From positions 1,650,001-1,682,000 of the forward strand of contig NC_014833.1 of NCBI RefSeq assembly GCF_000179635.2: 32,000 nt of DNA, in the 5' to 3' direction. Shown piece by piece: positions 1 to 32,000 of the stretch. Every line of letters starts with the position of its first letter. Positions within the stretch are counted from its first letter, which is position 1. The notes below the pieces were generated by a model. It searched no databases and was not told where the DNA came from. It saw nothing but the letters and a program-made list of their open reading frames with translations. Source of the stretch: Ruminococcus albus 7 = DSM 20455 (GTDB lineage Bacteria > Bacillota > Clostridia > Oscillospirales > Ruminococcaceae). The position numbers and the translations under genes were made by a program.

Positions 1-2
1 AA

Positions 3-203
3 AATGGGATCAAGCCTAACACGTATTACAACCGCTTAAGAAAAGTCCGTGAACAGTATATCGAGAATTCTCCGACCATCATTCCTGTATCAGTTCCTTG
101 TTCAAACGAAAATATCCGCATCGAGAAAAACGGACTTCAAATATCTCTTCCGGCAGATAAATCTGCGGATACTCTGACCGCTTTGGTGCATGAGCTATGC
201 TGA
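3..203 (+). CDS. IS66-family accessory protein (orf1/TnpA-like), C-terminal part; the 5' end lies outside the window
   Basis: Frame 3 is open from the window edge to TGA at 201-203 and reads NGIKPNTYYNRLRKVREQYIENS...IRIEKNGLQISLPADKSADTLTALVHELC. Its stop overlaps the next ATG (ATGCTGA at 197-203), as is typical for IS66 orf1/orf2. The family call is from memory of IS66 orf1 sequence patterns. Confidence 0.55.
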   Translation, partial: NGIKPNTYYNRLRKVREQYIENSPTIIPVSVPCSNENIRIEKNGLQISLPADKSADTLTALVHELC

Positions 204-475
204 ATGATCTGGCAGCGGACGCACAGGTCTATCTTGTTACGGGATACACCGACCTTCGGCGCGGGATAGACGGTCTTGCAGCTATCGTTCAGGCTCAGCT
301 TCGACTTGACCCGTTCTCGAAAGCATTGTTTTTGTTCTGCGGAAGACGCTGTGACAGGATCAAAGGTCTGTTGTGGGAGGGCTTATCCGCAGGTTTTTGT
401 TATCCGAACATTTTTGTGGAACAAGGCTTGATGCTGATGATCAAGCCTTGTTCCTTCAAAAAAATATGCGGATAA
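197..475 (+). pseudogene. tnpB: IS66-family TnpB (orf2), truncated; family-like sequence stops near nt 385
   Basis: MLNDLAADAQVYLVTGYTDLRRGIDGLAAIVQAQLRLDPFSKALFLFCGRRCDRIKGLLWEG matches the conserved N-terminal two-thirds of IS66 TnpB. After LLWEG the reading becomes unrelated sequence and ends early. No IS66 transposase (orf3) follows. Confidence 0.75.
383..475. repeat. Nested palindrome at the junction between the tnpB relic and the integrase relic
   Basis: A perfect 12-bp stem ACAAGGCTTGAT/ATCAAGCCTTGT (421-432/440-451) has a 7-nt loop. It is nested inside a 9-bp inverted repeat TTATCCGCA (383-391) / TGCGGATAA (467-475). Confidence 0.6.
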
Positions 476-479
476 AAAT

Positions 480-782
480 TTACCTCAAGCCGCAAAGCCG
501 TGCAAATTCATCCTCGTCATCGGGCCATTCTGGTACCTCATTGCCAGAAGATATTACAGGGTTCCCTATTTCCATGGCCTTGCGTTTTTGTTCCAAAGAT
601 GGAAATGCGTAATGGTCCTTCGTGGTCTGGATGCTCGAATGTCCCATTGCCACAGCAATCGTCTCTATTGCCACTCCATCACGATAAAGGTATGTTCTCC
701 GTGTTCTTCGAAGCATATGGGGATAAACTGGATTGGGCAGGTCTGGATGATCCTTTCGGACAATGTCCGCATATTTTTTCAC
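480..782 (-). pseudogene. Tyrosine recombinase (phage-integrase family) C-terminal catalytic fragment
   Basis: PHMLRRTRRTYLYRDGVAIETIAVAMGHSSIQTTKDHYAF carries the H-x-x-R ... GH ... Y catalytic-region pattern of tyrosine recombinases. Only about 100 aa are present, starting at a GTG, with an in-frame TAG three codons upstream. A possible upstream remnant sits in another frame (..ITTIYVGKE..). Confidence 0.75.
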
Positions 783-1043
783 TATGCGCTACACATTCCT
801 TTCCGACATAGATTGTTGTGATACTTGTCGTATTTGACTGCATATATTTCACCAACTCCTATCTGTCTAATATACTCCAATTAACTCCATGGACCAATTT
901 GGATTGTCTAATTTACTTCATGGTGTTCCTTGGAGTTTATTATACTTCATTAGACTTCGATGGGGTAGGTGCGGAGGGTTATACGCTTACGATATTTCAA
1001 TTCCAATGATATTATTGACAATTTTAAATGAATTCTACAATTT

Positions 1044-1085
1044 GACCCTGCCGGGATATTGTTTCGGCAGGGTCATGGTTTTGTA
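1044..1085 (+). terminator. Orphan terminator-like hairpin
   Basis: A 10-bp perfect stem GACCCTGCCG/CGGCAGGGTC (1044-1053/1065-1074) is followed by ATGGTTTTGT. No credible upstream gene is present. Confidence 0.4.
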
Positions 1086-1143
1086 TACTTGAACTGTTTA
1101 ACTGTTGAAATTATGTCGTATAATACAGCTATGAATAATGCTA

Positions 1144-1395
1144 TTAAAATTGCGAGATTATTGATGATAAATCTTTAAATATATCGGCAAATGGAATATG
1201 ACAGACAGCCATTATAATTGCAACGAAAAATAGTATAAGGCTTAATGCAACTTTGTGTTGTTCAATTTTAGGTGCCAGTGTGATGATATTGAAAATAAAA
1301 GAACTTAGCGTTAACAACAGAAGTACGAAAGTGAAATGCCAATTACTGCTAACAAATAGCATCCTGCACATATTGCACAGACTGCTTTTGGTCAC
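1144..1395 (-). CDS. Hypothetical small membrane protein (two hydrophobic helices)
   Basis: ORF only. It has a GTG start, no recognisable RBS and no family motif. Confidence 0.2.
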   Translation of the reverse strand: MTKSSLCNMCRMLFVSSNWHFTFVLLLLTLSSFIFNIITLAPKIEQHKVALSLILFFVAIIMAVCHIPFADIFKDLSSIISQF

Positions 1396-1479
1396 AACAT
1401 AGAATATTTTTGTTTTTTGCGCTGTCTACTTGACAGGGGACGGTTCATCTTGGTCTGTGCCAGGCTCTTTTTCTTTGTT

Positions 1480-1511
1480 GGGGCTGCAACAGCCCCTTTG
1501 TTTGTTATTTT
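1480..1511 (+). terminator. Canonical intrinsic terminator with no upstream gene
   Basis: GGGGCTG-caa-CAGCCCC is followed by TTTGTTTGTTATTTT. Confidence 0.5.
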
Positions 1512-1522
1512 AAATCAGGTAT

Positions 1523-1558
1523 TAGGATGTCGCCAAGCGGTAAGGCAAAGGACTATGA
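1523..1558 (+). pseudogene. tRNA 5' half (tRNA-Gln-like acceptor, D-arm and anticodon arm), broken after the anticodon loop
   Basis: TAGGATG-TC-GCCAAGCGGTAAGGC-A-AAGGA-CTATGAC resembles Firmicute tRNA-Gln as far as the anticodon loop (D-arm GCCAAGCGGTAAGGC). The 3' anticodon stem, T-arm and acceptor 3' strand are absent. Confidence 0.35.
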
Positions 1559-2007
1559 CTTAAATAAAGACTGGTGATCAACCGTGAAAATCCCTTGCGG
1601 ATTCTCCGTCTAAAAGGTAAATTCAAGAAGCTCTGCATTGATTTTACAGGGCTTCTTTTGCATTCGAAAAAGATTTTCTTTTTATCGTACAATATTTTCT
1701 GCTATCATTTTTTTAGAGATTAATATTGATAACCTGTAGGTCAGACTTGTTGTTGATGTATTTAATCCTATTAGGAGGGGCGCTTTTGTTGTTTGTAAAA
1801 TTCAAGTATAATTCAGATACACATTGTAATGGAGGAATGATATGCCAAAAGCTATTTTTCGCCCAATCGCATACGGTCGGATTGCGTTCTCTGATCGGTT
1901 GATGTTTGGAGGCACATTGTTATTTTGCAGGTTTGTAACATATAAAAAAGTTATGCACGAAAAAAATTCATGCCATTACGCGCGTTTTATTCATTTATAT
2001 GTTACAA

Positions 2008-2036
2008 TTGACAAACAAAATATTTTATGATAGAAT
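2008..2036 (+). promoter_or_regulatory. Sigma-A-type promoter of the metallopeptidase gene
   Basis: TTGACA (2008-2013), a 17-nt spacer, then TAGAAT (2031-2036). Confidence 0.6.
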
Positions 2037-2181
2037 ATATATCGTCAGGAATTCACGACAGCTTCCGGAACGGCATATTAAATCAGATTTCTTCAAATTC
2101 AGACGTGAAGTTGGAGCAATGTCGCAAAAGAAGCATTTTTTAAGTATTGGAAATCATGAAAAGGAAGGAGCATTGCCAATC

Positions 2182-4503
2182 ATGAATATATTGAAAAAAG
2201 CAGCACTCAGCGCAATGGCAGCAGTCATGGCGATAACAGGGCTTGCAGCCACTGTCCCGTCTTTGGAGGTCGGTGCAGAACACTACGGAGAAAATGAACT
2301 GACCGCTGAACTTGAGCAGATTGCAGCTTTGAAGAAGACCGTTTTAAATGATTATAAAACGGGCAAGTTTACGCAGTATACAGCCCCATCCGAGTGGAGT
2401 GTGCTGTGTGTAAAGTTCAGCGATGTTACGTTTAATAAAGGAACGTCTGGCGAAAGGCGTTATACAATCCCGCATAACAGTGATGCAAACACTGTCATTG
2501 ACCATGGAATTCAGAGATTTGAAGAAACAATGGAAGATATGTCCAATGGTCAGGTTGATTTTAAAATCACTACAATTTGGGTAGATGAACCTGTTAAAGT
2601 AGTATATAATCACTTTGGATACGGAGAAATCATAAGCCAGATTAAACAGGTCATCCCGTACAATTCGTTTGATTCTGTATTCTTTTTCAGCAGTCAGGAA
2701 GGCACAAATGGAATGACATATGACAATTTAGCAGGTAATACTTTTGGTCATTCATATGTTCAGCCTTTTAACATTGCTGCTGAGATGAAAGCCATTAAGA
2801 ATCACTATACAATCGAACAAGAGGAAAAAGAATGCTGGACCTGCGGTATTATGACACATGAATTTTTCCATCAGGTTGATGCAGCTGCAAAGGAAGTGCT
2901 GGGCGAAACGAATTTTCCGATGTGTCATGATTATCAGGTAAACGGCAATAGGCTGCCAGATGAAAAGGTTAACGATCCAAAGTACGGATATCTGGTGAAA
3001 GGAGAAACCGGAAAATATGACTCCCTGCTTGTGAATAAAAATAAGTTCAAATACGTGATAGGAAAATATCCGGATTATCTCGGTGACTATTATGAAGCAT
3101 TCTTCAGAGGAGAAATTTACTATCAGGAATCTTCTACAAAACAGGTCAGAAAAGGTATGTTCCCATCTATGTGGCGTTATTTAGACAGAACTGCACGTTT
3201 GAATCGATATAATTACACAATTCGTAACGTCGAAACCGGAAACTATCTCAAAAAGGAAGATGAGGTTGACGTGCCTGGTGCTTCCGTATTGAGTAGTGTA
3301 AAGACAACAGATCTGTTCTCGGAGAATGTACAATGGAAATTAACTGCTAATCTCTCTGCAGCAGATCCAGCTGTATTTCAGTTGATTCCGGCAGCCGATA
3401 CAACGCAGTTGATTCGAGCAGAAAAAGGTTCACCGTACGGTACTGCTGCACTTTATAGATCCGGTTGGGGAACGGCTGAGACTGCAAACAAGGGATTTGG
3501 ATTTAAACTTGTTCCAACAACGGATTCCAAGGGCAACTTCGCTTACAGGATTCAGAGCACCCTTGATGTTTTCAAGAACTGCTATTTCCGTGATAACGGC
3601 AATGGCAGCGTGTGCATTGAATCCAATACCAAGAACAACACATGGGATATCGAGAAAATAGGTATCCAGTCCGGCAAATACTATATCAAGAATCTCAAAA
3701 CCAGAGGCGCTCTGACCGTCAGCAATAACGCTGCTGCGATCACCGAGTATTCAAACGGTAATGGCAATGTCAATCAGGAATGGATGATTATGGAGGATAA
3801 GAACGGCTTCTTCAACATCTATTCTGCTGTTGCAAATACAAACCTTTATTTCGACGTTGTGGATAACAACGCGCTTGAAGGCAACAAGGTTCAGCTTTAT
3901 GGTAAAAGCACGAGGTACGCTGATGCACAGCTTTTCCAGTTCAAAAAGAACTGCAGCGGTTTCTACACCATTATTTTCAATCGCAACCCCGAACTTTGTA
4001 TTGCATGGAATGCGAACAAGAATCAGATGGAACTCCAGAAGATTAACGGTTCTGCTGAACAGACATGGGATATCGGACAGACTCAAAAGACACCGTCAAT
4101 CCAGTCAGGCAAATATTACAATATCAAAACTGCTGACGGCGAATACCTTAGTTGGAACGGTTCGACTGTTACCAAATCCGCATCTGCTGCAAAGTGGAAG
4201 ATTACGGACAAGGGTAACGGTTACTACTGGATCGAAGCGAACACCACAAACAGCATCCGATTCCTCGATGTGTTTTATTCCAAGAATGAGGAAGGTACGC
4301 AGATCAGAGTCTGCACGGATACCACGCTTTGCGCAGATGCAGAAGGTGCGCGCTATGCACAGAACTGGGCATTTGTTCCGAATGCTGACGGCACTCTTAA
4401 GATCATGCCGAAGCTGACCTTTGCAAGAGGTCTGAAATTCAGCGGTACTAACGCACAGCTTTCTAGCACGCCTGACAGTTTCACGCTGGTTCTTGCAAAA
4501 TAA
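2182..4503 (+). CDS. Secreted putative zinc metallopeptidase (HEXXH) with about three C-terminal ricin-B-type beta-trefoil lectin domains
   Basis: RBS GAAAAGGAAGGAG lies upstream of ATG 2182. The signal peptide is MNILKKAALSAMAAVMAITGLAATVPSLEVGA. The HEXXH motif is in CGIMTHEFFHQVD. Repeated QxW-type motifs (VQWKL, NQEWMI, AQLFQF, EQTWDI, AKWKI, AQNWAF) are spaced as in ricin-type lectin repeats. The ORF-track start at 1999 would include the promoter. Confidence 0.85.
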   Translation: MNILKKAALSAMAAVMAITGLAATVPSLEVGAEHYGENELTAELEQIAALKKTVLNDYKTGKFTQYTAPSEWSVLCVKFSDVTFNKGTSGERRYTIPHNSDANTVIDHGIQRFEETMEDMSNGQVDFKITTIWVDEPVKVVYNHFGYGEIISQIKQVIPYNSFDSVFFFSSQEGTNGMTYDNLAGNTFGHSYVQPFNIAAEMKAIKNHYTIEQEEKECWTCGIMTHEFFHQVDAAAKEVLGETNFPMCHDYQVNGNRLPDEKVNDPKYGYLVKGETGKYDSLLVNKNKFKYVIGKYPDYLGDYYEAFFRGEIYYQESSTKQVRKGMFPSMWRYLDRTARLNRYNYTIRNVETGNYLKKEDEVDVPGASVLSSVKTTDLFSENVQWKLTANLSAADPAVFQLIPAADTTQLIRAEKGSPYGTAALYRSGWGTAETANKGFGFKLVPTTDSKGNFAYRIQSTLDVFKNCYFRDNGNGSVCIESNTKNNTWDIEKIGIQSGKYYIKNLKTRGALTVSNNAAAITEYSNGNGNVNQEWMIMEDKNGFFNIYSAVANTNLYFDVVDNNALEGNKVQLYGKSTRYADAQLFQFKKNCSGFYTIIFNRNPELCIAWNANKNQMELQKINGSAEQTWDIGQTQKTPSIQSGKYYNIKTADGEYLSWNGSTVTKSASAAKWKITDKGNGYYWIEANTTNSIRFLDVFYSKNEEGTQIRVCTDTTLCADAEGARYAQNWAFVPNADGTLKIMPKLTFARGLKFSGTNAQLSSTPDSFTLVLAK

Positions 4504-4516
4504 TCAAACAACCCAA

Positions 4517-4550
4517 AGCCAGAGATTTGCAGGTCTCTGGCTTTCTTTTA
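4517..4550 (+). terminator. Intrinsic terminator of the metallopeptidase gene
   Basis: AGCCAGAGA...TCTCTGGCT is followed by TTCTTTTATT. A second hairpin CTCCCACC/GGTGGGAG lies at 4570-4590. Confidence 0.7.
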
Positions 4551-4890
4551 TTCTCTTTCAGCAAGAAGACTCCCACCTCTTAGGTGGGAGATGAATTGCG
4601 TTTCTTACTCACCGGACTTTTCACTTTGCTCATAGCATAAAATATTCAGTCGAATAAAATGGAGTGGCTAAAATACAGTGGATTTGGATAATAAAGCACA
4701 TTCTTGCTTTACAAAATGGGAGATTTTTTTTACAGGGCGAGAACACACGTTATTTCAGCTGTGGGATGAAGCACTGTTTTTATTTTTTATAATATGGTTA
4801 TCCCCTTAACACACCACAAGTAGTACTGGAATATCACTACAGAATAATCACTCGAAATAATCATCTTTTTTGAACTGATGTCACAATAAG

Positions 4891-4923
4891 ACCTCGTAAA
4901 CGTATAGTTTGCGAGGTTTTTTG
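4891..4923 (+). terminator. Strong orphan intrinsic terminator in a 760-bp noncoding gap
   Basis: ACCTCGTAAAC-gtata-GTTTGCGAGGT (one G-U pair) is followed by TTTTTT. No ORF lies upstream. Confidence 0.55.
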
Positions 4924-5200
4924 TTACTTCTCAACTGCATTTTCTACAGGTGAAAATGTTCATTTGCAGCCCGTAAATTTACGATAGAATGAGCTGAGAT
5001 ATTGAAAGAATATCAGGAAAAAACAAACGTCATAACGTGTAAAGCGTTTGATATATCAATTAAGCGGCAGGGTTTCGGCTCTGCTGATTTTTTTGTACAG
5101 TTTTTTTTCAGGATGACAGATAAATAGGTAAAACTTAAACAAGAAAAAGATTAATGTTAACGATTAATTTGTGATTACATAAAATGATTTAAAAAATCCA

Positions 5201-5229
5201 TTGACAAATAATGACACACGTGCTAAACT
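5201..5229 (+). promoter_or_regulatory. Sigma-A-type promoter of the LRR protein gene
   Basis: TTGACA (5201-5206), a 17-nt spacer, then TAAACT (5224-5229). RBS AGGAGG lies at about 5253 and the ATG at 5267. Confidence 0.6.
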
Positions 5230-5266
5230 GATAACATAATTGTTTTTTATATAGGAGGAACTAAAC

Positions 5267-7090
5267 ATGAAAAGTAAAAAAATCATTTCAGGTCTGTTGG
5301 CATTGAGCCTGGTATTTGGTGGGGCTGTGGTGCCGAGTGCAGTAATAGGTAATTCTGTTATCTCTGCAAGTGCGAGCAGCATTTGTGATGATTCCTTGTT
5401 TATTAGTTATGGTGGTAATCATGCGGTTGATTTTACTTCGGAGGATAATCACTATTCTTATTATATCTTCAAAGATGGTACAGTTTACTTATTTGAAATC
5501 CAGGGATTATATGATGATACTGGTGAATGGCATAAATATGATGAGGAGATGGTAATGCCAAGTGAGATCGATGGCAAAGCAGTAACCTGTATCGGATATG
5601 CTGCTGTAGGTACTAATTCGATCGTAAAAAAAATAACGGTCCCCGAAGGCATTACAATGATCGATAATGGTGCTTTTCAATCTAGTTATAGTCTTGAAAG
5701 CATAGATTTACCTGACACAGTAACATATATTGGTGATTATGCATTTGAATGTGATGAAAAACTTAAAAGCTTTAAGATCCCTCCAAAAGTAACTACAATA
5801 AATAATTTAACTTTTATGGGATGTAAAAGTCTTACATCTGTATCAATACCGGATGGTGTGACTAGTATTGGTGATTATGCATTTGAATACTGTGAAAGCC
5901 TTCCGTCAGTTAATATACCGGATAGTGTTACTAGTATTGGTGACGGTTGTTTTTATGGATGTGTAAATCTTAGAAGTATAGTTATCCCTGCAAGTGTAAC
6001 GAGTATTAGTAAAAATGCATTTGTTAAAGATGAATATTATGAAAATAACGAGATAAAATATCGCCCTTTGAAAAATCTAACAATTTATTGCTACAAAGGA
6101 TCATACGCTGAGGAGTATGCAAAAGCAAACGGATTAAAATATTGTTTATTAGATCAGGGTTTTGTTTACAAGCAGCTTGACGATAATACCATTGAGATAA
6201 TTAAGTATGTCGGTAATGATACAGAAGTCAATATACCAAGCAAAATTGACAATATTCCTGTAACAAGTATTCATTCCGCTGCATTTTATGGCTCTAATAC
6301 AATTAAGAGTGTTGTTATACCGGATAGTGTTGTTTCCTTAGGTGATGCGGTTTTCGGTGGCTGTACAAACCTTGAGAACGTATCTTTATCAAATAACGTA
6401 AGATCTATTGGTCAAGTTGTATTTTCAGGTTGCTCATCTCTGAAAGAGATCGTGATACCTGATAGTGTTACAAGCATTGATTCAGCTGCTTTCCTTGATT
6501 GTATCGGTCTTGAGAAAGTATATTTATCTAATAATTTGGAAACTATCGGTGCTTCAGCATTTAATGGATGTAAATCACTGAAAGAAATAGTGATACCTGA
6601 TAGCGTGATATCTATTGAATCTGCCGCATTTGTTAATTGCACAGGTCTTGAAAGTGTCACTATTCCAAAGAATGTTGTATCAATAGGTGAATATGCATTT
6701 GCCGTATGCGATAATCTGACTATATATTGCTACACAAATTCTGCAGCTCAGCAGTATGCTATTGATAATGAGATCAAATATGAGCGTATAGATGCATCAA
6801 AGCCATTTGTTCCTACTTACCCCACAAACATAAAAGTAGATCACAGCGAACAGTACCACCAGGTAAGATTCACATGGGACAAGGTTGAGAATGCAGAAAA
6901 GTACGGCATAGCTGTATACCTCGCAGGCAAGTGGAGAATACAGACACAGAATATCACCGGTACGATTTACACTACTCCCAAGAACCTTACTCCCGGCAAG
7001 ACCTACAAGGTAGCTATCGCTGCTAAGGTGAACGGTCAGTGGGATGTTAATAATGCTATCAAGAATGCTGTTACTGTTACAGTAAAGTGA
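5267..7090 (+). CDS. Secreted BspA-type leucine-rich-repeat surface protein with a C-terminal FN3-like module
   Basis: The signal peptide is MKSKKIISGLLALSLVFGGAVVPSAV. About 23-aa repeats of the form IPDSVTSIGDYAFxxCxSLxSV recur across two blocks, and the periodicity is visible at nucleotide level. The C-terminal 90 aa are FN3-like. Confidence 0.9.
   Translation: MKSKKIISGLLALSLVFGGAVVPSAVIGNSVISASASSICDDSLFISYGGNHAVDFTSEDNHYSYYIFKDGTVYLFEIQGLYDDTGEWHKYDEEMVMPSEIDGKAVTCIGYAAVGTNSIVKKITVPEGITMIDNGAFQSSYSLESIDLPDTVTYIGDYAFECDEKLKSFKIPPKVTTINNLTFMGCKSLTSVSIPDGVTSIGDYAFEYCESLPSVNIPDSVTSIGDGCFYGCVNLRSIVIPASVTSISKNAFVKDEYYENNEIKYRPLKNLTIYCYKGSYAEEYAKANGLKYCLLDQGFVYKQLDDNTIEIIKYVGNDTEVNIPSKIDNIPVTSIHSAAFYGSNTIKSVVIPDSVVSLGDAVFGGCTNLENVSLSNNVRSIGQVVFSGCSSLKEIVIPDSVTSIDSAAFLDCIGLEKVYLSNNLETIGASAFNGCKSLKEIVIPDSVISIESAAFVNCTGLESVTIPKNVVSIGEYAFAVCDNLTIYCYTNSAAQQYAIDNEIKYERIDASKPFVPTYPTNIKVDHSEQYHQVRFTWDKVENAEKYGIAVYLAGKWRIQTQNITGTIYTTPKNLTPGKTYKVAIAAKVNGQWDVNNAIKNAVTVTVK
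6818..7087 (+). other. C-terminal FN3-like module, copy A (shared with the xylanase)
   Basis: YPTNIKVDHSEQYHQVRFTWDKVENAEKYGIAVYLAGKWRIQTQ...TPKNLTPGKTYKVAIAAKVNGQWDV is about 70% identical by eye to 16310-16585 on the minus strand. Confidence 0.6.
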
Positions 7091-7121
7091 TAGGTTTCAT
7101 CGACATAATTTTATAAACACC

Positions 7122-7163
7122 AAGCGGATAGACCATCCCGATCGGATGGCTATCCGCTTTTTT
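7122..7163 (+). terminator. Intrinsic terminator of the LRR gene
   Basis: A long stem AAGCGGATAG(a)CCATCC-cgatc-GGATGGCTATCCGCTT is followed by TTTTTT. Confidence 0.8.
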
Positions 7164-7316
7164 ATCAGAATGGTATAAAAAGAATCTCAAGTTGTTTTAT
7201 TCAGAAAGATTAGATAAGTATTCTGTGTTTTCAAAATCTCCTCACACCGGGTCTTATATGTTACGTACTACAGTAAATCTTCTTGCTCAATGCCATATTG
7301 CATGGAACTGCAGGGC

Positions 7317-7345
7317 TTGAAAAAAAGTTAGAGTTATGATATACT
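7317..7345 (+). promoter_or_regulatory. Extended -10 promoter upstream of the 123-aa ORF
   Basis: TTGAAA (7317-7322), a 17-nt spacer ending in TGa, then TATACT (7340-7345). Confidence 0.55.
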
Positions 7346-7435
7346 ATATATTAATAAATCTTTAAAAAGCGGCTGGAATACAGATCGTATTTGATCTTGT
7401 GATCAGATAGATCGGGATATATATGAGGTTCTTTA

Positions 7436-7807
7436 ATGGAAGAAGTTATTACTATCAGTAATTGGTTTGATGGACCATTAGAAGGTCTTGCATATTATAA
7501 TGGGATAGTATGTATCTATGAAAGAGTATTTGATGAAGCTTTGGATGAATATATTGATGAATACTATTTAACACCTGTCACTGATAATGAAAAAGATGAG
7601 ATGATGTCGGAGTGGCGGGAATGGTGTAATGCGTATTCAAATAACGATACGGACTCATATTACAAAGCACATTTGAAAGAGCGTGCTATAGACAGAGTTC
7701 TAATCAATTCGGAATTCAGAAGAACATACAGAAAAAAAGCGAAATTTGACGGACGATTTGAGAAGGGCTTTATTCCTGTCGGGTATTATGTGGAATGGTA
7801 CGACTAA
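7436..7807 (+). CDS. Hypothetical small acidic cytoplasmic protein
   Basis: The 123-aa ORF has its own promoter and a weak RBS (TGAGGT). It has no signal peptide and no recognisable catalytic motif. The N-terminal pattern WFDGPLEGLAYYNG...F resembles small immunity-type proteins only loosely and from memory. Confidence 0.65.
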   Translation: MEEVITISNWFDGPLEGLAYYNGIVCIYERVFDEALDEYIDEYYLTPVTDNEKDEMMSEWREWCNAYSNNDTDSYYKAHLKERAIDRVLINSEFRRTYRKKAKFDGRFEKGFIPVGYYVEWYD

Positions 7808-7857
7808 TATCCTTTTTATCACAGGATGACATTTATAAAAAGATGAGGAGTAAGATA

Positions 7858-8700
7858 ATGAAACCAAAACAAATAATTATAAGCTTGCTTGCATTTGTAA
7901 CGGCATTGGAACTTATAGGCTGCGGCAAGGTGGATGAAAACAGAGGTGATGTGGGGACAGATCAGGCAGATAGTACGGCAGCAGAGAACAGTTCTTTTGC
8001 CGAAACGGTAGCTTTATCGGAAGAAAGCGGTGTTGTGGAGGAAAACAGCGAAGCTGAGGAAAGCAGTGCAGCAAATGAAAGCATACCACAGGACAGTTCG
8101 CTTGATGAGAACGAAACATTGTCGCTGGCAGATGAAGAAAATCCGGTAAATGATGTTGATTTTACTGCTGATGAAATAGCTTTGTTTGAATTCTTCCCGG
8201 AAAAGATCTATTCCTGCGAATATGATACTGCGGCGAAGTTTTTAAATAGTGTTTTTGGTGACGATGCAAATCTAACTGAACTTGGAGAATATATGAACGC
8301 TCTTGAAAAGATATACCTGAAAGATCGTTTTGGTTACACTAACGGTGTTTCGGTACTTGGAGAGAAGTTTTACAGCGTGACTTTTGACTATGATCGTGAT
8401 GACAAGACAGTATACACAGTTTGCTTTAATAAAAATCCCGATCTGAATACTTCAGAGGACGGTGATCCCTCAGCGTCTGAATGTAAGGACAGCTATGACA
8501 GACTTTACACGCTGCTGCAGGAAAAGTATGGCGAGCCCACGGAAAAATTCACTCCTGAGAGTAACGGATATTTAGGAGGACTCTGGAAAGACACGCCTTG
8601 CGGTGAGATATGGCTTGTATGGGGAGAGGATATATTTGGCACCACGCAATCGGACTGCATACTCAGTTTTTCAAGGTCGGGGATAAGCGGGTTATCCTGA
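7858..8700 (+). CDS. Lipoprotein with an acidic low-complexity linker and a C-terminal domain of unknown function
   Basis: RBS GATGAGGAG precedes ATG 7858. MKPKQIIISLLAFVTALELIGCGK has a lipobox L-I-G-C. An E/S/D-rich linker follows, then a globular domain of about 170 aa. Confidence 0.8.
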   Translation: MKPKQIIISLLAFVTALELIGCGKVDENRGDVGTDQADSTAAENSSFAETVALSEESGVVEENSEAEESSAANESIPQDSSLDENETLSLADEENPVNDVDFTADEIALFEFFPEKIYSCEYDTAAKFLNSVFGDDANLTELGEYMNALEKIYLKDRFGYTNGVSVLGEKFYSVTFDYDRDDKTVYTVCFNKNPDLNTSEDGDPSASECKDSYDRLYTLLQEKYGEPTEKFTPESNGYLGGLWKDTPCGEIWLVWGEDIFGTTQSDCILSFSRSGISGLS

Positions 8701-8836
8701 CGATCAAAAATATGAAGAACAGAAGTGTGATCTTCAGGCACAGATGCGTATACCATGATATTTGTTGAGAAACGGCATGAACTAAAAAAATTTACAATAT
8801 TAATGCAAGGATCTGGACTTTATAAATGTATTATAT

Positions 8837-11800
8837 ATGCAGAAGGTCGCACAAATAATAAATGAAAGGATAATAATTTTGAAGAAGAAGGAAACTATAG
8901 GACGTATAGCAGGGCTTGCTTCCGCTATGACAGTACTTTTAAGTACTGTTGTACCTGCGGCAGCAGACGTACTGCCTCAAAAACACGATTATTCAGATGA
9001 CGAACAGTTGAAAGTGATAGTTAAGCTGAAAGGTGATCCCATACTTGCTGATAATGAAGGTGTTGGTATCGATTATCTGGATACACAGGCGGCACAGTGC
9101 AGAAGAATACAACTGGAAAATGAGCGTATGAATGTATTTGCGGCGGTACAGAAACTGTACCCGGATGCAGAGCAGGAATTCACTTATGATACGATTTTCA
9201 ATGGTTTCTCATGCACAGTGCCCGAAAGTATTATCGATGACATAGGAAGAATGTACAACGTTGATGATGTGGTATTATCCGGATCCATTATGGTACCTGA
9301 GCTTGAAACCGCGAACCCTGAGAGCGGTCTTGACAATTTTCTGGAAGATACAGGGTTGACAGGTGAGGGTAAAGTTATCGCGGTAATAGATACCGAACTG
9401 AATATCGATCATGATATGTTCAAACCGCTGGCTGATGATATCAAGACCAAACTAAGCTATGAAGATGTGGTGGACATCATAAATACCAAGGGATTGAGCC
9501 ACGATATAGACCCCGAAAAGGCATTTCGCAGCAGCAAGGTCCCTTTTGCGGTCAACTATGCTGATGAGAAAAATCTGTACTCGGTAAAGCGCAGTCGTAA
9601 TATTATGTATCATGGTTCGCACGTTTCGGGTATCGCGGCAGGCAACAGAGCAGAAAATAACGGAAAGCCGATCCACGGTACAGCTCCCGATTCACAGCTG
9701 ATATTTTTCAAAGCATCATCCGATGAAGATAATTCTTCATTAAATGATGATGCTATAGTAGCCGGAGTTGAAGATGCTGTCAAGCTGGGTGCTGATGTGA
9801 TCAATATGAGTTTCGGTGGAAGAACGCGGTCACAAAAATTACAAAAGATATTCGATGAGGTATTCGATACCGCATTAGAGGCAGGTGTTATGATAGTGGC
9901 ATCTGCAGGAAATTCGGGCACTGCCTTTCATACACCGGATCATGCAGATGTAAGTACCATTAGTTCGCCTGCAAGTATGGAAAGTGCATTTTCTGTTGCG
10001 GCAGGATGGGCACATATGAATTACGCAAGTATGTTTGCTTTGCCTGACGGTACCAAGCTGTATTTCACTGATCACAGCGCATTATCCTTAGAGGGAAAAG
10101 TTGATTATGTATACTGCGGCAAGGCAACAGAATTTGATAACAATAATTATACTGACAAACTAAAAGGAAAATTAGTGCTGCTGGACTATGCGGGATATGA
10201 TCGTAAGGATATGAAAAATATCAATGACCGTATATCAGCAACTCAAGCTGACGGTATCATTTATTTTGACAGTATGGGTGAAGAAGTGTTAGTTGATCCT
10301 GATGATTTTCTACGCATATGTTATTTGATTGAGATCGACAACAAAACTGCCCAGAAAATGATAAAAGCGAAAAACAAGCGTATAGATTTTGATGTGCCTG
10401 GTGAAATTATCGGTACGGAAACACACTTGTGTGATTTCACATCATCTGGCATACCGGGAAATTTTGAAATAAAGCCTGAAATAGCAGGATACGGTATCCT
10501 TAAATCAGCAGGGTGCGATGGAACAAGCAGTTATTCTGCAATGAGAGGTACTTCGATGTCATCACCGTATGTTGCAGGCTGTGCGGCGCTCGCTTCAAAC
10601 TGGCTTGATAAGAACGGCATCGATGTCAGCGGTGCTGACAGAGTTCAGATGATAAAGAATGTTATGATGAACAGTGCAACTCCACTTAATATAGACGATG
10701 TATACCAGAGTCCCAGAAAGCAGGGAGCAGGTATGGTCAATATGACTAATCTGGAGAAAACCAAAGTCATCATGACAGGCAGCGGCGGCAAGGCGTGCAT
10801 AAGTCAGGGCGAGATAGATGGTAACAGCTTCACATTTGATGTGACCATGAAAAACATATCCGATAAAACGGTCATGTTCACAGATGCCTATGCAGAATTC
10901 ACAACTGACAAAGTAGATGAAAATGGTATGATAGATTATGTGCCCGAAGCACTTAAGGTAAACGCTGTATTACCCGATGATATGCTGGCAATAGAGGCAG
11001 GAGATGAAAAGACATTCACCATAACTGCAGAGATTGACGCTGATAATGCGGCTGCAAAGGATGAGGTGTTCACAAACGGCTGGTTCGTTGACGGATATAT
11101 CTGTCTTTCGGGTTCGGTACAGTGCTGTGATATATCAATACCTATAGTCGGTTATCGCGGCGACTGGTATGGTCTTCCTATTACAGAGGGAGAAATGAAT
11201 GCTGAAAATGCTTCAAAAGAATCCAACTTTATGTTCTCAAATATCTGCAGTAAAAGAATAATATTGCCTTCATGTGTATCGCTGGCTGAACTTATCAGAG
11301 CACAGACAATGCCGGGGGCAAATGATACAGAAGATGACAAGGCTGCTGTAGAAGCTTATGAAAAGGCTTGTATTGATGCTGCTAAGTATGAGTACTGTTA
11401 TTCACCTAACGGTGACGGACTTGCTGATGTAATGAGTTACAGTTACTATGTATATCGTGACTCGTGTCAGAATTACATTGATGTTATCGACAAGGATGGA
11501 AATGTGGTTGTGCATACGACATATATGTTTTTGGTCAACGATAGTATAAACGAATGCACAAGCGTGGTCGAAGTACCCCTGGATGACGGTAGATACAGCA
11601 TAAAGTCAGAAATCGTCATAAAAGCAGATAATACAAACGGCAGAAAAGAAGAGCACGAATTCACAATGACCGTTGATACCAAAGCTCCTGTTGTTAGTGA
11701 TATCAGGCTTACCGAGAAAAACGGCAGAAAGATACTCAGCTTAAAGGCGAAAGATGAAAGACTCGATGGTGTATACATAATAGGTAACGGAAATGGAAAG

Positions 11801-12772
11801 GTTACGAATGGATCTGATGACGTACAGATCAAACCGAAAATGCTCACTGCGGCGTTTGAGGCATTAGTCAGCAATATACACTACATTGATGTCATACCCA
11901 AACAGGATAAGGTATTTACAAAGTCAACACCCGCTTATTTCGATGATATGCTGAAAGCATATCTGTCCGGTGACAGTAGTATAAATAAGGGGTTCTTTGA
12001 TGTTGTTCCATCATCAGTCGATGAGAACGGAGAAATGATGTTTGAGTATGATGTTACCGATCTTACCGACTACACCATAACAGTTGCAGACCGTGCTTTC
12101 AACATGACAAAATATTCGCCTAAAGCACCTTTCATCCATCCGCTGGCTGACACTATCACTGCGAAGATCGGCAGCAGGCTGAAGATGAATGAAGTTGTCG
12201 ATGTGGAGTGCGAAGGCGAGATAACTGAGCAGGGATGGGAGATCCTTCTGCCCGATGATAAATGGAGACCCTTCGATCTGAAATCCTATGTAAAGGCAAA
12301 TTACAACAATGCTCTGATACGTTATTATGCAGTCAGCGGCGGCTACAGAAGCACAAGCAATTCAATGCGTATAAAGGTCAGTGATGCTTACCGAATGAAC
12401 ATGGAAGTGTTTGTGGATGACGAACTCAATTACAGCGCAACTGTAACACCTCAGCACCATACTTTCGATCTTTCGACATTGGCAAAGGAACACAGGATCG
12501 AACTGACATCCGAAGGCTTTATCCCACGCACCATCATTTTGGATCCTGCTGATAAACTTGCTGCGGATCTTTATCTGTGTAAGCAGGGAGATGTCAACGG
12601 AGACGGAGTGATAAATGTCACTGATGTTTCAATGGCAGCTGCTCACATCAAGGGCGTAAAGAGTATTGGCGGATATGAGCAGAAAGTAGCGGATGTTAAC
12701 GCAAACGGTTCGCTGAATGTTACCGATATCTCAAAGCTGGCGGCTAAGGTCAAAGGCGTAAGGAATTTCTGA
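8837..12772 (+). CDS. Subtilisin-family (S8) serine protease, lactocepin/C5a-peptidase-like, with a PA-domain insert and a C-terminal type I dockerin
   Basis: The catalytic motifs are VIAVIDTELNIDHDMF (Asp), YHGSHVSGIAAG (His), ASAGNSG (oxyanion Asn) and MRGTSMSSPYVAGCAAL (Ser). A PA-like insert is present (GKLVLLDYAGY...ADGIIYFD). A signal peptide follows LKKKETIGRIAGLASAMTVLLSTVVPAAA, so the true start may be TTG 8879 (RBS GAAAGGA). Confidence 0.92.
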   Translation: MQKVAQIINERIIILKKKETIGRIAGLASAMTVLLSTVVPAAADVLPQKHDYSDDEQLKVIVKLKGDPILADNEGVGIDYLDTQAAQCRRIQLENERMNVFAAVQKLYPDAEQEFTYDTIFNGFSCTVPESIIDDIGRMYNVDDVVLSGSIMVPELETANPESGLDNFLEDTGLTGEGKVIAVIDTELNIDHDMFKPLADDIKTKLSYEDVVDIINTKGLSHDIDPEKAFRSSKVPFAVNYADEKNLYSVKRSRNIMYHGSHVSGIAAGNRAENNGKPIHGTAPDSQLIFFKASSDEDNSSLNDDAIVAGVEDAVKLGADVINMSFGGRTRSQKLQKIFDEVFDTALEAGVMIVASAGNSGTAFHTPDHADVSTISSPASMESAFSVAAGWAHMNYASMFALPDGTKLYFTDHSALSLEGKVDYVYCGKATEFDNNNYTDKLKGKLVLLDYAGYDRKDMKNINDRISATQADGIIYFDSMGEEVLVDPDDFLRICYLIEIDNKTAQKMIKAKNKRIDFDVPGEIIGTETHLCDFTSSGIPGNFEIKPEIAGYGILKSAGCDGTSSYSAMRGTSMSSPYVAGCAALASNWLDKNGIDVSGADRVQMIKNVMMNSATPLNIDDVYQSPRKQGAGMVNMTNLEKTKVIMTGSGGKACISQGEIDGNSFTFDVTMKNISDKTVMFTDAYAEFTTDKVDENGMIDYVPEALKVNAVLPDDMLAIEAGDEKTFTITAEIDADNAAAKDEVFTNGWFVDGYICLSGSVQCCDISIPIVGYRGDWYGLPITEGEMNAENASKESNFMFSNICSKRIILPSCVSLAELIRAQTMPGANDTEDDKAAVEAYEKACIDAAKYEYCYSPNGDGLADVMSYSYYVYRDSCQNYIDVIDKDGNVVVHTTYMFLVNDSINECTSVVEVPLDDGRYSIKSEIVIKADNTNGRKEEHEFTMTVDTKAPVVSDIRLTEKNGRKILSLKAKDERLDGVYIIGNGNGKVTNGSDDVQIKPKMLTAAFEALVSNIHYIDVIPKQDKVFTKSTPAYFDDMLKAYLSGDSSINKGFFDVVPSSVDENGEMMFEYDVTDLTDYTITVADRAFNMTKYSPKAPFIHPLADTITAKIGSRLKMNEVVDVECEGEITEQGWEILLPDDKWRPFDLKSYVKANYNNALIRYYAVSGGYRSTSNSMRIKVSDAYRMNMEVFVDDELNYSATVTPQHHTFDLSTLAKEHRIELTSEGFIPRTIILDPADKLAADLYLCKQGDVNGDGVINVTDVSMAAAHIKGVKSIGGYEQKVADVNANGSLNVTDISKLAAKVKGVRNF
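12587..12769 (+). other. Type I dockerin module of the subtilase
   Basis: Two Ca-binding loop and helix segments are present: GDVNGDGVINVTDVSMAAAHIKG and ADVNANGSLNVTDISKLAAKVKG. Confidence 0.85.
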
Positions 12773-12787
12773 TATATTTATAGACCT

Positions 12788-12817
12788 GCCCCGAAATGTA
12801 TATATGTGTTTCGGGGC
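12788..12817 (+). terminator. Hairpin after the protease gene
   Basis: GCCCCGAAA...TTTCGGGGC is a 9-bp stem with a 12-nt loop. The downstream U-tract is weak. Confidence 0.5.
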
Positions 12818-12900
12818 ATACTATTATTAGATCACTTTTGTGACTAACTCACTGAAAATAACCATCGCTTGTGTTATCATATACTCAGGAGGGATGTTAT

Positions 12901-13092
12901 ATGAAGCGCAAAGCGGTAGTTGATAAAGAACAATGTGTTGCCTGTGGATGCTGTGTCAAGGCATGTCCAAAAACGGCGATAAGTGTACCTAAAGGTATAT
13001 TTGCTGTGATTGACGAAAATCTATGTGTCGGATGCGGAAAGTGCGTCAAGGAATGTCCTGCTAGTATCATAGGACTCCGGGAGGTGCAGTAA
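12901..13092 (+). CDS. 2x[4Fe-4S] ferredoxin
   Basis: RBS AGGAGGG precedes ATG 12901. Two CxxCxxCxxxCP motifs are present (CVACGCCVKACP, CVGCGKCVKECP). Confidence 0.9.
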   Translation: MKRKAVVDKEQCVACGCCVKACPKTAISVPKGIFAVIDENLCVGCGKCVKECPASIIGLREVQ

Positions 13093-13670
13093 TGAAAAAG
13101 AAATGGTATGACTATCTCTGGATTTTCTCACTGACGTATCTTTTTCTGGGGTTTTTTAATATCCTCTTTGCATGGCTCGGGCTGATATGCTTCGTGCTTC
13201 CGCTTGTAATATCTATCGGACAGGGAAATAAGGCGTACTGTAATAAATACTGCGGCAGAGGTCAGTTGTTCTCACTATTGGGAGGACGCTTGGGCTTATC
13301 TCGCAAACATGATATGCCAAAATGGATGAAGTCAAAGATCTTTAGATATGGTTTCCTGATATTCTTTTTTGCCATGTTTTTCCTGATGTTATGGAATACC
13401 TATCTTGTTTTTGCAGGTGAAACAACTCTTGCACAGAAAGTCACACTGCTATGGACGTTCAGGCTGCCGTGGCACTGGGCATATCATGGGACCCTTTTTT
13501 CAGACGGCGTTGCACAATTTGCTTTTGGTTTTTACAGTGTTATGCTGACATCCACAGTTCTCGGATTTTTTACGATGATACTGTTTAAACCACGGTCATG
13601 GTGTGTATACTGTCCTATGGGAACAATGACACAGTTGATATGTAAAACTAAACATAAGGAGGTCAGATAA
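13092..13670 (+). CDS. Polytopic membrane protein with Cys motifs (4Fe-4S-binding-domain-like)
   Basis: Its start overlaps the ferredoxin stop (TAATG), with RBS GGGAGG. It has 4-5 hydrophobic helices and the Cys motifs YCNKYCGRGQ and SWCVYCPMGT. Confidence 0.8.
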   Translation: MKKKWYDYLWIFSLTYLFLGFFNILFAWLGLICFVLPLVISIGQGNKAYCNKYCGRGQLFSLLGGRLGLSRKHDMPKWMKSKIFRYGFLIFFFAMFFLMLWNTYLVFAGETTLAQKVTLLWTFRLPWHWAYHGTLFSDGVAQFAFGFYSVMLTSTVLGFFTMILFKPRSWCVYCPMGTMTQLICKTKHKEVR

Positions 13671-15340
13671 TGAGAACAGTTATTATAGGCGGGGTAGCAG
13701 GCGGAGCATCTGCTGCTGCAAGACTTCGCAGATTGCGTGAGCAGGACGAAATAATAATTCTGGAGCGTGGGGAGCATATATCATTTGCTAACTGCGGACT
13801 GCCGTATTTTATCGGAGGTGAGATAAAGGACAGGAGTATGCTCACTTTGCAGACACCACAGAGTTTCAGGGCAAGATTTAATATTGATGTACGTGTCAGA
13901 AATGAAGCTGTTGCCATTGAGCCTGATAATAATATCGTTATTGTTCGTGAGCTTGATAATAATAGGGAATACAAGCTTTCCTACGACAAGCTGATATTAT
14001 CCCCGGGAGCTGAGCCGATAAAGCCTCCGATCGAGGGTGTTGACTTACCGCACGTTTTTACCTTGAGAAATATTCCCGATACCCTGAAGATCAGATCGTA
14101 TATTGAAGCTGAGAGACCGAAGAAAGCAGTCGTTGTGGGCGGCGGATATATCGGAGCGGAAATGGCAGAAAACCTTGTGAATACCGGACTAGATGTAAGT
14201 ATCGTGGAGCTTGCCGATCATCTTATTGCATCCATTGATGCAGATATGGCTTCGGACGTTCACAATTATCTGCGTGAAAAGGGTATCGGTCTGTATCTTG
14301 GCAGCGGCGTGACGAAGATAACGGAAAAAGAGGTATTTCTCAATAACGGAAGCATTCCTGCGGATATGGTGATCATTTCCGCTGGCGTACGTCCTGAAAC
14401 ATCTCTCGCCAAGGACTGTGGTATAAACACTGATCAGCGTGGAAATATCATCGTCAACAAACAGATGCAAACTAATTTCTCTGATATTTATGCAGTCGGT
14501 GATGCTGTGCAGGTAACTGATCTTGTGACAGGTGAGCCTTCCTTTATCCCGCTGGCAGGTCCTGCAAATAAGCAGGGACGCATAGCTGCTGATAATATCG
14601 CAGGTTTTCCTTCTGAATACAAGGGTACGCAGGGTTCTTCAATTATAAAGCTGTTTGATATGACTGTTGCTACAACGGGTATAAACGAAAAACGTGCAAA
14701 AGCAGCAGGCATAGATTTTGATAAGACCTACACTTATTCTGCTTCTCACGCAAGCTATTATCCCGGAGCAAAGAATATGTCTGTAAAGATACTTTGGGAA
14801 AAAGGATCGCTGCGGCTGATAGGAGCGCAGATAGTCGGATTTGACGGTGTTGACAAACGCATGGATGTTCTGGCAGCTGCTGTACGCTTTGGCGCAAAAG
14901 TTACAGATCTGACAGAAATGGAACTTTGTTATGCTCCTCCGTTTGGAAGTGCCAAGGATCCTGTAAATATGGCAGGGTTTGTTGCTGAAAATATCATAAC
15001 CGGTAAAATGAAGCAGTTCTTCTGGCATGATGTTGAAGCTTTGCCGCGTGACGGCAGTGTAACACTGCTTGATGTGAGGACCAAGAAGGAAACTGCAAGA
15101 GGTATGATAGAGGGATTTATTAACATTCCTCTTGATGAACTGAGAGATCAGCTCGATAAGATACCAGAACACAGACCTGTGTATATCCATTGTCACAGCG
15201 GATTGCGCAGTTATATTGCCTGCCGAATACTTGAAGGTCATGGATATTCGTGCTATAATCTTGCAGGAGGTTGGCGGTTGTACGAGTCAGTCATACATGA
15301 CAGATCGGTCCCTCCCTATATATGCACAGAATGCAAATAA
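13670..15340 (+). CDS. CoA-disulfide reductase / NADH-oxidase-family flavoprotein fused to a C-terminal rhodanese domain
   Basis: Its start overlaps the preceding stop (TAATG), with RBS AAGGAGG. It has the FAD fold VIIGGVAGGASAAARL, the redox Cys in SFANCGLPYFIGG, a second dinucleotide fold VVVGGGYIGAEMAE, and a rhodanese active-site loop in YIHCHSGLRSYIACRIL. Confidence 0.92.
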   Translation: MRTVIIGGVAGGASAAARLRRLREQDEIIILERGEHISFANCGLPYFIGGEIKDRSMLTLQTPQSFRARFNIDVRVRNEAVAIEPDNNIVIVRELDNNREYKLSYDKLILSPGAEPIKPPIEGVDLPHVFTLRNIPDTLKIRSYIEAERPKKAVVVGGGYIGAEMAENLVNTGLDVSIVELADHLIASIDADMASDVHNYLREKGIGLYLGSGVTKITEKEVFLNNGSIPADMVIISAGVRPETSLAKDCGINTDQRGNIIVNKQMQTNFSDIYAVGDAVQVTDLVTGEPSFIPLAGPANKQGRIAADNIAGFPSEYKGTQGSSIIKLFDMTVATTGINEKRAKAAGIDFDKTYTYSASHASYYPGAKNMSVKILWEKGSLRLIGAQIVGFDGVDKRMDVLAAAVRFGAKVTDLTEMELCYAPPFGSAKDPVNMAGFVAENIITGKMKQFFWHDVEALPRDGSVTLLDVRTKKETARGMIEGFINIPLDELRDQLDKIPEHRPVYIHCHSGLRSYIACRILEGHGYSCYNLAGGWRLYESVIHDRSVPPYICTECK

Positions 15341-15343
15341 CTA

Positions 15344-15377
15344 TAAGGACGCATTTCTTTCGTGAGATGCGTCCTTA
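15344..15377 (+). terminator. Hairpin after the redox operon
   Basis: TAAGGACGCA/TGCGTCCTTA is a 10-bp stem with a 14-nt loop. There is no clear U-tract. Confidence 0.45.
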
Positions 15378-15381
15378 AGTG

Positions 15382-15410
15382 TTGAAAAACATACTTTATT
15401 GTGGTATACT
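15382..15410 (+). promoter_or_regulatory. Extended -10 promoter of the Crp/Fnr gene
   Basis: TTGAAA (15382-15387), a 17-nt spacer ending in TGg, then TATACT (15405-15410). Confidence 0.55.
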
Positions 15411-15423
15411 TGATACAATAAAG
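15393..15423. promoter_or_regulatory. Perfect 10-bp inverted repeat overlapping the -10 element and the TSS (candidate operator)
   Basis: ACTTTATTGT (15393-15402) and ACAATAAAGT (15414-15423) are separated by 11 nt. Confidence 0.4.
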
Positions 15424-15440
15424 TATAAGGGGGCATTTCC

Positions 15441-16109
15441 GTGGGATCAACGCAGGAGATACTAAAGACGTTGCTGCCGTTCTGGGACGGTATAGAAGAA
15501 TCTGACCGAAGTTTGATATGCGAAAACACTGTTTCACATTCGTTCACCGCAGGCGAAACCATACACAGAGGACAGGAGTGTTCAGGTGTGATAATCGTTC
15601 GATCCGGCTGTCTGCGGGTGTATATCCTATCTGAAAACGGAAAGGATATCACGCTTTATCGATTGTTCCCGGGGGATATATGTATGCTGTCGGCTTCATG
15701 TGTTCTGGATAGCATTACCTTTGATGTGTCTATAGATGCTGAAGAAAACAGCCGGTGTATCATAATAGGAGGTTCAGTGTTCGATACTCTTTCAAATAAG
15801 TATAAGGATATCCGTATCTTTTCTCTTGAAACCGCTGTCAGCAGGTTTTCGGATGTGATGTGGGTAATGCAGCAGATATTATTTATGAGTATGGATAAGC
15901 GGCTTGCAGTATTTTTGATAGATGAAGCAGCACGTAACAAAACCGATGAGATCATGTTGACCCATGAACAGATCGCCAGATATATCGGTTCTGCCCGTGA
16001 GGTCGTATCAAGAACGCTGAAATATCTGTCATCGGAAGGTCTGGTCGAAGTTTCCAGAAAAGGGATCCGTATCATAGATAAAGCAGGTCTAAGGGAACTG
16101 ACCAATTAA
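15441..16109 (+). CDS. Crp/Fnr-family transcriptional regulator
   Basis: RBS AAGGGGG lies 7 nt before GTG 15441. It has a cNMP-binding-type beta-roll (FTAGETIHRGQECSGVIIVRSGCLRVY...GKDITLYRLFPGDI) and a C-terminal HTH (THEQIARYIGSAREVVSRTLKYLSSEGLVEV). There is no FNR-type N-terminal Cys cluster. Confidence 0.9.
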   Translation: MGSTQEILKTLLPFWDGIEESDRSLICENTVSHSFTAGETIHRGQECSGVIIVRSGCLRVYILSENGKDITLYRLFPGDICMLSASCVLDSITFDVSIDAEENSRCIIIGGSVFDTLSNKYKDIRIFSLETAVSRFSDVMWVMQQILFMSMDKRLAVFLIDEAARNKTDEIMLTHEQIARYIGSAREVVSRTLKYLSSEGLVEVSRKGIRIIDKAGLRELTN

Positions 16110-16210
16110 CGTATAGATATACAGTGGTATGAATAACGGTAGTGACTGTTTTGGCGGCTCAACAGCAGATGATATCAGCCTACCGCACATCGTTTGTTTT
16201 ATACCTAAAA

Positions 16211-16270
16211 AAGAAGAAAGAATAACATTGAATAATATGGTATACCATTTATTCGTTATTCTTTCTTCTT
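16211..16270. terminator. Bidirectional terminator between convergent genes
   Basis: A 16-bp perfect stem AAGAAGAAAGAATAAC/GTTATTCTTTCTTCTT is flanked by an A-run upstream and T-rich sequence downstream. Confidence 0.65.
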
Positions 16271-16306
16271 AGTCTTTTTATTCAGATAAATGAGTTAGTC
16301 TATCTG

Positions 16307-18796
16307 TCAGATAACAGTTACAAGAACTGCATTCCTGATCGCATTTGCAACATCCCATGTGCCGTTGACCTTAGCAGCGATAGCTACCTTGTAGCTCATG
16401 CCGGGTGTAAGGTTCTTAGGAGTTACATATGACAGAGTAGAACCGGAGATAGACTGAGTCTGAACTCTCCATTTGCCTGCCAGATAAACTGCGATACCGT
16501 AGTTCTGAGCATTGGAAACTGCGCTCCATGTAAACTGTATCTGATGATACTGAGCGCTGTAGTTCAATCTGATATTCTGAGGATAAGTATCGCCGTAAGT
16601 CTGCTGAGGATCAGGATCGGGATCTGTATTAGTCTTTTCGGGTCCCTTGATGCCTGTACCTGCTACTGCACCGATAACTTCATCAACGTAGAATGAAGTG
16701 GTAGAGCTGTCTGTCTCAACATAGATCTGAACATTTGATGCGCCATCGGGTATCTTGAAGTTCTTGTTTGCAAGCTGTGTCCACTGACCCTTTGTTACTG
16801 TTTCAGTAGCGATCTTGGTGTAGTTGGTAGTGCCGCTTGCATCGTCATACTGCATTGTGAAATGGAACTTATCGGTAGAAGGACCTTCAAGGTAGTTTAC
16901 TATAGCACTGAAGCTGTATTCTGTACCTGCCTTGAATGCGCGAGTATCAAGTGTATAAGAAGCACCGTTCCAAGCGCTTTCTCTGCCTGATACATACAGT
17001 GAGCTGTTTCCGACGAATGCAGTGTTGGTGCTGGATGCTATGCTTGCAGCACCTCTTGAATTGAAGTTGTCGGTAGAACCTTCAAATCCGTAATTGAAGT
17101 ACCAGCCGTACTGATTGGGCTCAATAGGCTTAACTTCAGCGCCGCCGTTGAACTTGGAACCATCGCCCCACTGGCTGTCGGGGATGATAGAAGTTATGTA
17201 GTTGTATGCGGTCTTGGGCTGATTGTTTCCATCATAAAGCAGAGGCAAGTTTCCGGTTTTGCCTACCCAAGAGTTATTATCGTTAGGACCCCATACCTGA
17301 ACAAGTGTAACCTTACCCTTGTACTTGCCGCTCTTGTTTACGTCAACACAGTGCTGGAAAATAGCCTTATACTTTTCTGCCTGCTGCTGATCAGAATACT
17401 TATAACCGTCACGGGAGATATCAAGCTCAGTTACCTGAACATCGATACCCAGGCTGAGGTAATCATCCATTGCAGCCAGGTATTCCTGAGTTGAACCCCA
17501 AGAATTGTATGCACTGCAATCAATATGTGACTGCATACCCATACCGTCCAGCAGACCCTTGTTGTGCAGAGGAACAAGTATAGTATTCTTTATGCAGTTT
17601 TTCTTATCACGAGCGAACTCATTGTAGTCGTTGTAGTAGAGCTTGCATCCCTTAGGTGCATACTTTCTTGCATAAGTGAATGCCTTTTCAACGAATGAGT
17701 TATTTCCGTAAACTCTTACCCATGCAGAGGAACCGTTCTGTCCGTTAGTTCCGTTGGTAGGACGCAGACCACCGTTATTGGCAGTTCCGTCATATATTAC
17801 CTCGTTACATACATCATAAGCGTAAAGGTTTACAGAAGGATACTGTGTAGCGTAAGCATTGAACATATTCTTGATGTAGCTTTCCATACGCTGATCCATA
17901 GTGTAGGAATTTACATAGCCGTTGTTGTTATTGAATCCCTGCTTGAAGAACCACTCGGGAGTCTGGCTGTGCCATACCAGTGTATGACCACGGAAAGCGA
18001 TATTGTTCTTTGCGCAGAAATCAAGTATAGAAGCGCAGCGGCTGAGAGATACTTTAACATTGGTATCGGAAGAACCGTTCTGAACGATAGTAGCATCGGG
18101 CTTAGTCTCGTTCTCGCACTCGATAGCATTGTGATCTTTGAGCATTATGCCTTTGATAGCGGAATTATTAACTGTATTTCCGTTCAGGATATTACCTACA
18201 CGGAAATAGTCAGCAAACTCATCCTTCAGACCCTTTCCGTAAGGAGCTGCTGCAGCTATAGCAGCTGACTTCTCGGCAGTTACCTTGACATCATCAAAGA
18301 TGAAATCGTCAGTATTATCGTTAGTAAGAGTCAGTTCATATTCGTATGTGTTTTCAGGTGCCTTGTAATCTGCTGTAAGTTCAGCCCACTTGCCGCCCTT
18401 GACTTTCTTTTCGTCAAGAGTTACAACAGTCACTTCATCTGTCTCTTCATCAATGTACTTCAGATCAAGTCTGAATGTGGTATCCTTTTCACTTAATACC
18501 TGCATGGAATAATCGTACTTAACTCCACCGAAAAGGTAAAGTCCCTTTGATGAAGCTGCACCGTCTTCGGTTGAAGTACGTCCTGTGACCTTCATACCTC
18601 TTGAAGAATCATAACCGCCGTTATCAATAGCAGTAAGTTCTATCGAGGTGTCTGTGCCGTGCCAACCATCATAGTTGATCTCAAAACTGTCGTAAACTAC
18701 TTCCTGTGCGTAAACAGGAGCAGTAAACTGTGGCATAGCTGTTGTCAGACAGCTGAGAGCCATCAGTGATGCCAGAATTTTCTTATGCTTCTTCAT
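16307..18796 (-). CDS. Secreted GH10 endo-1,4-beta-xylanase: CBM4_9/CBM22-like, GH10, CBM4_9/CBM22-like, PD-rich linker, FN3-like module; no dockerin
   Basis: The signal peptide is MKKHKKILASLMALSCLTTAMPQFTAPVYA. GH10 signatures are FRGHTLVWHSQTPEWFF, YAYDVCNEV (acid/base Glu) and DVQVTELDIS (nucleophile Glu). Carbohydrate-binding beta-sandwich modules flank the catalytic domain. The linker is DPDPDPQQ. Confidence 0.93.
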   Translation of the reverse strand: MKKHKKILASLMALSCLTTAMPQFTAPVYAQEVVYDSFEINYDGWHGTDTSIELTAIDNGGYDSSRGMKVTGRTSTEDGAASSKGLYLFGGVKYDYSMQVLSEKDTTFRLDLKYIDEETDEVTVVTLDEKKVKGGKWAELTADYKAPENTYEYELTLTNDNTDDFIFDDVKVTAEKSAAIAAAAPYGKGLKDEFADYFRVGNILNGNTVNNSAIKGIMLKDHNAIECENETKPDATIVQNGSSDTNVKVSLSRCASILDFCAKNNIAFRGHTLVWHSQTPEWFFKQGFNNNNGYVNSYTMDQRMESYIKNMFNAYATQYPSVNLYAYDVCNEVIYDGTANNGGLRPTNGTNGQNGSSAWVRVYGNNSFVEKAFTYARKYAPKGCKLYYNDYNEFARDKKNCIKNTILVPLHNKGLLDGMGMQSHIDCSAYNSWGSTQEYLAAMDDYLSLGIDVQVTELDISRDGYKYSDQQQAEKYKAIFQHCVDVNKSGKYKGKVTLVQVWGPNDNNSWVGKTGNLPLLYDGNNQPKTAYNYITSIIPDSQWGDGSKFNGGAEVKPIEPNQYGWYFNYGFEGSTDNFNSRGAASIASSTNTAFVGNSSLYVSGRESAWNGASYTLDTRAFKAGTEYSFSAIVNYLEGPSTDKFHFTMQYDDASGTTNYTKIATETVTKGQWTQLANKNFKIPDGASNVQIYVETDSSTTSFYVDEVIGAVAGTGIKGPEKTNTDPDPDPQQTYGDTYPQNIRLNYSAQYHQIQFTWSAVSNAQNYGIAVYLAGKWRVQTQSISGSTLSYVTPKNLTPGMSYKVAIAAKVNGTWDVANAIRNAVLVTVI
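16310..16585 (-). other. C-terminal FN3-like module, copy B (shared with the LRR protein)
   Basis: YPQNIRLNYSAQYHQIQFTWSAVSNAQNYGIAVYLAGKWRVQTQ...TPKNLTPGMSYKVAIAAKVNGTWDV. An identical 26-nt run TACAAGGTAGCTATCGCTGCTAAGGT occurs in both copies. Confidence 0.6.
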
Positions 18797-18892
18797 AATA
18801 AGAAGCTCATCTCCTTAATAGATCATTTTTGTCGATCGACGTTTGAAAAAATGAATAACCGAAAATAACATATAGTTATTTTTTCTAACTAT

Positions 18893-18922
18893 ATTGTACA
18901 ACAATCGGCATATATATTTCAA
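18893..18922 (-). promoter_or_regulatory. Possible xylanase promoter
   Basis: On the minus strand: TTGAAA, an 18-nt spacer, then TACAAT. Confidence 0.35.
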
Positions 18923-18926
18923 CCTA

Positions 18927-18940
18927 AAATCTGCAGATTT
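18927..18940. promoter_or_regulatory. 14-bp perfect palindrome between divergent promoters
   Basis: AAATCTGCAGATTT. Confidence 0.3.
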
Positions 18941-18963
18941 GGTGAAAAAATGAAGATTATATA

Positions 18964-18991
18964 TTGAATTTTGTAATTAATGTGCTATAAT
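18964..18991 (+). promoter_or_regulatory. Extended -10 promoter of the sensor gene
   Basis: TTGAAT (18964-18969), a 16-nt spacer ending in TGc, then TATAAT (18986-18991). Confidence 0.55.
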
Positions 18992-19064
18992 AAGAATTAG
19001 TAATCAATTATATGCGTATTACATGACCGCTAATTAAAACCGATCACATATCAAGGAGTTGAAC

Positions 19065-20789
19065 ATGAGTAATGATCATCGTCCGCTCATAGGCGTGATA
19101 ACAGCCCGGGCATCACAGAGTGAACAGCGGCAGCTGCTCAAAGGCATACTTTCAAAAGCTGATGAGCTTGGCATAGATATCGCTGTATTTTCAAATGTAT
19201 ATAACTTCGTGGAGTATTTTGCAGACGTTGAGGTGGAAAACAAGATCTATGAGCTTGTCCGCTCAGAACGCCTTGACGGAGTGATAATCACATCTGAGTC
19301 ACTTATCTTTCCCAATCTGCAAGAAAGAATATATGAACATATAAAAGGTCTTGATATACCTATCGTGATAACCGATGCTGAGGTAGAGGGATACACCTGT
19401 ATAAATACTGATGTCAGGAGCGATCTTATGAATATCGCCCGTCATCTTACGGATGTACACGGGATAAAGGATATAGATATCATAACAGGTCCCGAGGAGT
19501 TTGAAACTTCCCGTCTGCGTGTTGAAGGTGTCAGGAAGATCATGGAGGAGCGGGGATTGCCGTTTGGCGATGAGAATATTATATATGGCAATTTCTGGAA
19601 TAACACAGGTGAAGATCTTGCGGAGGAATACCTGAGCGGAAACCGCAGACTTCCTCAGGCTGTGATATGTGCCAATGATTATATGGCATTCGGACTGCTG
19701 GATAAATTGTTAGATCATGATCTGAATATACCTGAGGATCTTACTGTTATAGGGTATGAGCATATCGGTGAAAGGATATATCACTCTCCCGTACTGACCA
19801 CCTATCAGCGCAACCGCGCAGCTATAGGCGCAAAAGCAGTAGCGATGATATATTCAAAGCTTACAGAGGCGCCTATGGAAGATATAAGTATTTCGGGCTG
19901 CATGATCTGCGGTGATACCTGCTCGTGCGGGGTAGAGAAAAGATATCTCCGAGACGAACTGGTTGAGATAAGACAGATGAAACTGTATAACGATCTGAAT
20001 TTCTTTGGCAACTTTGAACAGCAGTCTGTTACCTGCCGCTCTATATCCGACTATATACGCACCCTTCAGGATTTCTCCTACCTGATAAGAAATGTTTCGG
20101 GAATATACCTTTGTCTTCATGAGGATTGGTGTTCACGGTCGCACAAGTCCTCTGTAAAAGAGTATTCAAACAATGAACCTATGATATGCTACCGTATCAT
20201 CAGTCCCGAATACGGTTCCGACGATCCTGCGGTTTTTACAAGGGGTCAGCTTTTTCCTGCAGAACTTACGGGCGCAGGGGATAAAAAGTTTCTTTTCTTT
20301 GCACCGTTGTTTTCAGAGGGCAAGGAGTTTGGGCATTTTATTTTTCAGTACACCACACCGGGCTCATATGATCCTGTAATGATAGAATGGCTCAAAATTA
20401 CTGTAAATGCACTTCAGGTGCTTCGTATGAAAAACGATATAAACACCCTCCTTGAATGCACTAATCTGTCAGAGTATCACGATACAGCTACAGGTCTGTA
20501 CAACAAACAGGGTTTTATAAATGAGCTTGACAACGCCTGCAAAAAGCTGAACGATAAGGAAAAGCTTCCTCTTATTATGATACGCACAGGTATCTTTTCC
20601 GATGATAGCCGTATCGATAAGAAAAATCTCTCCGTAAGGCTTGATGTTGAGATCGCAGAATGTCTTAACCGTATTGCTGCTGATATCAATGGTTTCTGCG
20701 GAAAGCTTTCTGATAAGCAGTATATCCTTACGACAGTAGGCATAAAGAAGTTTTCAGACAACCATTGTAAGACAGGTACAGCAAGCTAA
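19065..20789 (+). CDS. Cytoplasmic LacI/PBP1-type sugar-binding-domain protein without an HTH, an unknown middle domain, and a degenerate, C-terminally short GGDEF-like domain
   Basis: RBS AAGGAG precedes ATG 19065. The N-terminal PBP1 pattern is IGVITARASQSE...AVICANDYMAFGLLDKL...DLTVIGYE. The GGDEF-domain entry is HDTATGLYNKQGF, but the signature position reads LSDKQY and the ORF ends about 21 aa later. Confidence 0.8.
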   Translation: MSNDHRPLIGVITARASQSEQRQLLKGILSKADELGIDIAVFSNVYNFVEYFADVEVENKIYELVRSERLDGVIITSESLIFPNLQERIYEHIKGLDIPIVITDAEVEGYTCINTDVRSDLMNIARHLTDVHGIKDIDIITGPEEFETSRLRVEGVRKIMEERGLPFGDENIIYGNFWNNTGEDLAEEYLSGNRRLPQAVICANDYMAFGLLDKLLDHDLNIPEDLTVIGYEHIGERIYHSPVLTTYQRNRAAIGAKAVAMIYSKLTEAPMEDISISGCMICGDTCSCGVEKRYLRDELVEIRQMKLYNDLNFFGNFEQQSVTCRSISDYIRTLQDFSYLIRNVSGIYLCLHEDWCSRSHKSSVKEYSNNEPMICYRIISPEYGSDDPAVFTRGQLFPAELTGAGDKKFLFFAPLFSEGKEFGHFIFQYTTPGSYDPVMIEWLKITVNALQVLRMKNDINTLLECTNLSEYHDTATGLYNKQGFINELDNACKKLNDKEKLPLIMIRTGIFSDDSRIDKKNLSVRLDVEIAECLNRIAADINGFCGKLSDKQYILTTVGIKKFSDNHCKTGTAS

Positions 20790-20814
20790 AAATATTACCG
20801 AAAGGGTGCTTACA

Positions 20815-21054
20815 ATGATTGATATGATTTACAACCTCCGTGTGGGCGATATTCACGCCGCTGAGTTCTCTGACGAGTGGAGCAAGCTCTGCATTCCGTT
20901 TGAAAACTCTCTGAGTGAGGCGCAGATTGAAGTGTTCCACAAGATACTCGATTGCGTAAGCGAAACTTCCGCTGCTGAGATGAGAGCAGTTTACAAGGCA
21001 GACTTCAAGGTGAGAGAACTTAATTGTATGATTTCAGATTTTTTGGGGGATTAA
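20815..21054 (+). CDS. Hypothetical small helical protein (79 aa from ATG 20815)
   Basis: The ORF has a weak RBS (AAAGGG). It resembles, from memory only, small proteins carried on Firmicute mobile elements (pattern ..G.I...E......W.KL......LSEAQ.E.F). Confidence 0.5.
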   Translation: MIDMIYNLRVGDIHAAEFSDEWSKLCIPFENSLSEAQIEVFHKILDCVSETSAAEMRAVYKADFKVRELNCMISDFLGD

Positions 21055-21193
21055 CAATCCGATTTCTTGATGAGTGATGACTTTTTAATACAAATCTCCT
21101 AAAAATCGCAACAGCATTTCATTCTACTTTAATAGAAATGTTCAACAATTAAATATGTGTTTGTTTGAAATATGGATTTTTTTAATATTGGTC

Positions 21194-21222
21194 TTGAATC
21201 TCAATTAGTTTAATGGTATAAT
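21194..21222 (+). promoter_or_regulatory. Extended -10 promoter of the RHS toxin gene
   Basis: TTGAAT (21194-21199), a 17-nt spacer ending in TGg, then TATAAT (21217-21222). Confidence 0.6.
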
Positions 21223-21304
21223 TCATACATAAGCTATAATTGAGGAATATATTTTTAAGCGAGTAAGGTGTAGAAAGTAGCTAAAATATTCCGTGAAGTA
21301 GGAA

Positions 21305-24300
21305 GTGAGTGAGAGTATGGATTATAGAAAGAATTGGAAGAAACGAAGTGTTTCAGTTGCATTGAGCGCAGCAATGCTAACAAACATGGCGGCTGTTATC
21401 CCAACGGCAGCAATTGAAGAATTCAAGAAAAATAATGAGATAATTCAATCTCTGAAGAAGCAGGCAGCACATGAAGAGGCTTTTGACTACGCTCTTATCA
21501 CAGGGAATGCTGATACGACTCTTGAAATGAATGCTCAGAAGATCGACATAACAGGTGATGTGCATTCAAACAGCAATTTTATCTACCGAGGATCGGAGAT
21601 CGTTATCAACGGAGCTTGTGAAGCATCAAAAAATACAACAATTAGTGTTTCCGATAGTGAGTATCTTGACAAGATATATTCCGTTGATGATGATACAGAA
21701 CTTGTTTCAGTTCCTGACTATGCGGAAGAAATTCATGCGCATTTGCTTGAGCAAAATGTTCCCGAGTATTACGATTGGACGAGTTTTAGTGACCGCTATG
21801 TTGATATAAGCAACGGAATATGCGTAGATGGAACGTTAGGCGTTTACTCAAGCCAGTTCACAGGAAACGGCATTATTTATGCAAAGAACAGCATAAACTA
21901 TTCAGTTGGTGAAATCAGCAGTGCGGATGGCGGTATGGTCGTACTTTGTGCCGCAAACGGAGATATAAACATTTATGCCTCAAACACCACTATCAATGGT
22001 ATCATCTATGCTCCGCACGGAACAGTGACTATTACAGGGCAGAATGTCACGATAAACGGCAGGATAATAAGCGACAAGTTTAATTTCTGGGGTTCAAACC
22101 TTACCATTAATAAAGGCGAAGGTGATCTGGATCTTTTGGATTTTCTTTTCCTTCCGGCTCCCGAAATATCAAGCGATGGAGAATTCAAGGAGAACAGAAA
22201 AGTAACTTTCGATATTTCTCAGACAGAAAAAATCGATAAAGTTGCAAAAGAAGAAACAGTGTGGACTTTCTCCAAAGTTGATGGCGAAACCAAAACAGAA
22301 GCTGTTCAAGGAGAAGATTATGTCATTGATGAAAGTTCGTCTGACGGATTCATCAAAAACATGATCTTCAAAAAATATGGTACTTATGAAGTTTCGGTCA
22401 CTGTGAGATCCGGTGATTCGGAAAAGACAGGTTTGCAAACTATTGAAGTCATCCCGGATGTTGCTCCTATTGTTGATTTCACGTTAGACAATGATTATTA
22501 TTATCGTGACCCCGAGAATGGCAGCAAAGCCTCAATTCCCCTTAAGGACCATTCATATTCTGTAGACAATGATGAGATAGGTCAGCGTATATGGACTGTT
22601 TATTATGATGCTGATAATAACGGAGTTTTCGATGAATCTGAGGGAGAGATCATAAGTGATTCTAATGAGAGCGAACTGACTTATACAACTGGGAAGGTAG
22701 GCAAATACAAGGTAGAACTTACGTCTGTAGAAACGTTCAGTGATACTATCCCGAGCCTTATAACACAAGATGATTACAGACGTGCTGATACCGGCGATAA
22801 ATCTATTGAAAGCAAGACTTTTACAGTAGGAAACATTGCTCCCGAAGCAAGTGTTGATGTGGGGCTTGCAAAAGATGTTGACCTTGTTTTCACAGTCGGC
22901 TCGGCAGATGTAGAAAAGATACAGCTTTATGCCGATAGGATAGAGCAGATAAAGGCAGAACTTAAAGAACAAGGCTACAATGTATATCTGTCAACAGTTT
23001 CCACTTCAAGTCTTACGGCAAAAGATACATTTGCGTGGGACGAATATGACCATTATGATTATCAGGATTGGTATAACATTAAAAGACCAAAACATATAAT
23101 CTATGACGAGGACAATATTCAGATGGTAGGATATTGTTGGCAGGCATTGCGTGACTTTCTTTATGTTGAAGATAAAAATGAATCACAGAAAATATTCACT
23201 TTTGACATTCAGCGTGATAAGACCGACTGGCACAGCATGGAAGGCGGCGGTTTTCTTTTCAATACTTCTATAGAAGATGGAGTTATCAAAGGTTTTTATG
23301 TGCTTATAACATGCTCCGGACTTCAACTTTCTCAGATAAAAGGGGTAAGTGTAGAGGACTTCCAAAACGGAAAGAGAAATTCTATAACCGCTTTAAAAAC
23401 TTTCAAACTTGACAACCTGTACGATGAGCATAACATCAAGATAGTTGTTGATAAAAAGTCATTGTCAGTATGGGACGGAGAGAAACTCGTTATTGACAGC
23501 TACTCTCTTCCCGAAAATGATTATGGATATGGTTATGGACCGATAACCTCTCATGCAAGTCACGGCTGCACTCAGCAATCTTACTTTACTTTTGCTAATA
23601 TAAAAATGCAGACCATATCCGGTGAAAAGCTCTCCGATGTTTTGGCAAACTATGATTGGAAGAGCAAAACAAGCCGATATGTTATAAATCTGAGTGATTC
23701 CGAGCTTGATGAATTTGAAACCGATGAGGAGCTTGCTGCTGTTTCAAAGCAGATACTTGAAAACGAGCTGAACTTCATAGGTATAGGAAATGGTGAAAAC
23801 AGCGCTCAGTATACAGATATTATAAATTCGGCTGCGGGAAGCGGTATATATCTTGATGCTGAGGATACTGATAACTCTCCCGAAAACCTTTCAAATTATG
23901 TGGTAAGCAATGAGAATTCAAAGAATTTCTCAGTAGATTATTATGTTGCAAAAGATCAGCCTATCAGATATATCGATTCGTACAAGGATCATGAGAAAGA
24001 CCCTATGTACTCTGAAAGTTGGGAATACGAGTACGACCCGTCTGTATTCTATAATGAGTCCGGCAGTACCGAGGTCAAAAAATTCTCTTCCGATAAAGCA
24101 ATAACTGTTTTTGAAGAGGCAGGCGCATATACTATGCGTCTAAAGGTAAGAGACAATCCGGTCGGCGATAATGACTCATTGGATGAGTACAGATTATGGT
24201 CAGGCGAAAAGTCTTATGAAAAAGTTCTGATGGTCCATAACAGACCTGTTGCGGAACTTACCGTGAATGTATCGGAAAACCCGAATGACAAAAATACGGT

Positions 24301-27300
24301 GATAATCAACACACAGGATAATTGTTATGATAAGGATCATATTTCTGATGCAGATAAAGGGATCGTATCCAAATCATATAAATGGAAAAAACTCTATGAT
24401 GCAGAATGGACAGACGGTCCTATCCCTAACAAGGTAGAGATCGGCGGTATTTATATTATCTGCCTTACAACGGTTGACAAAGAAGGTCAGATAAGCTATC
24501 CGAATATTCAGATAATCAATACAGCAGATTTCCTTGTTCCGGAAGAGGCGGAAGATAAAGAGCCGCCTGTTATCGAGCTTGAACTTGAAAAAACTAAAGC
24601 GAATGCGGGCGAGAGTGTAAAGATCACTGCGTATGCTTCGGATAACATAGGTGTCGATACCTTTGAACTCTACATTGACGGAGAGCGTGTCCTTGACCAT
24701 GCAGGCAGAATTTTCTACACGGGTGATAAAACCGAAACAGTAGAGATAAAAGCAATTGCAGTAGATATTAACGGTAATCGCTCTGAAGAAACACAGCAGT
24801 TAACGATCGTTGACAATAGAGATAAGACCGCTCCTACAGTAGAGATAGAATCTCCCGAAGACAGAGCGATAATGGATTTCTCTGTTCAGTTTGTTGGCTC
24901 GGCTTATGATGACACTCTGCTCAAAAATTATAGGTTGGAATACAGAAGACAGGGTGCAGGCAGCTTTAACATTATCGCCGAATCAGATCATGAAGTAAAA
25001 AGCGGAATACTCGGCGAATGGAATGTCGAGGGGCTTGAATCGGGAATTTATGAGGTCAAGTTGTCGGCAGAGGACGGTGCAGGAAACTCCTCATATGTTA
25101 TCTATCAATATGAACTGAAGCCGAATAAAGAGAGCGGTATTGTAGATACTGAAACCGTTGACCATGAAGCTCCTGTCATCATTCTGACATCTTCTAAAGA
25201 TAAAGCAGATGTTGGTGAAGAAGTTAAGGTGACAGTTGATGTAAAGGACGAATCCAAAATAGATGCGATCCAAGTCTACATTGACGATGAACTTATTATG
25301 GACGGTTCTGGAAAGATAACGTTCAGCAGAGGTGAGCCGGTAGTTTCCAAAATAAAGGTTTACGCTTCCGATGAATTTGGAAATATATCTGTAAAGGAAC
25401 TTTCTGTAATATTCGTTGATGACAGCGACTACGATCCGCCTGTTACCAAAATAGACACACCAGAGCATGCAAGCACCATAAGCGGCAGCGTTGATATTAC
25501 AGGAACAGCAGCTGATGAAACGGAATTATTAAGGTATAGGCTGGAGTATAAGGCTCAGAACGAAGAATCTTATACAGTCTTTGCCGAAATGTATAATCAG
25601 GTCGAAAACGGCACGCTCGGAACATTCAACACTTCTGCACTTGCAGACGGTGTGTATGATATTCGCCTGACAGCAGAAGATAAGAGCGGTAATTCCTCAT
25701 ATGTTCAGTACTCTTACATTGTAGACAACAGTGAAAATAACAATAATAACGATGAGGATACTATCAAGCCTGTCATAGATCTGGTACTCACTAAGACCGA
25801 AGCTGATATAGGCGAGGAAGTGACGGGTATCGTTTCTGTGACCGATAATAAGAAGCTTGAAGCAGTAAAGGTATATCTTGATGACGAGATCATACTTACA
25901 AGCAGCGGCAGCTTTACATTTACCAGAGGAAAAGCCGCAGCTGCAAAAATAAAAGTATATGCTGTTGACAGTGCCGGGAATATGGCAACAGAAACTGCGG
26001 AATGCGTATTTATTGATAACAGTGATAAAAAAGCACCTACTGCAAAAATAAGCTCCCCCAAGCACGCAAGTGAGGTCAGCGGAAAGGTCGATATCAAGGG
26101 TACGGCAAAGGACGATGAGGAACTTTTAAGATATACTCTCGGCTACAGACTTTCCGGAACAGACGATGTCATCATTTTGGCTGAAAAGACCGAAGCTGTG
26201 GATAATGATATTCTCGGCATACTTAATACCGAAAAGCTTGTAAACGGCGTGTATGACATTGTTCTTACAGTTGAGGATAAGGGCGGCAATAAAACTGTAG
26301 CCCAAATCTCATATATTGTAAATAATGAACAAGAGGGAACAGGTCTTATTGAAACTGATGACGACAAGGACATTATCGACCCTGTAATAAAACTTGCATT
26401 GTCAAAGAATGTTGCGGGGATCGATGATAAAGTAAAGGCAAGCTTTACCGTTACAGATAATAAGAAAGTAAGTTCGATAAAAGTATATGTTGACGGTAAG
26501 GAAACAGAATATAAGAATAATCAAGTTGAATTCACTTCAAATAAAGTCGGAAAAATAGAAGTGAAGGTCGTTGCTGTTGACAGCAGCGGAAATAAGGCAG
26601 AGAAAAAAGCGGTTTGCAGTTTCTATAATTTGAGTGATAACACTCCGCCCGAATTGGATATAGTTTCTCCCGAATATTACGAAACAGTAGAAAAGCCGAC
26701 TGACATTATCGGTTCTGTCTATGATGAGACCGAGCTTGCCTATTATAAAGTCGAGTATCGTCCCAAGGGAGCAGAAAAGTACACAACACTTAATAAGAGT
26801 ACCGAAGAAAAACATAATGAATCCTTGGCTTACTTCGATACTACGGTTTTGGCAAACGGCATTTACGAGTTTAAGGTGATAGCTGAGGACTTTGGCGGCA
26901 ACACTACAACTTGTGAATTCCAATATGTAGTTGACGGAACACTTAAAGTCGGGAATACAAACCTCGGATTTGAAGATGTTAATACCAAAATATCCGGCAT
27001 AGGAGTTTCGGTCGCAAGATACTACAGCAGTTCAAACAAGCTGTCGGGCGATTTCGGCATGGGCTGGACACTCGGTCTTGGCGGTATAAGACTGTACGAA
27101 ATGAGCAGTATTGCAGAAGGTTGGGAACAGCAGTATGATCGTCAGATTGGCAATTTCTTAAGCACTGTTTATACTGTCAGTGAATTAGTTTCACACGATG
27201 TTGTAATAACATACGGAGACGGAACTTGTGAACGGTTCAAAGTGAAATTAGACCCTGCAAGTCACTCTTTTGTTCCGCTGCAAAACACTTCAATAAAATT

Positions 27301-30300
27301 TGAAAGCCCGACAGGGTCAAAGAATAAGCTTGAAGTTTACGGTAAGAATAAAGTTTATTTGGATGGTTACTTAGGCGAAACAGAACTTCTGGATTATAAT
27401 ACCGATAAATTCGTGGTGCAGAAATACAAGCTGACTCTTGAAGATGAAACAGAAGTCATCATCGACAGGGATAAGGGTGTTGAGAGCATAACGGATAAAT
27501 TCGGTAACACCATAAAAGTAACCGAGAACGGCTATACAGACCCTAATGGTGTAGGCTTGACATTTGAACGTGATCCACATGGAAGACTCACCTCTGTGAC
27601 TGAGCCTGACGGAAAGACAACTAAGTATACTTATGATGAGAACGATGATCTTATCAAAGTGACAGATCCTATGGGGTATTCTGTAAGCTACGTCTATGAC
27701 AGCGAACATAACCTCATAAGCATGATCGACTCCAGAGGTGTTGAAGCCGCTCACAATGAGTATGATGAAAGCGGACGTTTAGTTGCTACAGTAGATGCTA
27801 ACGGAAACAGAATGACTTATGAGCATGATGTTGACGGAAGAACAGAAATTGTAACAGATAAGCTTGGAAATAAAAGTGTCTATGTTTACGATGATAAGGG
27901 CAACGTCCTGAAATGCACCGATGCAAACGGCAACACCACATATGCAGAATATGATAAATACGGTCACATAAAGAGCAGTACCGATGCTCTCGGAAATGTT
28001 ACGCAGTATCAGATGACCGCAACAGGTGAAGTGCTGTCATTAACAAACGCTGTAGGAAATACGGTAACAAACAGCTACAATGATAAGAAGCAGCTTACAT
28101 CTGTAACGGCAATGGGCGTTACTCAGATGATCGTAAATTATGATGAGGATGGTTTGCTCACAAGTACAAAGGACGCTATGGGCAACGGCACTTATTATGA
28201 TTATGACAGTTCCTATCGTATAAAGGGTATCTCGGACGAGATCGGCTCTTTCATCAATTTCACATATGACAGTAAAGGAAATGTAATTTCATCTACTGAT
28301 GGGGCAGGTGAAACTGCAACATTTACATACGATGATTCGGATAATTGCATAAGCAAAACAGTTGTAAAGACCACGGAGAAAGGCTCAGAAAATATTACCG
28401 AAAACTATGAATATGATGCTATGAACAGACTTGTAAAGGTTATTTATGCCGATGGTTCTGTTACAAGCGTGTCATATGACGGAAACGGTAATATGACGTC
28501 CGCTGTAGACGAAAAAGGCAGAAAAACATCGTATGTGTATGACAACAACTGCAATCTTGTAAAGATAACCTACTGCGACAATACGAGTGAAACATTCGGA
28601 TATGATGCAGAGGGCAGAAATACTACAGCAACGGACAGAATGGGCAGAACAATCACCATGACCTATGACAAGGTCGGAAATCTGCTCACAAAAACTTATC
28701 CTAATGGGATATCCGAGAACTACAGTTACGATGCAAAATACAGATTGACGTCTGTTACAGATGTTAATGGCGGTACGACATCATATGAGTATGATGAGAT
28801 CGACAGAAACACGGCAATAGTTGATGCACTCGGAAACAGAACCGAGTTTGCTTACAATTCAAGCTCTATGCTTTCTTCTATGACAGATTCGAAAGGTGAT
28901 GTGTGGAAGTATGAATATGATGCAAACGGAAACAGAACTAAGGTGATAATGCCGGACGGCACAAGCATCTCTTCCGAATATGATGCAAGAGGCAGAGTTA
29001 CCAAGCAGACAGACCAAAACGGCTATTCCACAAGTTACGCTTATGACGGTGCTGACAGGCTTGTATCTGTAACAGATGCAGTCGGCAGCAAGTGGGTGTA
29101 TACTTACAGCGAAGTAGGCGAGCTCACTTCTGTAACAGACGCAAACGGAAATACAACGTCATATGAATATGACAATATGGGCAGAGTTGTCAAGACCACA
29201 AATGCGGCGGGCAAGACAGCTGAATGCACATATGATGACAGCGGAAATGTTCTTACATCGACTGACTATTCCGGCACGACAACGACTTATACTTATGACA
29301 GCCTTGACAGATTGATCAAGCAGGATATTGACGGAGAAGTTACCGAATTTGCTTACACAAGCGGAGGACTTCTTTCCTCGGTGACCGACAGCACCGGAAC
29401 TATCAGTTATACCTATAACAATACCGATGGGTTGAGTAAGGTCAAGCTGGCAGATGGTACAGAGATAAAGTACAGCTATTATAAGTCCGGTAATCTTAAA
29501 ACTGTATCTACGGCTTACGGCGATACTACCTTCGGCTATGACAAGATGGACAGGCTGACAAGGGTCGTTGACAAAAACGGTGTAGCTACGCTTTATGAGT
29601 ACGATGCCAACGGAAACAGGACTGCTGTAAAATATGCAAACGGAATAACCACGACTTTTGCCTACAATGACGTAAATCAGCTTATCAGTGAAAAAACAGT
29701 TGACAAAGACAACAATGTTGTAGTACAATATATTTATACGTTAGGCAAAGCAGGCGAACGACTGAAAGTTACCGAACCCGATAAGGTGACAGAGTACGGC
29801 TATGACGAACTCTACAGGCTGACATCGGAAAAGGTTACAAAGGACAAGAAAACTACCACAACTACTTACACCTACGATAATGTAGGAAATCGTCTGACTA
29901 AGACCGAAAACGGTACTACTAACAAGTACAAGTACAATTCGCTGAATCAGCTTGTTTCGGAGAGCGGTGTTACAAACAGCTATGATGACAACGGCAATCT
30001 GATAAAGCAGGTTGAGAACGGCAAGACCACGACCTATACCTTTGACAAGCAGAACAGGCTCGTCAGAGCAACCATTTCGAGCGGTCAGAATGTTACGGTC
30101 GAGGAGTATAGGTACGATTACGCAGGCAACAGAACTGCAAAAATAACCGAGGGCGAAACTACCAATTATGTAGTTGATACCAACAGTGCGCTTGCTCAGG
30201 TCCTTTATGAAACTGACGGCACGGGCAGCTTGAAAACCTATTACACCAGAGGCAGTGAGCTTATTAGCTTACAGCGTGAGCACGAAGAACGCTACTATTT

Positions 30301-31822
30301 GTATGACGGTCACGGCAATGTCAGAAGACTTACCGACGAGGACGGTGCTGTAACCGATACCTACGATTATGATGCGTTTGGAAACCTTACAGAGCATACG
30401 GGCGAGACCGAGAACAGCTATCTCTATTGCGGTGAACAGTATGATGCAAATACAGGTTTCTACTATCTCCGTGCAAGATATATGAACCCGTCAACGGGGA
30501 CATTTATCTCGATGGACAGCTATCAAGGCTCGATGTTTGATCCTGTAAGTCTGCATAAGTATCTGTATGCTAATGCGAATCCGGTGATGAATTGCGACCC
30601 GACAGGTTATTTCACGATTGGGGAATGTGATGTCAGTGCAGCTATTCAAGGTGTTCTGGATAAGCTGATTACTCCTAAACTTATTCAGGTATTTAATCGT
30701 ATCAACGATCTTGCCACTATTTATGAAACAGGTAAGCAAGTTGTAATGATCTTGACAGACCCTGATATGTCTGCATGGGATGTTGTGTTTGCCCTTGGTC
30801 GTGGTGTTATCACAGGTTTGTTCATTAACCATATGTGTGCTATGAAACGCATTGGACCTATCATAAGTAAAATTATGGTTGGTTACGGTCTTGTGTCACA
30901 ATGGGAAAGCATAATGGATGCCGCCAAAGACGGAGATTGGGATTTAGTTGCAACTCGTTCTATACAGTTTGTGGTTCAGCTTATCACAATGCACCAAAAC
31001 TGCTTTACCGGGGATACTCTGGTTGCGGCAGAGGACGGACAGATACGCATTGACGAAATTAAAGTCGGCGATAAGGTTTGGGCATATAATGTTGAAACCG
31101 GAGAAACCGAGCTTAAAGGAGTTAAGCAAGTCTACATTCACGAAACAGATGAGCTTTTACACCTATACACTTCTGTTGGTGCAATAGATACTACTTCTAA
31201 TCACCCATTTTACGTGCTTGGAGAAGGCTGGGTTGCCGCAGGTGACTTGGCTGTCGGCGATGAGATCTACTCTCTTGACGGAACGATTGGTATTGTCACC
31301 GGTTCTCAGTTTGAAAAGCTTGATGTGCCTATCAAGGTTTATAATCTTGAAGTTGCTGACTTCAATACATACTTTGTCGGCGATAATGCGGTTTTGGTGC
31401 ATAATTATTCTGATGGTGCAGATACAATGCACTATCCTAAGAAGGCACAAGATATCGATTTACGTGGTACAGGAACCAACTATCGTGATGCATTAGATAT
31501 CGCATTTGAACAGACTGGTTATCCAAAAGAACAGTTTATGGTTTCAAAGTGGGCAAGAGATATAAATGGTAAGTCTATACCAGTGGAATACATGGGACCG
31601 AATGGTTCATATGTTGACATAGATATAGCTCATTTGTCAAGTTTTGATAGAAATGGTAATTGGGCTACTGGACCAGATGTGCCACATGTAGGTTGGCAAA
31701 CTGGAAGAAGCAATAAAACAACAGGTCATATTTTACTTGATGATGTTCCAACAGGAAGAGATTATTGCTATTCTGATTTATCATCGCAAATCGCCAAAAT
31801 ATTAAAGCAATTCGGTTTATAA
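21305..31822 (+). CDS. Giant secreted RHS/YD-repeat polymorphic toxin (about 3,500 aa)
   Basis: The ORF is uninterrupted for 10.5 kb. The likely start is ATG 21317 (RBS AGGAAGTGAG) and the signal-like N-terminus is KKRSVSVALSAAMLTNMAAVIPTAA. Dozens of YD repeats are present (YxYDxxGNxxxxxD). The RHS core ends in YYLRARYMNPSTGTFISMDSY...HKYLYANANPVMNCDPTGY, followed by a HINT domain and a C-terminal extension. Confidence 0.95.
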   Translation: MSESMDYRKNWKKRSVSVALSAAMLTNMAAVIPTAAIEEFKKNNEIIQSLKKQAAHEEAFDYALITGNADTTLEMNAQKIDITGDVHSNSNFIYRGSEIVINGACEASKNTTISVSDSEYLDKIYSVDDDTELVSVPDYAEEIHAHLLEQNVPEYYDWTSFSDRYVDISNGICVDGTLGVYSSQFTGNGIIYAKNSINYSVGEISSADGGMVVLCAANGDINIYASNTTINGIIYAPHGTVTITGQNVTINGRIISDKFNFWGSNLTINKGEGDLDLLDFLFLPAPEISSDGEFKENRKVTFDISQTEKIDKVAKEETVWTFSKVDGETKTEAVQGEDYVIDESSSDGFIKNMIFKKYGTYEVSVTVRSGDSEKTGLQTIEVIPDVAPIVDFTLDNDYYYRDPENGSKASIPLKDHSYSVDNDEIGQRIWTVYYDADNNGVFDESEGEIISDSNESELTYTTGKVGKYKVELTSVETFSDTIPSLITQDDYRRADTGDKSIESKTFTVGNIAPEASVDVGLAKDVDLVFTVGSADVEKIQLYADRIEQIKAELKEQGYNVYLSTVSTSSLTAKDTFAWDEYDHYDYQDWYNIKRPKHIIYDEDNIQMVGYCWQALRDFLYVEDKNESQKIFTFDIQRDKTDWHSMEGGGFLFNTSIEDGVIKGFYVLITCSGLQLSQIKGVSVEDFQNGKRNSITALKTFKLDNLYDEHNIKIVVDKKSLSVWDGEKLVIDSYSLPENDYGYGYGPITSHASHGCTQQSYFTFANIKMQTISGEKLSDVLANYDWKSKTSRYVINLSDSELDEFETDEELAAVSKQILENELNFIGIGNGENSAQYTDIINSAAGSGIYLDAEDTDNSPENLSNYVVSNENSKNFSVDYYVAKDQPIRYIDSYKDHEKDPMYSESWEYEYDPSVFYNESGSTEVKKFSSDKAITVFEEAGAYTMRLKVRDNPVGDNDSLDEYRLWSGEKSYEKVLMVHNRPVAELTVNVSENPNDKNTVIINTQDNCYDKDHISDADKGIVSKSYKWKKLYDAEWTDGPIPNKVEIGGIYIICLTTVDKEGQISYPNIQIINTADFLVPEEAEDKEPPVIELELEKTKANAGESVKITAYASDNIGVDTFELYIDGERVLDHAGRIFYTGDKTETVEIKAIAVDINGNRSEETQQLTIVDNRDKTAPTVEIESPEDRAIMDFSVQFVGSAYDDTLLKNYRLEYRRQGAGSFNIIAESDHEVKSGILGEWNVEGLESGIYEVKLSAEDGAGNSSYVIYQYELKPNKESGIVDTETVDHEAPVIILTSSKDKADVGEEVKVTVDVKDESKIDAIQVYIDDELIMDGSGKITFSRGEPVVSKIKVYASDEFGNISVKELSVIFVDDSDYDPPVTKIDTPEHASTISGSVDITGTAADETELLRYRLEYKAQNEESYTVFAEMYNQVENGTLGTFNTSALADGVYDIRLTAEDKSGNSSYVQYSYIVDNSENNNNNDEDTIKPVIDLVLTKTEADIGEEVTGIVSVTDNKKLEAVKVYLDDEIILTSSGSFTFTRGKAAAAKIKVYAVDSAGNMATETAECVFIDNSDKKAPTAKISSPKHASEVSGKVDIKGTAKDDEELLRYTLGYRLSGTDDVIILAEKTEAVDNDILGILNTEKLVNGVYDIVLTVEDKGGNKTVAQISYIVNNEQEGTGLIETDDDKDIIDPVIKLALSKNVAGIDDKVKASFTVTDNKKVSSIKVYVDGKETEYKNNQVEFTSNKVGKIEVKVVAVDSSGNKAEKKAVCSFYNLSDNTPPELDIVSPEYYETVEKPTDIIGSVYDETELAYYKVEYRPKGAEKYTTLNKSTEEKHNESLAYFDTTVLANGIYEFKVIAEDFGGNTTTCEFQYVVDGTLKVGNTNLGFEDVNTKISGIGVSVARYYSSSNKLSGDFGMGWTLGLGGIRLYEMSSIAEGWEQQYDRQIGNFLSTVYTVSELVSHDVVITYGDGTCERFKVKLDPASHSFVPLQNTSIKFESPTGSKNKLEVYGKNKVYLDGYLGETELLDYNTDKFVVQKYKLTLEDETEVIIDRDKGVESITDKFGNTIKVTENGYTDPNGVGLTFERDPHGRLTSVTEPDGKTTKYTYDENDDLIKVTDPMGYSVSYVYDSEHNLISMIDSRGVEAAHNEYDESGRLVATVDANGNRMTYEHDVDGRTEIVTDKLGNKSVYVYDDKGNVLKCTDANGNTTYAEYDKYGHIKSSTDALGNVTQYQMTATGEVLSLTNAVGNTVTNSYNDKKQLTSVTAMGVTQMIVNYDEDGLLTSTKDAMGNGTYYDYDSSYRIKGISDEIGSFINFTYDSKGNVISSTDGAGETATFTYDDSDNCISKTVVKTTEKGSENITENYEYDAMNRLVKVIYADGSVTSVSYDGNGNMTSAVDEKGRKTSYVYDNNCNLVKITYCDNTSETFGYDAEGRNTTATDRMGRTITMTYDKVGNLLTKTYPNGISENYSYDAKYRLTSVTDVNGGTTSYEYDEIDRNTAIVDALGNRTEFAYNSSSMLSSMTDSKGDVWKYEYDANGNRTKVIMPDGTSISSEYDARGRVTKQTDQNGYSTSYAYDGADRLVSVTDAVGSKWVYTYSEVGELTSVTDANGNTTSYEYDNMGRVVKTTNAAGKTAECTYDDSGNVLTSTDYSGTTTTYTYDSLDRLIKQDIDGEVTEFAYTSGGLLSSVTDSTGTISYTYNNTDGLSKVKLADGTEIKYSYYKSGNLKTVSTAYGDTTFGYDKMDRLTRVVDKNGVATLYEYDANGNRTAVKYANGITTTFAYNDVNQLISEKTVDKDNNVVVQYIYTLGKAGERLKVTEPDKVTEYGYDELYRLTSEKVTKDKKTTTTTYTYDNVGNRLTKTENGTTNKYKYNSLNQLVSESGVTNSYDDNGNLIKQVENGKTTTYTFDKQNRLVRATISSGQNVTVEEYRYDYAGNRTAKITEGETTNYVVDTNSALAQVLYETDGTGSLKTYYTRGSELISLQREHEERYYLYDGHGNVRRLTDEDGAVTDTYDYDAFGNLTEHTGETENSYLYCGEQYDANTGFYYLRARYMNPSTGTFISMDSYQGSMFDPVSLHKYLYANANPVMNCDPTGYFTIGECDVSAAIQGVLDKLITPKLIQVFNRINDLATIYETGKQVVMILTDPDMSAWDVVFALGRGVITGLFINHMCAMKRIGPIISKIMVGYGLVSQWESIMDAAKDGDWDLVATRSIQFVVQLITMHQNCFTGDTLVAAEDGQIRIDEIKVGDKVWAYNVETGETELKGVKQVYIHETDELLHLYTSVGAIDTTSNHPFYVLGEGWVAAGDLAVGDEIYSLDGTIGIVTGSQFEKLDVPIKVYNLEVADFNTYFVGDNAVLVHNYSDGADTMHYPKKAQDIDLRGTGTNYRDALDIAFEQTGYPKEQFMVSKWARDINGKSIPVEYMGPNGSYVDIDIAHLSSFDRNGNWATGPDVPHVGWQTGRSNKTTGHILLDDVPTGRDYCYSDLSSQIAKILKQFGL
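24563..26937 (+). repeat. Four tandem in-frame coding repeats of about 199-204 aa, each two beta-sandwich (Ig/FN3-like) units
   Basis: Repeat starts are at 24563 (PPVIELELEK), 25169 (APVIILTSSK), 25766 (KPVIDLVLTK) and 26378 (DPVIKLALSK). Each contains ..V.V.A.D..GN.. then P.V.I.SP......G.V.I.G.A.D...L..Y.LEY...G......A......G.LG..NT..L.NG.Y...L.A.D..GN. The copies are diverged, not recent duplicates. Confidence 0.85.
26950..30610 (+). other. RHS shell: N-terminal plug-like segment, YD repeats and the RHS-associated core ending at DPTGY
   Basis: The segment starts with ARYYSSSNKLSGDFGMGWTLG. YD repeats run from about 27500. The DPTGY motif is at 30596-30610. Confidence 0.9.
31001..31405 (+). 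other. HINT (pre-toxin HINT-like) autoprocessing domain
   Basis: CFTGDTLVAAEDGQIRIDEIKVGDKVWAYN...TSNHPFYV...GWVAAGDLAVGDEIY...VYNLEVADFNTYFVGDNAVLVHN spans 135 aa. It begins with Cys, ends in HN, and is followed by Tyr, which is not a splice nucleophile. Confidence 0.8.
31406..31819 (+). other. C-terminal 138-aa putative toxin domain, family not recognised
   Basis: Its position after the RHS core and HINT domain points to a toxin role. The sequence is YSDGADTMHYPKKAQDIDLRGTGTNYRDALDIAFEQTGYPKEQFMVSKWARDINGKSIPVEYMGPNGSYVDIDIAHLSSFDRNGNWATGPDVPHVGWQTGRSNKTTGHILLDDVPTGRDY.., and I cannot match it to any known toxin motif. Confidence 0.55.
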
Positions 31823-31835
31823 GGGAGTGCTATTA

Positions 31836-32000
31836 ATGATTGAAGATTTAATAGAATATTGTGTTAAAGGTGATATTAGCTATCGAATTATATCAAACGA
31901 TGAGAAAGAAAAGATTAAAGGTTATATAAATGAACGATATCTTGATAAAAATAGAAAAAGTGGACGTACACTTTTCGACCATTTAAAAATCAGCGAAAGT
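31836..32000 (+). CDS. Candidate cognate immunity protein, N-terminal 55 codons; the 3' end lies outside the window
   Basis: RBS AAGGGAG (31821-31827) overlaps the toxin stop. ATG 31836 lies 13 nt after the stop. The frame is open to the window end (MIEDLIEYCVKGDISYRIISNDEKEKIKGYINERYLDKNRKSGRTLFDHLKISES). It has no signal peptide. Confidence 0.5.
   Translation, partial: MIEDLIEYCVKGDISYRIISNDEKEKIKGYINERYLDKNRKSGRTLFDHLKISES

Follow-up and report, generated by a model that had tools for sequence, protein, structure and literature searches.

The window analysed here is a 32,000-nucleotide stretch of the genome of Ruminococcus albus 7, a rumen bacterium that carries dockerin, CBM and GH10 genes, in agreement with the cellulosomal host proposed in the original prediction. 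An open reading frame at window positions 21305-31822 (+) spans 3,505 codons from a GTG, with a stop-free translation. The ATG at 21317 is a more likely start. It is preceded by aggaagtgag, is also the choice of gene callers and of RefSeq, and yields a protein of 3,501 aa and 389 kDa (ADU21969.1 / WP_013498137.1). This protein consists, in order, of a signal peptide, an N-terminal module of ~1,050 aa, four Ig-type units, an RHS shell, a helical segment, a HINT domain and a toxin tip; the ORF listing, the translation and the Pfam/TIGRFAM profile matches agree with the single long ORF and the order of parts that had been claimed. The product belongs to the RHS/YD polymorphic toxins and contains a PT-HINT domain; its RefSeq name, "polymorphic toxin type 47 domain-containing protein", is already correct. 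The features of the locus, in window coordinates, are as follows.

21194..21222, + strand: promoter-like site (TTGAAT, 17 nt, TG-TATAAT), ~95 nt 5' of the start codon
21317..21415, + strand: start codon and predicted Sec-type signal peptide, aa 1-33 (MDYRKNWKKRS / VSVALSAAMLTNMAAVIPTAA / IEE)
21416..24562, + strand: N-terminal module, aa 34-1082 (AF2 model, mean pLDDT 86)
24563..26983, + strand: four tandem ~200-aa units, aa 1083-1889 (partial Big_7, DUF4625 and Big_13 matches)
26984..30610, + strand: RHS/YD shell, aa 1890-3098, with a plug-like N-terminal start and ending NPVMNCDPTGY (RHS_repeat, TIGR03696)
30611..31000, + strand: pre-toxin helical segment, aa 3099-3228, 14.4 kDa (four long helices predicted)
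31001..31405, + strand: PT-HINT / type-A bacterial intein-like (BIL) domain, aa 3229-3363 (PF07591, E 9e-27)
31406..31822, + strand: Ntox47 toxin tip and stop codon, aa 3364-3501, 138 aa, 15.4 kDa (PF15540)
31836..32000, + strand: 5' part of the immunity candidate, ADU21970.1; the full gene ends 291 nt past the window

The promoter-like site (L001 9878-9906, where window position = L001 + 11316) is weak evidence because it is a consensus match only, with three such sites in the region against 2.0 expected. Residues 1-33 comprise a K/R-rich n-region, a hydrophobic h-region centred on aa 19-24 (KD19 peak 1.57) and the junction TAA/IEE, lack a lipobox Cys, and are consistent with the predicted Sec-type leader. 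The Pfam search of aa 1-1230 returned nothing above threshold; a DUF7305 beta-helix match was borderline (26.4 bits against a cut-off of 27) and PKD matches were weak. In the AF2 model the N-terminal module starts with a DUF7305-like beta-helix (aa ~58-265), followed by a pair of Ig/PKD-like domains (aa ~285-505) and by an alpha/beta domain (aa ~515-870) into which a ConA/L-type-lectin-like jelly roll (aa ~594-768) is inserted; two more beta-sandwich domains (aa ~876-1068) complete it. At the domain level, Foldseek gave a match to the Emp47p CRD (TMt 0.56). This passenger had been thought to resemble nothing known. We found 25 homologues, some of which carry CBM_2 or C-type lectin (Lectin_C) domains and no detectable RHS domain, and these fusions suggest a binding role. 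The four tandem beta-sandwich repeats that had been predicted begin at aa 1083, 1285, 1484 and 1688, are 199-204 aa long and share 31-46% pairwise identity in protein and 51-57% in DNA; from its partial profile matches, each may be read as two Ig-type beta-sandwiches.

The RHS shell produced 18 matched stretches to RHS_repeat (E 9e-132, Pfam), 13 to YD_repeat_2x and a match to the Rhs_assc_core model TIGR03696 at aa 3018-3097 (E 4e-16), with the RHS-associated core extending over aa 3018-3098. Both RHS_repeat and TIGR03696 were significant, as expected for the full shell ending in DPTGY (aa 3094-3098) that had been described. The shell sequence matches the solved Rhs shells 8H8A, 7Q97 and 8CP6. 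Alignment to solved Rhs proteins shows an intact second DPxG motif; the first, DPxGL, is degenerate, reading DSYQG with a 4-residue insertion and keeping its Asp (FISMDSYQG). In Rhs1, mutation of the Asp of the second motif abolished cleavage (PMC8636562). The region after DPTGY, that is the helical segment, HINT and Ntox47, amounts to a cargo of 403 aa and 44.5 kDa. A cargo of 403 aa is large for one RHS shell of ~1,200 aa.

The 130-aa helical segment is moderately hydrophobic, with a KD19 peak of 1.47, which is under that of typical transmembrane helices, and AF2 placed its helices at low to moderate confidence (pLDDT 35-88). It matched nothing in Pfam at E<=1 and is rare, with 30 matching representative clusters among 1.84 billion. 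The segment is conserved in relatives, and in seven of the eight matches checked it is located between the RHS core and PT-HINT. The HINT domain, likewise anticipated, is matched by PF07591 over aa 3235-3363. It resembles the C. thermocellum BIL 2LWY (phmmer E 1e-32; Foldseek TM 0.96, 47% identity). Its key residues are Cys3229 as residue 1, TTSNH at 3292-3296 and His3362-Asn3363, with a Tyr at +1; the conserved alignment columns are C132, T196, H199, H265 and N266. In type-A BILs, splicing is weak and cleavage takes place at both ends, with cleavage products dominating in those tested; such domains can ligate their flanks in the absence of a +1 nucleophile (PMC4031507).

The C-terminal domain is 138 aa long, as stated originally; it does have a recognisable family, Ntox47 (PF15540; E 7e-23 to 1e-24; 81.6 bits against a cut-off of 25), after which RefSeq names the protein. 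Ten positions are invariant in six Ntox47 tips (D3379, D3381, R3383, E3405, H3439, D3454, P-H3457, H3471, D3475 and R3481), and they fit the Ntox47 signature in PMC3482391. The tip is predicted from its sequence to be a BECR-fold RNase; Foldseek matches to the modelled C-terminal region were filled by inteins. The type member of Ntox47 is Salmonella Rhs2 (PMC3482391), a toxic protein that binds EF-Tu and whose toxicity SciX neutralises (bioRxiv 10.64898/2026.05.10.723254).

The small gene noted downstream begins at 31836, at a distance of exactly 13 nt from the toxin stop, continues past the window and encodes 151 aa. Although it had been considered to match nothing, it belongs to a small family of six homologue clusters, all directly after HINT-Ntox47 tips in the contexts examined. 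These contexts lie on different scaffolds (L087, an RHS protein with a Lectin_C and VWA N-terminus; L084, an orphan array; and L089), and they show that the Ntox47 toxin-immunity linkage holds across loci. A DUF6756 match was weak yet full-length in five of the seven family members, and the protein had no sequence similarity to solved structures in the PDB copy searched, which may not contain SciX (9ZR2).

Beyond the window, downstream of the immunity gene and separated from it by a terminator-like hairpin, lie two orphan cassettes of the kind sought on the basis of the original prediction. Orphan 1 consists of HINT and Tox-ART-HYD1 (E 1e-26) and orphan 2 of a HINT fragment and a weak Ntox24-like tip. 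The HINT-coding DNA is the homology block common to these cassettes and the main gene: orphan DNA is 73% and 82% identical to the main HINT region, and homology stops at the HN/Y codon, window 31408. The main gene, its orthologues in L005 and L006 and both orphans are alignable to VLVHN and unalignable beyond. Thus, the break in conservation is the end of HINT and not DPTGY, where it had been expected; conservation extends across both the helical segment and HINT, as far as VLVHN/Y. L006 carries a WHH nuclease tip and a SUKH immunity gene. Among 54 relatives with the helical and HINT module, tips include Ntox47, REase-9, Ntox21, URI2, ART-HYD1, AHH and HNH-EHHH, while about 40 of the 54 have no Pfam toxin-tip family at E <= 0.001.

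As predicted, no T6SS, T7SS or LXG elements lie nearby: LXG, PAAR, VgrG and T7SS components were absent from the protein and from the window's ten largest upstream ORFs. No cell-wall anchor of a known type (LPXTG, SLH, LysM, CWB2 or dockerin) was detected in the protein; its retention at the surface and its dependence on contact are therefore assumed. Sec-dependent WapA provides a precedent for the export route (PMC12704120). The product of the ORF is probably a WapA-like RHS polymorphic toxin, exported by Sec and used by R. albus 7 against neighbouring bacteria. In such a mechanism the signal peptide would lead the 389-kDa precursor across the membrane, and the N-terminal beta-helix/Ig/lectin-like module and the four Ig-pair units would serve as an elongated stalk, displaying the RHS shell and probably attaching to a surface, either that of the target cell or that of plant fibre. 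The C-terminal core would close the shell and its aspartyl-protease motif would cut after DPTGY, leaving the 44.5-kDa cargo shell-associated; by analogy with the toxin-like domain of teneurins, HINT and the tip might lie outside the shell. Formation of a thioester at Cys3229 and cyclisation of Asn3363 would then release the Ntox47 tip (15.4 kDa); in rarer cases HINT would instead ligate the tip to the helical segment. The helical segment may help the tip across the target membrane. Ntox47 would then act as an RNase of the BECR type or poison translation, the product of the next gene protecting the producer and its kin. The two promoter-distal orphan cassettes could take the place of the present tip and its immunity gene through homologous recombination within the shared HINT-coding DNA.

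The protein could instead be released in soluble form, as an RHS particle that works as a large bacteriocin, is neither cell-bound nor contact-dependent and finds its targets through the N-terminal module. We regard this as possible though doubtful. Lectin-like/beta-helix targeting would somewhat resemble that of Streptomyces umbrella toxin particles, whose secreted UmbC (8W20) also has HINT before the toxin; the undetectable wall-anchoring domain or sorting motif, the jelly roll, the CBM_2 and C-type lectin fusions and the report that some Sec-exported polymorphic toxins diffuse (Zhang et al., PMC3482391) point the same way. However, the B. subtilis and S. suis WapA proteins are wall-associated and act on neighbouring cells (PMC12704120), a 385-kDa particle would be expected to diffuse poorly, and an unrecognised anchor is not proof of an absent one. 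A eukaryotic target, such as rumen protozoa or fungi, attacked in the manner of insecticidal Tc-type toxins instead of bacterial competitors, is very improbable. RHS shells do deliver to eukaryotic cells, TcB/TcC are among the shell matches and an RNase would be toxic to any cell, but the immunity gene is tightly linked and accompanied by orphan toxin/immunity cassettes, a TcA-like translocation partner is not present, and the tips at sister loci are bacterial-conflict nucleases paired with SUKH immunity.

It is also unlikely that HINT mainly splices, excising itself as a removable recombination handle and joining the helical segment to the tip in an 'entry domain + toxin' of ~30 kDa. Its type-A BIL residues, the ability of such BILs to ligate flanks, the company that the helical segment keeps with HINT and the tip exchange that always falls exactly at the HINT C-terminal boundary would suit this arrangement; against it, cleavage outweighs the spliced product in tested type-A BILs (PMC4031507), and in P0153 an Ntox47 tip directly follows DPSGY with neither HINT nor helical segment, so the tip is independent of that segment. 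It is hardly credible that the long ORF arose by misassembly or belongs to a decaying gene without function, even though the orthologue in L170 is frameshifted and has three Ig units instead of four and another genome (L171) contains decayed fragments of YD repeats. Several independent Logan assemblies, as well as the NCBI genome, contain the identical, intact 3,501-aa protein. Its repeat units differ too much in DNA for an assembler to have collapsed or expanded them, and the catalytic motifs are all kept.

The R. albus 7 protein is comparable to several known systems. Zhang et al. (2012, PMC3482391) already list the combination of Sec, RHS, HINT and Ntox47 in Firmicutes, and the protein is a well-formed representative of this catalogued class of bacterial weapon. 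Like the WapA-type toxins (B. subtilis WapA; S. suis WapA-CT1, PMC12704120), it has an N-terminal Sec signal, a mass of ~350-390 kDa, an RHS shell with RHS-associated core, a pre-toxin region, a variable C-terminal toxin and an adjacent immunity gene, with no T6SS or T7SS. Unlike them, it lacks LysM or another known wall-binding repeat and has no SecF-like or SrtB genes upstream, its N-terminus is a ~1,050-aa beta-helix/Ig/lectin-like module followed by four Ig-pair units, and HINT lies between shell and tip; its tip belongs to Ntox47, while the toxins delivered by B. subtilis WapA are tRNases (PMC12704120). Rhs2 (Rhs-orphan)-SciX of Salmonella Typhimurium shares PF15540 on an RHS element, a predicted BECR nuclease as toxin and a small immunity gene immediately downstream, but is T6SS-associated, its cage is truncated and its tip follows PxxxxDPxGL directly, HINT being absent. 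SciX resembles CdiI, while the R. albus immunity protein has only a weak resemblance to DUF6756.

With the T6SS Rhs effectors (RhsA 7Q97, Rhs1/Tre23 7PQ5, Tse5 8CP6 and RhsP 8H8A) the protein shares the YD-repeat shell and a C-terminal aspartyl-protease plug alignable to DPxG. It differs from them in lacking PAAR, prePAAR and VgrG-binding parts, in its probable export by Sec and in its much longer cargo beyond the cleavage motif (403 aa), which contains a putative second autoprocessing domain. The HINT domain shares Cys1, TxxH, the C-terminal His-Asn and the lack of a +1 nucleophile with type-A BILs (2LWY, PT-HINT), and unlike 2LWY it also bounds cassette exchange. Streptomyces UmbC (8W20/8W22; PMC11062931) is likewise a Gram-positive Sec-exported polymorphic toxin with HINT just before a variable tip, but it is built on an ALF-repeat stalk with lectin partner proteins in place of an RHS shell.

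The ORF list of the window contains the single giant open reading frame (ORF) of the original prediction, at 21305–31822 (+) and stop-free in translation. The GTG at 21305 is merely its earliest possible start; the ATG at 21317, which is preceded by aggaagtgag and at which the public annotation begins the gene, gives a product of 3,501 aa (389.0 kDa, pI 4.5). An assembly artefact was considered and rejected as very unlikely, because the ORF is stop-free, a 3,501-aa protein of identical sequence is predicted on an NCBI genome contig and in several independent Logan assemblies, and the four internal repeat units share just 51–57% DNA identity. The small gene expected 13 nt downstream was also found, starting at 31836, 13 nt past the TAA, and truncated by the window end. 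The protein is on record for Ruminococcus albus 7 = DSM 20455 as ADU21969.1, WP_013498137.1 and UniProt E6UGD1, and is named "polymorphic toxin type 47 domain-containing protein" or "polymorphic toxin-type HINT domain-containing protein" by NCBI and "YD repeat protein" by UniProt. Literature searches by locus tags and accessions, and by 'Ruminococcus albus' with 'YD repeat', found no mention of the locus in the library searched, and neither Rfam nor tRNA scanning gave a match in the window or the extended locus.

Parts of the toxin (+ strand, residues counted from the ATG at window 21317) and the gene that follows it
aa 1083–1889: four Ig units of 199–204 aa each, 31–46% identical, with partial Big_7, DUF4625 and Big_13 matches
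aa 1890–3098: RHS shell (RHS_repeat, TIGR01643, TIGR03696)
aa 3099–3228: helical pre-toxin segment of 130 aa with four long predicted helices
aa 3229–3363: HINT domain (PT-HINT, PF07591, E 9e-27)
aa 3364–3501: Ntox47 tip (PF15540, 81.6–87.2 bits against a cut-off of 25)
From window 31836: immunity candidate, ADU21970.1, 151 aa, complete on the source contig L001

The proposed RHS/YD identity is borne out by PF05593, which matches 18 stretches of the protein (E 9e-132), and by TIGR01643, which matches 13, and the RHS-core model TIGR03696 aligns over aa 3018–3097 (E 4e-16), ending in NPVMNCDPTGY. By sequence the RHS region matches solved Rhs shells, among them 8H8A, 7Q97 and 8CP6. Aligned to 8H8A and 7Q97, the protein retains an intact second aspartyl-protease motif (DPTGY, D3094) and a degenerate first one, with D3067 kept in DSYQG (FISMDSYQG) and a 4-residue insertion. 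In Rhs1, mutation of the Asp in the second motif abolishes C-terminal cleavage (PMC8636562). The best solved-structure matches to the RHS core (window 30284–30646) are the mosquito salivary gland surface proteins SGS4 and SGS1 (9ON3, 8FJP), which outrank bacterial Rhs effectors as sequence matches. The cargo past DPTGY is 403 aa (44.5 kDa). Judged by sequence, the locus has the shell, the core and the variable tip, with a linked immunity gene and orphan cassettes, that are expected of RHS/YD-repeat toxins.

Directly after the shell lies the helical segment, for which PT-TG or another Pfam pre-toxin family was considered and dropped, no match being found at E ≤ 1. Its four long helices are modeled at low-to-moderate confidence and its KD19 peak is just 1.47. 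When 1.84 billion representative proteins were scanned in full with HMMER, the segment turned up in 30 clusters only; it lies between an RHS region and PT-HINT in seven of the eight clusters inspected, the eighth being a spurious repeat match. The HINT domain, which had likewise been anticipated, shows 47% identity to the bacterial intein-like (BIL) domain 2LWY of Clostridium thermocellum (phmmer E 1e-32), and the two can be overlaid by Foldseek with a TM of 0.96 and an rmsd of 1.0 Å. C3229, T3293..H3296 and H3362-N3363 are conserved columns across 54 relatives, and the +1 residue is Y3364. With Cys1, TxxH, His-Asn and no +1 nucleophile, the domain fits the definition of a type-A BIL. Such domains combine an N-terminal thioester with C-terminal cleavage by Asn cyclisation, and give mostly cleavage products and weak splicing (PMC4031507).

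The tip had been described as having no recognisable family, but Ntox47 matches it, with E 7e-23 when the whole protein is scanned and 1e-24 for the C-terminus alone. Ntox47 is a predicted BECR-fold RNase family with the signature D, [HRK], RT, E, D, PH, H, [DE], R; it occurs in proteobacteria and firmicutes and is tied to Sec, T6SS and T7SS export, to HINT and to RHS (PMC3482391). A set of residues is invariant in six tips (D3379, D3381, R3383, E3405, H3439, D3454, P-H3457, H3471, D3475 and R3481), and the series D..RG(T)..E..D..PH..H..D..R seems to correspond to this published signature. Salmonella Rhs2, the type member of the family, shows toxicity in E. coli that is lost upon the D192A or H204A substitution; it forms an effector-immunity pair with SciX and binds EF-Tu (bioRxiv 10.64898/2026.05.10.723254). 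The R. albus tip is modeled with pLDDT ~60–87 and one disordered loop, a Foldseek search with the 404-aa C-terminal model gave a list taken up by inteins, and the tip gave no match at E ≤ 10 against sequences of solved structures.

The original prediction also expected conservation up to DPTGY and divergence beyond it. The divergence is found, but it starts elsewhere. A protein alignment of five sequences (the main gene, the orthologous loci of two other species, L005, from an uncultured Ruminococcus, and L006, from an Oscillospiraceae MAG, and both orphan cassettes) is conserved to VLVHN and unalignable beyond, so that variability in this clade begins 265 residues beyond NPVMNCDPTGY, at the HINT end. 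The helical segment is conserved in the three full genes, and L005 and L006 are 68–69% identical to the main gene; the L006 tip is a WHH HNH-nuclease, followed by a SUKH immunity gene. The expectation therefore holds in spirit and fails in detail, the constant region of the clade taking in the helical segment and HINT. When aa 2862–3501 were compared by tblastn with 165 fetched loci, homology ended near DPxG in 105 and at the HINT end in 13, while six shared the same tip, all six having come in through immunity homologues. Among the 54 aligned relatives with helical segment and HINT, the tip is Ntox47 in five and Tox-REase-9, Ntox21, Tox-URI2, Tox-ART-HYD1, AHH and Tox-HNH-EHHH in one each; about 40 of the 54 (among proteins P0044–P0163, the relatives of window 30608–31819) match no Pfam toxin-tip family at E ≤ 0.001 and make up a large reservoir of candidate toxin domains, as yet without classification, from Firmicutes of the gut and rumen. 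The best relatives in GTDB species genomes and metagenome contigs are 68–70% identical, in results that did not include the source genome.

Downstream orphan cassettes were looked for on L001, and two that bear HINT sequence lie past the window.

Features past the window on L001 (window position = L001 position + 11316)
Orphan cassette 1: 261-aa ORF starting MSLHQNCF, with full HINT and Tox-ART-HYD1 (E 1e-26), then a 135-aa gene
Orphan cassette 2: 143-aa ORF with the last 59 HINT residues and a tip with a weak Ntox24 match (E 0.002), and a 155-aa gene further on
L001 21027–21058: terminator-like hairpin with a 12-bp stem, past the immunity candidate gene

The HINT-coding DNA of the main gene is 73% identical to orphan 1 over 455 nt and 82% identical to orphan 2 over 178 nt, and the orphans are 93% identical to each other. 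Homology of orphan 1 to the main gene reaches ~10 codons upstream of the orphan ATG, and all these similarities stop at the Tyr3364 codon, window 31408. A 75-nt segment recurs, with copies 83% identical, at the 3' ends of the first two immunity-type genes (L001 20973–21047 and 22358–22430). Its first copy overlaps the 5' arm of the hairpin, and the segment may mark a cassette boundary common to both or act as a terminator. At L006 9995–11717, downstream from the orthologous toxin genes, a gene with a ThsA-Macro domain (E 6e-40) and one with TIR and TPR look, by their domains, like a Thoeris-type anti-phage pair beside the toxin island.

The immunity candidate, too, had been thought to match nothing recognised, but it has homologues, in six clusters only (58–92% identity), placed after HINT-Ntox47 tips. 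In every genomic context inspected (L087/L088, L084 and L089) the homologue directly follows such a tip. The L087/L088 protein is a 3,391-aa RHS protein whose N-terminus carries Lectin_C and VWA instead of the R. albus module, and L084 is an orphan array of HINT-AHH followed by HINT-fragment-Ntox47. Because each context pairs them, the toxin and immunity genes move together across different scaffolds, the behaviour expected of what is probably a cognate pair. Against solved structures the protein gave noise only, both alone and as a 7-sequence profile. It scores 18.5 bits against DUF6756 (cut-off 27) over profile positions 13–153 of 160, and this sub-threshold, nearly full-length similarity is seen in five of the seven family members.

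Similarly, the N-terminal passenger was predicted to resemble nothing recognised, and a search with window 21422–24568 revealed at least 25 homologues, some with CBM_2 or a C-type lectin. The count is a lower bound, since the query's own protein is absent among the 25 matches and scoring was confined to the 8,000 candidates with most words in common. No Pfam family matches aa 34–1082 at threshold; scanned alone, the module aligns with DUF7305 over aa 162–259, scoring 26.4 bits against a cut-off of 27, and has weak PKD matches. An AlphaFold2 model built with 18 homologues has a mean pLDDT of 86 and contains the following domains.

Domains in the AlphaFold2 model of the N-terminal module
aa ~58–265: beta-helix
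After the beta-helix: two Ig/PKD-like domains
aa ~515–870: alpha/beta domain
aa ~594–768: jelly roll inserted in the alpha/beta domain
Last in the module: two further beta-sandwiches

When the whole 1,049-aa model was searched with Foldseek, the matches were non-specific chains of Ig domains (TM ~0.1), and only the jelly roll had a domain-level match, best to the carbohydrate-recognition domain of the L-type lectin Emp47p (TMt 0.56). Several homologues on long contigs show no RHS domain and bear instead an N-terminal CBM_2 (P0003–P0005, P0011 and P0015) or a C-type lectin (P0021), and P0008 (locus L171) is a complete stand-alone gene of 1,233 aa. The same module is present in at least one further RHS toxin, that of locus L170, 55% identical over aa 5–1362 and 51% over aa 1570–2913. 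This orthologue (418–8492; N-terminal module, Ig units and RHS) has three Ig units, not four, and is frameshifted near 4490–4550; it is a pseudogene, or else its assembly is in error through low coverage. As stand-alone, CBM_2- or lectin-bearing and other RHS homologues exist, the module appears to be a reusable surface or binding module, not unique to the R. albus toxin. At L171 2950–6001, short ORFs upstream of P0008 are decayed YD-repeat fragments, accompanied by a 207-aa stub with a signal peptide, and they resemble the remains of an RHS gene. A pilus-associated protein was considered because DUF7305 suggested pili, and was rejected, the genes upstream of P0008 being these fragments, not pilins.

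Consistent with the predicted lack of T7SS, LXG or T6SS genes, profile scans of the toxin showed no LXG, WXG100 or PAAR, and secretion genes are absent from the ten largest upstream ORFs in the window. A heuristic reading of aa 1–33 gives a Sec-type leader with five K/R in the n-region, a hydrophobic core at aa 12–32 (KD19 1.57 at aa 19–24), TAA|IEE, and no lipobox. The toxin thus probably has a Sec signal peptide at its N-terminus, as WapA-type toxins do. For a wall-binding region (CWB2, LysM or sortase signal) there was no Pfam or NCBIfam match in the toxin, and the LPXTG motif is absent. The neighbouring genes are in keeping with R. albus.

Genes neighbouring the toxin
Window 8837–12772 and 16307–18796 (−): genes for an S8 subtilase of 1,311 aa that bears Fn3-like and type-I dockerin modules, and for a GH10 xylanase (two CBM4_9 modules and fn3)
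Near the toxin: gene for a BspA-type LRR protein
Near the toxin: gene for a ricin-lectin protein

The subtilase and xylanase genes are typical fibre-degrading equipment of the host, with no relation to the toxin. A 576-aa ORF with a TTG start (window 19059–20789) has LacI-type periplasmic-binding-fold domains confined to aa 11–288; its C-terminal half matches no family, and an HTH domain was not detected. Between it and the toxin, 262 nt upstream of the toxin start, is a 79-aa ORF without a family (window 20815–21054), predicted as a gene in each of the four assemblies with the toxin.

Collectively, the best-supported reading of these sequence features is a WapA-like, Sec-exported RHS toxin, for which there is precedent (PMC12704120). 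The signal peptide would export the toxin, the N-terminal module and Ig stalk would present the RHS shell, and autocleavage would occur after DPTGY. The type-A BIL would then perform a second autoprocessing, by which the Ntox47 tip is freed or re-ligated. Toxicity in the target cell would be directed at translation and the immunity protein would shield kin, while the tip could be renewed by recombination with the orphan cassettes via HINT-coding DNA.

Two observations sit less easily with this model. The cargo is large for one shell, and in P0153 the Ntox47 tip follows DPSGY with neither helical segment nor HINT between, so that module is not required for Ntox47 as such. P0159 has RHS and Ntox47, with HINT absent from its precomputed Pfam domains; the tip is used both with and without the HINT module. 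Moreover, as the protein has no known wall anchor, a toxin released as a particle rather than held at the wall is a serious alternative. Returning to the WapA-like toxin, a further idea, which we think rather improbable, is that the helical segment and type-A BIL jointly make up a delivery module in its own right, seldom sampled and belonging to RHS toxins of Firmicutes from gut and rumen. The helices would serve for membrane entry into Gram-positive targets, and HINT would release the tip, or splice it to the helices, and act as a self-removing recombination handle. If true, any tip and immunity cassette could be swapped with no constant-region scar left on the mature toxin.

Sec-dependent RHS toxins of Gram-positives have received far less study than the Rhs effectors of T6SS, and we know of none yet examined in a fibre-degrading rumen bacterium. 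R. albus, R. flavefaciens and Fibrobacter are competitors for plant-fibre sites, and such a toxin could therefore contribute to R. albus rivalry. The locus is a clean natural example of cassette exchange at the HINT boundary instead of DPxGL, of an Ntox47 tip linked to a small and new family of immunity genes, and of a scaffold whose N-terminal module is common to cellulose-binding and lectin-bearing proteins.

In its sequence the toxin appears to conform to the definitions of RHS, PT-HINT and Ntox47, and to depart in one feature from the Sec-dependent, wall-associated WapA-type RHS toxins, which have a wall-binding region where none is recognisable here. Zhang et al. 2012 (PMC3482391) list no immunity family for Ntox47 and had already tabulated the combination of signal peptide, RHS, HINT and Ntox47 in Firmicutes. 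Precedent exists for every major part of the toxin, and the accepted picture of polymorphic toxins is unchanged by this locus.

Follow-up and report, generated by a model that had tools for sequence, protein, structure and literature searches.

What frees the C-terminal toxin of this 3505-aa protein, and what does the hydrophobic segment between its two predicted cleavage sites contribute? The protein is a Sec-exported Rhs/YD-shell polymorphic toxin, and its overall plan (a self-cutting shell, a self-cutting intein-like domain and an RNase toxin) is already known and catalogued in Zhang et al. 2012. The uncharted part is only a small, unusually hydrophobic helical domain between the two cutters. 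Its host is a Gram-positive bacterium of Ruminococcus or Oscillospiraceae type, from gut or rumen. Judging from sequence, nt 30596-31405 probably form the toxin's constant C-terminal cassette for 'processing and delivery'.

Architecture of the gene and its terminal cassette

The window is the whole stretch of 32,000 nucleotides analysed. A signal-peptide-like N-terminus, with a hydrophobic peak at aa 19-37, is followed by Ig-like modules, RHS repeats (Pfam RHS_repeat, E 9e-132, 24 stretches) and the C-terminal cassette. Beyond the repeats, the order is Rhs core, helical hydrophobic spacer, HINT, Ntox47 toxin and the start of an immunity gene. Pfam gave no LPXTG, SLH or dockerin match that would indicate a wall anchor. 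The positions and motifs given by the initial annotation (NCDPTGY, about 130 residues, two hydrophobic stretches, CFTGDTLV, VLVHN and a following Tyr) all match the translation. The features are:

21305..31822, + strand: whole gene, Rhs/YD-shell polymorphic toxin, 3505 aa (ORF list, translation, Pfam)
30368..30607, + strand: Rhs-associated core domain TIGR03696, aa 3022-3101, shell-closing aspartyl autoprotease region (NCBIfam)
30476..30598, + strand: span with the predicted Rhs catalytic residues R3058/D3071/D3098 (conservation and RhsA/BiTLP pattern)
30608..30613, + strand: predicted Rhs autoproteolytic site Y3102/F3103 (analogy with RhsA)
30611..30673, + strand: first ~21 residues after the predicted cut, FTIGECDVSAAIQGVLDKLIT (common to gammaproteobacterial RHS-HINT proteins)
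30674..31000, + strand: all-alpha spacer domain, lineage-specific and unannotated, aa 3124-3232 (AlphaFold2, profile searches)
30773..30904, + strand: Gly/Ala-rich hydrophobic helical hairpin, aa 3157-3180 and 3183-3200 (hydrophobicity scales, alignment)
31001..31405, + strand: A-type bacterial intein-like (BIL)/PT-HINT domain, C3233-N3367, 135 aa (Pfam, phmmer, Foldseek)
31406..31822, + strand: Ntox47 toxin domain, aa 3368-3505, predicted BECR-fold RNase, with stop codon (Pfam PF15540)
31838..32000, + strand: candidate immunity gene, start only, reaching the window end (position, GGGAG upstream)

In the mechanism that we propose, the Rhs core would close with an intact aspartyl autoprotease cutting after Y3102, and the HINT domain, directly preceding the polymorphic toxin, would cut and detach it. 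The cargo is an Ntox47 RNase-type toxin with a candidate immunity gene next to it. The spacer of ~130 aa, predicted to be all-helical, comprises ~21 initial residues that RHS-HINT toxins from other phyla also have and a lineage-specific domain of ~105 residues built around the hairpin; it might help toxins that mostly target nucleic acids to reach or cross the target-cell membrane. Staged release with membrane insertion is plausible, and both the Rhs and BIL cleavages may be constitutive after folding.

The portion of Zhang et al. 2012 (PMC3482391) available to us tabulates Ntox47 under 'Proteases: HINT; Repeats: RHS', for firmicutes and with T2SS/Sec export, and proposes HINT as a toxin-releasing autopeptidase; no helical hydrophobic domain of ~105 aa located between DPxGY and HINT is described in that portion. 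Relatives carry the NCBI label "polymorphic toxin-type HINT domain-containing protein", and the literature searched yielded no experimental work on the protein or its close relatives.

Two predicted self-cleavage modules in series

The Rhs_assc_core model TIGR03696 matches with 63.6 bits (cut-off 32.5) up to aa 3101, and the core end has a mean pairwise identity of 76% among relatives. It reads PVMNC-DPTGY, with NCDPTGY at aa 3096-3102 (nt 30590-30610), and contains the aspartyl-protease motif PxxxxDPxG[Y] as P3093-xxxx-DPTGY. Residues R3058 (nt 30476-30478), D3071 (nt 30515-30517) and D3098 (nt 30596-30598) are each at least 90% conserved in 64 relatives. Their Arg-13-Asp...Asp pattern matches R2103/D2116/D2140 of BiTLP, and the two aspartates correspond to D1324/D1346 of RhsA; in both proteins, the Rhs catalytic residues are experimentally defined. 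In RhsA the DPxGW motif is cut behind its fifth residue, W1350. By homology and conservation, the Rhs core of our toxin carries an intact aspartyl autoprotease; analogy with RhsA predicts a cut after Y3102.

RhsA (P. protegens), Tse5 (P. aeruginosa) and BiTLP resemble the present protein in their YD-repeat cocoon, the two catalytic Asp of their aspartyl autoprotease and their DPxG[LW] cut site, whereas our protein has no PAAR, VgrG or T6SS parts. Cargo size differs as well: ~15 kDa in RhsA against 44.5 kDa for the 403 residues C-terminal to Y3102. In known Rhs structures the sequence after DPxG sits inside the shell, and reported cocoon capacities are ~15 kDa for a three-turn Rhs and ~30 kDa for a four-turn Tc shell. 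Full encapsulation of a 44.5-kDa cargo, and hence the shell-opening step of the initial annotation, is therefore doubtful.

The second module is recognized by Pfam PT-HINT PF07591 (E 4e-28, 98.7 bits, cut-off 27.7). It begins with CFTGDTLV at C3233 (nt 31001), carries block B as T3297-x-x-H3300 and ends in VLVHN with H3366-N3367 (nt 31405). With phmmer, it matches the A-type BIL domain of C. thermocellum (2LWY) at E 1.3e-31 and 48% identity over all 135 residues, and the same structure is the top Foldseek match of its AlphaFold2 model (E 1.1e-14, TM 0.77, 48% identity). Block-mean pLDDT is 72-92 over most of this model, only the last ~15 residues being low. Among relatives, HINT identity is 61%; Cys1 is kept in 64/64, TxxH in 63-64/64 and His-Asn in 60-61/64. 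As far as its residues tell, this is a complete A-type BIL domain with everything needed for an N-S acyl shift (Cys1) and Asn cyclisation (N3367). The two serial self-cleavage modules and the 135-aa HINT domain, both proposed beforehand, are thus supported, and the HINT fold is confirmed.

The C. thermocellum domain has the same Cys1, TxxH and VLVHN at its C-terminal end, lacks an obligatory +1 nucleophile and likewise borders on a hypervariable C-terminus; the difference is that the present domain, for which autoprocessing is predicted, comes after a specific helical spacer and, before that, an Rhs core. The CdiA of P. syringae (class I) that bears HINT and the Streptomyces umbrella toxin UmbC (8W20) also place HINT/BIL immediately before a polymorphic toxin, but on other stalks (filamentous haemagglutinin and ALF repeats, respectively), with other secretion routes and no Rhs protease upstream. 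Self-cleavage is documented for BIL domains (PMC7664689, PMC7765530) and has been shown for that of P. syringae CdiA (PMC4725963).

The +1 residue is Tyr3368 here, as the initial annotation had it, and varies in relatives (Y, K, S, D, R, E, Q, T and others), being non-nucleophilic in most. Lacking a +1 nucleophile, the domain should undergo cleavage and not splicing. To call splicing impossible was an overstatement: PMC7664689 and PMC7765530 cite two papers, Dassa 2004 and Aranko 2013, which by their titles deal with BIL splicing or ligation without this nucleophile, and their subject is the C. thermocellum domain, the closest solved homologue. We may thus consider that the BIL splices itself out and joins the spacer to the toxin, yielding a 'translocation domain-toxin' fusion instead of a free toxin. 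We regard this as highly improbable: according to the reviews (PMC7664689, PMC7765530), N- and C-cleavage products predominate and A-type BILs ligate inefficiently, and a highly variable +1 residue argues against conserved ligation chemistry.

The hydrophobic spacer

Between DPTGY and HINT lie 130 residues (aa 3103-3232, nt 30611-31000). When the spacer family was aligned to gammaproteobacterial RHS-HINT proteins with hhalign, only columns 1-26 aligned (probability 96%, E 2.6e-9); AlphaFold2 confidence is low over the first ~21 residues after Y3102. With a 64-sequence alignment, AlphaFold2 models the spacer as a compact bundle of about 4-5 helices (pLDDT 64-87), with helices at about aa 3124-3151, 3157-3181, 3185-3208 and 3212-3229. 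The initial annotation had suggested a pre-toxin domain of PT-TG type. The spacer is not of this type: it has no Pfam match even at E <= 10, no match in a profile search of PDB sequences and, in NCBIfam, a single chance match far under threshold to a type III secretion protein.

An exhaustive phmmer search of 1.84 billion representatives returned 40 clusters matching the spacer. The real ones all read DP[TS]GY, 130-142 aa, CFTG[DE]TLV. The combined spacer-plus-HINT match is confined to Clostridia MAGs, and the spacer occurs only in Rhs-HINT toxins of Ruminococcus, Oscillospiraceae and Lachnospiraceae, followed by HINT in every case. Nine spacer classes combine with 34 toxin classes in many pairings; most of the partners belong to nuclease or deaminase types (AHH, SHH, WHH, GH-E, colicin-DNase, barnase-type, Ntox21, Ntox47). 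Since the spacer is always coupled to HINT and freely shuffled against at least 34 toxin types, it would be a generic delivery module and not a toxin-specific partner. Spacer identity among relatives is 32%, the lowest of the constant parts, which fits a mere spacer and a functional module equally.

Translocation and pore-forming domains such as the diphtheria toxin T domain and colicin pore domains contain a buried hydrophobic hairpin flanked by amphipathic helices, beside an enzymatic cargo bound for the cytoplasm. Their analogy to the spacer is functional only: they have 9-10 helices against about 5, and neither sequence nor profile comparison revealed any similarity.

The hairpin is formed by AWDVVFALGRGVITGLFINHMCAM (aa 3157-3180, nt 30773-30844) and IGPIISKIMVGYGLVSQW (aa 3183-3200, nt 30851-30904), with a near-invariant Gly3167 and K3181-R3182 at the turn. 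It was described beforehand as strongly hydrophobic and membrane-like. It does exceed everything else in the protein bar the signal peptide (99.9th percentile of 21-mers), but absolute values in the window copy are moderate: Kyte-Doolittle 19-mers peak at 1.47, under the classic 1.6, and Eisenberg 21-mers give an <H> of 0.52 and 0.46, under the 0.68 'initiator' level. Furthermore, R3166 lies within the first helix and K3189 within the second. In relatives, the spacer attains at least 1.6 in 52/64 and at least 0.68 in 23/63, and about a third have charge-free stretches of ~45 residues. The hairpin is thus borderline transmembrane in the window copy, whereas roughly one relative in three has a clearly TM-like version.

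Unrelated HINT toxins of Anaeroplasmataceae and gammaproteobacteria also carry hydrophobic Gly-rich segments right before Cys1, truly TM-like in Anaeroplasmataceae, suggesting that hydrophobicity itself is selected for. The BiTLP CTD is a precedent for a hydrophobic, membrane-active cargo enclosed in a YD shell, and Tse5 is reported to be a second; in both, the hydrophobic sequence comes right after the cut site. There, however, it is the toxin itself with no HINT following, whereas here it precedes HINT and a soluble RNase. For the spacer, we tentatively favour a role in membrane interaction.

A soluble helical adaptor, serving as a structured N-extein of HINT, is another distinct possibility, if short of an even one: the hydrophobic stretches would be the packed core of the bundle, with no membrane role, and both cleavages would be constitutive maturation without staged release. 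The compact AlphaFold2 bundle, of moderate confidence, would fit such an ordinary domain and counts against a membrane role. Both hairpin helices show polar or small positions every 3-4 residues (62, 66, 69/70, 73/74, 78, 82; 91/92, 98, 101/102); the subthreshold values and internal charges of the window copy, the low conservation of the spacer and the mostly cleaved products reported for BIL domains point the same way. However, of the roughly five helices, two and arguably a third are strongly apolar, long charge-free stretches are hard to bury in a small bundle, and the pre-Cys1 segments of unrelated HINT toxins are hydrophobic too.

The hairpin might instead be a stop-transfer or helical-hairpin anchor in the producer's own membrane, both ends outside, with HINT cleavage shedding the toxin from the cell surface. 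A Sec-type signal peptide without a recognisable wall anchor and the TM-like Anaeroplasmataceae segments would suit this scheme, and Zhang et al. 2011, in the part accessible to us, assign two-TM segments beside HINT in toxins of firmicutes a role in trafficking; the only such domain described in that part, a 'two TM segment' one next to HINT in a protein of C. thermocellum, may correspond to the spacer. We nevertheless judge it very unlikely: the Rhs protease would separate shell from anchor, hydrophobicity is under the level expected for translocon stop-transfer, and the post-DPxG sequence is inside the shell in Rhs proteins of known structure.

Toxin tip, immunity gene and cassette exchange

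The tip matches Ntox47 (PF15540, E 2e-25, 89.8 bits, cut-off 25), its fold class being taken from the accessible part of Zhang et al. 2012 (PMC3482391). After HINT, identity among relatives drops to 13%, with the polymorphism boundary at VHN. The candidate immunity gene starts 16 nt past the toxin stop, preceded by GGGAG. Its full product is 151 aa on contig L060, which has the same toxin protein; its sole match is DUF6756, weak and under cut-off (E 0.002).

We may also hypothesize that the linker end and HINT act mainly as a DNA homology handle for swapping toxin/immunity cassettes, like DPxGL or VENN elsewhere, with protein processing secondary. The collapse of identity right after VHN agrees with this, as do the many orphan-like database fragments, which begin 29-39 aa upstream of DPxGY. 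Retention of the HINT catalytic residues in 60-64/64 relatives, needless for a pure recombination handle, makes it improbable as the main function; the recombination and processing roles of HINT are compatible, not mutually exclusive. Contig L060 also speaks for such a handle: an orphan cassette 3' of the immunity gene is homologous to the main gene from about 14 codons before Cys1 through HINT, with 82% column identity overall in a 532-column DNA alignment.

Architecture of the Rhs toxin gene

The region analyzed here lies at the 3' end of a large Rhs gene, for which the following features were recorded:

21305-31822, plus strand: Rhs toxin ORF, 3505 aa, with the studied region at its 3' end
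aa 3096-3102, plus strand: NCDPTGY, read from the translation
End at aa 3101, plus strand: Rhs-associated core TIGR03696 (NCBIfam, 63.6 bits against a cut-off of 32.5)
Start at C3233 (nt 31001), plus strand: CFTGDTLV, read from the translation
aa 3239-3367, plus strand: PT-HINT PF07591 (E 9e-27; 98.7 bits against a cut-off of 27.7; profile positions 1-136 of 137)
End at N3367 (nt 31405), plus strand: VLVHN, read from the translation, Tyr being the next residue
aa 3377-3483, plus strand: Ntox47 PF15540 (E 7e-23; 89.8 bits against a cut-off of 25)
31838-32000, plus strand (6657-7112 in contig L060, which carries the same protein): candidate immunity gene, 16 nt past the toxin stop and behind GGGAG

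The motifs quoted in the initial annotation, together with their coordinates, are all exact: NCDPTGY, the 130-residue gap from DPTGY to HINT, CFTGDTLV, VLVHN and the Tyr at +1. Its proposal of two self-cutting modules in series ahead of the toxin is supported by homology to the Rhs protease and to HINT. What homology shows is thus a succession of two predicted self-cutting modules, an RNase toxin and a putative immunity gene. The RHS, HINT and Ntox47 arrangement is already known, since the entry for Ntox47 in the table of Zhang et al. 2012 reads 'Proteases: HINT; Repeats: RHS' and gives Sec export and firmicutes (PMC3482391), and according to a 2026 paper the bacterial teneurin-like YD-shell proteins include some whose C-termini contain HINT. 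HINT was proposed as a toxin-releasing autopeptidase in the relevant passages of Zhang et al. 2012 (PMC3482391).

The protein starts with MDYRKNWKKRS and has a hydrophobic stretch at aa 19-37, so that its N-terminus resembles a Sec signal peptide. Pfam identifies Ig-like modules and 24 stretches of RHS repeats (PF05593, E 9e-132), and relatives additionally bear the TEN_YD-shell PF25023. Upstream of the shell, at about 24500-27000 of the window (aa ~1080-1880), we observed four tandem units of ~190 aa, each made of an Ig-like Big_7 and a DUF4625-like module (PVIEL...YIDGE... / ...YRLEY...), presumably serving as a stalk or in adhesion. Three minus-strand ORFs (30491-30832, 30944-31141 and 31163-31450) are regarded as shadows of the strongly supported plus-strand gene. 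The neighbors at 1999-20789 encode a ricin-lectin protein, a BspA-type LRR protein, a dockerin-bearing subtilase, a CoA-disulfide-reductase-like protein with a rhodanese domain, a Crp-family regulator and a GH10 xylanase with CBM4_9. These genes indicate a cellulosome-producing Ruminococcus-type genome.

Two predicted self-cutting modules

The end of the Rhs core reads P3093-VMNC-D3098-PTG-Y3102 and fits the motif PxxxxDPxG[L/W/Y]. R3058 lies 13 residues before D3071, and R3058, D3071 and D3098 are each conserved in at least 90% of 64 relatives. Self-cleavage of solved Rhs proteins relies on two aspartates. In RhsA, a T6SS effector, these are D1324 and D1346, and the cut falls after W1350, which is residue five of DPxGW (PMC8765631). 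The catalytic residues of the bacterial teneurin-like protein BiTLP, R2103, D2116 and D2140 (PMC13018210), follow the same pattern as R3058, D3071 and D3098, although the spacing of the two aspartates is 27 in the window protein as against 22-24 in solved Rhs proteins. Because the residue pattern of the solved proteins is present, we predict an Rhs cut after Y3102. The cargo following this residue amounts to 44.5 kDa. Reported cocoon capacities are ~15 kDa for three turns and ~30 kDa for four; full encapsulation is therefore uncertain, and part of the cargo may lie outside the shell.

The second module is closely related to bacterial intein-like (BIL) domains, with 48% identity to the C. thermocellum BIL structure 2LWY (phmmer E 1.3e-31). 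We modeled aa 3098-3505 with AlphaFold2 from a 64-sequence alignment, a single-sequence run being unusable (mean pLDDT 39.5). In the alignment-based model, block-mean pLDDT is 72-92 over most of HINT and low only across its last ~15 residues. Foldseek, whose matches to the whole C-terminal model are dominated by HINT, ranked 2LWY first (E 1e-14, TM 0.77), followed by BIL2, mini-inteins and hedgehog 1AT0; the probability is 1.00 for each of them and for 2LWY. The HINT domain read by eye from the motifs is thus borne out both by PF07591, above its curated cut-off, and by a predicted HINT fold with 2LWY as top match.

Among the 64 relatives, Cys1 (C3233) is present in all, the block-B TxxH (T3297/H3300) in 63-64 and the terminal His-Asn (H3366-N3367) in 60-61. 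The residue at +1 varies widely: Tyr, as in the window, in 23, Lys in nine, Ser in five, Asp and Arg in four each, Glu, Gln and Thr in three each, and others. Judged from these residues, the window HINT carries an A-type BIL signature. The domain does not qualify as a class 1 intein, given that the Tyr at +1 is variable in the family and that the C-extein is a polymorphic toxin rather than a conserved host site. For the same position the initial annotation had declared protein splicing impossible. With Tyr at +1, cleavage is the expected outcome; 'not possible' is too strong a wording, considering that, going by their titles, Dassa 2004 and Aranko 2013 reportedly describe BIL-type splicing or ligation without a nucleophilic side chain at +1. 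A-type BIL domains reportedly occupy hypervariable parts of bacterial proteins and yield mostly products of cleavage at their N- and C-termini, and self-cleavage is documented in other BIL domains (PMC7664689, PMC7765530, PMC4725963).

A helical domain between the two modules

Between DPTGY and Cys1 lies a spacer of ~130 aa, which the initial annotation had tentatively likened to the pre-toxin domain PT-TG (PF14449). We reject this assignment at HMMER sensitivity: an HMM search of Pfam with aa 3098-3232 gave 0 matches at E <= 10. The spacer is not recognizably PT-TG because, besides this result in Pfam, its profile retrieved nothing among PDB sequences even at E <= 10, and NCBIfam returned a single chance-level match (E 0.096, far under the family cut-off). 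PT-TG was also absent among the Pfam families reported for 41 spacer-family members, and pre-HINT segments from nine other lineages had no Pfam match at E <= 1 or E <= 10.

Searching 1.84 billion representative proteins exhaustively with phmmer produced 40 clusters, of which 17 have E <= 1e-10; almost every cluster spans the whole 134 residues. All genuine matches have DP[TS]GY, 130-142 aa, CFTG[DE]TLV...VHN and a variable tail. The spacer is a genuine conserved domain. A profile of core end, spacer and HINT matched 785 proteins; the best 120 of these 785 are almost all full-length, and among them are Ruminococcus or Lachnospiraceae entries that bear the name 'polymorphic toxin-type HINT domain-containing protein'. 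In reference genomes, spacer-plus-HINT matches are limited to Clostridia, whereas many phyla have matches to HINT alone. Among genomes, MAGs of Ruminococcus, Oscillospiraceae and Lachnospiraceae are the nearest relatives, and taken with the neighboring genes they suggest as host a cellulolytic Clostridium-type bacterium of the gut or rumen. Word-indexed searches queried with only the spacer gave 3 and 11 short fragments and missed hundreds of long Rhs proteins that contain it; these counts are an effect of how candidates are selected and do not measure family size. Several apparently HINT-less members (P0012, P0016, P0033 and others) are really frameshifted or truncated contigs. In one 133-aa metagenome fragment, P0003, the end of the spacer (...DWDLVA) is fused straight to an unrelated tail without HINT, the sole such case; in another protein retrieved, P0025, HINT Cys1 is replaced by Tyr (SQYFTAERRIATDDG). 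P0003 and P0025 may be decayed or recombined cassettes.

The AlphaFold2 model places helices at spacer positions 8-24, 27-54, 60-78(-84), 88-111 and 115-132, with pLDDT of 64-87 from position 30 onward and low values in the first 25 residues. When the spacer profile is compared with that of the shorter spacers found in gammaproteobacterial RHS-HINT toxins, only the first 26 residues align (probability 96%), so that the spacer combines a shared post-cleavage segment with a lineage-specific helical domain of ~105 aa. The gammaproteobacterial toxins, observed in seven contigs from Arenicella, Marinobacter, Glaciecola and others (L029, L032-L034, L037, L048, L049), have only 64-76 aa from DPxG to Cys1. 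Past the ~26 homologous residues, their spacers are Gly/Ala-rich with a basic tail and no detectable Clostridial kinship. A common origin of these Gly/Ala-rich parts with the hydrophobic part is unsupported, as the alignment stops after 26 residues past DPxG. We found no family description of the ~105-aa hydrophobic helical domain in the literature searched, Pfam or NCBIfam. The spacer merits a family entry in domain databases since none exists now; as an undescribed family, the ~105-aa domain is a modest and testable lead rather than a surprise.

How membrane-like is this domain? In the window spacer the best Kyte-Doolittle 19-mer scores 1.47, below the threshold of 1.6, and the Eisenberg 21-mers have <H> of 0.52 and 0.46, above the candidate level of 0.42 and below the initiator level of 0.68. 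The two helices of the hairpin contain R3166 and K3189, and K3181-R3182 forms the turn. Both helices have polar or small residues every 3-4 positions, with an A-x3-G-x3-G stripe around the near-invariant G3167. Across the family, Kyte-Doolittle 1.6 is reached by 52 of 64 members, <H> 0.68 by 23 of 63 and a pair sum of at least 1.10 by 34 of 63; certain members have ~45 uncharged residues in a row. The membrane-like character seen by eye is borderline in the window copy, although the family overall is more hydrophobic. Summed Hessa insertion free energies carry little weight, being uncalibrated (the signal peptide itself scores +4.1).

Unrelated HINT toxins likewise have hydrophobic, Gly-rich segments directly before Cys1. 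HINT toxins without RHS repeats in three Anaeroplasmataceae MAG contigs (L025, L026, L028) have strongly TM-like, Gly-rich pre-HINT segments (Kyte-Doolittle 19-mer 1.9-2.75), and we consider this an independent case. A two-TM domain adjoining HINT in a C. thermocellum toxin already figures in the pertinent part of Zhang et al. 2011 (PMC3113570).

Cargo exchange and possible delivery

Mean pairwise identity in the alignment of relatives is 76% at the Rhs core end, 32% in the spacer and 61% in HINT, and falls to 13% after HN. Polymorphism thus begins at the HINT C-terminus, whereas in other Rhs proteins its border is the classical DPxG. About nine spacer classes and ~34 toxin classes are paired in many ways, and a given toxin class can stand beside different spacers; because of this shuffling the spacer is independent of the cargo. 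The attached toxins are mostly nucleases, RNases or deaminases, which must get into the cytoplasm of the target.

We may hypothesize the following course of events. After Sec export the shell would fold and the Rhs protease would cut after Y3102; the BIL domain would then cut between N3232 and C3233, between N3367 and Y3368, or at both sites, releasing a free toxin of 15.4 kDa. It may also be that neither cut is staged and that both happen constitutively. The spacer would act as a generic delivery element, and the role we favor for it, tentatively, is an interaction with membranes. A bolder version, which we consider rather improbable, is that the ~105-aa hairpin domain is an autonomous membrane-insertion and translocation module particular to Gram-positive gut and rumen Rhs toxins: it would leave the shell, insert in the target cytoplasmic membrane and carry HINT-toxin across, HINT folding only then and cutting the nuclease free inside the target.

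The family is compact and abundant in gut and rumen Clostridia, and the hydrophobic helical domain always lies between the Rhs and intein-like cutters, whatever the toxin. Should the spacer be membrane-active, it would constitute a small portable entry module, with the intein-like domain as a natural timed release switch. If translocation is its function, secreted Gram-positive nuclease toxins would have in it a self-contained means of entry that depends on no receptor. Were it only a spacer, the protein would be a textbook RHS-HINT polymorphic toxin, chiefly another weapon of cellulolytic Ruminococcus-type bacteria.

Contig L060 (logan:SRR059971_431), which encodes an identical Rhs protein, extends past window position 32000. 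There the candidate immunity gene encodes 151 aa, its first 54 codons corresponding to window ORF 31838-32000. The protein was assigned to no known Imm family, its only match being sub-threshold (DUF6756, E 0.002). Downstream of the candidate immunity gene, at L060:7252-7713, lies an orphan HINT(-toxin) cassette. Its overall column identity with the main gene is 82% in a 532-column DNA alignment. Because this homology begins ~14 codons before Cys1 (SIQLLLSLMSLHQN, then CFTGETLV) and spans HINT, it suggests that HINT may also serve as a recombination handle for toxin swapping.

Follow-up and report, generated by a model that had tools for sequence, protein, structure and literature searches.

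The 32,000-nt window of Ruminococcus albus 7 (the whole stretch of DNA analysed here) contains a very large open reading frame whose last codons follow an RHS core and a HINT domain, and the question raised by this locus is what that terminal piece encodes. An initial annotation had predicted a toxin from the position, had found no recognisable toxin family and had allowed for an RNase-type effector, possibly of a new or unassignable kind.

Domain layout and family assignment

The region 31406-31822 is, as had been described, the 3' end of the ORF after the RHS core and HINT domain; it comprises 138 codons and the TAA stop, and toxin residue 1 directly adjoins the VLVHN that ends the HINT domain (Table 1). 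Pfam searches of the 3501-aa protein identified 18 RHS-repeat stretches, Ig-like domains, PT-HINT and Ntox47, the order along the protein being RHS repeats, Rhs core, PT-HINT and, as the last domain, Ntox47; no Pfam family covered the linker (30611..31000). Exactly the same 3501-aa protein is recorded in NCBI assembly GCA_000621285.1. The HINT motifs read from the sequence were Cys1 (CFTGD), a TxxH block (TTSNH) and the terminal HN (VLVHN, 31391-31405), while the DPTGY of the Rhs core (30596-30610) is an Rhs C-terminal cleavage motif of the PxxxxDPxG(L/Y) type.

Table 1. Features of the giant RHS gene, its toxin domain and the downstream gene (positions in the window)
Feature	Position	Strand	Remarks
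Giant polymorphic toxin gene	21317..31822	+	3501 aa from ATG; mechanical ORF begins at GTG 21305
Signal-peptide-like N-terminus MDYRKNWKKRSVSVALSAAMLTNMAAVIPTAA	21317..21412	+	putative; read from translation
RHS repeat-associated core, ending NPVMNCDPTGY	30368..30610	+	TIGR03696, E=1.3e-16
130-aa linker, Rhs core to HINT	30611..31000	+	appears helical, partly hydrophobic
Pretoxin HINT domain	31001..31405	+	PF07591, E=4e-28
Ntox47 toxin domain, 138 aa	31406..31819	+	PF15540, E=1.9e-25
D18-L-R20 of DxDLRG motif (signature 'D', '[HRK]')	31457..31465	+	D18 100/106, R20 107/109
K56-S-I-P-V-E61 (Lys56 invariant, Glu61 signature)	31571..31588	+	K56 115/115, E61 112/115
Asp73, last residue of strand 69-73	31622..31624	+	invariant, 115/115
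Pro93-His94 ('PH' signature), His94 first in strand 94-98	31682..31687	+	H94 113/115
His108, Asp112, Arg118 (GHIxxDxVPxxR signature)	31727..31759	+	H108 112/114, D112 113/114, R118 109/114
20-aa C-terminal extension (strand 121-124, helix 126-135)	31760..31819	+	closest relatives only
Shine-Dalgarno-like GGGAG	31823..31827	+	8 nt before downstream ATG; read from sequence
Immunity-type gene, 5' part (55 codons)	31836..32000	+	cut by window end; complete protein 151 aa in source contig

The 138-aa domain gave a single clear match in Pfam-A, to PF15540, Ntox47 ('Bacterial toxin 47'; E=1.9e-25, 89.8 bits against a gathering cut-off of 25 bits), spanning residues 10-116 (31433-31753) and profile positions 5-118 of 120, and the statement that it has no recognisable toxin family is therefore not upheld. 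PF15540 was also matched by all of the 115 aligned homologues (115/115), an exhaustive search returned 297 representative Ntox47 proteins at E<=1e-3, of which 222 reached E<=1e-10, and in 225 of 230 members at most 5 residues follow the domain. Its partner domains among the homologues were RHS, PT-HINT and PT-TG; NCBI names close homologues 'polymorphic toxin type 47 domain-containing protein', and the precomputed public annotation of the same protein already includes PF15540. One Ntox47 match (P0264) carries the source name 'filamentous hemagglutinin'. Weak matches to Jag_N were also seen for 29/115 members (best E=3e-4) and were judged to reflect a generic helix-strand-strand resemblance, with no family assignment made. 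The initial annotation had been right in seeing no HNH-type, deaminase, ART, barnase or EndoU signature: no HNH/AHH, deaminase, ART, barnase or EndoU family matched the domain in Pfam at E<=10, Ntox47 being the sole match, and no NCBIfam model matched the 138-aa domain.

The definition of Ntox47 dates from 2012, when the family was described with the same RHS and HINT architecture and predicted to be an RNase (Zhang et al. 2012, PMC3482391). Judged by its sequence, the 138-aa domain is an ordinary, full-length member of this known family, and because it belongs to the catalogued family Ntox47 it represents no new kind of toxin; its architecture and its role as a toxin, like the domain itself, have been on record since 2012. 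The toxin expected from the position is thus a member of a toxin family, and the suggested RNase-type effector agrees with the published family prediction, whereas the idea of something new or unassignable gives way to a full-length, high-scoring member of a family defined in 2012 (PMC3482391).

Signature residues and predicted structure

The published conserved positions of Ntox47 (D, [HRK], RT, E, D, PH, H, [DE], R; PMC3482391) map to D18, R20, Q36-T37, E61, D73, P93-H94, H108, D112 and R118, and 8/9 positions are present. The only departure is at position 36, where Gln36 is found and the family has Arg (54/115) or Lys (43/115); the mapped signature positions except Q36 are conserved in at least 94% of the aligned sequences. 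The two stretches in which candidate catalytic residues had initially been placed, DIDIAHLSS and PHVGWQTGRSNKTTGHILLDD, are both present in the domain and do contain invariant or near-invariant residues (D73, P93-H94, H108 and D112), whereas His76 (in DIDIAH) and Asp113 are not conserved in the 115-sequence alignment. We propose Asp73 and His94 as the catalytic pair; they are conserved and, in members with a short loop (P0155, for example), are spaced by 12 residues, which suggests that they may be equivalent to D192 and H204 of the type member, Salmonella Rhs2.

The AlphaFold2 model of the 138-aa domain (pLDDT 93.6, pTM 0.87) consists of a helix (26-37) and then five strands; D73 and H94 stand on either side of a 20-residue loop (74-93), which includes a 12-residue insertion that most Ntox47 members are without. 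Most members end at Arg118, the alignment occupancy falling from 114 sequences to 61 at position 119 and to at most 37 beyond. An enlarged Asp-His loop, an extra C-terminal strand and helix and an immunity sub-clade of its own were observed as the features of a Clostridial subgroup.

A later classification includes Ntox47 in a 'BECR-like' superfamily, described as a helix ahead of an antiparallel sheet in which the catalytic residues close the equivalent of strand 3 and open that of strand 4, on either side of a long loop, and takes no position on homology to true BECR RNases (bioRxiv 10.64898/2026.08.28.747851). The order of the secondary structures and the placement of D73 and H94 in the AlphaFold2 model agree with this description, but no BECR protein was among the best 50 of 807 Foldseek matches. 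Comparison of the model with PDB and BFVD by Foldseek returned chance-level matches only, mostly to antibody domains (TM <0.2); against PDB there were 807 matches at E<=10, none at E<=0.001 and no RNase among the best 50 of the 807. Sequence searches of PDB gave nothing meaningful, whether the query was the domain alone or the profile of the toxins or of the immunity proteins. A check of the domain by profile or structure had been advised in the initial annotation; Foldseek found no structural neighbour, and Pfam gives Ntox47.

The downstream gene and cassette organisation

A role for the downstream gene had also been anticipated, and a conserved immunity-type gene is indeed found there, its ORF beginning 14 nt past the toxin stop codon. 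The encoded protein is 65% identical to the product of the gene that follows P0001, itself a 70%-identical toxin, and the complete protein aligned with the downstream-gene family with an hhalign probability of 99.9; this one family accounts for 35/37 of the ORFs that follow the toxin at Ntox47 loci from many phyla. The Pfam family DUF6756 was matched by 11/35 of the genes downstream of Ntox47 (best E=4.8e-10), and the immunity-type protein of the window aligned with DUF6756 along almost all of its length (residues 6-134, profile positions 13-153 of 160) with a score below the Pfam cut-off (18.5 bits against 27, E=0.0019). No function has been described for DUF6756, and no mention of it was found in the literature searched. 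The immunity field for Ntox47 was blank in the 2012 catalogue (PMC3482391). The strict gene linkage suggests that the 151-aa protein is the cognate immunity protein.

The GC content drops along the locus: HINT has 0.44, the toxin 0.37 and the immunity gene 0.31. The 3' 258 nt of HINT constitute a repeat that runs up to the toxin junction and is found again in front of two downstream orphan toxin cassettes; beyond the window the locus goes on with such orphan HINT-toxin/immunity cassettes.

Proposed mechanism and comparison with known systems

The type member, Rhs2 of Salmonella Typhimurium, is toxic and is neutralised by SciX, the product of its downstream gene; its toxicity requires D192 and H204, an Asp-His pair spaced by 12 residues, it binds EF-Tu and co-purifies stably with it, and active Rhs2 protein was not obtainable according to its authors (bioRxiv 10.64898/2026.05.10.723254). 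The EF-Tu-binding CDI toxins that this paper cites are tRNases with EF-Tu as a guide (bioRxiv 10.64898/2026.05.10.723254).

We consider it very probable that the region encodes the Ntox47 toxin domain at the C-terminus of a Clostridial polymorphic toxin, a Sec-secreted RHS/YD protein of the Gram-positive type, working as follows. The giant protein would be exported, as its signal-peptide-like N-terminus suggests, with the C-terminal region carried by the RHS shell, and autoproteolysis at the DPTGY motif of the Rhs core, the pretoxin-HINT domain, or both would free the toxin; the motifs in the protein sequence point to this secretion and release, and to uptake by a target cell. The 138-aa domain would enter a neighbouring bacterium and halt its growth; the most likely way is cleavage of tRNA or another RNA of the translation system, RNase chemistry and an RNA target being predicted for all Ntox47. 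In the likely active site, Asp73 closes one strand and His94 opens the following one; His108, Asp112, Arg118, Glu61 and Lys56 are near them in sequence conservation. To judge from the strict gene linkage, the product of the small gene that begins 14 nt downstream would shield the producer.

It is unlikely that the domain is an Ntox47 toxin other than an RNase, acting by EF-Tu binding or modification or another form of translation poisoning, or as a DNase or other hydrolase. The stable co-purification of Rhs2 with EF-Tu would fit such an activity, as would the status of RNase activity in Ntox47 as a prediction, the recovery of neither an RNase nor another solved fold by Foldseek and a later classification that says only 'BECR-like' and leaves true BECR homology open; however, the conserved Asp/His/Arg/Lys/Glu set fits acid-base phosphodiester cleavage, and the EF-Tu-binding CDI toxins are themselves tRNases guided by EF-Tu. 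Similarly, we give only a small chance to the view that Ntox47 is no simple RNase but a structurally isolated enzyme class that hits translation via EF-Tu in a new way, with the Clostridial subgroup perhaps acting on other substrates or targets than the proteobacterial T6SS members.

A decayed or non-toxic remnant, or an inactive structural tail, is very improbable: polymorphic toxin loci do contain truncated orphan cassettes, with two orphan cassettes downstream here, and several database matches are fragments, but the frame is open through 3501 codons, all near-invariant family residues are kept apart from the variation at Q36, the AlphaFold2 model is compact and confident, and the gene that follows, of immunity type, is intact and has a ribosome-binding site. 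A decayed orphan fragment is rejected because the frame and the signature residues (bar Q36) are intact. Finally, a toxin domain of a new, unclassified family, as first read, has practically no likelihood despite the lack of an NCBIfam model, a PDB sequence match or a Foldseek structural neighbour, as it is refuted by the full-length PF15540 match far over the cut-off and opposed by the 8/9 signature positions, the NCBI homologue names ('polymorphic toxin type 47') and the protein's own annotation, which lists Ntox47.

Taken as an Ntox47 toxin, the domain has little weight as a discovery, having been catalogued in 2012 and annotated on the same protein. The locus illustrates that rumen-type Clostridia carry very large, apparently Sec-type RHS toxins with swappable HINT-toxin/immunity cassettes, and a single immunity family, in part Pfam DUF6756, accompanies Ntox47 across phyla; in the 2012 catalogue this field was blank. 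Because the Ntox47 model is confident (pLDDT 93.6), this Gram-positive toxin and its 151-aa partner could stand in for Salmonella Rhs2 as a possible alternative for biochemistry and structure.

Like Rhs2-SciX, the toxin belongs to the same HMM family, is C-terminal after RHS elements and has a small immunity gene directly downstream; unlike Rhs2, a T6SS-linked truncated Rhs, it resides on a 3501-aa, apparently Sec-type Gram-positive RHS protein with a pretoxin-HINT domain. It differs from most Ntox47 members in the 12-residue insertion in the Asp-His loop, the 20-aa C-terminal extension and the replacement of Arg/Lys by Gln36. With E. coli CdiA-CT/CdiI (PDB 5T86) and the EF-Tu-dependent BECR-fold CDI tRNases it would share a contact-delivered C-terminal toxin with an immunity gene downstream, whereas it has no detectable sequence or profile similarity to CdiA-CT/CdiI 5T86, which is absent among the best 50 of the 807 Foldseek matches. 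The CDI toxins are delivered by another system (type V CdiB/CdiA).

WapA/WapI of Bacillus subtilis is a Gram-positive RHS/YD-repeat wall-associated toxin system in which C-terminal tRNase domains serve inter-strain competition. WapA is a Sec-exported YD/RHS protein; its C-terminal toxin is variable and an immunity gene lies next to its own gene, an arrangement that the window protein appears to share, as it would the role in inter-strain competition. The toxin domains of WapA belong to families other than Ntox47 and, to our knowledge, WapA is without a pretoxin-HINT domain; unlike WapA, the window protein is much larger and carries additional Ig-like domains.

Family assignment and signature residues

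The 138-aa domain at the C-terminus of the giant RHS protein has a sole Pfam-A match in hmmscan, PF15540 (Ntox47, 'Bacterial toxin 47'; E=1.9e-25, 89.8 bits where the gathering score is 25). The match takes in residues 10 to 116 of the domain and positions 5-118 of the 120-position profile. The initial annotation was correct in expecting a toxin here, the domain being Ntox47, but its claim of novelty, with no recognisable toxin family, is refuted by this match. It had also seen no HNH, deaminase, ART, barnase or EndoU signature, and no such Pfam profile appeared even at E<=10; the peptide strings it quoted are present in the translation. Protein-database searches returned first 13 and later 193 relatives; nearly all of them carry PF15540 in their existing annotation, and NCBI calls many of them 'polymorphic toxin type 47 domain-containing protein'. 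Ntox47 was already in the precomputed annotation of an identical protein (NCBI GCA_000621285.1, contig JHYT01000043.1). All 115 sequences of an alignment of homologous domains (A3) matched PF15540, and an exhaustive HMMER search of 1.84 billion cluster representatives gave 297 proteins at E<=1e-3 (222 at E<=1e-10). The closest full-length relative, from a sheep-rumen Ruminococcus MAG (L003), is 69% identical. Pfam Jag_N was weakly matched by 29 of the 115 A3 domains (best E=3e-4), on what we assume to be the helix-strand-strand segment at residues ~26-63, and a database protein of 565 aa (P0223) was the single family member seen with Ntox47 near its N-terminus (residues 55-160) and not at the C-terminal end.

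Zhang et al. 2012 (PMC3482391) defined Ntox47, typified by Salmonella rhs2, as a predicted BECR-fold RNase toxin with conserved positions D, [HRK], RT, E, D, PH, H, [DE] and R, co-occurring with RHS repeats and HINT proteases and exported by T2SS, T6SS or T7SS. The window domain keeps eight of these nine positions, the exception being position 36. The near-invariant A3 columns D73, H94, H108 and D112 fall within the two stretches initially proposed to hold the catalytic residues, and therefore key residues do sit in both; His76 (77/115) and Asp113, in the same stretches, are not conserved.

Features of the locus and conserved residues of the toxin domain. Residues are numbered from the domain start and counts are from A3; contig L039 covers the same locus (window coordinate = L039 coordinate + 13316), and L039:18520-22188 lies past window base 32000.
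Feature	Position	Strand	Evidence
79-aa gene, immediately upstream of toxin gene in public record	20815-21054 (L039:7499-7738)		no significant family match (DUF6809, E=0.03)
Mechanical ORF	21305..31822	+
Publicly called toxin gene	from ATG 21317		3501 aa
RHS-associated core	ends NPVMNCDPTGY 30578-30610		TIGR03696, E=1.3e-16
130-aa segment, core cleavage motif DPTGY to HINT Cys	30611-31000		no family match
Pretoxin-HINT	31001-31405	+	PF07591, E=4e-28; C-terminal His-Asn in 'VLVHN'
Toxin domain (final 138 codons and TAA)	31406-31822	+	PF15540
Complete 151-aa immunity gene, then two orphan cassettes	L039:18520-22188
Orphan cassette, HINT + Tox-ART-HYD1 (261 aa)			135-aa gene next
Orphan cassette, HINT fragment (143 aa)			weak Ntox24 match; 155-aa gene after ~0.8 kb
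D16	residue 16		98/101
D18	residue 18		100/106
R20	residue 20		107/109
T37-G38	residues 37-38		108/115 and 110/115
K56	residue 56		115/115
E61	residue 61		112/115
D73	residue 73		115/115
P93-H94	residues 93-94		105/115 and 113/115
H108	residue 108		112/114
D112	residue 112		113/114
R118	residue 118		109/114

Predicted fold and mechanism

The AlphaFold2 model of the domain, built with A3 (pLDDT 93.6, pTM 0.87), places a helix at residues 26-37, strands at 45-51, 57-63, 69-73, 94-98 and 106-110, and a further strand (121-124) and helix (126-135), with Asp73 predicted to end one strand and His94 to begin the next across a 20-residue loop. This modelled layout fits the one described for the 'BECR-like' superfamily, to which a 2026 preprint assigned Ntox47: a helix, and strand-3 and strand-4 equivalents with an extended loop between them and catalytic residues at the strand ends (10.64898/2026.08.28.747851). 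The Foldseek check proposed in the initial annotation, run on the model, found no neighbour in PDB (best E=0.2, TM <0.2) or BFVD, in agreement with the preprint's point that structure searches from BECR-like proteins do not reach canonical BECR RNases (10.64898/2026.08.28.747851); searches of PDB by sequence and by profile also gave no match. Kinship of the Ntox47 fold to RNases is predicted.

Rhs2 of Salmonella Typhimurium was severely toxic in E. coli, with growth rescued by its immunity partner SciX, and toxicity was lost in D192A and in H204A, each singly; inactive variants co-purified with EF-Tu in a complex that survived gel filtration, and tRNA cleavage was proposed by the authors (10.64898/2026.05.10.723254). 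In short-loop Ntox47 members a distance of 12 residues separates the invariant Asp from the 'PH' His (e.g. D207/H219 of the database protein P0155), which is the D192-H204 spacing, and from this we infer that Rhs2 D192 corresponds to D73 and H204 to H94.

The toxin domain ends a single very long ORF, its residue 1 directly following the HINT 'VLVHN', with 18 RHS-repeat stretches and the RHS-associated core N-terminal to the HINT/toxin end. No Pfam or NCBIfam family matched the ~1200 N-terminal residues of the giant protein (window 21317-25000); the N-terminus resembles a signal peptide as read from the sequence, and Ig-like domains (Big_7, DUF4625, others) lie at residues ~1240-1750. The segment between core and HINT carries hydrophobic stretches (e.g. 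VVFALGRGVITGLFINHMCAM, ISKIMVGYGLV) and could serve as a pretoxin or translocation module. Judging from these motifs and from what is generally known of RHS, WapA and HINT systems, the giant protein would be exported by Sec, and the toxin would be freed at the Rhs core motif and/or by HINT Asn cyclisation and would then enter target cells.

Immunity family and cassette structure

A GGGAG motif and then an ATG at 31836 lie 3' of the toxin stop codon; 55 codons of this putative immunity gene are inside the window, and the complete protein from L039 has 151 aa. This protein shares 65% identity with the 148-aa product of the gene after P0001, a metagenomic Ntox47 protein whose toxin is 70% identical to the window's. 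A scan that took a single genome for each species yielded 36 Ntox47 loci, in Ruminococcus, Lachnospiraceae, Bacilli, Brevibacillus, Paenibacillus, Vibrio, Moraxella, Chryseobacterium, Campylobacter, Verrucomicrobia and others; with two metagenome loci included, 37 had a downstream ORF, and iterated HMMER placed 35 of these 37 in one family, to which the window's 151-aa protein aligned with an hhalign probability of 99.9. This establishes a linked immunity family, none having been given for Ntox47 in the 2012 catalogue (PMC3482391). Pfam DUF6756 was matched by 11 of the 35 family proteins (best E=4.8e-10) and by the window's at E=0.0019, under the cut-off.

A 258-nt repeat over the HINT 3' end is present in three copies, the first stopping <=2 bases from the toxin start. 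GC content falls stepwise across window 31006-32000, from 0.44 (HINT) to 0.37 (toxin) and 0.27-0.31 (immunity gene), which fits a toxin/immunity module gained separately from the RHS body. Such a pattern is classic for toxin tips being exchanged through recombination within the conserved pretoxin segment.

Behind two of the immunity genes lies an intergenic repeat of 44 nt. On the metagenomic contig L001 (3-1834), P0001 is itself an orphan cassette behind a HINT-AHH nuclease toxin end, its frame starting with unrelated residues fused to the final ~30 residues of a HINT domain. An Ntox47 toxin and immunity gene (L006:484-1374) were also found on a contig of 1.9 kb that had been assigned to a ruminal Methanobrevibacter (archaeal) MAG; misbinning is the most likely reason, and gene transfer a less likely one. 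Window 1999-20789 encodes a ricin-lectin protein, a BspA-type LRR protein, a dockerin-bearing S8 subtilase (1311 aa), a CoA-disulfide-reductase-like protein with a rhodanese domain, a Crp-family regulator, a GH10 xylanase with CBM4_9 modules (minus strand) and a LacI-type periplasmic-binding-domain protein, a gene content typical of fibre-degrading Clostridia. Together with the sheep-rumen relative, these neighbours indicate a genome of that type.

Comparison with typical Ntox47 members

In contrast to typical Ntox47 members, the window domain has 12 residues inserted into the Asp-His loop (77-88), a strand-helix extension of 20 aa at the C-terminus that occurs in its closest relatives only, and Gln36 in place of the usual Arg/Lys; many proteobacterial members also have a loop insertion, although in another form. 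The window's immunity protein belongs to an 'LFD...YNHS' sub-clade, whereas the majority clade carries 'GHLSI...NWY'. These differences are subfamily variations and not a new kind, and the domain adds one more member to the established Ntox47 family, within the familiar RHS-HINT-toxin-immunity arrangement.
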